A stretch of 52,668 nt of DNA, the filler included, from Streblomastix strix (taxonomy: Eukaryota), in assembly GCA_008636045.1 (NCBI GenBank). It is 2 parts of 2 records of this genome, joined end to end, with 100 filler letters (N's around TTAATTAATTAA, not from the genome) between each part and the next. Parts side by side here need not be neighbours in the genome. Positions count along the whole stretch, not along the records: positions 26,414 to 52,668 come from SNRW01000170.1; 1 more part is not named here. One strand, written 5' to 3'. Positions 1-52,668 of this stretch are shown piece after piece. The notes beneath the pieces are model-generated. The model made no database searches. It was not told the origin of the DNA and saw only the letters and a program-made list of their open reading frames with translations. The position numbers and the translations under genes were made by a program. Numbering within the stretch: the stretch's first letter is position 1; each line of letters starts with the position of its first letter.

Positions 1-209
1 AATATTTATTAAATAATTTTTTAATTAAAATCAGCGAACCATTTTAAATTTGTAGCCGCTAGTACTCGAAGAATCGACCTAAATTTTTTTCTAATGATTT
101 TTTTCCATGACAATATTTTTAATTTACATTTACGAAAAATGTTTATAAAATTAATTTAAACATTTTTAAATAAAAAAATTGTTAATGTTTATTCTGGTCG
201 GATTCATCC

Positions 210-2600
210 ATATTATCATTCATTCCACCAAACAACACGTTAAAGTAGTTCGTTGAGAAATTTGGTACTATAGGTATAAAATTAACAAAAGGTGTATTTC
301 CACATGGATCATTCAATTATGATAACTATAAATAGGTGTTAGGACTAACAACTCCATTTACTAAAGATGATTTCTATGACAAATTTAATAATAAAAACAT
401 TAGTAATGAAGATTATGAATAATATGTTAATGATTTTACTAATTTTGAAAGCAGATGGGAGTATTTAAAGCATTATAATATCAGAGATGTTACTTGCATG
501 ATTAATCCAATCAATCATCTTATTCAAATTACATGGGAAGAGAAAGTCGATATGTTAGGATGTATGTCATTAGCTCAAATTGCTAGTTAAATTAGATACA
601 AGTATTGTTATGATAAATTCGATATCAATGCAAGTTATAACATAGTTAATGGATTTGAATAATTCGAGGTTACTTAATACTGGTGGAATAACAAAGTCAA
701 AGGATATATTAATCAAGATGAGTTTGCTAAGAGGAATACAACCAATAATGTTACTGAAGATGATATTGATTGGATTAGAGATAAAGTAGCAGGTGAAACA
801 TGCCATCTATGTCGCAACGAATTCACTAAAGAAAACAAGCCAACATTAGATAGAATTGATAATTCAATTGGTCACACAAAATAGAACAGTTAACTAGCTT
901 GTTAAATATGTAACACAGTTAAGGCCGATAAAGATAATGATATTATGAAATTAAAGATACAATTAATGAAATATGCTATCCATGAACATCTACCTATGAC
1001 CATTAATAATGAGTCTGTATATAATATGTTAAAGGAATGTATGTAAGGTGGACTGTCTAACGTGTATCACTAATGTAATTTGAAAGGTATCACATCTATT
1101 AACAAACTTAGATATAATCACGTTACTAAAACAATAACTTCATACGATAATTAGTACGTTGTTACTCACATCCTTGATTTAGATTTCAACTCTCTCTATC
1201 CAAGTGTGTTTAGTGGTATCTTCAACAAAAATAACCATTATACAAATAATCGAATATATCAAGCTGGTGGATTAACTAATTACTTCAAATGAACATCTAA
1301 TAATTCAAAATAGAAAGCTCGAGATATAATTATGAGCTCAGATCGATACACTGACAAAGGATAGCTATTCTGTGTAAAAATTAAAGGTCATATTGATGAA
1401 AAATGGATAAATTCACACATAAATTTAGCACCTATATGGAGGAAATTAACATATAACAATTCAATTGAATAAATAGGTGAATTTATGTACAATAAGATGA
1501 AATCATAGGGATTAACTGTTGATAAACCTACTACAAAACTAACTTCATTGCTATCAACGCACAATCAATATATGTTTCTCACTAGTTATATTTTATAGTT
1601 TTTGATTGACTATTGTAATTTAATTATTGATGACATAGATTCAATTGCTCTATTCGATAAACACCTTGGTTTTGAATCATTTGCCTGTACAATGATGTCT
1701 AAGAGATAGGATGCAATTAGTCAACATAATGACACAAAATCACTATACTACAAATAGATTGTAAATAGCGCTTTTGGAGGTGAGGGATAAAATAATGTTA
1801 AATTTGATAAGATATCCTTTAACAATGCTCGACAAGCATCACTCAAATAATTGAAACAAGATCATAAAGCAACAAGGAAATTAAGTATTAATATATACAA
1901 TTCTGATGGGGAAGTTATTGATGAAGCATAATATATGGTTAGTGAGTCACTTAGATAATTTAAGTGTAATAAGCCTCTTCAAGAAGCTGTATTTACATTG
2001 GACAATAGCAAGTTTTGGTATCTAAATTTTGTATACAACTTCCTCTATAAATGTATCGATATGGATAGGGTTCATTTCTGTAATAAAGATACTGACTCAA
2101 TGTATTTAGCTATTGCAGGATCAAAAATTGAAGGTTATAAATAAGGATTGAAGTATGCAATCAAAGACTAGGTGTTCTATGACCTGCACAATAAAGATTG
2201 ACTTCCATGGAATGATTGTACTGTTGCTGAAGAGAAGAAATTAATGGGTCTCACTACCGAGTCATAAGGAGAAAATATCGTTTGTCTAGCACCTAAATGT
2301 TATAGTGTATTCAATGGAAATGAACAAAATGATGGCATAGTTTCATTAGTGAATCGGATGAAAGGAGTAAGTGAAAAGAAGGCTAATTTAACAACTAATG
2401 ATTACATTAAATGCTTGAATGATGGATGTAACATCAATGTGACAACTAATAATTTACAGATGAAAATGGGTATAATGTCTATGATAACTATGGAAAAATC
2501 AGCACTTACTGGAATTCATAATAAGTTGGTTGTATTATCTAATGGATGTTGTGCTCCATTCATGTAAGGCATAAATGCTGATCATTACTTAATTGAGTGA
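210..2600 (+). pseudogene. Protein-primed family B DNA polymerase, C-terminal ~800 aa (5'-truncated copy 1 of the solo-pPolB element)
   Basis: One frame with TAA/TAG=Gln: KGVFPHG, ExoIII HYNIRDV, HNH insert, MQGGLS, motif A LDFNSLYPS, motif B KQIVNSAFG, motif C DTDS, LAPKCY, KGV. TGA at 2598-2600. Internal TGAs at 1290 and 2199 where copy 2 has Cys and Trp. Confidence 0.93.
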
Positions 2601-2699
2601 TTATATCACTATTTTTCATGATTAGTGTCATAGGATTTGTGGGCATAAATACCGTGATAAAAATAGTTGTCTATGTTAATAAAATACGCATCATTTTGT

Positions 2700-2882
2700 T
2701 GTATTGTCATTTGGCGCGGAGATTATAGGGTTTTGTAGATATAGTCATTTGACGTGGAGATTATGAGTACAATTTCCATGGCTGAAATGAGCCTTAGTGC
2801 TGATAGTGAATTGGCGCGGATATTATGATTACAAATAGCGCGGCAGAATTAGTGCACTGTGGTTCCGTCCATATATATTATT
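2700..2882. repeat. Remaining terminal inverted repeat of solo-pPolB copy 1
   Basis: TTGGCGCGGA..TTAT ... ACAAATAGCGCGGCAGAATT ... CTGTGGT ... TATATATTATT matches the TIR at 18240-18314. The TTGGCGCGGAGATTAT unit occurs three times (one degenerate). Confidence 0.85.
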
Positions 2883-2908
2883 ATCCATTGATTATGATAG
2901 AGAATTAT

Positions 2909-3458
2909 ATGCGTTTTTCGAAAAGAATGACAACAGCTCAGCAAAAAGAAATTGAAAGATATGTTCGTCGATATGATCCTACGATAAATGTAGATGACAC
3001 ATTTGTTGGTATACGTGGCTTATTAAATGCTGCTTCCAGAAGAGGATTGTAAGGTGATAAATTCACTAAAGCTATGATAGAATAAGTAATTGAAATGTAG
3101 ATGAGAGTTAATGCTGAGGATCAACTAATATAATAAAATTTTATCGATAATTCTTAAAGATATGATTTATATATAAAGGCAAGACTTGATTAAGCTTCTA
3201 TGGAAACTGCTCGTAGAACTCCTGTTATAACACAAGAACAAAATAATAATGAAATATTTAATAGTGGATCACAAAAACAAAAAGAAAAAGTAAATCAACA
3301 ATTAAGTTAAAGCTATCCTATAGAATTTTAAGAACTTCTAATTTTAAAATTAAGCTTACTCCACAGCTAGCAATCAGAACATAAACATAATCTCAATATA
3401 TCAACTAACATAAATGCTAATAGAAACCATATATATAATAAATATGAATGATTGTTTG
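2909..3458 (+). repeat. Internally deleted copy of the repeat at 22183-23238, with a coding fragment of unknown function
   Basis: 3015-3339 aligns with 22184-22508 (GLLNAAS...NSQRYDLYIKARLDQASM...FQELL) and 3340-3458 aligns with 23120-23238. Confidence 0.85.
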
Positions 3459-3899
3459 CCATAGTAATTTGTAAGTTGGATGGAGAAATTGTCCTACCTG
3501 TAGGTTGAAGGTTCTGGCTCCGATGATGAAGAAGAAGAAAATGAATTTGAAGATTTTTTATATCGAATCGAAAATTTAAGTGACTCTATTAATGATTGAA
3601 AATAAAATGTTTACGTTGAACAGTTTCTCGTTTTCCGTTCAGTATTTTATTTATGCTCAACTTTTTTTTGTTAAACGAACGGCAGAAAATAATTATGAGT
3701 ATTACAGAATTATGATAAAATAATGAAGAAGAATAATATTTAAGATGAATTTATTAAATAATATGAAAAAAATAAAAAATTGTTTCTGTTTTAAACGAAG
3801 GAAACGAAGCGACATGTTTTTCTTCTGGTAATTATTTTAAATTATAAAGGTTTGTTCTGAACGAAATAAATTATATAAAATTAAAAAAATAAATCATTA

Positions 3900-4510
3900 G
3901 TAAATTACATTTTAATAATAAAGAAAAACCAGTTGAAATCAAGCTTTAGCCAGTTCCTTCTCAAGAGCAAACATTTTATCAAAATCTTTCTTAGCACGAT
4001 CACGATTCGCAACTTGAAGCTGCATCATAAGCTGAGCTCAGTCCAAATTCATCTTCGTTGATTCAGTCATTGCTTTCAATTGGAGAATAAGCATAAAAGA
4101 ATGAAATCGAAAAGAAGAAGAAAATCGATAAATAGAATAAGCTAAATAATAATAATAATAATGAGTCAATTTCCAACTCAATATCATATTCATAGTAATT
4201 GAATGAAAATGCTCTTCTTTCTCTTCTCACTTCACCACACTCAAGATCTTTGCTTTACTCGCCATCTTCATCTCCAAATAGATTTACTTCTCTACTATCA
4301 AGCTTGCCATAATAAAATTATTATTATTAATAATAATAATAGGATAATATGAATTAATTGGAATAAGCTCGTTTTTTGCTTTCAATTGCATAGGTACAAA
4401 CATTTCCAAGATAAATTCGATTTATCCCAAAACATAATCCAATAATGCATATCATGAAGTTGTTTGCTTATCAGAACACAGCCAAACAAATTATTCCGAA
4501 GATCTGTTGA
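3900..4510 (+). CDS. Low-complexity Ser/Gln/Asn-rich hypothetical host ORF or exon
   Basis: About 200 codons open when TAA/TAG=Gln (KEKPVEIKLQPVPSQEQ...SPSSSPNRF...IIPKIC*). No family recognised, start uncertain. Confidence 0.45.
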
Positions 4511-5025
4511 TTTCTCTCTTATGTTTCATGTAAAACTTTTATATTTCAAATAAATGCAAAGGTGCATGAAATATTATTCATATCTGTCAACAACTATTTA
4601 ATTCATTCATTTATATACATTATTGCCATCGATTTTAAGATGTTTCATTCCAACGCAGTTTGCGCTGTTGTTTACTTGTAGGATGATGTTATTTGTATAG
4701 AATGCATTGTGCAATTTGTTGATCTATCCATAAATTGCAATATATTAATTAGGAATTGCTCCGTGCTCGGTTGCAACTATCATTAACTTATTTTCGAGTA
4801 CCACTCTATTAACGACTGCCGCAAACTAAATTACGACTCTTGCACATTGATTAAATAGTGTTGCAAATTGCCTAATAACTTCCATAGGCAGAATTATGAT
4901 AAGAGATAATCTTTCAAATTAATATTTTAACCATCTATATAGTACTTTGTGCTTATAATATAACCTTCCATACATATCAAATATTCTTTATTGTTTTAAT
5001 TTATTTTCTTTACATATTTTTTTAG

Positions 5026-6594
5026 AATGAATTAAGACAATCAATTACATTAAATATTCTAATATATTCAGTCCATTATTGAATCAAATACGATTAATGA
5101 TGAAGAGAAATAAAATAAAATAAAAGAAATATATAATGAATTGAAAAAGAAAGATCGTAATGAATTAAAAAATATATTTAACATTGATGCATTCAAGTTA
5201 ATTCAGAAATACATTTATGATTGTAGAAGTGGAATAGAGAAGATTCTCTTATATATTATTGAATTAGTTGCAAAAAAAGAAATATAGATGTATTAAGGAG
5301 ATACTGGTCCTATTTTCAATGATATTCAGAGATCTGGATTCATTAATAAGATTGAATAGCTGATCAAAGATAAAATAGAAGAAGAAAAGGAATAAAGTAA
5401 ATATTTAGTTGAAGTGGAACAATTAATAAGAATTTATATTCAAAAAATGAAAAGAGTATCTGATAATGAAATGATTAATTCTTATATATAAATTATAGAA
5501 AAGAATATAAATAATTTATTAAACATAATAAATAAATTAAAAGAAGAAAATAATAAAAGAAACAAGAATGAATAAGAAAATGAAGTAATGGAAAGAGAAA
5601 TGAAATAATCAGCTTAATTAATTAAAGTTATTTATTTAATTAGAAAGTAAGATCCGAATAGCCATTATATCGTGAATAGAATTCCAGATCAGATTATTAA
5701 GATTGTGAAAGAAAGAATATATCCACTTATTCATCTCAATTGCCCTCCAGATATCAATTGCTAATAATGTATCAATATTCCGCATTCTCCAGCTATAATA
5801 GATTTGAAATCTGAAGTGTTCTTTCTCTTTCTGAAGTTTAATATAATTAATAAGAATTCAAAGACATGTTAGTTAATGATCATAATATTATTCCACACCT
5901 TACTCATTCTCTTATTCAGTTTGCATCCTAATCTCAATTCAAAAAGAAAGCAAACTCAATTTAATAATTCAATTAATAATAATCAGAATCATCCTCTTCC
6001 ATTTCACTTATTACTTCCTCTCTTTATTTTCTTTTAAAACTAATCAAAAATAATAATAATCACAAAGAAGTGATTAATGTACCAAACACACTCCATTCGC
6101 TTTCTACTCTTACAAGATACAAACTCAATATTCATTTCAATTAACAATACAATGAATAAACATTATCAGTTAGAAGCAGCAGCAGAAGATGTCTTGATAA
6201 CATTCAATCTTGTGGTGATACATCTGTTCAATCAGAGCTTGTGAGTATTGGATATGCTAGAGTATTTACATTTGCATTTAGTACTGCTAGTGGTTCTGGA
6301 GAAGAAGAAGATTATGAGATCTATTATAGATTGAGTTAAATCTCATAATTCTTCAGTAATCTTAATAAAAGGAGAAATAATTTAGCAACATTCCCACCTC
6401 AACCTCTTCTTGCTCATAGATCAGATGAGCAAATAGAAGAAGAAGGTGCTAATGAAGAAATAGATTCATAATTAATTAATAATGGAATAGTATTTGGTAT
6501 ATAAATCAAGAATGAAGCAAGATAGGTCAAATGAGCAATACTTAACTGCTTCATAGAATAGGGCAATACAACACCATATTGGTATAATTAATGA
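5026..6594 (+). pseudogene. Member of an expanded hypothetical host protein family, frameshifted
   Basis: C-terminus QSELVSIGYARVFTFAFSTASGSGEEEDYEI...FPPQPLLAHRSDEQIEEEGANEEIDSQ resembles, from recall, a large Streblomastix multicopy family. Frameshift near 5820-5870 and in-frame TGA near 6532. Confidence 0.65.
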
Positions 6595-6849
6595 GTTTGA
6601 TTCATTTCACACATGTTTACTTGTTCAGTTGTACAATCCAATTATTTGAACATTTTTTTGATTATTTATTTTCATTTCTCTTTTTCTTTCTTTTACTTTT
6701 TCAATTATTTCATTTTCATTCTAATTCTTTATATTTATTTATTTGCAAATATTAAAAGAACTTTTTAATCATACACTTTCACTTTCAATGTATTAATAAG
6801 ATATTAAATAAAAAGCGAATAATGCAAATATTACAACTGCTATGAAAAT

Positions 6850-9790
6850 GAAACAATAATAAGTTCTATAATCAATTCTTTGTTAAAACTATTTCCAAAA
6901 TAGTTCTCAAAATCCAACAAGAAGTTCTTCAACTTTCTGTGATTCCTTTTAAGTCAGTTTCCATTTCAAGCTGATCATTGTTGCACATCTAATTGGTCCT
7001 GCTCTCTCGTATATATGAACTTTGATGGTCTTATATTGATCAGGATTTGAACTTATAATCATTAATACATTTAACACAAATATAACAGATTTTTTTTCTT
7101 AATTGAGTTGTTTAATTATCTCATATTATTAATATTCTTATCTATTTTCACTTTATTCTTGATTTATATTGATTATTATATTGATTATTTGTATGTTGAA
7201 TATTTTATTTGTTTATATAATTTCAAATAATCTATTTTTTATTTCATTTTTATTAATATTTAATTCGGATTATATTAATTATTTTAGTTTAATAATATCT
7301 TATTAATCTAATTTTAATTTATTTTCATATTCTTATGATATTTAATCAGTATTTGGAATAAATTAAGAAAATTAATCTTAATTTATTTCTGAAATACTAA
7401 AATCATATTTAATATCAACTTCATCTTTATAATCATAATTAATATTACATTTATCAATATCAATTTATGTGTTACTATCATTATTATTTATTAAAATGCA
7501 TTATTATTATATTTCATTTTCTTTAACCTTGTATCTTTTAATATTTAATTGTTTTATAATTATTTCTTGTTTATGAATATTGGTATTTAAATCATTAACT
7601 ATCGAGGATTATTAGAATATTGAATTAAAAAAGAAGTTTATGAAGAAGAAGATTAGGAAGAATTGTCTGATTAAGTACTGCTTTATAAAAAATGAGATTA
7701 ATAATGTGTTTAATACATATCATACTTATATTTATATTCTTAATTATATCTTATTATTAATATATTTAGTTATTAATCAATCAGATATGACTATTTCTTT
7801 GAGAATGTTGATTGATAAAATGTATATTTGTACATTTATTTTAATTATATTAATATCCAATACTTCATTCTATTCACTTTTATTCTAATTTTCATTTTAA
7901 ATCATATCTTTTTCTTCAGTTTCCTCATTAAAACACAATCTGCTAATTTAGTCATCTTTATCTACAGTAGACATTTAGAATACAGTTTTGCTCATTCTTT
8001 ATCCTTTCTTATTAACAACAGACACACATTCATCTCCAGTAAGTAAGAATATTTCTCCATTTTGGAAGAGAATGACTACTACTCCATTGGATAGAAAGGA
8101 TTATTGATGTTCCTTATCCTTGGATCATTCTTTCTATTTATTGTGATTGTTGGTTAATTTAGTTGATGTTGAAGTTGATGTTGTTATATTTTTTATTATT
8201 AATATTAAGATTGTTTTTATTAATCTAATTATTCTGCTTAATCTTATTATTATTATTATCCTGATATTTATGGAATTAATGAATCAATAACTGATGAAAC
8301 TTATTCTGGAAATTAATTTAAGCTTGATTTTCTTCTAATTTAAATTCCATATCCTTTTTTCAGTCTTAACTTCATCAAATGCTTATTATTATAAATTAGC
8401 ATTTTATTATAATATAATATTTCACTGTTTAAGGTGATGGATTAATTACATTTCCTTATGGACTATCAATTCTCTTTTCTTAATCTACAATATATTTCTC
8501 TTTCAATTATCTTCTTTCTCCTTCTTCTTCTTCATGAATATACCTCAGAGTATGTCTAACATCCATTGTATATCCATGAATCTATGTATTAGATGTTTAA
8601 TATGTGCGTTTGAGTTACAATATGTATCTATAGCCAAAATCTCACAGAATTGACAACATATAATCAATCTCAGTAATCAAGCTTCATCATCAAGTATTTA
8701 TCTTATTATTTATTGATCTGATTGTTAATCAAGTTAAAGGAAGAAATAACTGCTTTAAGAGAAGTCCTCATCGCAATCTGATTGAGTGAGAGTATCAACA
8801 TGTTATGCGAAGATATCTTCTTATGCGAAATATATCTTCAATATCTATATTATATTCTTGTGTTCTCCATTGCATATTTGTTTCTATTTTATTTATTCTT
8901 ATAATTGAATACCTGAGATATGATATATTCTGTGATTGTGAACATAATTATGAGAAAAGAGATGGAATTGTGTGATCCATCAATACTCTATAAATATATT
9001 ACATTATTATTTCATAATTTAATCTTCTTCAGTTCATCTTTTCTATTAAGTTAAGCTGCATATGCATCAGGAAAAGGTTTTGATCTTGGATTATATCTCA
9101 TATTGTATCTATCTGCAATAGCTCTGTGATATGTAACAGTAGATACAACAGAATCAAGTGTTTCAACAAGTACATTAAATGCATGATTATATCCATTACT
9201 AATCAATTATTCATCGTTACCTTACCATTCAATACGAGTTTATATACCATCTGATAAAGTTGCACTGAAAATACCAGCTCCATATTGTTATTTATTCTTC
9301 AATCCACTTTAAAGATCTCATTTGTTTACTAATGTCATAACTATCAGATTATATAAATGAATCTCTATTTGTTTAGAAAGTAGAAATAATAATTGATATA
9401 ATGAAGTTGGATTAACTAATGGTAATAATAATCCCAAAAGTCATATATCAATTTCTTAATCATTTATTATCAGTTTTTAAATCCTTTATTGTGATTAAGG
9501 AGAAGTTACCCTTCATTATAGTCTAGATTAAGTTATAAATTGCTTTGATGTATCTTATATAGATTTATATGGATCTATTTGGAGTGGTTGTATCTCATAA
9601 TTTCATTATTCTTATTCTACATCTTATTCTTCTATTATAGTTTATGATTCTGATTTAATAATTGATAATAATAATTCAGTAGATTATTATGATATTATTT
9701 ATTATTCTTTATTATCTTAACTTATTACAGACCCAGATTGAGGAGAATACAAATCCGACTCAATTAGAGATTTATTTGCTGAAACAATGG
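6850..9790 (-). pseudogene. Decayed large Gln/Asn-rich hypothetical host gene
   Basis: Long protein-like stretches on the minus strand (e.g. AFNVLVETLDSVVSTVTYHRAIADRYNMRYNPRSKPFPDAYAAQLNR) broken by several TGAs and shifts. No family recognised. Confidence 0.45.
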
Positions 9791-11998
9791 TGATACTTAT
9801 TTAAGAATATAACTCAAATATATAAAAATGTGCAAAGTATGTGATTTAAAAGTTTCATAATATACAAGTTTATTTGGCAATTGAATTTGTTTGAATGAAA
9901 TAAGATCAACATTTAAACAGATTATTGCCAAATATTGATTTAATCAATATCACCAAACTCTCATAAATCACATAAATTTGTTATAATAATTAATAAAGAA
10001 TAATTTAATCTCGAAAAGTTAATTGCTTAATTCATGAAATAAATTATATTTATAATTATTTTCATTAATCGAATATGAAAATCAATACTGCTCCAATTTC
10101 CTTGTTATTGATGAGATATATAACTACATCATTTTACTGAAGTAATAGTAAAATAATATTCATTTAATATTATACATATTAATAATCAATTAAACAAACC
10201 TCATTCACTTACTCATGTTAATGAATTAACTATTTACAAACATATGCAATATAGAGTTTTTTATATTAAGGTTCAGAAATATCATTTGTTAAGTATTGGA
10301 CAATTGCTAATATGTTTCCAAATGATGCATTAAGAACGACATCTGCAAATTTCTTCTCAATCCCTATTGAGATCAAATCATTAACTGCTTATTTTGCCGA
10401 AAATCACTTCAGTGGATTGATTATTTAGAATTAACTATTTCGCATGATCATGTAGATTAATTATATAATATTAATATAACTTTTTTTAAGAGTGATGTAT
10501 TTTGTGTGAAAAATAATATCTAAGCATATTTGAATCATAACTAAGATAAAAATTAAGAATGAAGATTATATTTTTTATATTTTTTCCGGCAACGGACCAT
10601 CATACTTGGTTTATCAGATAAATGTCTTATAACATATATATGATTATAAAGAAAACATTTATTCAACAATTAATTAGCGAATGAGCCAATATTTACATTT
10701 TTTTGGAATGATTAAATATAAAAGAATTCAAAAAATGCAATTTTTCGGGTAATTCATATTTTATTTTGACTAGTAAATGTGGCAATAGCAGTAAAAACGA
10801 TAATGGAAGCCAATTATTGTATAATCGTAATTTGGTTTGATAGATTCACACGAATTTTCCTAAATTGTATCCTCTCGCCCTCCCCGATGGGAGGCATTTG
10901 TGCTTATCATGCCAAGTTCGTTCAAAAGAACAGCAAAAATGCAAGAAGAGCAATCAATCCGAATGTCCTTTAAAAGTGAAATCGCAAAAAAATAGAAAAT
11001 CATGAAAATATCTGTAAATTGCAAAGTTTCATACGCTAGCCCAAAAGGATTACTTGATTCAGGGACTTTTTGTTGGCCAGTTTTTGGATCTATTACACAC
11101 ATTGTTGTTTTTTGTTGAAAATCAAAGATTTTGATCATCCCCACAGGTCATATTTATTTTTTTGGAATTTAAATCAATTTAATTAATTGTGTAAAAATAC
11201 GTTAAATATCATATATTTCAAATTAATTCCGAATGAAATAATATTTGAATTGTCCTAAATGTTTTGAAATTTGAAGAAATTGAAAATGAAAAACGAATTA
11301 AATGGTTATATAATCTATCTTTTAAATCATTTCAATTTTATTATATTTGCACATTAATATGTAAATATTAAATAAATTTTATATCAATTACTAATTTTTA
11401 AACTATCCATGTAAAATATTTTAAAAAATTTATATTGTTTAGAACTTTCAGAATGATCTAAAATTATATTTTAATCGAAATTATAGTTAATTTATAAAAT
11501 GTATAATAATATTTAAGAATTTAAATTGATAAATTAAAATATAATCATACTCGATTCTCTGGGTAGTCCCAGATAAAAATCTTTTCATAAAATTTTTTTA
11601 CACAGAATATAAAATAAAAATTTGTATACAATTTCAATATTTTGATATTTGAAACTATATAATAATAAACACATATAGTAAATACTCCCGAGAATGTAAT
11701 TGCTAAAGAAGAATATAAATGCATTGGATATGGAGAAACGAGTCATTTTTAATGCAAAAAAAATTTTATACAACAGTTTTTCCAGAAACTAATTGAATAA
11801 AAATTGAAAATATATATTTTAAATTTAAAAATTATTTTAAAATGTTATTATAATTAATTTCATATCACAAATACAAAAATATATTATTTATTTGAATTCA
11901 TTCCAAGATTTATAAAAATTTATTTGATTTAAAGGATGAAATTTATGCTGAAACTCACAATATAATTCATAAAAATCTATTGAAATTTTATTTAGATA

Positions 11999-12185
11999 AA
12001 TAATATATAGGGACTGTACCACAGGGCTTTAATTCTGCCGCGCTATTTGTACCCATAATCTCCGCGCCAAATGACTATTACAACTAAGGCTCAATTCAAC
12101 ATTGTGAGACATAAATGATATAGACAATTCTAAGCAAACATCCATGCCACAAATTAGCTCAATTCATCAATGTGATACACATTCA
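11999..12185. repeat. Left TIR of the solo-pPolB element
   Basis: AATAATATATAGGGACTGTACCACAGGGCTTTAATTCTGCCGCGCTATTTGTACCCATAATCTCCGCGCCAAATGAC... is the reverse complement of ~18127-18314 with few mismatches. Confidence 0.95.
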
Positions 12186-12206
12186 TCATAAAAAATAACA
12201 ACATCA

Positions 12207-15200
12207 TCAATCAATTTAGTAGTGATCTGCATTAATATCATACATGAATGGAGCGCAACATCCATTGGCTAATACAACCATTTTATTATGAATTCCTGTT
12301 AGCACTGACTTTTCCATACTAATCAAAGACATAATCCCAATTTTCATCTGTAAATTATTAGTTGTCACATTGATGTTACATCCATCATTCAAGCATTTAA
12401 TGTAGTCATTAGTTATTAGATTTGCCTTCTTTTGACTAACCCCTTTCATCCGATTCACTAATGAAACTATGTCATCATTTTGTTCATTTCTATTTTATAG
12501 ACTATAACATTTAGGTGCGAGACAAACGATATTTTCACCCTATGACTCAGTAGTTAAACATATTAATTTCTTCTCTTCAGCAACAGTACAATCATCCCAT
12601 GGCAACCATTCTTTATAGTGATTGCCATAGAACAGCTAGTCTTTGATTATATATACTTCAATCCTTATTTATAACCTTCAATTTTTGATCCTGCAATAGC
12701 TAAATACATTGAGTCAGTATCCATATTACAGAAATGAACTCTATCCGTATTAATACATTTATAGAGGAAGTTGTATACAAAATTTAGATACCAAAACTTG
12801 CTATTGTCTAAAGTAAATACAGCTTCTTGAAGGGGCTTATTACACTTAAATTATCTAGGTGACTCACTAACCATATATTATGCCTCTTCACTAAGGCTCC
12901 CATCAGGATTGTATATATCATCACTTAATTTCCTTGTTGCCTTATGACACTAGTTTAATTATTTGATTGAAGCATGTCGAGCATTATTAAATGATATCTT
13001 ATCAAACTTAGCTTAATTTTATCCTTCTCCTCCAAAAGCACTATTCAGAATTTGCTTGTAGTATAGCGATTTTGTGTCATTATGTTGGCTAATTGCATCC
13101 TATCTCTTAGCCATCATTGTACAGGCAAATGATTCAAAACCTAGATGTTTATCGAATAGGGCTATTGAATCAATGTCATCAATAATTAAATCGCAATAAT
13201 CAATCAAAAACCATAAAATGTAACTAGTGAAACACATAAATTAATTATGTGTTGATAGCAATGCCGTTAGTTTTGTAGTTGATTTGTCTACAGTTAACCC
13301 CTGTGATTTCATCTTATTGTACATAAATTCTCCAATCTATTCAACTGAATTATTGTATGTTAATTTCCTCCATATCGGTGCTAAATTTATGTGTGAATTT
13401 ATACATTTTTCATCAATATGACCTTTAATACGAACACAGAATAGCTATCCTTTGTCATTAAATTTATCATCACTCATAATTATATCGCGAGCTTTCTATT
13501 TTGAACTATTTGATGTGCACTTGAAAGAACTAGTTAATCTACCTGTTTGATATATTCGATTATTTGTATAAGGATTATTTTTGTTGAAGATACCACTAAA
13601 TACACTTGGATAGAGAGAGTTGAAATCTAAATCAAGGATATGAGTGATTATATGAGAAGAATCATATGATGTTATTGTTTTAGTTACATGATTGTATCTA
13701 AATTTATTAATGTGTATGATACCTTTCAAATTACATTAATGATACACATTACACAGTCCACCTTACATACATTCCTTTACCATATTATATACAGACTCAT
13801 TATTAATTGTCATAGGCAAATGTTCATGGATAGCATATTTCATTAATTGTATCTTTAACTTACTAATATCACTATCTTTATCAGCCTTAACTGTATTATA
13901 TATTTAACAAGCAAATTAGTAATTATATTTTGTATGACCAACTGAATTATCAATTTTATCTAATGTAGGTTTGTTTTCTTTAGTGAATTTGTTGCGGCAT
14001 AGATGACATGATTCACTAGCTACTTTATCCCTAATCCAATAGAAATCATCTTCTGTAACATTATTGGTTGTATCTCTTTTTGCATATTCATCTTGATTAA
14101 TATATCCTTTAACTTTGTTATTCCACCAGTATTAAGTAACCTCGAATTATTCAAATCCATTAACTATGTTATAACTTGCATTGATATCGAATTTTTCATA
14201 ACAGTACTTGTTTTTAATTTAACTAGCAATTTAAGCCAGTGGCATACATCCTAACATATCAACTTTCTCTTCCCATGTTATTTGAATTAATTGATTGATC
14301 GAGTTGACCATACATGTAACGTCCCTGATATTATAGTGCTTTAAATACTCCCATCTGTTTTCAAAATTAGTGAAATCATTAACGTATTATTCATAATCTT
14401 CATCACTAATATTCTTATTATTAAGCTTGCAATAGAAATCATCCTTAGTGAATGGAGTTGTTAGTCCTAGGACTAATTTATAGTTATCATAATTCAATGA
14501 ACCATGTGGAAATATACCCTTTGTTAATTTTATACCTATAGTACCAAATTTCTCAACGAATTACTTAAATGTGTTGTTTGGTGGAATGAATGATAATATA
14601 TCAATAAATCTCAAGTCACAATCATAATCTTAATGTGATACTACTGTTTATTTAACTTATGTTGTTGATCTCATGTATTAAATTTTAGTCTTATTTTTAA
14701 TTAGATGTTTGAGTAATAAATTCATATCAAACTTCTTAGAATTGAATCCTATAACTGATACTTGAGGTTTATATGGCTAATAGTTCTTGTCATTGATTTA
14801 TACTTCTGGTATGTTTGATTAATTAGCTTCGTTAACAGTAATAGCAAGTTCAAACAATTAACTTATCCATTATTCAATAAAATCAGTTCCATTTCGTAAA
14901 TCAAAATATAACGTTGTAATTTAATCATTTATTGTTGCAGCTGATGCTACTGATAATCGTTCTAATTAAGCAATTATATTGTCTTCATTAATTATGTTCT
15001 CTACTGTCTCAAAATCAAATGTAATGTAATTCAGAGTAGGTGTTAACTAATCTTATTAGCCTGTTGCTACTAATTTCTAGAGTAACTTATTATTTGATAT
15101 ATGTGGATAATAAGGTTTTGGTAAATGATTTAATTTAACTTATTTAGCTGTCTCAGGACCCTAACAATACTTCAAATGTCTCATAAGATCTCGCTTATAA

Positions 15201-17314
15201 TGTTAGTTCTTGGTATTAAATATCATCTAACAATTATTGGGACAGAGCTTTCCATTAATTACTTTATCAATATCACTAATAAACATTGCATGAATTTCAT
15301 CAACTAATGACAACGGAACTAATAATACATTAACAGTTTGATAGTCCTCGTCAATAATATGTTCGTCAAATTTACTGAATTACTCGGGTTGATTTTATCT
15401 TGTCTTCATCACCTTATCATCATATGTATAAGTAATTACATTTAGTTTGAATTTTTATTGATATTTTTCGAGATCAGTTACATAGTTGAAATCTTTATAT
15501 GATTCGAGTAGCTATTTATTAGCTTTACTTAATCTCTAGCTTGGGTTAATTTCATGGTATTAGAGAAACAGTTTAATAGCATCACTTATCCTACTCTTTG
15601 TTTCAATTATATCAGGGTGTAATGCAAATGATGCAACTAAAAACCAACAAATCTTTTAATCACATTCTATATTTCTAGTGATGCCTTCTTTATTGAAGTG
15701 TTAACATATTTTATCCATTTTAGTACCTGATGGTAATCTATAAACAACAATCAAAAACTAACATGGTGCTACCTTTAATGTTACTCAATCTTCATGAGTT
15801 GTGTCTTAAAAATCTGATAGTAAGTCGACAGCTTTCTATTTGAAATAGTCATTAGTCTGTTTATCTCGAACTACAGTGTTAGGTAAAGTCTTATAACTAT
15901 CATCAGCACTAGGTCCCGTGTGAGAGTAATGATATTCATCTAATGTTTGTTAGTGCTTATAGACTTATTTCTTTTTCTACCAGATAGACCCAAAACTAAT
16001 ATATACTTTATATGACTTAGCTTTCTCTAACTCATATACTTAATCAATTTTATCTTTCAGTTGCTATAAGTCATAGAAATGATTGTAATAGTATTAGATA
16101 TATGGTTCTTTATTGAGTATATCTTTTGACTTCATTAGCTCATCAGATAGTCCGCCAATATTATCTTCATTCTTTTCTTAGAATTTCTATCGTGCCAGAG
16201 CTAATGCAGCATAATAAGTTGATAAGTTCTAAGGTGTGAAGATAACGAATGCTTTCAAATTTAGTTCTCTAATTTTATTTAATTACTCAGTTTTTGATAT
16301 ACTTGGTTCATTAAAGTGATCCTTATGTAATCCATAATATGATTCATTAAGCTTTTTAACTCTTCTATTGAATTCTTTAGCACCTAATTTTGCATCTAAA
16401 TAGCTAAGAATTCTAAATGGTTTTTCACCCTATCGCTTATATCGTTAATTGATGATTAACTATTCTAATTATTCATAGAGCTTATGCCTACGCCATTTGC
16501 CTTAAATCACTTTGGCAGCATTAATTGACTATTTCATTAGTTATTACGCTAAATGTCTTCGATAGTGCTTTTGAATTAGTACAGCTGCTTTATTCTATTT
16601 CTCTAATCTATCCTTCAATTCTTATATCTCTTATTGATGTAACTATTCTTATTAATCTAATTCTTATTAATGTTTCAATTATTATTCAGCTAGTAATTGT
16701 TTATAATTTACATTATTCTCAATTGGCTATTCTTTAGGCTATTCAGTTTCATCATTCAAATCAAATTCTTCTTTCAATATATCATTTATTGTTTATAGTG
16801 ACTCTTGTAACTAATGTATCTAATTAGTGATTTATTGCTAAGCTCGTATCAATTATTGCATACGCTATCTTCTACCACTTTAATCAAATTTTTATTTATA
16901 AATAGCTCTGTATTTAACAGGATTGAATATATCATCATCAGTATTATCAGATTAATCCAATTCATTTATGATATCATCAATGTTTTTGACTAATTGAGGT
17001 TATTGTTTACCATTATTCAACTATTATTACTATTCATCAACTGGTTCTATTAATAGTTGCAATTAGAGTTATTATTATTATTCAACTTAATCTAATTATT
17101 ATTATTATTAACCATTTCTTTCAGCAACAATCTGATTTACAAAAGCTACAATTTCAGTTGTAACAGTTATATGACCTGTATAATGTAATCGGTATAATTC
17201 ATTAGTTAACATGTTTCTTAATTCAACTGATGTATAATTAGATAAATATTGAACTTATAATTGGTCTAGTGAATTTTAAATCTATTATTTATTCATTCTG
17301 TATTTCTCTGCCAT
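12207..17314 (-). pseudogene. Full-length pPolB polyprotein (~1700 aa): coiled-coil/IQ N-terminus, probable terminal-protein region, OTU-like Cys protease, Zn finger, 3'-5' exonuclease, HNH insert, polymerase
   Basis: ATG at 17314 (MAEKYRMNK). Motifs: KICWFLVASFALHP...HAMFISD, CPNNC..HLKYC, ExoI ITFDFET, ExoII GFNSKKFD, ExoIII HYNIRDV, LDFNSLYPS, KQILNSAFG, DTDS. TGA at 12207-12209. Frameshifts near 17070, 16095 and 12650, internal TGA near 15787. Confidence 0.93.
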
Positions 17315-18052
17315 TTTATGAAAAGATAAAAAACTGAATAAACTTCTTTTGCTAGATTTTGGCATAATTTGATATTTTTAATTTTTAATAAATGACATAG
17401 GAATTAAAGTCTTTATTAATATAAATACCATCAATCAAATCAGTTAAAGAATTGCGTTAATTTTTAAGAAAGAATTATGAATTATTATCAACAGTAAGAG
17501 CACTCTCATTGAATAAATATATTACAATACCAGAATTTAAATTTTTACATAAAAATAATCAAATAAATGTATATCATGTTTCATAACATCGATTATACCG
17601 TTGTAAACAATATGAATTATCACCATAAGCGATCAATTAGTTAAGTGATTAGTTGGAAAGCATTAATGAAAATTCTGATAGCAAATCCGTTAACAATTGT
17701 AAAAATCCTTTGAGTACTGACTCTTCGAGCAATTGATTATTTATTATTTTTATCTATAATATTTTTAATTATTGATACGTAAAGTATACCCATATTTGAA
17801 ATTATTTGAAAAATTTTAGTAATTTATTTCATAATATCTTAATACATAACCCCACATCACTATCCTAATTAGTATACATATTAGTGAAGTATATAGTGAT
17901 ATAGACTATACATATAAGTAATTGATATAATTAGTCTATTAGTTAGTTCAGAAATTAGTAGTTAAAATTGTTAAATTTTTCATAAATTTTGAAAATGAGA
18001 TGTTAAATTTTCAAATCATTTTGAATATTTTTGAATAATTTTTAAATATTAA

Positions 18053-18314
18053 TCCATATCATAAGTGTATCACATTGATGAATTGAGTTAATTTGTGGCA
18101 TGGATGTTTGAATAGACTTATCCACATCATAAGTGCATCACATTGCTGAATTGAGCTAATTTGTGGCATGGATGTTTGCTTAGAATTGTCTATATCATTT
18201 ATGTATCACATTGTTGAATTGAGCCTTAGTTGTAATAGTCATTTGGCGCGGAGATTATGGGTACAAATAGCGCGGCAGAATTAAAGCCCTGTGGTACAAC
18301 CCCTATATATTATT
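18053..18314. repeat. Right TIR plus 68-bp subterminal tandem repeats
   Basis: Units start at 18053, 18121 and 18189 (TC.A.ATCAT...TG.ATCACATTG.TGAATTGAG), then the terminal segment ends ...CCCCTATATATTATT. Confidence 0.93.
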
Positions 18315-21300
18315 TCAATTTCTCAATTATTAATGATTCATCTTCTAATTCATTAATATACAATTCATCTATATTAATTGTAGAAATTTAATTCATTAAA
18401 GTATTTATATTATTTTAGTATTACAAAAAATTAAATAAATTTTATTAAATATATTTCTTTTAATTTTAATTTTTGAATATCTTTTATAATTATAAATTTC
18501 ATTGATTCTTTAATTTATTAAAAAAATTTTATTAAAAAAATATGAATTAATCATTTTTAAATATTTCTATAGTTTCTTTTATTTTTAAAATTATTTACTA
18601 CCATTTTGTTTATTTTGAAATCTCTCATTGATTAATTTTATAAAAAATATTTAATTTTTTTTGTGTTTAAAGTAAATATTTAAATTTTACTTCTTCATAT
18701 TAAATATTTAAATTCTTAAATTTAAAAAATTTATTTTACAATAATTAAATAATTCTTTGAAAAAAAATTAATTAAAAAAATATTAATTCAAAAATCATTT
18801 TTTTCGCTCAACTATCCTTCAATTTACCTATACTCTTAATTTACATTAGATATTTTTAAAATTAGAAGAAATTAGTTAATAAGAAATTAAATTTTGTTTT
18901 AATAAAAAAAATTTTAATATTAACTAATTTAATTATAAACTTTTTTTTTTATAAAATTACCAAAATTGAAAAAAATATTTTAGTATCAATTCTCATTCAT
19001 TTTAATCTTATTGATGAATCGGGCGAAAGTCACAATCGTGTCAGAAATCCACTTCTCATGACTTTTGCTCTATCTGGCCATGCATTAACCACTTCACATG
19101 ACTTCAACTGTTTTTATATAAATGCATTTTAAATACAATCGTAGACAGTGACAAAGTCCTTCTTAAGGATTTCAGAAAGAAATGATAAATATTTCTTTTC
19201 AATTTATCCATTTCCAGGGTTTCAGAAGAGAATTGTAATGGTGAATAGTTGAATCTGAGATAATTTAAATAATTTAATTAATTTTATTATACAAATTGTC
19301 TATTAAAATTTTTTTAATAAATAATTTTCATACATTTTCTCTTCTACTGCAGTTTCTATTATCCTACTCATCTTCATATGGAAGATCGATATCCTGTTTA
19401 AAATTTTAAATTATCGCAATTTCTTTCAATTAAATATTTGTAATTTAATTAATCAATATAAAGAATTTTTTTTGATTAAGGGTATTATCATAAATTAATC
19501 AGTAAATATTTTTCATTTCTTTTATAATAATCTCTTTTTAATACTTTTATATTGTCAATTTAATTTTATTTTGAATCAATTGCAATAAATCTCGAAGAAG
19601 AAAGTGGTGATCCTTTAGGTTACACTTCGACTTTATTTTTACTATTTCTTTAATTCCAAGAAAAATTTGAGCGAAACACTTAAGTAAATTATATTTGAAC
19701 TGATCTTGGAGCAAATTTGTAAGTTATAGCAATTGATCTAACAGTTCATAAAATATTTCTATTTTAATAAAAAATTAAAATAATTTTAAAATTTGATTTA
19801 ATTTTAAATTCAATTCAATATTTCATGAGTGTTCAATAAGAGTAGCTTCAAGAACGCATTTCCCAAATAGTGCCAATGTGTGCACCTTACGTATTTCAGA
19901 GTCAGAGAAACTTTCTGAATCGGAATATTCTTCATCGAATAGAAAGATTATTCAATTATTAGGATATATATATTTTGTTTATAATTTTCTTTAACACTAA
20001 AATAATTTTCTTCTGAATAAAAATATATCTTCTTATTTATTATAAATTTATTTTTTCATCTATATCTATACGAAACTCTATTCATAAATTTTTATTATAA
20101 TAAAATTTTATAGATTCTATATTCATATTTTCATAATTTATTATCAAATTCTAACTTTACGAAACATTACATATACTTAGATAAGCGTAAATACTTCCCC
20201 AAATATAAGAAATTAATTCTAAAATTAATTCAAAATAAATATAATAATGAAAATAAAAAATATTTTAGTAATTTAATAATTAATGAAATTTATTTAGTTA
20301 TTCATTTATTTATTATTAAAACAAAATAATTAAAAATTTTAATTTAAATATTTTATTTCTATGATTCAAATTTTTTAAAAAATTAATTGATTTATGATTA
20401 AAAACTAATTAAAATAAAATATTTTTAATTCAAATATTTAAATTTTTAAAGAATAATATAAAATTTTAACTTAAAGCATAACAAATAAATCTTTTTTGAA
20501 AAATATTTATTATTTCGGCTTATTGAATTGTTTCAGTTACTTTTGTTGTTGATATGACAATTCCATTATAAAAAATTATAAGAAATAGTAAAATATGTAA
20601 AAATGCAACTTTATATTTCAAAAAATTCCTATTCTATTTCTTTGAGTTGCCTAATCGACTCCATTTTATTACACTTATTTAATTAGTTCTTACTATCTAT
20701 TTTGCATCCTTTTATGAAAAAGAATTCGTTAAGCGATGAACTATATTGAAATATGTTTCTAATCTCATTTTCATTATAGTTAGTACTATTCAATGTCTTT
20801 TATTCTAAAATTTATCCAATTTTATTTGATATTGAATAAGCATTTATTTGAATATCAACAACTGCAAAATTTTTTCTATTATCTATTTTTTTATTTGTTT
20901 CTACATTCTTCATATTTATTTTATTAATATATTATTTGGAAACTAAATAATTCGAAGTTTTGAATCCATGCTCGATTAAATTATTTGGAGTGAATGTCTT
21001 TAAAATCGAATTAACTCAATCATTTTCATGATGGATATTTTAAATTAAGCTATTTTAGAAATAATATGTACCTCCACATCTTTGCAAGTTCTTCATCTTG
21101 TTTTCTGATGGCTTATTAAATGAAATTTTCTATTTATTCCATTGTGTACTTAGACAAATGAAAATATGTAGGTTTTTCAGAAGGTTTATCCATGTTTTCC
21201 ATATTTTTCTTTCGTCTACGATAAACAAATTAGAATATATAGATGATTATATTCAATGACACTAAAATCACATCAAAACAATTCCATAATTACTTAATTA

Positions 21301-21899
21301 ATGATATGATTCGTATAAGTTATTTAGGAATTGATAAGGAAATTATGGAAACCATGAAATTCACTCCGTAAAATATAGAATTAAAAGTAATTATTAGGAT
21401 ATTCACTATAAAAGTAAATTAATTACTGGCTGTATACAAACTTCAAAAACATTTAAATGATGTAGAAGTAAAATACCATTTTAGATTTCGCTTTCACGTT
21501 ACTAATCTTTGAGTATTAAATTAAGCGAAATTTTATTTTTGCAATTTCTAAACCATAGAAAAATAATAGTACTCTCAAAGTGAGCGCTTTAAAGAGTAAT
21601 AAATAACTTTCGCAGATATTATTATTAATAATGACCCTATATTTCTTATTTTAAGTTAAATTTTTCACTGAGTTTATATCTCCAAAAGCAAATTATTATA
21701 CAAGTCACAAGATTGCGTCGGTATATTTTTCTTTCATAATTATCAAATGAAGTGAAGATCATCTTCTTACTATATCCTATTACGCATTGCTATGATAACA
21801 TATTCTATCCCCATTAATGTGGTGCTTCAATGAGATTTTACTTGAAACATACGTTAGAAAAACCTTATCCTCCAATGCCCTATAGGGTGATTCCTTACA

Positions 21900-23238
21900 T
21901 CTAATTAGATATTTTAATAATATGCATCTGAGGATATTACTGGAAATTTCCTAGAAATGGACGCAAAATAGGAGTATCGTCTAGAGAACTTTAATTATAA
22001 TACTCAGTTTTATAATATCAAGTTTCGAGATCAATGAATTTCACCGATGAAGCTTTGTTCACTATATGATTTGCTGCATTTTTGGACTATCCATCATAAA
22101 AATCTAATGCGCAAGTTAATTATATGAGTAAATTTAGAGATAACACGATTCTCTTCAGTTACCAAAGCAGTTATGAGTTAAATGTGGCTTATTAAATGCT
22201 GCTTCCAGTAGAGAAGTATATGGTGCTAAATTTACTATAGCTAAAGCAGAATGAGTTATTGAAATGTAAATAGGAGTAACTGTTGAGGGTCAACTAATAT
22301 AATAAAAATTTTTCGATAATTCTTAAAGATATGATTTATATATAAAGGCAAGACTTGATTAAGCGTCTATGGATACTGCACGTAGAACTCCGGCTATAAA
22401 ACAAGAACAAATTGATAATGAAATATTGAATGGTGGTTCACAAAAATAAAAAGAAAAAGTAAATTAACAATTAAGTTAAAGCAATCCTATATAATTTTAA
22501 GAACTTCTTCCATGAAGTGCTGTATTCGAAAGAGATACGATAACAAAAACCTCTAAGTGAAATAGTTGCATCTGAAAATTTGAATACAATCTATGTTATA
22601 GGCGCATTAGACTGGGGTCGACTACCATTCAATGATACATATGGAAGACCACCGTTCGTAACTCATCCAACTGGTTACAAATACAGTTAGTTTGGAAATC
22701 TGTAAGCGTAAATGAAAGTAGTTTACTAAGGAGTTGGTAAAATTGGTGTTACAGAAAAGCGAAAAACGAATAAAAATTATATACCAATATCGTAATTATA
22801 AGGTATGTCAGCTGCGTAAGAGAATTTAGCGAAGAAGTTTAGGAAAGGTAACAAGAAGTAAAATAAGAAGAGAGTTTATTTATTTCAATTAATTAAACTA
22901 TTTATTACAATTTATAATTTATAACAATAAGCAAGATTAAATCACAAATTGCTATGAATCTCATGAAAAACAAAACTTGATATAGATCTAACATTTAATA
23001 TAATATGTATGCAATTTTTAAATATTATGATAAAATAAAATAAATTTTTAAAAATGAAATAATAATATAATATAATAAATGAGATAATTAAAAATTATTA
23101 TTGTTTTAAAAAAAATACTAAATTTAAAATTAAGCGTATTCTATAGCTAGTTATCAGAACATAACCATAGTCTCAATATATCAGCTAACATAAATGTTAA
23201 TAGTAACCATATATATAATAAATATGAATAATTGTTTG
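21900..23238 (+). mobile_element. Decayed repeat carrying an intronless hypothetical gene, possibly Maverick-derived
   Basis: Shares two blocks with 2909-3458. Basic C-terminus (GMSAAQENLAKKFRKGNKK). Its right end abuts the truncated kinase. Left boundary uncertain. Confidence 0.5.
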
Positions 23239-23239
23239 C

Positions 23240-24612
23240 TAAGAATGCAAATTCTGTGGAAAGCAGATTGCTGAAACTGGCATCAAAATTCACAGTATGA
23301 ATTTTTTCCTTATTATTTTTATTTTATTTATTATCTTCAGGTTGTTCTTGTAGAGACTATTATATATGGGGCATAAAAATGCCTGAAAAAGATCGATCAA
23401 TTGTTTATTATAATTTCTTATAATATTTAATTAATAATAAAATTATTTTTATTCTGCTTATAAATCCAATTAGCGTGTTTGGGAGATATTTGGTCAAATA
23501 ACACGAACTCTTCATCACCTTCATTCGCACGGTGTAATGCACAGGTTTAAAAATTGAATTTTTAGTTACATTTTGTTATATTGATATTTAATTTATTATG
23601 ACTTTTATAACCTAATAAAATGTAGAGACTTGAAACTTAGCAACATTTTCATGAATGAAGATGGATCTGTTAAATTGGGGTTGCATTTATTTATTATATT
23701 AATCTTCTTATTGTAATTATTAAATTACAGGCAACTTTGGACTTGCCGAAGATTTGATTGAGAAGGATTATGTTACTATGGCTGGAACTAATGCATATAT
23801 GGCACCTGAAGGTCATTTGACAAAGAAGTATGAATCATTCTTTTTTTTTGAAACATAAATAAATTAAATTTATTTTCTTTATACAGACTTAACTTCAAAA
23901 GTGATATTTTCTCACTTGGCATCATAATATTCTAGTTATTAACTGGTTACAACCCATTCGAAGCTCCATCTGAAGCTGAAATGATTGAGAAAATTAAAAA
24001 AGGATAAGCATCAAAGTTGTCTGTATGTGTTTCAGCGGAGATGAAGAAACTTGTTGAATCAATGCTATCAACAGTTTGATAAATAAGTTTATTTTCTAAT
24101 TTCATTTTCATTTTATTAATTATTATATAACTCAGAATGCATCAAAAAGACCAACAACGTAATAAATCATGGAATAAGAAACAATTAGAATATATCTTAA
24201 GATGTAAGAAGATAAAGAAAGAATGAATGAAGAGAAAGAGAAAATGAAATTGGAATTTGAGAATATGAAATCTTAAATGGTTTAAATGCAATAAAAAACG
24301 TTGAAAGCTGAAAAGGAAAAGAAATAGGAAGAAGAAAGGGACTTAATATTTGCAAGAAATTTATAAGAAGAAGAAGAAATAAATTAAAAGAATCGAATTG
24401 AATAATAAATAAGAGAAGAATAAGAAAAATAAAGATAAAAAAATGAAATATTAAACAGATAAATTGAAAGAAATAGGAAAAGAGAAAACATTAAAAAAGA
24501 TGACGTTGGAATGAATGAAGAGGAAATAAGTAAATTTTTTCATCGATTCCATTCCATGCGTATTAGGCGATGGTTAGTTTAGAAGCTCACGTGCCCCATT
24601 TGCAAAACATGA
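23240..24612 (+). pseudogene. NEK-like Ser/Thr kinase with coiled-coil and partial RING-H2 tail, 5'-truncated, with introns
   Basis: Spliced across short GT-AG introns (e.g. 23295-23340): HLHSHGVMHR/DLKLSNIF..VKLG/NFGLA..GTNAYMAPE..KSDIFSLG..PF..KRPT, then HRFHSMRIRRWLVQKLTCPICKT*. DFG is NFG. No Gly-rich loop or hinge. Confidence 0.85.
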
Positions 24613-25149
24613 AGAAAGTCTATCCATAACAAATATTTTTTCAATGAAGCGTTCAATCGCAAAAATAAATCGAGTTTTGTTGATTATTACATTATAATCA
24701 ACATTCAGAATTCTTTATTGATTAATTACATTCTATGGTTTAATTTTTGATTTAAATTTGGTATGATTTAAAATAATTTCAAATTTCCGCACTCTCACAA
24801 GCGCAAACTAGCTGTATGAGTCAATTAGCAGCATATTTAATAAAACAAATATTATATTAACTATTATTGTTACATTTAACTTTGCACCATGTGTGGAATG
24901 AAATCAAAAAAATTAAATCGCGAATTTCCACATCGTTGATTTTGTTGATCTGATTTTACGTCAAAAACGCAATATAAATATATTAATACATATTATTATT
25001 TATTAATATCTCATCCGCATAAACTTTTTATATTTCTTAAAAAAGCAAACTTTTTGAGCTATTTTTAAAATGTTTAATATTTTACATTATTATTATTATC
25101 ATATTACACTTTTTATTGCTCAGACAACATCATTAGAATTTAAACAACT

Positions 25150-25480
25150 AAGATGACAAATTTTTACATAGTCTATCTTGTTTTCAGCATAATCCAAACA
25201 TTATGCGGCATTCAGTCACTCATATTTTCGCTTGCAGATTATTTTCCAAAATATGGATTTGAATTATTAACGATATTTTGGCTGATTAATGGGATTTAAG
25301 TTCTTATATTTGGAACTGAAGGGATTGCTTATTCGGTTTGTAAAGGAGGTAATCGATATAAATTTATTCTGATTATTAGCTCGATATTTGTTGGAATCTT
25401 TTTCTTCTTGTCGATTCTTTTTATAAATCCTTGTGGAATGTTTCTAATTAATTCAAATGAATGCATTTCAAAAAGGAATC
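25150..25480 (-). CDS. Possible terminal exon of a hypothetical host gene
   Basis: About 80 open codons (FLFEMHSFELIRNIPQGFIKRIDKKKK...) under the Gln code. Confidence 0.3.
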
Positions 25481-25759
25481 TGAATTAAAAATAATATTTG
25501 AATGAAATTACATAATCTAATAATATAATAAATGATAAATATAATGCATATTTATTTAGTGGGATCAATATATTAATTCAATCTCTGATTTCTGGAATAA
25601 AGATTATTACTCAATTTGCTTTAAATAATAATAACAATAATAAATATGTTATACTTGTATGCATTATATTATTATATTAATTACATTAAATATTTTAATT
25701 AAACTGATTATAATTTATTATTTTATTTTATTAATAAATTATTATCTTACTTATTTATA

Positions 25760-26313
25760 GATTGAATCTTTTTCATCAGTATTATTTATTTTAGCTGGAG
25801 CAGTTCTTTATTCATTATTGAAATATATTTATTAGAGATAACTTTAAATCGTTTCATCATCAGTTGCACTTGGAACTCAAATTCTTAACTATATTTCAGT
25901 ATCATTCTATAATTATTCATATAGAAAGAACTGCTGTAAATATTTATCTTTAATGATATTAATAACCAGTTTATTATCATCAGAAGCTTGGTTTGCATTA
26001 ATGATTATTTATGTAGTGAAAGAAAGTGATAAATTTATAAAATAACTTACATTAGAAGTGGAGATTACATTATTAGTGATTCGATAAATAATAACTTTAT
26101 ATGAACTAATTAAGATCATATTTAAATAAAAATAAAGATTAAAAGAATAATATGAAAAGAAAATTGAATTAATAAATCAATCATATGAATAAGGATTAAT
26201 TCTTTGTCCATTTTGTTCTTCCAACGAATAAGCTGAAGATGTTTAATATCATATTAATATATATCATAATGATTAATTACAATTATATATAGATATCAAA
26301 AATATAATTAAAA
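25760..26313 (+). pseudogene. Host gene fragment with a C2H2-like finger, cut by the contig end
   Basis: ...QGLILCPFCSSNEQAEDVQYHINIYHND... preceded by shifted coding-like sequence. Confidence 0.4.
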
Positions 26314-26413
26314 NNNNNNNNNNNNNNNNNNNNNNNNNNNNNNNNNNNNNNNNNNNNTTAATTAATTAANNNNNNNNNNNNNNNNNNNNNNNNNNNNNNN
26401 NNNNNNNNNNNNN
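26314..26413. other. Artificial contig-joining spacer
   Basis: 44 N + TTAATTAATTAA (six-frame stop linker) + 44 N = exactly 100 bp. Confidence 0.97.
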
Positions 26414-27459
26414 CTCTTGAGAATACTAATATTGTTTATCTATTATCTGAAAGCGGAGAAGTTAATAAGACTCTTGAATATCAGAGATATCATATAAGAT
26501 TTGAAAAAATGTAACACGCTGCTATCGATGATAAGATACCACAAAATTCAATTAGTTAAACTTGGAACAGCTAAATTTGATGTATTAGAGATATAAAACG
26601 TATGTTTCAATATTGAAAATGAAGAAGCAATAATTAGTATGATTCAATAACAAAAAATAATCAACTTTCCTACATAAGTATTTGGAACGTAATCATCAAG
26701 CTTTCCATTTAGTGGTTTTAGAGAAACGAGTTGTGCTATGTAAAGTATTATGCCATTCTCTAACATAAAGGCATTATTTATGACATTCACTATTCCCTAA
26801 TATCCAACATAATTTTTCCCTGCATTATTCACAGGATCAATGCTAATTATTGATTAGAATAACATTATCTCATAACCATATAAATCATTAAATTTAGCAA
26901 TTAATTTATAAATGTTTGATTTTTTCGTTGATTGAGACGTTGTTAGTGCCCAATCAGATCTATATCATTCACTTCCATTCGAGAAAATGAATTTTGATGA
27001 AAGAAAACATTAATATGGATTGATAGATATCAACGACTAATATAAAACTGCTAACATATTCTATTTAGCAACATTGCATAGTGGAAACAAAGCTATTAGA
27101 ACACTTTATTCTAACAAATATATGCTTGCATGGAAATTGGCTACTGATGATTCATTTATGCGAGGATATAACTCCTCAAAGCTATGTTCTAGAACTAATA
27201 TATAAGTGATTATGTAAGGAAATTTGACTAAAGGAATTATTGACACAACTAATATAAATCCATCATAAAACTAAAATGATACAAATAATTTATTGGTTCT
27301 AGAGCATATCCTGATCCTACAAAAGCATCTATTATTCCAATGAAGTATTACTTGAGTGATGTGTTTGTTAGAATTATATTTGATGAGAGTTGAATGCTAT
27401 AAATACTAAATATTGATGTTATTGGAGAGCTTGCTAATGGAGCTATTAAACTTCAATGA
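26414..27459 (+). pseudogene. Major-capsid-like protein type 2, C-terminal half
   Basis: INFPTQ, FSNIKALFMTF, YMLAWKLATDDSFMRGYNSSK, DVFVRIIFD..VIGEL. Homologous to 48938-50898. Frameshifts and TGAs present. Confidence 0.7.
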
Positions 27460-27482
27460 GCAGCTAAAAATAAATTTATTTT

Positions 27483-27608
27483 TCATCTACATATCTTTGA
27501 TTCGCAGGCATATTTGATTGCTGCTTCCCAAATAGTCTTAAAGATTGTGCGCCAGTTAATGTTTAATTAATCTAGAGCGTAAATGATTGTTCCATTAAAT
27601 CCATATAA
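27483..27608 (-). pseudogene. Conserved ~41-aa micro-ORF (start codon lost)
   Basis: GFNGTIIYALDQLNINWRTIFKTIWEAAIKYACESKICR*, homologous to 48795-48920. Confidence 0.75.
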
Positions 27609-27639
27609 TTTGTTTATTTTTTAAATTGTCATTCGCTAG

Positions 27640-28540
27640 CAATATTATTAATAAAATAAGTATATTTAATTTATACACTTAAAATAGCTGGTAATAATAT
27701 AAAAGAGTTAGAATTAATAATAATTTAGCCATATTAATTGGTTATGTAATCTAGACATCTATTGATATTATATGATGCAGTCATTAAATTTTATATAATT
27801 ATTGGTCCAGTAAATTTTGGTATAAAATCGTCATCAACAGTTCCTATTATGACGAGAATATCAGTTGACCCACCTAATGTAGTCCAATGAAGATATAAGC
27901 TAAAATAAGCGATGTCACTATTATGCATCACTAAAAAACCTTAGCTTTGCTCGACTACATTGTCACTCACATGAAATATACCACTTTTTTGATGTTAATG
28001 GTGGTATACGTTATTCATTAAATATTAATTAACTACTATCTTTATCGAAATACTATCCTCTATTAATATTATTAACAAGATTCATTTTTTATATCTAGAA
28101 TGTTCATTTAGTTCTACATCCTGTAGTTGTATTTGTTAATTTTTGCTTTAGTACAAAGTAAAATCATCGTACGCATTTGTTCTTACCTTTGGCAGAAAAT
28201 CATCCATATTCGATGTATCTCCATTAGCTAATAGAATTTAGCTATTTGTTCCACTTTATTTAATGAATTTACCAGCTATGAAAAGTTATAAAAATGAATT
28301 TACTCCAAGAATAAATTAATCAATATGTAAATTAACAAAATTGAAAGCATTCCTAAAGAATTAGCATAAAAAATTAAAGTACTTTATTATTTCATTATCA
28401 ATAGCTTATAATAATGTATTATATTCTTTAATTTATTCTTATTGATCTTCTTATTATTTTATTAATTTAATTACCTATTCTTACTATATAGATTATTTTT
28501 CTTCATCAATCATATCTAAATCACTTAATTATTAATCCAT
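27640..28540 (-). pseudogene. Fibre-like protein
   Basis: AGKFIKQSGTNSQILLANGDTSNMDDFLPK...LYLHWTTLGGSTDILVIIGTVDDDFIP. Homologous to 47966-48775 and shares the KFIK.GG..ILL motif with 51259-52290. Confidence 0.6.
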
Positions 28541-28556
28541 TTTATTACAAAAATAA

Positions 28557-29490
28557 TCATTCTTAAACATAGTGATATATACTATTAACTAGACATTTAT
28601 CATCAAATTGTCCAAATTAATTATATCTTGTTTGTACTTTCATATTTTTAACTGCATTTTTTAGTTAATAATATTTGGTTCGTTCATTTTCAGTAAAATT
28701 ACGACATAGATAATGAGAAATTCTATCACAAAGATCTTTCATCTGTTATGTGTACTATTTAATTGTTTCATCAATACGTCCATTATTTCTCATTTCAATG
28801 AATATTTTAACTTGTTACGGATTATGAGAAAAACCTCCATATCGTTTTAGTAACTTATAGTAAGGTTTATAAATTTTAAAGATTGTTCGTTAATAGAAAT
28901 CATCACCACATTAATAAATAAGTTCAAAGTGTGTCTCCTTTGGTATATTTTAAGGTTTCTCGAGCAATTTACTTTTAACAATTTTGGATTGGGCAAGCAT
29001 TTTTGTCTTCGGTAAAAATAGTTAAATGAAAAAAATGGATAAGCGTAATAATTGTTTCAAAAAATCATCTTTTGTTATCTTTGATTTAAGTGCATCAGTT
29101 AAACGAACAAAGTTCTTGTTAACACGATATAGTTTCTTAACAAAATTTAAAAGAACATAATCAAAAACTGATATTCTAACATTTATAATTAATACGTCCA
29201 TTAATCTTATTAAATCTTTCGTTTTATGTAATTTAACTATATATGAATGAGATCTCATTAATGGTTCTTTTAATACAATTTCTATATCTTTTTCATTCTA
29301 TTAAGTAATTAGTGACCATAGTTTAATAAAATTATCAGATGAAAGTATAAAATCATTACCTCTTTTTCTTGAAGTAACTGTAGCCCAAAATCGATTAATA
29401 AAGAATTTCATAACTTCATGATTTGGTTGAGAAAGATAAATATTTTTAACTACTTCCTCAAGGTATACTTATGCAGCTGTTCGAAATATT
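28557..29490 (-). pseudogene. Hypothetical viral protein
   Basis: Two long open stretches joined by one frameshift near 29020 (FRTAAQVYLEEVVKNIY...; ...NSIYHYVQE*). Confidence 0.6.
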
Positions 29491-29529
29491 TGTTTATATA
29501 TATATTTATTATATTAATTTTATTCTTAA

Positions 29530-29790
29530 TAATTTTTATAATGAAACGATCAGTAATTCAGGAGTTACTGGAATAATTTCATTCTCAATTTAAATTATAT
29601 TTTCTTTTGGTTTAATCGTTTCGTCAATGGTAGGCATTGATTTAGTTGCATTTGCCAGAACCTTCGGTTATTCCACTTATTGCATCATCGATCAATTGCA
29701 ATCTTATTTTATCTTCATCCGTAAGTTCTTTATATTTAATCATTCACTTATTTTTGGTTTTTGACATTCGAATTGAATTTTTTTCTATGA
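29530..29790 (-). pseudogene. Small hypothetical viral protein
   Basis: KYKELTDEDKIRLQLIDDA... / PKVLANATKSMPTIDETIKPKE. Frameshifted. Confidence 0.4.
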
Positions 29791-29809
29791 CCTTTATCAT
29801 TTTCTTTAT

Positions 29810-30850
29810 TTAAAACATTTAAATAGACTTACAACAGGCATTAAAGAAATAATAGAGAATGGAACAAATATTGAATATTTTGACAACGGAAATATAATCA
29901 AAAATAATAAAGATATTAAAATGTTCGAAGATGGAAAGAAGACACTAAAAAAATTAACTCAAACATATTTGAATAAGTTTTTGTTATTAGCACGTGGAGG
30001 GGGGTATGGACCAAAAAAGTATAAAAAATGACATTAAAAATTAACTGGTGATATCCGCGACGCTGGCATTCTGTAGGAAGAAGAAGTAGATTTTATATCT
30101 TATGAACCATAGGAGGATTAAAATGAAAGCAATGAAACATCAATAATCGAAGTTAGTGAAAACCATTAAAGAAATAAGTTAGGAAAGAAGTTGTAAAAAC
30201 ATCAAAAACACCACAAATTAATTATTCTAATCCCCATTTTGGTTTGGAGGAATTAATAGGGTTGAGAACTGAAAATTCATTTATTAAATAATAACATTTA
30301 GATGAATTTAAACGAAAATATAAATATAAATTAAAAGTGAAACTGTATAAGTAACTACAAAGTGTCAACTCAAATGAGTAAGCAAGTTCCTTGCTGAAGG
30401 CTACGCCGCTACCAAAATAGTTTAATGAAAAGACTAAGTAATTGAATAAGCTCCGCACGAATGCTAAGAGGAATCTGTATAGTTCGAAGAATAAGATAAA
30501 AATATTAATTTTGAATTATATTGATACGATTATTTTTTTGATCCTATAATAAAATGAATTAATATATTCTCAGAACTATTGAAGAAATTTATAGTGCAAT
30601 GACAAATAAGTATTACTTATTAAATAAGTAATTGAACGATCATAAATTTATAATTTAAACTGAAAATATAATTACTGATGCAATGTGAAATGAGTTAGAC
30701 TTAATATTTGAAATAATAGTAAATTTAGACATAATAATAAAATTATTTAAATTAATTTGATCTGAATTATTATTTTTGTTCCCTGTTTAAAATAAACAAA
30801 CAAATATATGTGTATTTGAAATAATTAGAACCAAAATTATTATAAGAATA
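29810..30850 (+). pseudogene. Hypothetical Lys-rich viral protein
   Basis: About 250 codons nearly open (GIKEIIENG...LARGGGYGPKKY...LNKLRTNAKRNLYSSK), then decayed. Confidence 0.5.
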
Positions 30851-30896
30851 CTAACTACTTAATAATGAAATTAATAACATAAAGACAAAGAAAAAA

Positions 30897-32150
30897 ATGC
30901 TTCAAATCTATATTTTATGTTAGATCATGTACGTGACATAATACTTATATCTGAAGCATATCTTTAAAACAAAACTTAGTCTAACGTTAATAACTGAGCT
31001 ATCTCCTCTTAAATTTATTTTTTTACTTACTCTTTAGACTATATTTGTTTAAATTGAGAGTGCTAAATTTCAGTGCTGCGATTCATAATTGTATGACAAT
31101 TATAAATTGACATATGTTATATTTTGTTATATTAATTAAAATGGACCTTATATTATATGTTATGGACAGATTCCATCAATTACTGCTCCCGAATTTAATA
31201 TAACTTATTATGATTAGTATAATTCATCAAAGAAAATAACTTATGATGCGAATAATGACGAAAAAATAGACATTATGGGTAAATGGAATGCTATTGGAAA
31301 TTGTTAATTTGAAGCATAATCGTATGTCTATGAAATATTTAAAATGTAAACAGATTTAATCGAAGCAGGAGTACAAGGACTTAATTGAATTAATTATTTA
31401 TACAGTGAAATTAAACTAATAGATGAATAAATGATATGTAAAACAGATAGAGCAGCATATTTATTAAAGATGGACCGTTTATCATAAATAAATTTTGGAG
31501 CAAAATTAGCATAATTAGGCGCCAATACTGAGACACAATAAATTGTATATATATTGTTTTCGACAATCAGTAAAAAATTTCTTCCAAATAATTTGAAATA
31601 TAAATGTATTCATGCAGAATAGCAGAAGTTTTCCATTATATGTTTGTTCAAAGATATATATGATAAATCATTAGCTGTGTAGGTGGCCATTAGTGGATAA
31701 TTAAATATGTTTAATTGTTAATTTTAAGGAACGTATGCAGTTGATAACTATACCGACGAATCAGAATCAAATGAAACATATACTGAAGATGTAGAACCTC
31801 ACTTCGACGTAGTAATGATAAAACATGAAGAATAATTAGGTTCATCACCACAACCACAATATACGATAACAAATGTCTATAATCAGTTTATAACTAATGA
31901 TTTTTTCCTTCATCAGCATATAAAACGTTCTATATCGTTGATGATGGCACTTGCAGAGTATGCATATTCAATCTATACTTCGAATCAAATGGTTTGCAAG
32001 GGAGAACATAAGAAGTAGATCGAATTCAGGATTAGATAATATCTGCTTATGGTAAAAGTTTGAGATTCACAGTGGCTATATTTGGAACATAGGGTGGAAG
32101 ATAGAATAATTTTTCAGTGAATTTTTTTTGTAAATGCTTAATATAAAATG
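30897..32150 (+). pseudogene. Hypothetical viral protein
   Basis: Coding-like, e.g. NGPYIICYGQIPSITAPEFNITYYD... and AYGKSLRFTVAIFGTQGG, with shifts and stops. Confidence 0.5.
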
Positions 32151-32239
32151 CTCTACTTTTAACTATCAAAATCTTAAAAGTCAATTCCATAAGATTCAGC
32201 TGATGTCTTTAAATATTGCGCTAGTGGAATGTATTATTT

Positions 32240-32398
32240 GTGAAAAAAACATTAATAAAAAGCGATTTTTGGCACGCATAAATGGCGTGGTTAATGAATA
32301 ATTTTAAATTGTTCCGAGTGTTCCGAGTATTCTGAGTCAAATAGGTTCTAAAAAAAATGCCATTCAATCCGTCAAATAGTAGAAACATGAAAAATTAA
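32240..32398 (-). repeat. Intergenic repeat M1 (reverse orientation)
   Basis: TTGGCACGCATAAATGG...GTTCCGAGTGTTCCGAGTATTCTGAGTCAAA...CATGAAAAATTAA is an inverted match to 32810-32970. Confidence 0.85.
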
Positions 32399-32459
32399 AA
32401 CAATTTACTCAAATCCAAAATTATATATATATAAATTTTATTTTTATTAAAAATAAACG

Positions 32460-32792
32460 ATGGTGATTGGTATCTATCATAAAATCAAATAATTTGTTTA
32501 AAAAGTTGGGAAAGGTCTTTATTTGGCTAATGATAATATTTATAAACAGTTCATAAAACCATTTGCTAAACCAAAACTTGCGGCTTTCGGTCGTGTAGGC
32601 TAAACATCAGGTAAAGATTTAGTTGTTGCGAGTTCATTTCTTGATTATGGTTATGGTACAGATAATAATTGTTAAATTAGTTAAGATTTTGATATGTTAA
32701 GAATCGAAGAATATTTAAGATAAAAATTGCCTTTAGATATATAGAATAGAAGTAAATAATATAGAAACAATGATAAATAAAATAATTAATGA
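32460..32792 (+). CDS. 110-aa protein with N-terminal basic amphipathic helix (candidate membrane-penetration protein)
   Basis: Intact under the Gln code: MVIGIYHKIKQFVQKVGKGLYLANDNIYKQFIKPFAKP...*. Confidence 0.7.
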
Positions 32793-32809
32793 AAAAGAAA
32801 ATAGTTAAC

Positions 32810-32970
32810 TTAATTTTTCATGCTTCGAATATCTTTCGCATTGACTGACATTTTTCATAGAATTCGTTTGACTTGGAACACTCGGAACACTCGGAACTCT
32901 CAAAAATCACTCAATAACCACTTAATTTTCTCGTGCCAATTTCAATGAAATAATTGATGTTTTATGACTC
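32810..32970 (+). repeat. Intergenic repeat M2 (forward)
   Basis: TTAATTTTTCATG...TTTGACTTGGAACACTCGGAACACTCGGAACTCTCAAAA...TTTTCTCGTGCCAA...TGATGTTTTATGACTC. Confidence 0.85.
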
Positions 32971-33038
32971 TGTGTTTCATTAATCAACGTTATTATGTTT
33001 CATTAAGTATTTATTTAACTGTTTTGTTTTTGTATTGA

Positions 33039-34755
33039 ATGTAAAAGATGAAAAGATTGTTAATGAAAGCCTCACATTTACAACAAGTAGGAACAATTGA
33101 AGAGACATTATTGGGTAATGCAATCGCTCCATTCGCTAATGATGGAGAACATCATTATTCTATCAAGGAATTCAAACTTGAATAATAAATGCCAGTGTTA
33201 CTTGATAAAAAGATGTTCATTAGTTTATCTGACACAGACAACGACATCATATAGATTTAAAATTCATTCTTATCGGTAGTGCTAACTATTAATACCTAAC
33301 TTGATAATAAATTTGATAAAATTGATGAATCATATAACGATGGATTGGTTCTATTTGTTGGTCTCAAATCAGGTTCAAATCTTATTAGAGAATACATCAT
33401 CTATAACTAAGGTTAAACCATTGATGGAAGTCTACAAAATGATATAAGAACCGAATCATTCATTTATTATACAATTAAGTTAAAAGCGAGAAAAATAATA
33501 GAATATATATATTCTCTTTATGAAAATATTTATAATTCTGATATTTCTGCATGTGGAACATATATAAATATGCGAGAGATTGAAGAATTAATAGGAAATC
33601 AAACATCTGTTCCATATGCAGTTCCAATACTTTTCAGAGTTAGTATTCCACTTGATGATCTCTTGACATTCTCTGCATTTACTGATTATCCTAATGGCTT
33701 ATTTAGTGATTTAAAAATAAAATTAAAAATAAATCCTCATGAATTCGTTTTCTGCTAAGTGAATCCAATTATTTCAATGGCAAAATATTATACAATGAAT
33801 AAAGATGAGTTATTGGGTTGGTTAGTAGAAGTTAGTGGATATTGATTTGATGATCAGAAATTGGAGTATAGTATTCTAATATACTATATAATTTACATAA
33901 CTTGGATGCATTTCTGACTTGATAACAGGATTACATGAGGGACCACTAATTGAATCAAAATTGAAAAATTTAGTATGTGACATCAAATAAGTTACCATGA
34001 GCATAAAAATTTATGTAATTTTTGATGTAACGACTAATATGGCGGGTTATAAAGCTACAGATGAATGCCTTAATCGAGTCCAATAATTCTACAGCTAACG
34101 CTTATTTGTTTTTTCTGCATAACAAATAGAAATATGACCATTTCCAACGTCTGGTACATTAATGGGAATTCAAACTTCTTAAAATAATCCTCTGTCTCAC
34201 GTAACTGATTTCTGTCCTCAAATTCTGAAAGATACTAGAGCTACTACTTGCTTTGAAAGTTCAAGCTATTAGAACAAGTAAATAACTACCAATAATCGCA
34301 ACCTTCTAGATATGCCAATGAATACGCTTGACTAACAATTCTTCTAAATTTAACTCAATGCGAAAAATCTTGACCTATTATTCGAAGCTACTGATGAATT
34401 TGATGATGCTATATCAATGCCAAGTAATACAGCAGCTCGAAGATTGAATCCTCTCTATGATTTAGCAAGTTTTTTAATAACACATTAATGTGAAAGGAAC
34501 AGCAATGAAGCATTAACTTTCGATGGACTAGACATTTAGAACCAAAACGCTTCTGTCGATTTCAGAGGAGAACCAATATATTAAGGAGCTATAGATTCAT
34601 ATTATAATATAGATATCAGTGGAAAGATACCAGTACCTCCAATTCTATGTACAGTTCATGATACATTTTGGTTGTTTTCACCCGCTGCAGGCGGAAGCTG
34701 TATATATGGTACTAACCGTTCATTTGATGATGTTATTGGATCACTCAGTTCTTGA
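33039..34755 (+). pseudogene. Major capsid protein type 1 (double jelly-roll inferred, metamonad Maverick type)
   Basis: LFVGLKSGSNLIREY, TESFIY, SLYEN, CGTYI, SIPLDDLLTFSAFTDYPNGLFSDLKI, CERNS..TFDGLD, PPIL...DTFWLFS. This motif order matches recalled Trichomonas-type Maverick capsids. ~570 codons with several shifts. Confidence 0.8.
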
Positions 34756-34869
34756 AACAATTAAGTCATAAATTGAGAATATATATATATAACTTACACC
34801 TAATCATTAATGTAGTTAATTAAATAATTTATTAGATATATGAATTATTTTTTATTTATTTTATAATAA

Positions 34870-35265
34870 ATGTCTTCAAATAAGGCTTCAGTTTAAAATT
34901 TATCAAATTGCACTTTAAAAAAAAAAGATGGAGTTGCTATCGCATAGAAAGATTAGATTGGATTTGATTTTGCATTACCATATGCGTTTGTAAATTCAGA
35001 TAATTAAAGAAAAATAATATTCTGCTAATGTCATTGTTCAAACTAAGGCACTAACGAGAACATAAGCGTTCATAATTCAACGATTCGAGAAGAATAGTAT
35101 TTCAATTAATTCGTTGGCTATTGTAATGAATAACGAGTTTATAAGCCTTTCATCAAATACAACCACAACAGATATTTATATGTTTGGTTCGGTTAAAATT
35201 AAGAATTATTGGACATAAATTAAAATTAATTAAAATTTATTCTTGAGTTGATGCTAGAATACTGA
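34870..35265 (+). CDS. 131-aa beta-rich protein, probable minor capsid (penton-like)
   Basis: Intact ORF right after MCP: FDFALPYAFVNS...FNQFVGYCNE...YVWF...KFILELMLEY*. The penton call is inference from position and recalled Maverick homologues. Confidence 0.6.
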
Positions 35266-35420
35266 AAAGTCTAGTGCTAAAATTTTGGTAGTAAGTTGAC
35301 GCGTGTATTTTTGTTTAAATCATCGGGTCGCGCTAGGTGGAGAAAAAGCCCCCTAGAAATATGATTTATAAATTAATCGTTTTATTTTTTTATAAATGTA
35401 ACTTTTTATCAGTATATAAA

Positions 35421-36270
35421 ATGGAAGCACAAGCTGCAGCTACTCAACAAATTACATCAAACAATGATATTATCACATTTGGTTCATATATGATGTTTAT
35501 AATAATAATTCGTGAAAATGATGGATATATTAATGCAACAAAATTAATAGCTTAAATTAATGAACGAAAATATACGAACAAATAATTATGAAATGTAATA
35601 AGACACCCAATGAATAGAGACTACAAGTAATTTTTGAAAGAATAATCGGCTGGTTCACTTATGAGCAAGTACCTTCTTGAATATCAATTAGTGAATGAAT
35701 ATATAAATGATGTTAGAGGAATATATATTCGTAAAGATTTAATTAATATAATACATATAAAAACACCAATACAATATTTATATCTTATTAATTAGATAAT
35801 GAATGTATTTAATGAAATCGTATAAATCGAATTCTAAGCTCAAGACTATTAGACATTCATGGCTGATTTTGTGGAAGAAAAGGTTTAAATAATAATTGAA
35901 GAATAAAAAGTTTAATTGATTAAATAGATAAGGAAATAAATAATTGGAAATATATGCTGTCCCAAATGGTTATCAAACAGATTATGCGTTCGCAGTTCAA
36001 GTTGAAGATGATGACAAAAATAATACAATTTTAAAGGTTCGAAGAAGAAATAAGAAACGTATTAGCCATAAATTGAAGCAAGAATTAAAAGATGCATTGT
36101 TATATTACGATTAGGAATGTTTTGCTATGACCAAAAATGAATCCATCAAAGATTAATTATAAGAAACATTTAGAGATTAAATATAATCTCATAAGTGCAA
36201 ATTCATCTTTAAACCTGAATTAATGGATGAAGTCAATAATTTTATAATGCATAAGATGGAAGACAAATGA
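35421..36270 (+). pseudogene. KilA-N domain protein
   Basis: IIIRENDGYINATKL ... VRGIYIRKDLINII, then coiled coil and a C-terminal domain. One TGA and one frameshift. Confidence 0.85.
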
Positions 36271-36302
36271 ACAGTATTTTAATTTATTTTTGTTGAAATA
36301 AA

Positions 36303-36660
36303 ATGGAAAGAATATTATTTTTCAACAGAAAACAATTAACTCTCTTCAAACTAATAAATAGAAACGGAGGAATAGGAAGAAATTCCACTCGAGGAGGTGG
36401 TCGAAGGATAGATTAATGGAGCTAAATATTTTGAGAGTTTAAGCGACTTCAAATAATTTATTTCCTAAAATCAATAATAATTATCTAAACAAACAACGTA
36501 AAAATTATATAAATTATATAAATTGGACGGCTATAAGTTATCAAAAATAGAAGGTCAAGTATGCATAACAACTTGAATTACAGATTAATTGAATAGGATT
36601 TAGTAAAAATTAGACAAATTTTTGGACGTTCTGAGTCATTTAGTCGAAGAGCTGAAATGA
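36303..36660 (+). pseudogene. Small hypothetical Maverick protein
   Basis: KYFESLSDFKQFISQNQQQLSKQTTQKLYKLYKLDGYKLSKIEGQVCI... ending in TGA at 36658-36660. Confidence 0.55.
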
Positions 36661-36870
36661 ATGACTTTTGAATGTTCCGAATCAAATGAGATCCATTTAA
36701 AATGCCAGTTTATGCATCAGAGTCGAAAATGTTAATGAAAAGCGTTAATTTGACTAGAGAAAATGGAATCGATTATGATTATCTTAAATATTGTCCGAAT
36801 GCCCCAACCTAAAGAGCATTTTTAACTAATTATAGAAATTAGCTACCAATATGCTAATCTGCCAAATTTT
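36657..36870 (-). repeat. Intergenic repeat M3 (reverse, degenerate, partly tandem)
   Basis: ATGACTTTTGAATGTTCCGAATCAAA and GAGTC...GAGAAAATGGA...CCGAAT. Loose inverted match to 38880-39030. Confidence 0.6.
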
Positions 36871-36889
36871 AATGTTGATCTTTTGCGTA

Positions 36890-37722
36890 TCAAATTATTT
36901 TAACATTTATTCCACTTAATTCATATTATACCACTAACGCATATTATTTAGTTAGTCGTAAGTACTCATACAATATTGTTTTTTTAGCTGATGGTATAGA
37001 TGGTTAATAGAAAAATTAATTAAATTTTAATCAACTAAATGAAACAAAGAATCATAATGAATCAGGATTTGATTTAATAGCAGTGTATAAACCAATGATG
37101 TCTTATAAACAAAAGAGGTGTGTTATTCCAATATATTTGTTCTTAAATAACTGCTAAAATAAATGATTATATATATATATGTATTTATTGCTTCATCAAA
37201 TAAAACAATATTATGGAGAAATTTAACGTCAAAATTTCCTTTTCCATTTGCTCCAAACATATTGGTTAATATTTCATCATTTGCTTGTTCAGATAATTCT
37301 TTTTATTATTATTTTCCTAATATTTCATTATATACATGTTTACATTCTATAAAATCATTCAGAACTTATTTTTCTTCAGCACATGGAACAATTTTAGTTA
37401 GAATTTTAATTAAATCTTTCATTTATTTATAAGTAATGTCATTTTTTTAGTCGCTGAAGCATATAAATTAAGCGTAACAATGCTTTTTTAATTAGCTCAA
37501 TTTAAATAGCTCTTTGAAAACATTGTATGTCTTACCACTACCACGCTATCTTATCAATAAATTTACAGAGTTATATGTATAATTTAATTCTTTATGAATA
37601 ATTGTTTAAATTTCATGCATATTAACTTTTATTTCTATATGCATGCTATCTTCTTTTTTACGTTAAACTCACTATTTTTACATAATAAAACATTTTTTCA
37701 GTAAGAATTAGAATGTTTTCAT
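36890..37722 (-). pseudogene. A32-like (FtsK/HerA) DNA packaging ATPase
   Basis: NSVNLLIRQRGSGKTYNVFKELFKL (Walker A, first Gly mutated), HNIVLFDEA (Walker B), ITHLFCLQD, IKSN. Frameshift near 37445 and TGAs. Confidence 0.85.
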
Positions 37723-37754
37723 AAACAGAATAGCAAATTCAATAAATAGTCAAT

Positions 37755-38830
37755 ATGGAAGAAGCAATCGCAACACAAGAATTTGAATCAAAAGGAAGCT
37801 AATGTTCAGGTAGATAATCAGGTGCTGGTGGTAGTTTGATAGAAGTTGATAAAATGGAGGATGATTACGATTAATACAAGTCACATCCTGCAGGAAAGGA
37901 CAGAATGAAATCACGAGCAAAACCGTTTGAAAGGCTGTCGTTCCATCCATCAATGATTCAAAGTGCAAGAAAGCGTGAGGTCCATAATTTAGAGAAGAGG
38001 AGGAGGATGTCCTTGTTACACTTGTTGCTAATTTAAGCAGAGATACTAAAAAGATTAACAGGTTATCATCTACCGTTAGTGCATAAAAATATATTTTAGA
38101 TAAACATTTGGGCAAACGATTTAGTGTTTCAAAATATTACTTAGATAATAATGAAGCCACTCCTGATAATGTGATTATTTATGAAAAGAAAAAAATGCAA
38201 TTAATTCAGTCAATGGTTTTACAACAGCTGGAAGATTTGGTGATAAATACCAATAAGATAAAAGAAATTTGAAGAAATAATATTATACAGATGTTAATGA
38301 ATTAGAACAAACAGCATTTACAGCGAAATTAAAATAATAAGGAATAAATGGTGGTCCTTATATGAATTGGCTATCAATAACTAAGTCCCATAAAGTAAGA
38401 GAAATAAAACTACATGGTTTCAGAGCATTCGCTGTCGATGCAAAAAAAAATTATGGACCAAAATGGAGATGCAAATTTCTCAATGGTTACCAAATAACAA
38501 ATAATGGCTTTTGTTTGGAATTATGTATTTATTACTCCTTCTGTTGGAATATTAGAATAGTTAGTCGGAAAAATAGATTTATAAAACAGAAATAATAAAT
38601 TAAATGAAAAATTTAGAGAGTACGAATAGTTGCCAATTGCTAAAAGAATTTATAAGAAAAAATTGCCATCCATTATTGTTTGACTATATATTGATTAGCA
38701 GACTAATAATAAGATTGCATAGGCTCTTGGATATGCTATGTAATTTTATAGAAATATCTTAACTTAAATTTAACAAAACATCAATGGTTATGAATTAGCT
38801 AGATACAAGTTCGCTTAAAATAATCAATGA
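37755..38830 (+). pseudogene. Hypothetical Maverick protein
   Basis: MEEAIATQEFESKG...YLDNNEATPDNVIIYE../YSVNGF..., multiple frameshifts. Confidence 0.55.
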
Positions 38831-38879
38831 AAAATAATAAAATTAACGTTGTAAATAAGCATATATTTATTTTTTCTCA

Positions 38880-39030
38880 ATTGTTAGCCAAATGTCCAGT
38901 TGGCCACAGCATTTTATAAAAGTTTCTGACTCGATGCACTCGATGTATTCGGTGAAGTCAAAAGTCGTTCACTAACCAATCCATTTTCTCGTGCCATTTT
39001 CAAAAATGCTGACGCTGCTTTGTGACTCGA
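38880..39030 (+). repeat. Intergenic repeat M4 (forward)
   Basis: CAGCATTTT..AAAGTTTCTGACTCGATGCACTCGATGTATTCGG..TCAAAAGTC...CCATTTTCTCGTGCCA...TGACTCG. Confidence 0.8.
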
Positions 39031-39089
39031 TACGCACAATAACAATCCAGTCTATTAATGTAATTATTTTTTATTTTTATTTTTAATGA

Positions 39090-42000
39090 ATGGCAGATAA
39101 ATAGGGGTAAGACTTATAAAGACGACGCACGCCTCCGATTGTGCCTCCGTTAATGACTCAATAATTACCAGAGCTATTACCATTAAATTTTCCACTTCAT
39201 CAAACGCTCAGATAAATATAATATTAAATGACTAAAATGTAAGAACATATATGATAGGCGCAAGCACGCGATTATTAACTAATGTCATAATTATAAACAG
39301 AATAATAACAATAAATATTAATGTATGACTATATTACGCAAATGTAAGCATGTAATTATTAACTATCAACTGAATTATAAATAAAGCAACGACAATAATA
39401 ATTGATATAAATGCAGAATTATATAACATAAAAGTAAGCACGGAATTATTAACCATCACCAGAATTATAAATATAATAAAAAATGGAACAACAATCAGAA
39501 CAACGATAACAACTTCTACCAATTCAGGATTAACTATTGGATCTAAGGAATAAAAAATTAACTCCAAATGTTATAAGAGAATTAATGATTTTATATGACC
39601 CTGAAACATAATAGAAAATAAATGTTAATGAGTTGAGGTCATAATTTTCAAAAATTTTAGATAAAATCGGTTTAAATAACTGTAGAAACTATAGAGATAT
39701 AGTTAGAAATGTAATCTTATAATCAGAACCATTTGCAAGACGCATCAGATAAGAGATTCAATAAGGCCTTCAAAACGAACAAATTATCGGTGATGCTTAT
39801 GCTAAATAATTTTTGTAAGAATTGAATAATATATAGCATATGAACGCTTAAGACGAATAGAACCAACAGCACAATTAATAATGCTAGCAAGTTATGGAAG
39901 ATTAGCGAGTCAGACATGCAATTTTATTAAAAGAAATTAAACAATAAAAAATAAACCTTAAATAAAAATAAAATGAGGAATTGTTCAAAAATGTTAAAGA
40001 TAAAATAAAAGAATTTGATGATGAAAATAAAGGTAAGATTTTTATGACAATTGATGCTCTTAACATCATGCAGAGTACAATTATGCTATGTGAGCCACAA
40101 CTCGAGTTAGATTATGATTGAAGAATTAATTTTGAGTGAAAACATATGAAAAATTATCACATCAAATATGACCAACTTTATGTTCATACAATCAATCCTA
40201 AAAATGAATATTACAAAAATGATTTTAAGAACAATTGAAGTTGTTGATGCTAATTTAGATGAAATATATTAGCAAGAATAAAAATTTGCATTCAAAATTG
40301 CGTTTTATTTTGGAGTGATTATTGAACGAGTCGATGGTTAAGAAAATGAATAGCAAATAATGTATAAAAATATTCATCCCCATGACGCTAGAACAGAGAT
40401 AAGAGCTCAAAAAAACATCCGCACTCAATTAGATTTAGTAGAATAAAAAAGATACATTAGTAACCACATTATTCAAATGTAAGAGAGAACCATCATGGAC
40501 ACCAAAGAGAAAATAGTTGGTATATTTTCAATAATGATTCAATTATTCAGATCATCACAAGCAGATACAGGCGATCGTACAACGCCTTCATTAAAGAAGC
40601 ACATTATGAGGCGAGATATTCGATATATTGACTCTGAAAAATATAATTAAAATTTATGTTTCTTTCTAATATATTGCTTTATTACGATGTCAGACATAAA
40701 TCCAGACGGTGTAATGGTGATTAAACATGAGAAGGAACATTCATATATTGCTGAAGATAAACGATTATTATAAAGAATCTATGAAAAAAATTGATGATAA
40801 TTTTTTAAATATTTAATTTTACTACAGAAGCGGATTAATTTATTTAGAATGAAAATTTAAATATAAATGTATTCGCTTACGTAGAAACAACGGCAACATC
40901 AAATGATTCAACGGTAAATGGCAGTTATTATCTCTGAAAATAATATAGAAGAAACAAATTGAACGAATGAATAGAAGAATTTATTGTTCTTTTAATTAAC
41001 GGTCTACTGTTCAACAAAAAGCTCGCATTTTATATAAATGATGTTGAGGTACTAACTGGTTTAAAATATTGCCCTATCTGTGGTATGCAGGCTTACAAGA
41101 CCAGAGATTCAAATTTGTAATATAAACTAAAAATGGACATATAAAAATGTTGAAAAATGGAGAAAATATAGTAAATAAAAGTTTATTTAGAAAGATTTCC
41201 AAGACCATATGTTCCACACATTTTAAATAATATTAGCTATAAGTATCTTTTGGCACATGGTAGAGAGGATGAATTCAAACCTAGAAATATTATTATAACA
41301 TACGATATTAAAACAGTTGAAAGAATCGCTAATGAAAAATTATGTGATAATTCAAAATAAATTTCAAAATTAGAACCATTATCGAATGTGAGTATAATAA
41401 AAATAAAAAATAAAGTTGTTGATGTCGCAGACGCTGGTTCCATTGATTAAATTTATTCCATTTATTTTGATAAATAAACTCCTAACTTCATTAATGTATG
41501 GATTAAATAATTGTTTATAGAAGCCAGAAAAATTATTGATTCAAACAAATATGAAGATGAGACGATACCATAGCATTATGAGGTTCCAGTAATTGGTTTC
41601 AACTCTTCAAAGTTCGATGTTGCATTGATTCTTAAAAATTTATAAAGCGATTAATAGCAAATTATTAAAAATCTTAGAAGTGGTTTAAATGCAAAATAAA
41701 TCATTACTAAATATGACATATCTGGAATCAAATTGGGATTCATTGATACGATGATTTATTGTACGAAAATTAAATTTAAACTATTCATAAAAGATTTCAC
41801 ATATAAAACAATGTAAAGCATTCCATCGAAGTTAAAATTTCCATATGAATTTATTAAATACGATAATTATAATGAAATAATTAATAATCCTTAACCATTT
41901 CCGATTGAAGCGTTTAGAAATTCAATTAAAAATAAAAATATAACTAAAGAGAAATACTTAAATTATTTAGCTGTTGCACAGCAATATTCGAACAGGTGGG

Positions 42001-44130
42001 ATTATTTTCGACACTACAACCTTGAAGACACTCGCTTAATGATTCAGCCGTTGGATTGTATAATTGATATGTTCTTTAATTAAAAAATTGACATGAAATT
42101 TATGTCAATGTCTACATGTGCTAATGTTTTCAAACATGTACTTGCTTATTGCGACTTCAAATTGTACTAAGATTATACGCCCAAAGATGATAATGCATCA
42201 TTTGTACTTACATAAAATTATTGGAACATTAAATTTTAAATTTATCTAAAATAAGAAAATAGAAGAAATATAGACTCAAGCAACAACATCAAAGAAACCG
42301 ATTGAGCGTTCTACAGAAAATTATTTCTGTCGACAAGATGCCGCATACGCAAGGCACAATTCACAATCAAAATTTCTCCAACATTAGATAGAATTAACAA
42401 CAACAGGGGTCATTTTGTAGATAACATAGAACCGTGCTGCTTATTTTGTAACAAATTTAAGTCAAATAAATTTGAAAATTTTACCCTTTTAATTATATAA
42501 CTGAAAAATTTCTGTCTTAGAAAGTCGCTACCTATGACAATAACCGATGAAGAAGTTTATTAAATTTTACGTTCTGGTATCACAGGTGGATTATCGCAAG
42601 TCATGCATCGCTATAATGTTGCAGGTGAAACTAAAATAAATTAATTAAAATTTATTAATGGAAAGGTCATTAGTTAAGACACCGAGCACACTATGATCAA
42701 TCTTTTAACTCTAGATTTCATTTGTTAATATCCTTCTGTTGTGATCTCAGAGCCGCTTAAGTTCATCAAAAATATGGGTAAACGTTTATACATGGCGGGA
42801 CAAATATTAGATAAAATTACTGATAAATAAATAGTAAGAAATTTAGTTTATAACCACCAACGATTTAATGACGTTGAAAGAATGCCTTTATTTATCGCAG
42901 TTGTTAAAGGACTCGTCGATGAATAATATATAAATGATTTTATTAATTTTCTTCCAATACTGAGAAACATTGATATAATGACCGATTAAAAAACATTAGG
43001 CTCATACATGTATAATCTGCTGCTGATGAATAATATGTTGTACGACAAAATTGAATTAAAATTAATAAATTTATCATCGACGCATGAGTAGTTCGTGTCG
43101 TTCAATAACTATTATTTGTGGCTTCTCAATGATAATTTTTATTTCATTATTGATGATAATTAATGTGTTATAATTTTCTCGAAGCATGACAGATTCAATC
43201 TATTTGTTAAGGAATTGATAAGTCAAAGAATATGGACAATTAATGAAAAAAATAATGGAAAATAATAATTCTATAAATTAGCTATGAATTCAAGCTATGG
43301 AAGTGATGGAATGAATTAAGAAAAATATTCGCAAACGAAATTGTTGAGCTTTGATAGGACATGGTTGTCTCATCTCTAAGGTTCATTCGTTAATGATTAA
43401 TAATTAACAGATGATTTATTTGTTGTATAATTTAATACTGAGAGCTGCAACTGCAACACTTGCATCAATTCTGCGAATTTCGCGTTGGATAATAGCAAAT
43501 ATTGGTACCTTAATTTTATCTATAATTTTATAGTTAAAGCTTTCGATACGAACAAGATGCTTTATTTTTGTGGTGATACTGATTCGATGACATGGGCCAT
43601 CAGCGGCAACTCTGACGCAGAAAAAGGATATAGACAGAAATTTAAATATTTATTCATGGACTAGAAATTATTCAATGAAAATTATCCACTTTTCTTCGGT
43701 TAATATAAACAAATATTGGGAGTCAGTTATGAGGCAGAAAGAACGGCATGCATTGCTTTAGCACCTAAAATTCATTATATTTATAATCATAAGCATTATG
43801 AGAATAAAAAAGATTACAATTGTTGTTTAAAAGGAAAAATTTTAAAAAAAATTATTCTATTGAACGAAAAAGGATACAAATAATCATTATTGGAAGAAAA
43901 AATTTATGCTAAAAATATTAGTCTTGATTAAACAAATAAATAAATATCAAAAATATATAATTAAAGTTGGATTAACATTAATTCGTATTAAAATGGGTTT
44001 TCCTGAAAATTATTGTTGTGCTCTATATCTATATATAAACGGATAACAAATGAATTCAGATAATTATGTCATCGAGAAAAATAACAACGAAATCTGTGAA
44101 ATTGACACGATAAATACGAATAGAAAATGA
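39090..44130 (+). pseudogene. Second, divergent pPolB polyprotein with HNH insert
   Basis: Asn-rich N-terminus, NLCFF, YCPICG, ITYDIKT, IGFNSSKFD, KFPYEF, HYNLEDT, PTLDRINNNRGHFVDNIEPCCLFCN, GITGGLS, LDFICQYPS, KLAMNSSYG, GDTDS, ALAPK. Many lesions. Confidence 0.92.
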
Positions 44131-44220
44131 ATGTCTTTAAAGTATTCTGAATGTTACAAGTGTTCTAAATCAGAAATTTTCATCAAAAAAATACTGCCAG
44201 CCTGCCATTCTACTAGATTG
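44068..44220 (-). repeat. Intergenic repeat M5 (reverse)
   Basis: AGTATTCTGAATGTTACAAGTGTTCTAAATCAGAAATTTTCATCAAAAAAATACTGCCAGCCTGCCATTCT is an inverted match to 46055-46143. Confidence 0.85.
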
Positions 44221-44276
44221 TTAATTGATTTTATTAATGAATTGAACATAAATTGTTTTATTTTTGTAAGAAATAG

Positions 44277-45641
44277 ATGTAAATTAAAATTAGATTATAT
44301 TAGAAAATATGTAGGACATTTGCTGATGGTAAATATCAAAGAAATGAATATGAATTTGAAGTATAATAAGATACCGATGATAAGGCATTTTAAATTTAAT
44401 ACTAAATGAATCTATGACAGTTCATAAAAATTTCTTTAAAATTGTAAATAAAAAATACATTGAAATTATGATTGAAAAAATGCTAATGAAATAATTATTG
44501 GAATTCAAACAGTGATGGATTAGTACTATTATTACATTTAAGTTTAATAGTAATTTGAATCTACAAAATAAATGAAAAAATAAAAAAGTAAACAATTGGA
44601 TAAAGACGTTCAATCATTCTCATCAATTTAAGGTGGCAACGATGAAAATATGTCCTATTTTCCTTTCAAAACAAAATTAAAATTGTTTGAAAAATCAATA
44701 AATAAAAATATGCTAATAATCAATACTTACCTGTTATAGGTTATAAATTAAAACAATTGCAAAAACTGCAATGACCGTATTTCTCTTCAAAGTTGGGCAG
44801 TTAGGAAACAGATATTGTCTTTTCTGTCGATTAAGACTGGCAGGAGAATAATGATGAATATGATGCTGCAATCATTGAAGAAAATGAAATATTAAATGAG
44901 AGAGAAAAAAGAATAAAAACAGGTATGTACATATTTTGTATAACCACTAATACGAAATATTTAGAGATATATCCTTTGATAAATAAATCAGCTGCATAAG
45001 TAGTCGGATAATGAAAAAACCAATAAAAAATTATTAAATAATATTCGTGATGATGGAGAGAAAGGATCTAATGGTTCTTATTTTATTCATAGGATAAAAT
45101 TGATTGTAATTTCACTGATTCAAAATTCACAAATCATAATAGAGCTGTAGTGCCAGTTATTTGTACGATAAGGAATGCATTTTATTATAAATTTAATTAA
45201 TTTTCAACGAATAAATAAATGTTAAATGTCGTTGATATATACAATGATACTCCTCATCTAGCATTTTAAAATAAATATAGCTCATATTAAGTTCAATTGT
45301 CAATATATTTAGAAGGATAATATATACATTCATAAATGAAGAAATTAGAGCGACAATTAGTAAGACAACGATAACAGAGCATATTATCATTTAAAGCAGG
45401 AAATATAATATTGATACATCTTGATTTCTAAAAAACATAATAGAAATTTATGAAATAAAGGAAAAATTTTAATTTGTTAGCAGAGTTCATTCGATACGTG
45501 AATGGTAATGTTTTATGCAGATTATTGAATCATTCTTATAAAATAAATATAATAAAAAAACCTTCTTATTATTGTAAATATGTTAGTGAAAATAAGGAAT
45601 CACTTCCAGAAAATTATGCTATAGAATTTTTATTTAGATGA
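44277..45641 (+). pseudogene. Retroviral-like (RVE/DDE) integrase of Maverick type
   Basis: RPYFSSKLGSQETDIVF, YIFCITTNTKYLEIYPLINKS, YIRDDGE, NHNRAV..VICTIRN, VDIYNDTPH, GNIILIHLD, RKNF. Several frameshifts. Confidence 0.8.
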
Positions 45642-45690
45642 AATAAAATTTATAATTATTATTTATTTTTCATTTTTTATCGTATAATAA

Positions 45691-46022
45691 ATGCCATAAT
45701 CGGTTAATCAGTGTTACAGCACAAACAGAATCAGCCGAAATCGAACCATTAAATTCATCGAAATAAGGTTGGCAAAAGAAATATATCGATAAAGAATAGG
45801 CAACGATTGCTGCTAGCGAATAACGCAAAAATGCAAGAATTAGATATAAATTAAATCAAACAGATTATGTTTCTAAAGTCAATGATATGCAATTATTGAT
45901 GATTAAAAAACTTAAAAAAATAATTTTGAACAATAATGATTTATAACCAATTAATGAACACATTAGAATATAACAAAGACCAAGACATTAATGAAGATGT
46001 TAATGACTAAATCAGCATTTGA
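45691..46022 (+). pseudogene. Small basic hypothetical protein
   Basis: KQGWQKKYIDKEQATIAASEQRKNARIRYK. Frameshifted. Confidence 0.45.
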
Positions 46023-46054
46023 ATCAAACAATTTACTTTTATTATTTTTATTCA

Positions 46055-46260
46055 TTTCTGGCAGAATCGTAGGCTAGCAGCATTTTTTGATGAAAGTTTC
46101 TGTCTCGGAACACTTGGAATACTCGGAACACTCAAAAGTCATTTATTACTCAACTCAATCTATCGTTACATTTTCGAATATTTCATTGATGTTTTATGAC
46201 TCGGAACACTCGGAACATTCAAACATCAATAAAGAACAACGTCAATTTCTCACAACAATT
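46055..46260 (+). repeat. Intergenic repeat M6 (forward, tandemly duplicated core)
   Basis: AGAATCGTAGGCTAGCAGCATTTTTTGATGAAAGTTTCTGTCTCGGAACACTTGGAATACTCGGAACACTCAAAAGTC...TGATGTTTTATGACTCGGAACACTCGGAAC. Confidence 0.88.
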
Positions 46261-46599
46261 CACTCTAAATATGTATAAAATTCAATGATTTATTCAATGT
46301 TTTCACCAATAATTTTAGACTTTCATTAACCAAATTCATTAATAATTCCATCAGTCTACCTATGTAGTTGTGTGAATTTGACGAGTGCCATATGTACAAA
46401 GAATATGACTCAAGAATGGGCATCATTTGCATACGTCACCAATTCAATTCAGTAATCATTATCAATCATGTCATTCATTAATTTAAACCATTTGAATATT
46501 CTGTCTTAAATTAACGAAGTACAGATATTTCCATACATTAAACAAACATATTTATTTACATAACATAATTTATTTGCTTTATTTATTTAATTTCTTTAA

Positions 46600-47880
46600 T
46601 ATGGGGTACTCGTCATATTCACATTTCTACCAATTTATTAATTTCTGAAGTCAGAACCTCCGTGCGATCACCAGTGGCAGAAATTAATATCTTTGAAGAA
46701 GTCTAATTACATATGATGCACTACGCACTTTTATGAAAATGTTCCTGTGTGCGGTATTATTGGAGACAAAATAGTTATTTTTTCCGTCCTAACATTCTTT
46801 TAATTATAATCTTATAACTTGAAGCTGGTAATCGTGTCACTGGTCTCTAACCGTAGAATTTTCTTGATGTTTACGCTATTGATTCAATAAGAGTAAAATT
46901 TTCCTTGTATTCTATTAAAAAAGTATATTCACCTTATTTAAGCATTTTGATTTAGGATTTATATTGACCATGTTAGTATTCAGCACATGTGATGTGATTT
47001 TTATAATCAAGCAGTTTTTATTACTATTCGGAGTTGAATTCCTCAAGTGTTGCATTAAATCTTTACATATGTAGAAATAATATTTCTGCTTAAAGACAAG
47101 TATCAAATAAGTCAGTGCTGTTTTGAGGCTCTATCAATAGTCATGTTTTTCATGGAATGTAGATGAAAATATTTTATAAATGGAAAGAGGGTATTTATTA
47201 TAAAGTAGAGACTGCGAGTGCTCATGTAAATCATTCTCTTCTCAATAATATTTTGAAATTTTCCAATGAAAGTCTTGTAAGTAGCATTATCAATACCCAA
47301 AAAGAAATTATCTTGAAGGACTCCATTAAAGTCTTCAATAATCTCGTTTAAAACATTAGTTAGCATTGCCTTTTATTTCAAGCTATCATTCACGATCAGG
47401 GAATCATCACTTGGCACACTTTCTGTAATGTGTTCACCGTCAAATTCTAGTCTCAATCTTTTTAATGGATTTGAACATTCACTTAATTTTGTTTCTTTCA
47501 AGTTTCTTGCATCAAGGAGATTAAAAGAAATAATTTTGTTATTTATTATTCCAATAATCTCAATAATCTTTTATTTTACATCGCCTCCGTAGTTGTTAGG
47601 TTCAAAATCTTCTTCGTCTTCTTTGATTTCCCTTTTAATTTTATTTTTTCTCCTTTTCATTTCTGTTTCTCATTCTTCACTTATTTCTGATAACTTGTTC
47701 TAATCATTTGAAGAAAAACGATGTGAATCCATATTCAGAGCAATGAACAACAAAACGAAGCTCCTGAGTTGAGCCATATATTCCTTTTCCTTCAATATTC
47801 AATATGACTTGAAGTACCTTCCAATTAATTCTTTTTTGACTTGATAATCAATCATTAAAGTGGTACGCTTTCCTGTCATA
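46600..47880 (-). pseudogene. Decayed hypothetical gene with Cys/His-containing C-terminus
   Basis: Coding-like stretches (MLTNVLNEIIEDFNGVLQD...; CLQQYRTQEHFHKSAQCIICN) with many shifts. Family not recognised. Confidence 0.35.
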
Positions 47881-47965
47881 TTTTTTTAAAAAAGCTATTA
47901 GATTCGTTAATCTAAAAATCAATCAAACAATAAACGTAATCAAAACATTTCTATCTCCTATTTAC

Positions 47966-48775
47966 ATGGATAAAATTACAAAATATCGAGGGGCAAGTAA
48001 TTAATTACTTTTAGCTAATGGCGAAACGTCTGACTTAGATGATTTTTTGCTAAAATTACATTCTTTTACATATGGTGATTTTACACTATAACCAACTCTT
48101 TGAATTGATGATAAGTTAGGAGTTATAAAAATAAATAGAGGAATCAATAAAGATTTAGATAATAATTTATATTTAGGCTCTAATGTATATGATAGTATCT
48201 AAATCATCGACGGGCACCCCGTGCTTCTTCCAACGTTAGAATATAGCTGAGCATTAAATTCTAAATTAACAAATACTACAACAGGATTCAGAAATGACCA
48301 GCCATTTTAGATATAGAAAATGAGGGATATAAATGATTTAAATAAAAGTATATATATATCGATAAAGAATGCAATTTTTTAAAATTCAATGGTTAACCTA
48401 TTGTTCAACTAACAGCCAAATCAAGAATATTTCTCACAGGTGATTATGTCGTTAGTCTAAGCTAAAGCTTATTAGTTTTGCATAGCAGCGGTATAGTTTA
48501 TATTATAGCGTATCTTCATTGGACGTCATAAGGTGGTTTGACTAACATTCCCGTCACTGTGCGGTATGTTGATGAAGAATTTATCCCCCCATTTTTCTGA
48601 CCGAGTGATCATGTAGCATTTAACAGTTTCTTCACGAAATATAAATTAATATATCGACTGTATAATCAATCAGCGGGGCGAGGTCATCAAAAATTCAAAT
48701 TCTCTTACAATTTTACCGTCACCATTAAATGATGAAATTAATGGCACATATTTTATTAATATCGATGTAAATTGA
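47966..48775 (+). pseudogene. Fibre-like protein (probably 5'-truncated)
   Basis: GASNQLLLANGETSDLDDFLLK...AYLHWTSQGGLTNIPVTVRYVDEEFIP. Homologous to 27640-28540. Confidence 0.6.
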
Positions 48776-48794
48776 AATTTTTAAAATTATATAA

Positions 48795-48920
48795 ATGGAA
48801 GGCTTTAATGAGACTATAATTTATGCCTTCGGTTAATTAATTTTAAATTGGGATGCTATATTTAAAACCATTTGGGAAACTGCAATAAAAAATGCTTGCG
48901 AGAGTAAGATATGCCATTGA
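48795..48920 (+). CDS. Conserved 41-aa micro-protein
   Basis: MEGFNETIIYAFGQLILNWDAIFKTIWETAIKNACESKICH*, intact. Homologue at 27483-27608. Confidence 0.8.
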
Positions 48921-48937
48921 CAAATAATTATTTCTGT

Positions 48938-50898
48938 TCAACTATTGCGAATCATTGAGCCCCCATCTCTCCAATCACCTCCATACTAAGCACTTATGGG
49001 TCTGGATTATCATCAAACATTATCCGAACTATTGCATCACAAAGATAGTGGGTAATCGGCGACAAACCAACCAGTACAGGGTGAGAATATGCTCGTATGG
49101 TAATAAAATACTTAAAATCATTTTAGTTTTATTTATCGAGTATATGCATTGTTTCATTAATTCCTCTCACTAAATTGCCATGTAAAATAACCAATATATT
49201 TGTTTTAGCACTAATTTTTGAAGAGTTATATCCTCGCATAAATGAATCATCTTTGGCTAATTTCCAAGCTAGCATACATTTATTTGGATATAATGTTTTT
49301 GTCTCTTTTGTACCAGCACATAAAGTAGTAGCATAAAATATATTTGCGTTTTTTATAATGTCTGCATCAGTATGCGCATAAAAATCTTTTTAATCGTTTA
49401 TATTTTTATTCTCAAATGTAAGCGAATGATACAAATCAGAGGGAGCACTAACGACATCCTAATCAACGAAACAATCAAACATGGCACCATTAACAGTCTA
49501 AATAAGTGCTTCGTACGGGACAGGATCCACATAACGCTAATCGATAACCAAATCAAAGTTGAGGAACAGGACAGGGAAAAACCACGTTGGATATTAAGGC
49601 ATGGCAAAAGTCATAAACATAGCCTTAATGTTTGAGAATGACATAATACTTTGAAGACTTCCGCTATTATTACCAAAATTATTAAATGTAGAAATTGGAA
49701 GATTACGACCTTAATACTTAAGTGGGGAAATAAATAATTTTTTAGATTTGAATTAGTTAAATTATCTCTTCTTCATTTTCGATATTGAAACATACATTTT
49801 TTATCTCCAATTTTGTAAATAGTGCATTTTAAATTTAGCTAATGGTGTTCTAAGGTGTTTTAGCACCAACTTCGTCGCTTTGCATATCAACCAATCTAAC
49901 ACTATATTTCCTGCAACTATAAATATTAGTGGCTGTTACTTTTAATAAATTTATTATATCTGATTTTTCAGGGGGTATCATTTGGTAAGCTAAATTATTA
50001 TTAAAATAGAATCTGTTTTATTTAGCCAAACAACCTTTAAGTCCTACAGGAAACCCTGCATTCAGAGCTATAAATATTATGATGCATAATTTCTTGTTAG
50101 CTCAGGAAAAGAATTAAAAATCGGGATCAATTGATTCAAGTCTAAAATACCACTAAATACAATATCATGATGCATTTTATAATAATAATTTGTAGTTGCC
50201 GCTTAAGTATTTATATCACTCATTTTCACGTCTACAAATATTCCACAGTGCCGTTTTCCTGCTACAATGCTTTCAAGTGGCAAAACGCTGACGGAGTTAT
50301 TAGTCCATAAATCTCTTAATGAATTTGAACATATTACGGCTTGCTCTCTTGCATAAATTGATGTATCCCATAATTTCATACTATCTTTTCATATGGCAAA
50401 TTAATTAAATCGGCCGCAAGCAGTGGAAAATCCAAGCTAAAAGTGTAGTACTTCCGTTGGGTCTATAGCATAGCTTTATTATGCAGCTGTCATTGTTAGA
50501 TTAGCAGCTATTGAATCTAGTGGGTTAGCTACAGAATTAAAATTAACTGCTAAGTTTACCGTGTCTGGATCTACTATTACGCGGCCATCATCTATTTTGT
50601 TTAATTATATCGCTAATGTATTTTTGGGTATCGTAATTGTCCAATTTACCTAGCAAGTTTAAACCATGGAACATATAGCTGACCCTCTTGCAGCTAGTGG
50701 AGCACGGGTATATTTAACACCTGCGGAATTTAATTGAGTAAGTGGCTGGTCAAAAAATTCTTATTTTGATATGGTGAAAGATTATGAGTGTATGCTCATG
50801 GTTTTCAATACCTCACCCATCGCTATATAGCCATTATTATAGTCCGAGTGTTGCATTTTTGCGGGAAGACTTAAATAATCGCTTGAGTTGAATGACAT
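48938..50898 (-). pseudogene. Major-capsid-like protein type 2, full length (~650 codons)
   Basis: MSFNSSDYLS..., FQLGFSTACGRFNQFAI, AREQAV, LESI..HCGIFVD, ILDLNQLIPIFNSFP, MLAWKLAKDDSFMRGYNSSK, DAIVRIMFD. Same motif order as the type 1 MCP. Confidence 0.7.
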
Positions 50899-50967
50899 TT
50901 TAAATAAATAAAAATAATTAAAAAGCACTGGCAAGCATTCATTTTTATTATTTTTATTATAAAGTAA

Positions 50968-51173
50968 ATGGGTTTTTTCTCGAAGATAACAAATTTTGGA
51001 AGTATAATTTAGGTGGGGTAAGACATGCTGCATAATGGGTAGCACCAACTCCCCATATAGTATTAAGTATGGTAGTCGGCCCAGCAGGAATGATCCATCC
51101 AGGCTTCGGGTCAGCACTTGGTGCAGGTGCTAATCTTTCGGGGTCAGTGGATAGACTGGTAAATAAACGCTGA
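50968..51173 (+). pseudogene. ~68-aa Gly-rich amphipathic peptide (candidate membrane-lytic protein), one frameshift
   Basis: MGFFSKITNFGSII/GGVRHAAQWVAPTPHIVLSMVVGPAGMIHPGFGSALGAGANLSGSVDRLVNKR*. Confidence 0.65.
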
Positions 51174-51258
51174 CAGATCCATTGAACCTTCGGCTGGCCC
51201 CTTCAGGGCTGATGCAATTAATGGATTCACTAAAATAATTTATTTTTGCAGAAATAAA

Positions 51259-52290
51259 ATGTAAAGAAATAATAATCCACATTCCTAATAGCAAATCTGC
51301 AAAGTCCGATAATTAATCACTAATGATATAACTTATTATGTCCAGTATTCGAAACGTGGAGGAAATTCATCAGGCGGCATGCTACAAAATGAAAATTATT
51401 AATTGTTTATAGATAATGATAGCACATTAGTTTATGCGGCTAATAATTAAATCGCAGATGAACAAGCATCAGATTTTGCATTAAAAATTGCCCAAGATTG
51501 ATTGCTTACGATAAAGAATTTAAAGGCTCTAAATTTTGATTTCGTCGCACAAATTAATCAATTAATTAATGAAGTAAATTAATTATAATCTACTGTTGGC
51601 TCTATTGATGCTGACATTGTTGAGGTAAAAAATGATTTAATAACTATGCACTAAGAGCTTGCGCTATAGCAGCATTTTAGGGGATATTATTTATTGAACA
51701 TAGATATAATTTCACTATCAAATTCCGCTGATGGAGATTTTGCATTCAGTGCCGAGAGCGGGACCATATGGATGTATGACACTAATTGGTACAATGGCGG
51801 ATAAGTAGTTCCTGATTAAGTTTCCTCCGCTAATGATAACACACCAATTGCAAATAGTGGCGCAGGTGTAGCTGGTACCAGCACTGATTACGCTAGAGGG
51901 GACTATTAGCATCCCCTTTAAGTCAACGAATAAATACCATCTAGAGATACAGGCACAGGAGCAGCGGGAACATCAACAGCATACTCTAGAGCTGACCATT
52001 AGTATATTTTGAATACAGATCCAACTGTCGCAAATATGCCACAAAAAGATTCAGGCACCAAAGACAATTGAAATTTAAATTATTATGCTAGGTCAAATCA
52101 TGTGCATCTTCTTAAAGTTGATCCCAATAGTGTCAATGTGCCTCTGGTAAATGCTACTGCTACCACTAATGGTAAGAGTGATTATTACTGTAGAAATGAC
52201 CATGTTCATCTCCAAATATTGACATATGACGGAAACATTCCCGCGACTAAATTTATTAAAACTGGAGGAACAGTTAATTACATATTGCTA
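51259..52290 (+). pseudogene. Fibre protein with coiled coil and phage-tail-fibre-like YARxDHxHP repeats, 3'-truncated
   Basis: Single frame with two TGAs: HFRGYY..DGDFAFSAESGTIWMY, GTSTDYARGDYQHP, GTSTAYSRADHQY, YYARSNHVH, YYCRNDHVH, ATKFIKTGGT. Confidence 0.75.
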
Positions 52291-52668
52291 AGACTGGTAA
52301 ATGGTATCAGAATATATATGCGATCATTGGACTTGTAGTTGAATTGGTGATACTTATTGCTGCCATTATTGTTATTGTTATTGCAGTTATTATATACAGG
52401 GAGGTATAACAATTATGAATATTTTCAATAAATTTAATTCATATTCATTTTATTTATTTATTTCACTATTTTATTAATAAAATAGAAGAAAATAAGATAT
52501 GGTTAATCTGGATCTGAAAGTGCCCCTCTTATCAAGAATAAATACAGGGGTTTTCCTTCATCTGTAACTTTGGTTTTTCTATGTGAACAGTACCTGAATT
52601 TAAATTTTATTAATTAATATTAATTAATCAATACAATTTAAATAAAATTATTTGAAAATTAACGTAAA

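Follow-up and report, generated by a model that had tools for sequence, protein, structure and literature searches.

A degenerate copy of an apparently polymerase-only, polinton-related element in the oxymonad Streblomastix strix

Polintons are defined by the possession of both a polymerase and an integrase. Those described from the Metamonada (Trichomonas vaginalis and Streblomastix strix; PMC10120064) measure 13–25 kb and encode an integrase, an ATPase and a capsid protein. Once a capsid had been recognised in Trichomonas elements, all polintons were argued to be endogenous viruses (PMC10120064), and the conversion of a polinton into a capsid-less replicon is a proposed route to cytoplasmic linear plasmids (PMC11161782). 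An example of such plasmids is the fungal pGKL1 type, a capsid-less polinton derivative with terminal inverted repeats (TIRs) and a polymerase of the TP-vOTU-EXO-PALM layout (PMC11161782). TIR-bounded units with a protein-primed polymerase (pPolB) as the main product are also present in the Bidnaviridae and in the Drosophila Vesanto virus, whose segments of 3.3–5.8 kb carry common terminal repeats (10.1101/2020.10.16.342956); the vOTU domain of bidnavirids is described as inactivated (PMC11161782). A PacI-like insertion was reported for the pPolB2 of nematodes and oomycetes, and the HNH-type domains of pPolB2 were judged likely functional (10.1101/2023.08.22.554363). No polymerase-only nuclear polinton was found in the literature searched, which included PMC6431247 and 10.64898/2026.10.13.758929, with subscription papers mostly outside its scope.

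The window, meaning the whole stretch of 52,668 nucleotides analysed here, consists of two S. strix contigs with an N linker (26314–26413) between them. It is AT-rich and contains no long frames in the standard code, and long frames appear when TGA is the only stop; in S. strix, an oxymonad from the termite gut, TAA and TAG encode glutamine, also in its endogenous viruses (PMC10120064). The best protein matches of the window are named S. strix gene models. The element under study occupies 11999–18314 (6,316 bp) and is referred to as copy 1. The preliminary description had placed TIRs of about 185 bp at its ends, and such inverted arms were recovered, 183 nt long and 97% identical, with a 33-nt TIR probe matching twice within the window and never in 100 shuffles. 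The features of both contigs are collected in Table 1.

Table 1. Positions of the features discussed, counted along the window.
Feature	Position	Strand	Basis or remark
Second copy (copy 2), 5′-truncated, two in-frame TGAs	210–2882	+	Gene end at 2598–2600, then subfamily-variant TIR
TIR, polymerase 3′ end	11998–12180	+	Terminus 5′-AATAATATATAGGG
pPolB gene, code 6, about 1,700 codons, broken in copy 1	12207–17314	-	phi29 polymerase structural match
2-bp frameshift, short AT run	12649–12653	-	Sequence and contig depth
PolA, PolB and PolC (DTDS) motifs, present in copy 1	12709–13633	-	39-row alignment
PacI-like HNH/zinc insertion	13895–14008	-	C-x2-C, D-R, H, N, C-x2-C-N
vOTU-like protease motifs	15290–15650	-	Alignment columns, by motif only
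In-frame TGA	15785–15787	-	Rare in other copies
Alpha/beta domain after long coiled-coil N-terminus	15799–16144	-	Position and secondary structure
5′ region	17315–18038	unassigned	Multicopy together with the remainder of the unit
68-bp subterminal tandem repeats	18039–18223	+	Overlap the inner TIR
TIR, polymerase 5′ end	18133–18315	-	Summed contig depth falls to zero beyond
Capsid gene	33039–34755		Second contig
KilA-N-like frame	near 35330		Second contig, by eye
ATPase gene	36685–37668		Second contig
Integrase remnant	44476–45638		Second contig, integrase profile

The gene content of the element is minimal. Outside the polymerase there is no room for a capsid or ATPase gene except for a 114-aa orphan ORF on the plus strand (17392–17736), inside the 5′ region, which has no exact record and no match among 1.84 billion representatives and, being without a homolog, was left out of the gene count. 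The absence of integrase, ATPase and capsid genes noted in the preliminary description agrees with the searches inside the element by tblastn with the proteins of relatives and by an integrase profile. Within the window, the profile, built from 60 related integrases, matched only the integrase remnant of the other contig, and the capsid and ATPase proteins of relatives matched on that contig only. Despite the 97% identity of its TIRs, no target-site duplication was found at copy 1, where lengths of 2–12 at offsets from -3 to +7 yielded only 2-bp AT matches. The reading of these as a duplicated TA in a target of sequence AATATT is disfavoured, because the AGTAGT termini of relatives align with AATAAT; no empty site was observed.

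The single long minus-strand frame of the element opens only with TAA and TAG read as glutamine, and 112 of the 140 glutamine codons counted in copy 1 are TAA or TAG, like those of the host nucleus. The single gene of about 1,700 aa proposed earlier thus stands as a frame, but it is interrupted by a TGA and a frameshift. In run X1, possibly the source sample itself, a different base stands at position 15786 in 1864 of the 1886 depth units, and the two extra bases near 12651 are absent from 648 of 1083. Because of these two lesions copy 1 is a pseudogene and is itself incapable of activity. Two residues of its HNH motif are also altered, each in this row only (1 of 39). Readthrough of TGA as a sense codon was rejected, because the TGA sites differ among copies and the other copies have sense codons at these positions.

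The AlphaFold model of the 1,043-residue polymerase core (mean pLDDT 81) has phi29 polymerase as its best structural match in the PDB (E 1.9e-12), and in the BFVD it matches bidnavirus-like (top), adintovirus and adenovirus polymerases; on these matches the polymerase, as modelled, is of the protein-primed type. The window protein itself has no Pfam polymerase match, and PF03175 matches the polymerase of a relative (L009). Conservation of the motifs was scored in an alignment of 39 polymerase rows. The catalytic residues of ExoI–III and PolA–C are kept in 37–39 of these rows, as are the residues of the HNH/zinc insertion, which aligns weakly with PacI at D-R and C-x2-C-N. The vOTU-like motifs lie upstream of the exonuclease, with the Cys in 25 rows (13 gapped) and the His in 36. 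In the model of the N-terminal 509 residues, coiled coils precede an alpha/beta domain. Polintons have a terminal-protein domain of the PRD1-like type. The alpha/beta domain appears to sit in the place assigned to the terminal protein in PMC11161782; fold searches with the N-terminal model returned coiled-coil matches only, none of them to a terminal protein. An IQ calmodulin-binding motif in the coiled-coil N-terminus (16530–16600) scores 20.8 bits, barely over the Pfam cut-off, and may be due to chance.

The second related copy with its own TIR, also claimed in the preliminary description, shares 88% identity with copy 1 over 2,422 nt and ends in a right TIR 82–85% identical to that of copy 1, but it begins abruptly within the polymerase gene and has no left TIR. 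Its two TGAs differ from that of copy 1. The comparison of the two copies yielded a dN/dS of 0.146 (dN 0.063, dS 0.43), which shows purifying selection on the polymerase at the level of a two-copy sequence comparison. The outer side of the copy-2 TIR adjoins a decayed coding stretch that is itself repeated (2883–3459 and 22179–23239), and in the gene model P0100 a different coding stretch lies beyond the TIR. Other repeats may be frequent insertion sites for the element.

Several lines of evidence describe the element as one member of a family. At least 75% identity to the gene model P0089 is shared by 55 of the 67 S. strix gene models examined, a count in which two models come from the copy-1 contig and fragments of one element may count twice. 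Near-complete models are P0089, P0093, P0001 and P0097, and many others are fragments. In run X1, the contig depth, which is summed over contigs and does not equal copy number, is 59–201 in the outer flanks, 445–1237 in the partly repeated bins directly left of the TIR, and 1,340–11,754 in every bin of 12055–18274, the 5′ region included. In X3, an independent run from a different study, all element bins are covered, only a few-fold over the depth of the flanks. The depth falls to zero just past 18314, and the terminal motif runs into differing flanks at five loose ends of single or few contigs, at copy 2 and at both ends of copy 1. The polymerase 3′ end directly joins the TIR in five places: in copy 1, in copy 2, in a 1,702-nt X2 contig, in an X1/X2 joint of 12206–18107, and in P0100, a model that extends across a TIR with 88% similarity to that of copy 2. 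Two TIR subfamilies of the same layout are represented. Only one copy shows the complete 5′ end. One X2 contig diverges from the reference sequence at 17386, so that upstream of this point the sequence may differ in some copies. The 5′ half of the polymerase (14854–17341) is covered about half as deep as the 3′ half (12366–14231), which may reflect faster divergence or a large number of copies truncated at the 5′ end, as copy 2 is. P0089 sits on a unit-sized contig of 6,375 bp, which proves little, because the N50 of the assembly is 5.18 kb (PMC10703272). The polymerase-only architecture looks real and family-wide, and the data support a nuclear, multicopy element, as proposed in the preliminary description, that is integrated at many sites; the contig data do not show copies of 15–25 kb with integrase and capsid genes as the majority. 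The TIR probe is absent from the viral contigs and the prokaryote genome contigs. The window polymerase has no match in the viral contigs, where an alignment search gave 438 pattern matches and none confirmed, and the translated TIR of P0100 as the query gave no match among seven candidates.

Relatives of the polymerase indicate where such a unit could come from. A scan of 19 of 64 metagenome parts recovered 17 loci with the same polymerase clade, none of them with the TIR family of the element. These gut-metagenome relatives include full polintons, in which the polymerase adjoins the left TIR. An A32-type ATPase gene lies downstream of it in L009 and L012, a capsid gene homologous to that of the second contig in L003 and L009, and an integrase-like gene in L002; the L002 integrase as the query reached no named S. 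strix protein. The conserved left end, about 180–260 bp upstream of the polymerase, is present in all six loci where both are visible (L007, L009, L010, L011, L013 and L017). The terminus AGTAGTATAG is common to eight loci, as AGTAGTATAGGG or AGTAGTATAGA, and AATAATATATAGGG of copy 1 corresponds to the AGTAGTATAGGG termini in A-rich form, starting with AA where the termini of relatives start with AG. In the FastTree phylogeny, the eight family rows group in one tight clade whose end branches are short; its sister is a second S. strix family. The polymerase at 39090–44130 belongs to a distant lineage, about 41% identical to its nearest relatives and on a long branch (FastTree flags long-branch joins); it is not physically linked to the element, because the window consists of two contigs with an N linker. 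One related polinton (L013, 8686–13994) is inserted beside eukaryotic housekeeping genes (Rho/Ras, Rad23-like and WD40) in the standard code, and its similarity to L009 stops 0.5 kb past the polymerase.

Since the relatives carry the polymerase terminally in full polintons, the element is likely, judged by sequence, a Metamonada-type polinton reduced to its replication gene. In the simplest history, all genes downstream of the terminal polymerase would have been lost, and the remainder would then have spread under selection. The element shares with the Metamonada polintons the polymerase clade, the vOTU, Exo, HNH and Pol motifs, the TIR length, a short terminal tandem repeat, nuclear multicopy insertion and the host code. 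Its TIRs fall within the 100–1500 bp of polintons, its family B polymerase is of the protein-primed type, and the vOTU Cys and His precede the exonuclease, by motif only. It differs in its length of 6.3 kb, in the terminal repeat (AAT instead of AGT) and, at the one copy available, in the absence of the 5–8-bp duplication. It would function like the replication module of a polinton, yet it is outside the polinton family as defined, being short and without integrase, capsid and duplication. Like the cytoplasmic linear plasmids, it would be a capsid-less polinton derivative; unlike them, it has a single gene, many chromosomal copies and no transcription genes of its own, and it is known from integrated junctions. 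The earlier comparison with organellar plasmids is misleading, because the element has a vOTU motif, a polymerase clade and termini of polinton type. Moreover, mitochondrial hallmark genes are reported to be missing from oxymonads (PMC10703272). Mitochondrial linear plasmids are organellar and have a pPolB without vOTU, whereas the element has vOTU motifs and the glutamine codon usage of the host nucleus.

The explanation tentatively favoured here, with a chance a little short of even, is that copy 1 is the dead representative of a multicopy element, reduced to the polymerase and descended from polintons, whose replication is autonomous and protein-primed and whose insertion depends on the integrase of full-size polintons. 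The conserved motifs and the purifying selection point to self-replication by the family; the self-replicator of the preliminary description would thus survive at this level, and not in copy 1. The polymerase gene would be transcribed and translated by the host in the host code, and the terminal-protein domain would prime at the AATAAT ends. Short tandem repeats at a terminus are well suited to protein priming. The vOTU domain would release the terminal protein, and strand-displacement synthesis would lead to a free linear DNA of 6.3 kb. Insertion and any packaging would be supplied in trans, with the integrase coming from full-size polintons of the same genome. A possible helper is represented by the integrase remnant of the second contig, and 820 capsid-gene hits are listed for S. 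strix in the supplement of PMC10120064. The metagenome loci, the viral and prokaryote collections and the 18 loose ends listed out of 150 revealed no helper that shares the TIR. The helper-integrase step is weakened by the missing duplication at copy 1 and by the AA terminus, which leave room for HNH insertion with host repair.

It is rather unlikely that the element is instead the replication segment of a bi- or multipartite polinton-like virus, with capsid, ATPase and integrase on further segments between the same TIRs. Its size and layout resemble the segments of the Vesanto virus, and on the second contig a repeat of a second family (family 2, about 170 bp) occurs five times among polinton genes (32257–46251). 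With only 53–72% similarity, these copies could represent decayed ends nested in one another, or else a modular genome. Two related repeats in inverted orientation flank the second polymerase: the one at its 3′ end begins with AGTAG, and its homolog (136/207, z 7.3) lies a short way upstream of the polymerase. Against a segmented genome, the 18 listed loose ends of 150 show no other gene inward of the TIR: three are consistent with the 3′ end of the polymerase or with the TIR variant of copy 2, and the rest are flanks or unplaced. By a rough estimate, the TIR depth need not greatly exceed two per polymerase, and the close relatives L009 and L002 are unsegmented. Segmented pPolB viruses of the bidnavirid or Vesanto type are characterised by ssDNA virions and an inactivated vOTU domain. 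The element also differs from them in being integrated in a protist, and its family retains the vOTU Cys and His that bidnavirids have inactivated.

More doubtful is a self-sufficient single-gene transposon, in which the PacI-like HNH domain cuts an AT-rich target and host repair joins the linear copy with no duplication. Such insertion agrees with the non-AG terminus and the missing duplication of copy 1, with the conservation of the PacI-aligned motif, and with the published view of such domains as likely functional. The missing duplication concerns one copy, copy 2 is an example of rearranged flanks, and the PDB matches of the HNH domain are weak (E 0.2–0.27). The domain is equally conserved in relatives within full polintons that have their own integrase, and it therefore has some general role. 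It is very improbable that the element arose by deletion from a full polinton and was only passively multiplied, with no autonomous life. In favour of this reading, both window copies are pseudogenes, one of them truncated, and many gene models are fragments, but the ends are precise with differing flanks, purifying selection extends over a dS of 0.43 with both copies ending in the polymerase-TIR join, and near-complete models and two TIR subfamilies of one layout exist.

It is possible, with a chance somewhat below even, either that one polyprotein primes, copies and inserts its own 6.3-kb DNA without integrase or duplication, or that host polintons are split into separately integrating TIR segments. 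A selected, multicopy, polymerase-only family would exemplify, in the nucleus, the step from a polinton to a capsid-less replicon. Surveys based on capsid genes are blind to such a family, which also provides a clean system for asking about the role of the HNH domain in pPolB2.

The second contig contains further repeated units. The decayed second polymerase, together with its flanking repeats (38860–44217), may be a polymerase-only unit of 5.4 kb, independent of the element and of greater age. One gene block occurs twice in diverged form (66%), at 26584–28402 and 47840–51000, and each copy faces a family-2 repeat; the repeated gene at 48955–49650 has no match to the L003 capsid (E 0.2). The tail of P0080, a polymerase of a different family, matches this gene block.

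Follow-up and report, generated by a model that had tools for sequence, protein, structure and literature searches.

The window analysed here is a 52.7-kb stretch of Streblomastix strix DNA composed of two contigs, with N runs at 26314–26413 between them. Genetic code 6 fits the window, giving 169 ORFs of at least 90 aa compared with two under code 1. The element described is a decayed Polinton-like virus that uses code 6, and its host is a gut protist. The features that mark Maverick-Polinton and Polinton-like viruses are present: a protein-primed DNA polymerase B (pPolB), a major capsid protein (MCP) with a predicted double-jelly-roll (DJR) fold, an rve integrase and a packaging ATPase (Table 1). 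The rve matches behind the integrase call fall below Pfam's cut-off. No protease gene was identified in this copy, and a search of the window found neither a terminal inverted repeat (TIR) pair nor a target-site duplication for it. Further decayed viral copies are clustered on the contig, seen as inverted regions of a second capsid type at 26584–28142 and 48263–49811.

Table 1. Features of the element carrying repeat M and of the pPolB-only element on contig A (positions in the window).
Feature	Position	Strand	Evidence and remarks
pPolB-only element, contig A	11998–18315	-	183-bp TIRs, 97% identical
Gene X	31119–32242, mapped part	+	tblastn of fused database models, matches 31119–32234; conserved C-terminus reaches M1 edge
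Repeat M1	32245–32409	-	nhmmer, leave-one-out E 2.7e-17
Small amphipathic-helix ORF	32460–32792	+	adjoins MCP in relatives too (conserved)
Repeat M2	32801–32970	+	5′ arm, three 9-bp iterons, TTTTCTCGTGCCA box; second 96-bp unit begins
Major capsid protein gene (MCP)	33048–34755	+	split into three frames; fold search of homologue
Putative minor capsid protein (mCP)	34869–35265	+	position; tblastn E 3e-7 to post-MCP ORF of L019
KilA-N domain gene, broken	35421–36270	+	Pfam PF04383 E 6e-4, under curated cut-off
Small ORF, family F4	36300–36610, ends approximate	+	tblastn E 1e-6; convergent with ATPase, likewise in relatives
Repeat M3	36656–36865	-	degenerate, partly tandem; partial matches 36865–36725 and 36682–36656, each E ~2e-4
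Packaging-type ATPase gene, frameshifted	36893–37644	-	tblastn E 1e-24 versus ATPases of relatives
Hypothetical gene, broken	37755–38840, ends approximate	+	divergent from ATPase; sequence
Repeat M4	38861–39028	+	leave-one-out E 2.7e-11
pPolB gene, broken	39282–44076, start approximate	+	last codons touch M5 edge
Repeat M5	44067–44247	-	leave-one-out E 6.9e-13
rve-type DDE integrase gene, broken	44515–45641, start approximate	+	relatives, weak rve matches, source names
Small ORF after integrase	45691–45994, ends approximate	+	models P0128 and P0213 read integrase>small ORF
Repeat M6	46033–46290	+	full copy M6a 46033–46201 and tandem half copy M6b 46197–46290 (second 96-bp unit)

The repeats divide the genes into the blocks given in the preliminary description: the amphipathic ORF; MCP, mCP, KilA-N and a small ORF; the ATPase and hypothetical genes; pPolB; and the integrase with a small ORF. 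The product of gene X is probably a structural protein. Regarding the capsid genes, the model of the MCP homologue P0062 is of low confidence (pLDDT 45), and its top fold matches are DJR capsids in the PDB and BFVD (E 4e-4 and 1e-4). The ORF that follows MCP is assigned as a putative minor capsid protein by its position and its similarity to the L019 ORF. The hypothetical gene has no family match in the domain-family scan. pPolB has 54 homologues, many with PF03175. For the integrase, a profile-free HMMER search gives 313 relatives at E ≤ 0.001, and weak rve matches occur in three of 33 relatives. An earlier search for longer integrase homologues found none, and a cluster look-up of ten integrases returned names only, with no contigs in common with the MCP or pPolB lists.

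The repeat family had been described as about 100–190 bp long and present at six sites in the order −, +, −, +, −, +. This arrangement stands, with five clear copies of about 170 bp (M1, M2, M4, M5 and M6) and a degenerate M3. The profile that we built of the repeat recovers M1, M2, M4, M5, M6a and M6b, and M3 weakly. Leave-one-out runs cover M1, M2, M4 and M5, with M6 kept in and M3 never part of the profile; each of these four copies is recovered when omitted (E 3e-11 to 4e-23). Local alignment scores of M3 against the other copies (44–68) overlap the shuffle maxima (39–58). Every copy combines a 5′ arm with three 9-bp iterons and a conserved box, and occupies most of its intergenic space; M1 touches the last codons of gene X and M5 touches those of pPolB. 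The tandem unit varies in number, as in M6 and M3. The copies are 46–69% identical to each other, compared with 97% for a real TIR pair in the window. The pair-matched inner extensions reported for M1/M2 and M5/M6 are borne out by 5′ arm identities of 0.68 (M1/M2) and 0.73 (M5/M6a), against 0.36–0.52 in the other 13 pairs, and the arms of M3/M4 show no special matching (0.42). M as a structured RNA was ruled out, with no Rfam match in 31900–46700 and no consensus fold (−0.33 kcal/mol) for the strand aligned.

A MITE scattered through the genome had been named as an outcome that would overturn the initial view. Within the window, M is confined to this viral family, with no copy in the other 38 kb, and a profile search finds no further copy (next match E 3.1). 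M could instead be a small MITE-like parasite lodged in tolerated intergenic sites of the virus, its alternation being due to chance: six copies would alternate strictly with a probability of 2/64 = 0.03, a value that depends on the weak M3 being counted, and M is absent from relatives in other hosts. However, M itself has neither terminal inverted repeats nor a target duplication, and in other copies it recurs just ahead of MCP, in an unchanged position. This is the least probable of the explanations considered here.

The relatives in other hosts are single, unsegmented genomes without M. Searches with the M profile gave no match in 40 loci from relatives (best E 1.1), nor in intergenic sequence from 19 contigs of one genome, G001 (best E 0.49). 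One relative, L014, is complete at 11.85 kb; its 142-bp TIRs are 98.6% identical, and it lacks internal inverted repeats. A 45–46-bp tandem array behind pPolB in one relative group is unrelated to M. No relatives emerged from protein-guided scans of viral contigs or from an MCP scan of genome contigs, and the single match from a pattern scan of viral contigs lay in GC-rich, unrelated surroundings. The gap between the amphipathic ORF and MCP is 36–148 bp in relatives (six loci measured) and 255 bp here; that between pPolB and the integrase is 14–221 bp (12 loci measured, ten of them below 100 bp) and several hundred bp here. Since these genes mostly lie less than 100 bp apart in relatives, M2 and M5 fill ancestral junctions, at places where relatives carry short plain spacers.

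Gene order in other copies was compared using 68 database MCP gene models, 67 of them labelled Streblomastix strix by their source; 23 have an upstream neighbour and are informative. Gene models reveal same-strand neighbours only, and the evidence on order covers the M1, M2 and M5 junctions. All 23 fit the order Z>fiber>X>amphipathic>MCP, with X in 14 and the amphipathic ORF in 14 (13 by classifier, plus P0118); none has an ATPase, integrase, small ORF or hypothetical coding sequence upstream of MCP. The order pPolB>integrase is retained in P0019, P0211 and P0269, and integrase>small ORF in P0128 and P0213. In P0065, P0085 and P0114, a repeat in the position and orientation of M2, with an arm of the M4 type, is read into the model directly before the MCP start. 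Order and orientation, which the preliminary description proposed to compare across copies, are kept across M1, M2 and M5. Several of the 23 models belong to divergent subfamilies, which may be without M, and two Y>integrase models and one pPolB>Y model indicate that the order differs in some subfamilies. The amphipathic ORF is missing from eight of the 14 models spanning X to MCP, which may reflect exon skipping, absence or inversion.

These comparisons bear on the earlier proposal that the copies of M are the ends of separately replicated segments of a multipartite virus, integrated as a concatemer. In its favour, an inverted pair flanks every block, pPolB is the sole gene between M4 and M5, contig A contains a free pPolB-only element with TIRs, and G001 has two pPolB-only contigs with overlapping ends (L101 and L107). 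However, each junction holds a single repeat and not two abutting ends, and identity is among the lowest for M4/M5 (0.55) and M2/M3 (0.48), the best pairs reaching 0.69. The contig-A element, to which the pPolB block had been likened, is real and contains pPolB only, but its TIR repeat, which contains 68-bp units, is of a family unrelated to M. No target-site duplication of the contig-A element was found. Bidnaviruses are pPolB viruses with TIR-bounded segments, whose TIRs are nearly identical and which form separate molecules. The present element resembles them as a pPolB virus, but neither near-identical TIRs nor separate molecules are observed; the 23 MCP models share one order, three models link pPolB to the integrase, and the relatives are unsegmented. 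Conserved linkage largely refutes the multipartite explanation, which we consider very unlikely. Because other copies keep their gene order, M probably serves as a regulatory spacer within a single linked genome and probably does not mark the ends of separate segments.

Fold-back into panhandles, also suggested earlier, is plausible for M1/M2 (−73.5 kcal/mol) and M5/M6 (−60.1 kcal/mol) and weak or absent for the pairs bounding MCP and pPolB. As DNA duplexes, the MCP-block pair has an energy of −15.2 kcal/mol, which is at shuffle level (shuffles about −19 kcal/mol), and the pPolB-block pair −27.9 kcal/mol, compared with −201.6 kcal/mol for a true TIR pair. The matched arms and stable duplexes of M1/M2 and M5/M6 would also suit working recombination sites, at which small cassettes between outward-pointing pairs (the amphipathic ORF; ATPase and hypothetical genes; integrase and small ORF) would invert and subfamilies would exchange flanking modules. 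Each flip would be neutral, because alternation keeps the same face of M upstream of the gene. Arm types also differ at one position, with the M4-type arm before MCP in three models and, among the joints listed, a contig in which the amphipathic start adjoins an opposite-strand arm of the M6 type. The eight models lacking the amphipathic ORF are consistent with such flips, as is one group of distant relatives (L006, L010, L019 and L021) in which this ORF is divergent from MCP.

Related contigs from one sample were compared through the best 15 of 410 joints and the best 15 of 62 joints. Those at repeats, among the joints listed, are 38811>32869, 46023>32810, 36500>38866, 45671>38893 and 46219>30904, and they could be real exchanges. 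The shorter side of the joints, where given, is at most 42 letters and lies inside a repeat; joints and loose ends are too short, so exchange is not separable from cross-mapping. Neither best-15 set contains an opposite-strand joint that reaches unique sequence on both sides, which argues against recombination. Heavy cover by related contigs halts at M6b, where the summed depth, which is not a copy number, falls from 14800 to 420 in adjacent 100-bp bins, in favour of recombination sites. A cover ending at M6b is as expected of a module boundary, and was counted against reading M as a control module.

Recombination at M is further opposed by the enzymes. No tyrosine or serine recombinase match occurs among the 94 ORF pieces scanned, so the site-specific recombinase of a shufflon is not seen in them, and the integrase is of the DDE type, which is known to act on ends. 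The copies are at present too divergent for efficient homologous exchange. Since no ATPase>MCP model exists among the 23, the MCP block appears not to flip, and its inversion at the repeats, as earlier envisaged, has no support in these models. Flips of the small amphipathic, ATPase or integrase cassettes would be invisible in such models, which show same-strand neighbours. Working recombination sites are a tentative reading that we doubt. Similarly doubtful is the wider picture of a Polinton-like virus whose modules one alternating repeat links into a chain, with small cassettes inverting and subfamilies exchanging terminal modules at the repeat, in the manner of a shufflon-like modular eukaryotic DNA virus.

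The limit of heavy cover at M6b could also mean that M is the terminal repeat of the family, with M6 as the present right end and the internal copies as non-functional relics of repeated nested or tandem insertion followed by deletion. The variable number of the tandem unit, like the 68-bp units of the contig-A TIRs, and the cluster of decayed viral copies on the contig are in keeping with this, and tandem accretion and repeat-bracketed modules are on record in the accessible part of one report (bioRxiv 10.64898/2026.10.13.758929). However, M2 and M5 split ancestral gene pairs that are left undisturbed, an outcome that nested insertion would not be expected to produce by chance on two occasions. 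Nor is M1 an end, because 14 models show X linked across it. Similarly, the DNA to the right of M6b is not a unique host flank, because related contigs are still present there (summed depth 400–850) and other contigs join it to the small ORF region. The window profile search found no left terminal copy. This origin of M is distinctly unlikely.

In our best explanation, to which we assign a probability of about one half, M is a lineage-specific, iteron-bearing intergenic control module, comparable to the baculovirus hrs, with inverted neighbours homogenised by fold-back. The module would have spread through the viral genome within this host lineage. Its six copies fill gene junctions and likely bind proteins to exert control, as boundaries of the promoter, enhancer or terminator kind. 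The iterons would be the binding site of a DNA-binding protein from virus or host, the KilA-N protein being a candidate. Between neighbours in direct orientation, recombination would delete essential genes, such arrangements would be lost, and alternation would remain. Inverted neighbours that lie close together (at 0.4 and 1.8 kb) may pair in the single strands displaced during pPolB replication and thereby be homogenised, which would account for the matched arms of M1/M2 and M5/M6. Orientation does not track transcription in a simple way, which counts against a control module: only M2 and M4 face the start of a gene, M3 has a stop codon on either side, and the sole divergent junction (ATPase/hypothetical) has no copy of M.

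Gene control and frequent module reassortment are open questions for Polinton-like viruses, and both become testable within a single genome when a high-copy family carries a defined junction module several times over. Should M prove regulatory, these viruses would have a first candidate hr-like control element; should it be a crossover site, it would provide a mechanism for the module swapping inferred by recent surveys. The result also cautions against taking inverted repeats in decayed copies for segment ends.

According to the accessible parts of two reports, the Maverick-Polinton and Polinton-like endogenous viruses of Metamonada carry a divergent double-jelly-roll MCP, ATPase, pPolB and rve integrase, and the Streblomastix elements use code 6 and occur in many copies per host genome (PMC10120064; bioRxiv 10.64898/2026.06.19.733378). 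Gene set and code are the same here; those parts do not mention internal repeats, whereas M occupies six junctions in alternating orientation. In Polisuviricotina, as far as the accessible text describes them, internal repeats apart from the TIRs bracket replication modules, and tandem integrations occur (bioRxiv 10.64898/2026.10.13.758929). As here, repeats distinct from the TIRs set a replication gene off from the capsid module. The replicase that they enclose there is an additional, acquired one, usually pPolB together with the integrase, whereas here one family occurs six times and parts pPolB from the integrase, with gene order conserved. The initial statement that no such architecture is known in Polintons is nearly right on this partial text: a six-fold alternating family does not appear in it, but repeat-bracketed replication modules do. 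The literature searched, which most subscription papers lie outside, holds no published description of alternating internal repeats in Polintons. Baculovirus hrs, in the accessible portion of their description, are dispersed intergenic protein-binding repeats that serve as enhancers and origins and bind a viral regulator (PMC6669502). M is likewise dispersed, lineage-specific, iterated and intergenic and, within this window, confined to the virus. The hrs are imperfect palindromes in a large circular genome, whereas M has direct 9-bp iterons, is polar and alternates, and its host element, unlike a baculovirus, is small and expected to start replication at its ends.

The genes of the broken code-6 element at 32–46 kb are separated by a repeat family, M, which the preliminary description had presented as six related repeats in alternating orientation. 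A profile built from five clear copies (M6 contributing two units) matched M1(−), M2(+), M4(+), M5(−), the full copy M6a(+) and its tandem unit M6b(+), and bears this description out, M3(−) being weak (two partial matches, E 2e-4). When four copies were left out in turn, each was recovered at E 3e-11 or better. Every copy contains three 9-bp iterons besides its 5′ arm, together with a TTTTCTCGTGCCA-type box and the beginning of a second 96-bp unit. Identity over whole copies is 0.46–0.69. The pair-matched inner extensions proposed for M1/M2 and M5/M6 are also confirmed, with arm matches of 0.68 (M1/M2) and 0.73 (M5/M6a) against 0.36–0.52 for the other 13 pairs. The chance probability of the alternation is 0.03, which holds only if M3 is counted. 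The profile search found no further scoring copy in the window. That M is a MITE is very unlikely. M occupies most of each spacer of the element and abuts the last codons of pPolB and of X, the gene upstream of M1. The gene blocks agree with those first listed (see table).

Features of the window and of related loci, with the basis of each assignment
Feature	Location	Basis or description
MCP		capsid identity from a low-confidence structural model of a database homologue
mCP-position ORF, small ORF, ATPase		similarity to relatives
KilA-N		weak family match
pPolB		homologues
rve integrase		sequence relatives
Run of N joining the two contigs	26314–26413	
Free-standing element, contig A	11998–18315	183-bp TIRs (97%); long pPolB only
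Unknown gene piece, contig A	2895–3459; 22179–23239	first site follows the first pPolB element's TIR; 87–88% identical
Second capsid-like gene region	26584–28142; 48263–49811	inverted pair, 66% identical, with gene Y and fiber-like gene; flanks M-bearing element on both sides
Complete relative	L014:1–11850	11.85 kb; 142-bp TIRs, pPolB, ATPase, amphipathic ORF, MCP
Loci with essentially pPolB alone (genome bin G001)	L101:1–6033; L107:1–4534	identical end overlaps, 127 bp and 122 bp
45–46-bp tandem array	L006:5150–5354; L019:1315–1473; L029:867–1034; L013:12879–13040	follows the pPolB stop immediately, within a single relative group; copy number variable

The window has a GC content of ~26%, its genes are readable with code 6 only, and their closest protein relatives carry the source label Streblomastix strix, an oxymonad for which PMC10120064 records code-6 endogenous viruses within the Metamonada capsid group. 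Frameshifts and stops break the genes at 32–46 kb, so the M-bearing element is one decayed member of a large family: at 80% likeness, 18127 contigs from a single sequencing run were placed on 30001–49999. It belongs to the metamonad Polinton-like group through pPolB, MCP, ATPase and integrase; its mCP is putative, and no TIRs were found for this copy. At least two subfamilies of decayed viruses are clustered on its contig. On contig A, the free-standing element, whose pPolB has ~1700 codons (one stop, one frameshift), recurs in an 88%-identical copy that ends near 2880 in the terminus shared by both. Neither an integrase nor a target-site duplication was found at the free-standing element, which may be a non-autonomous self-replicating mini-element.

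The proposal that the blocks are segments of a multipartite genome, with M at the segment ends, did not hold up and is highly improbable. Genuine TIR pairs in these elements are nearly identical (97% in the contig-A element, 98.6% in L014), and the M pairs bounding the putative MCP and pPolB segments are among the least alike, with DNA pairing of −15.2 and −27.9 kcal/mol, respectively, against −201.6 kcal/mol for the contig-A TIRs. Each junction holds one repeat rather than two abutting ends. Local order was read from automatic gene models of other copies, which often fuse adjacent same-strand genes, show same-strand neighbours only, come partly from divergent subfamilies and include the repeat in three models only. 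Among 68 long MCP models, 45 hold MCP alone, and all 23 with upstream neighbours fit the order Z>fiber>X>amphipathic>MCP. The single apparent exception, P0085, was set aside because what it matches is M rather than the hypothetical gene. Among 54 pPolB and 150 integrase matches, pPolB>integrase (three) and integrase>small ORF (two) repeat the window order; Y>integrase (two) and pPolB>Y (one) reflect a different subfamily order, and one weak MCP>integrase assignment (E 4e-4) was dismissed as noise. In the database models P0097, P0115, P0121 and P0120, X is preceded by a long fiber-like protein rich in short tandem repeats; this protein was not found upstream of X in the window copy.

That M copies are working crossover sites for small cassettes is doubtful, though several observations leave room for flipping. 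Contig joints fall at repeats (38811>32869, 46023>32810, 36500>38866 and 46219>30904, among the best 15 of 410), the shorter side, where given, spanning at most 42 letters inside the repeat. Heavy cover by related contigs stops at M6b, although the 300 bp beyond it remain repeated to a lesser degree and one 281-bp contig spans the boundary without differences. The amphipathic ORF is missing from 8 of 14 models spanning X to MCP. Other copies carry differing arm types at the same position, which implies conversion or exchange between M copies. Were M2 interchangeable with M4 or M6, or were the MCP block to flip on M2/M3, the hypothetical gene, integrase, small ORF or ATPase would be expected before MCP, and none of the 23 informative models has one there.

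Relatives in other hosts comprised 40 loci drawn from collections of metagenomes and genomes, and 20 whole contigs of bins G001 and G002. They are unsegmented: pPolB, integrase, ATPase, amphipathic ORF and MCP share a single contig in varying order. Local pairs are conserved (amphipathic/MCP, pPolB/integrase and convergent ATPase/small ORF), with short spacers of 36–148 bp for amphipathic/MCP (six loci) and 14–221 bp for pPolB/integrase (12 loci), and the profile detected no M in the loci or G001 contigs; so M probably filled these old junctions afterwards, as a lineage-specific addition. No integrase was detected in L014, and its sister copies L011 and L013 adjoin host genes. The end overlaps of L101 and L107 may represent circles, tandem units or amplification artefacts. 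Contigs of these eukaryotic viral elements are numerous in several bacterial genome bins (L034–L041, G001–G004), with 43 matches to pPolB and 40 to MCP in G001; contamination by host DNA is the probable cause.

From sequence comparison, we give about even odds (roughly 0.5) to M being a regulatory junction module in a single linked genome, on the basis of its anatomy, its confinement to the element within the window, the order kept across M1/M2/M5 and its absence from distant relatives. As a regulatory module, M would bind protein at its iterons and act in the start or end of transcription. The weakness of this reading is that M's orientation does not track the direction of transcription. That the M copies are relics of terminal repeats is unlikely. 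Direct-oriented neighbouring copies would be lost by deletion, giving alternation, and close inverted pairs could be homogenised by fold-back during strand-displacement replication.

The alternating layout is real and unusual, but its most striking reading is not supported. The literature searches turned up no Polinton described with a family of alternating repeats. The nearest comparisons are the repeat-bracketed replication modules of a 2026 preprint (bioRxiv 10.64898/2026.10.13.758929), where internal repeats bracket the replication module, and the dispersed regulatory repeats of baculoviruses, as described in PMC6669502.
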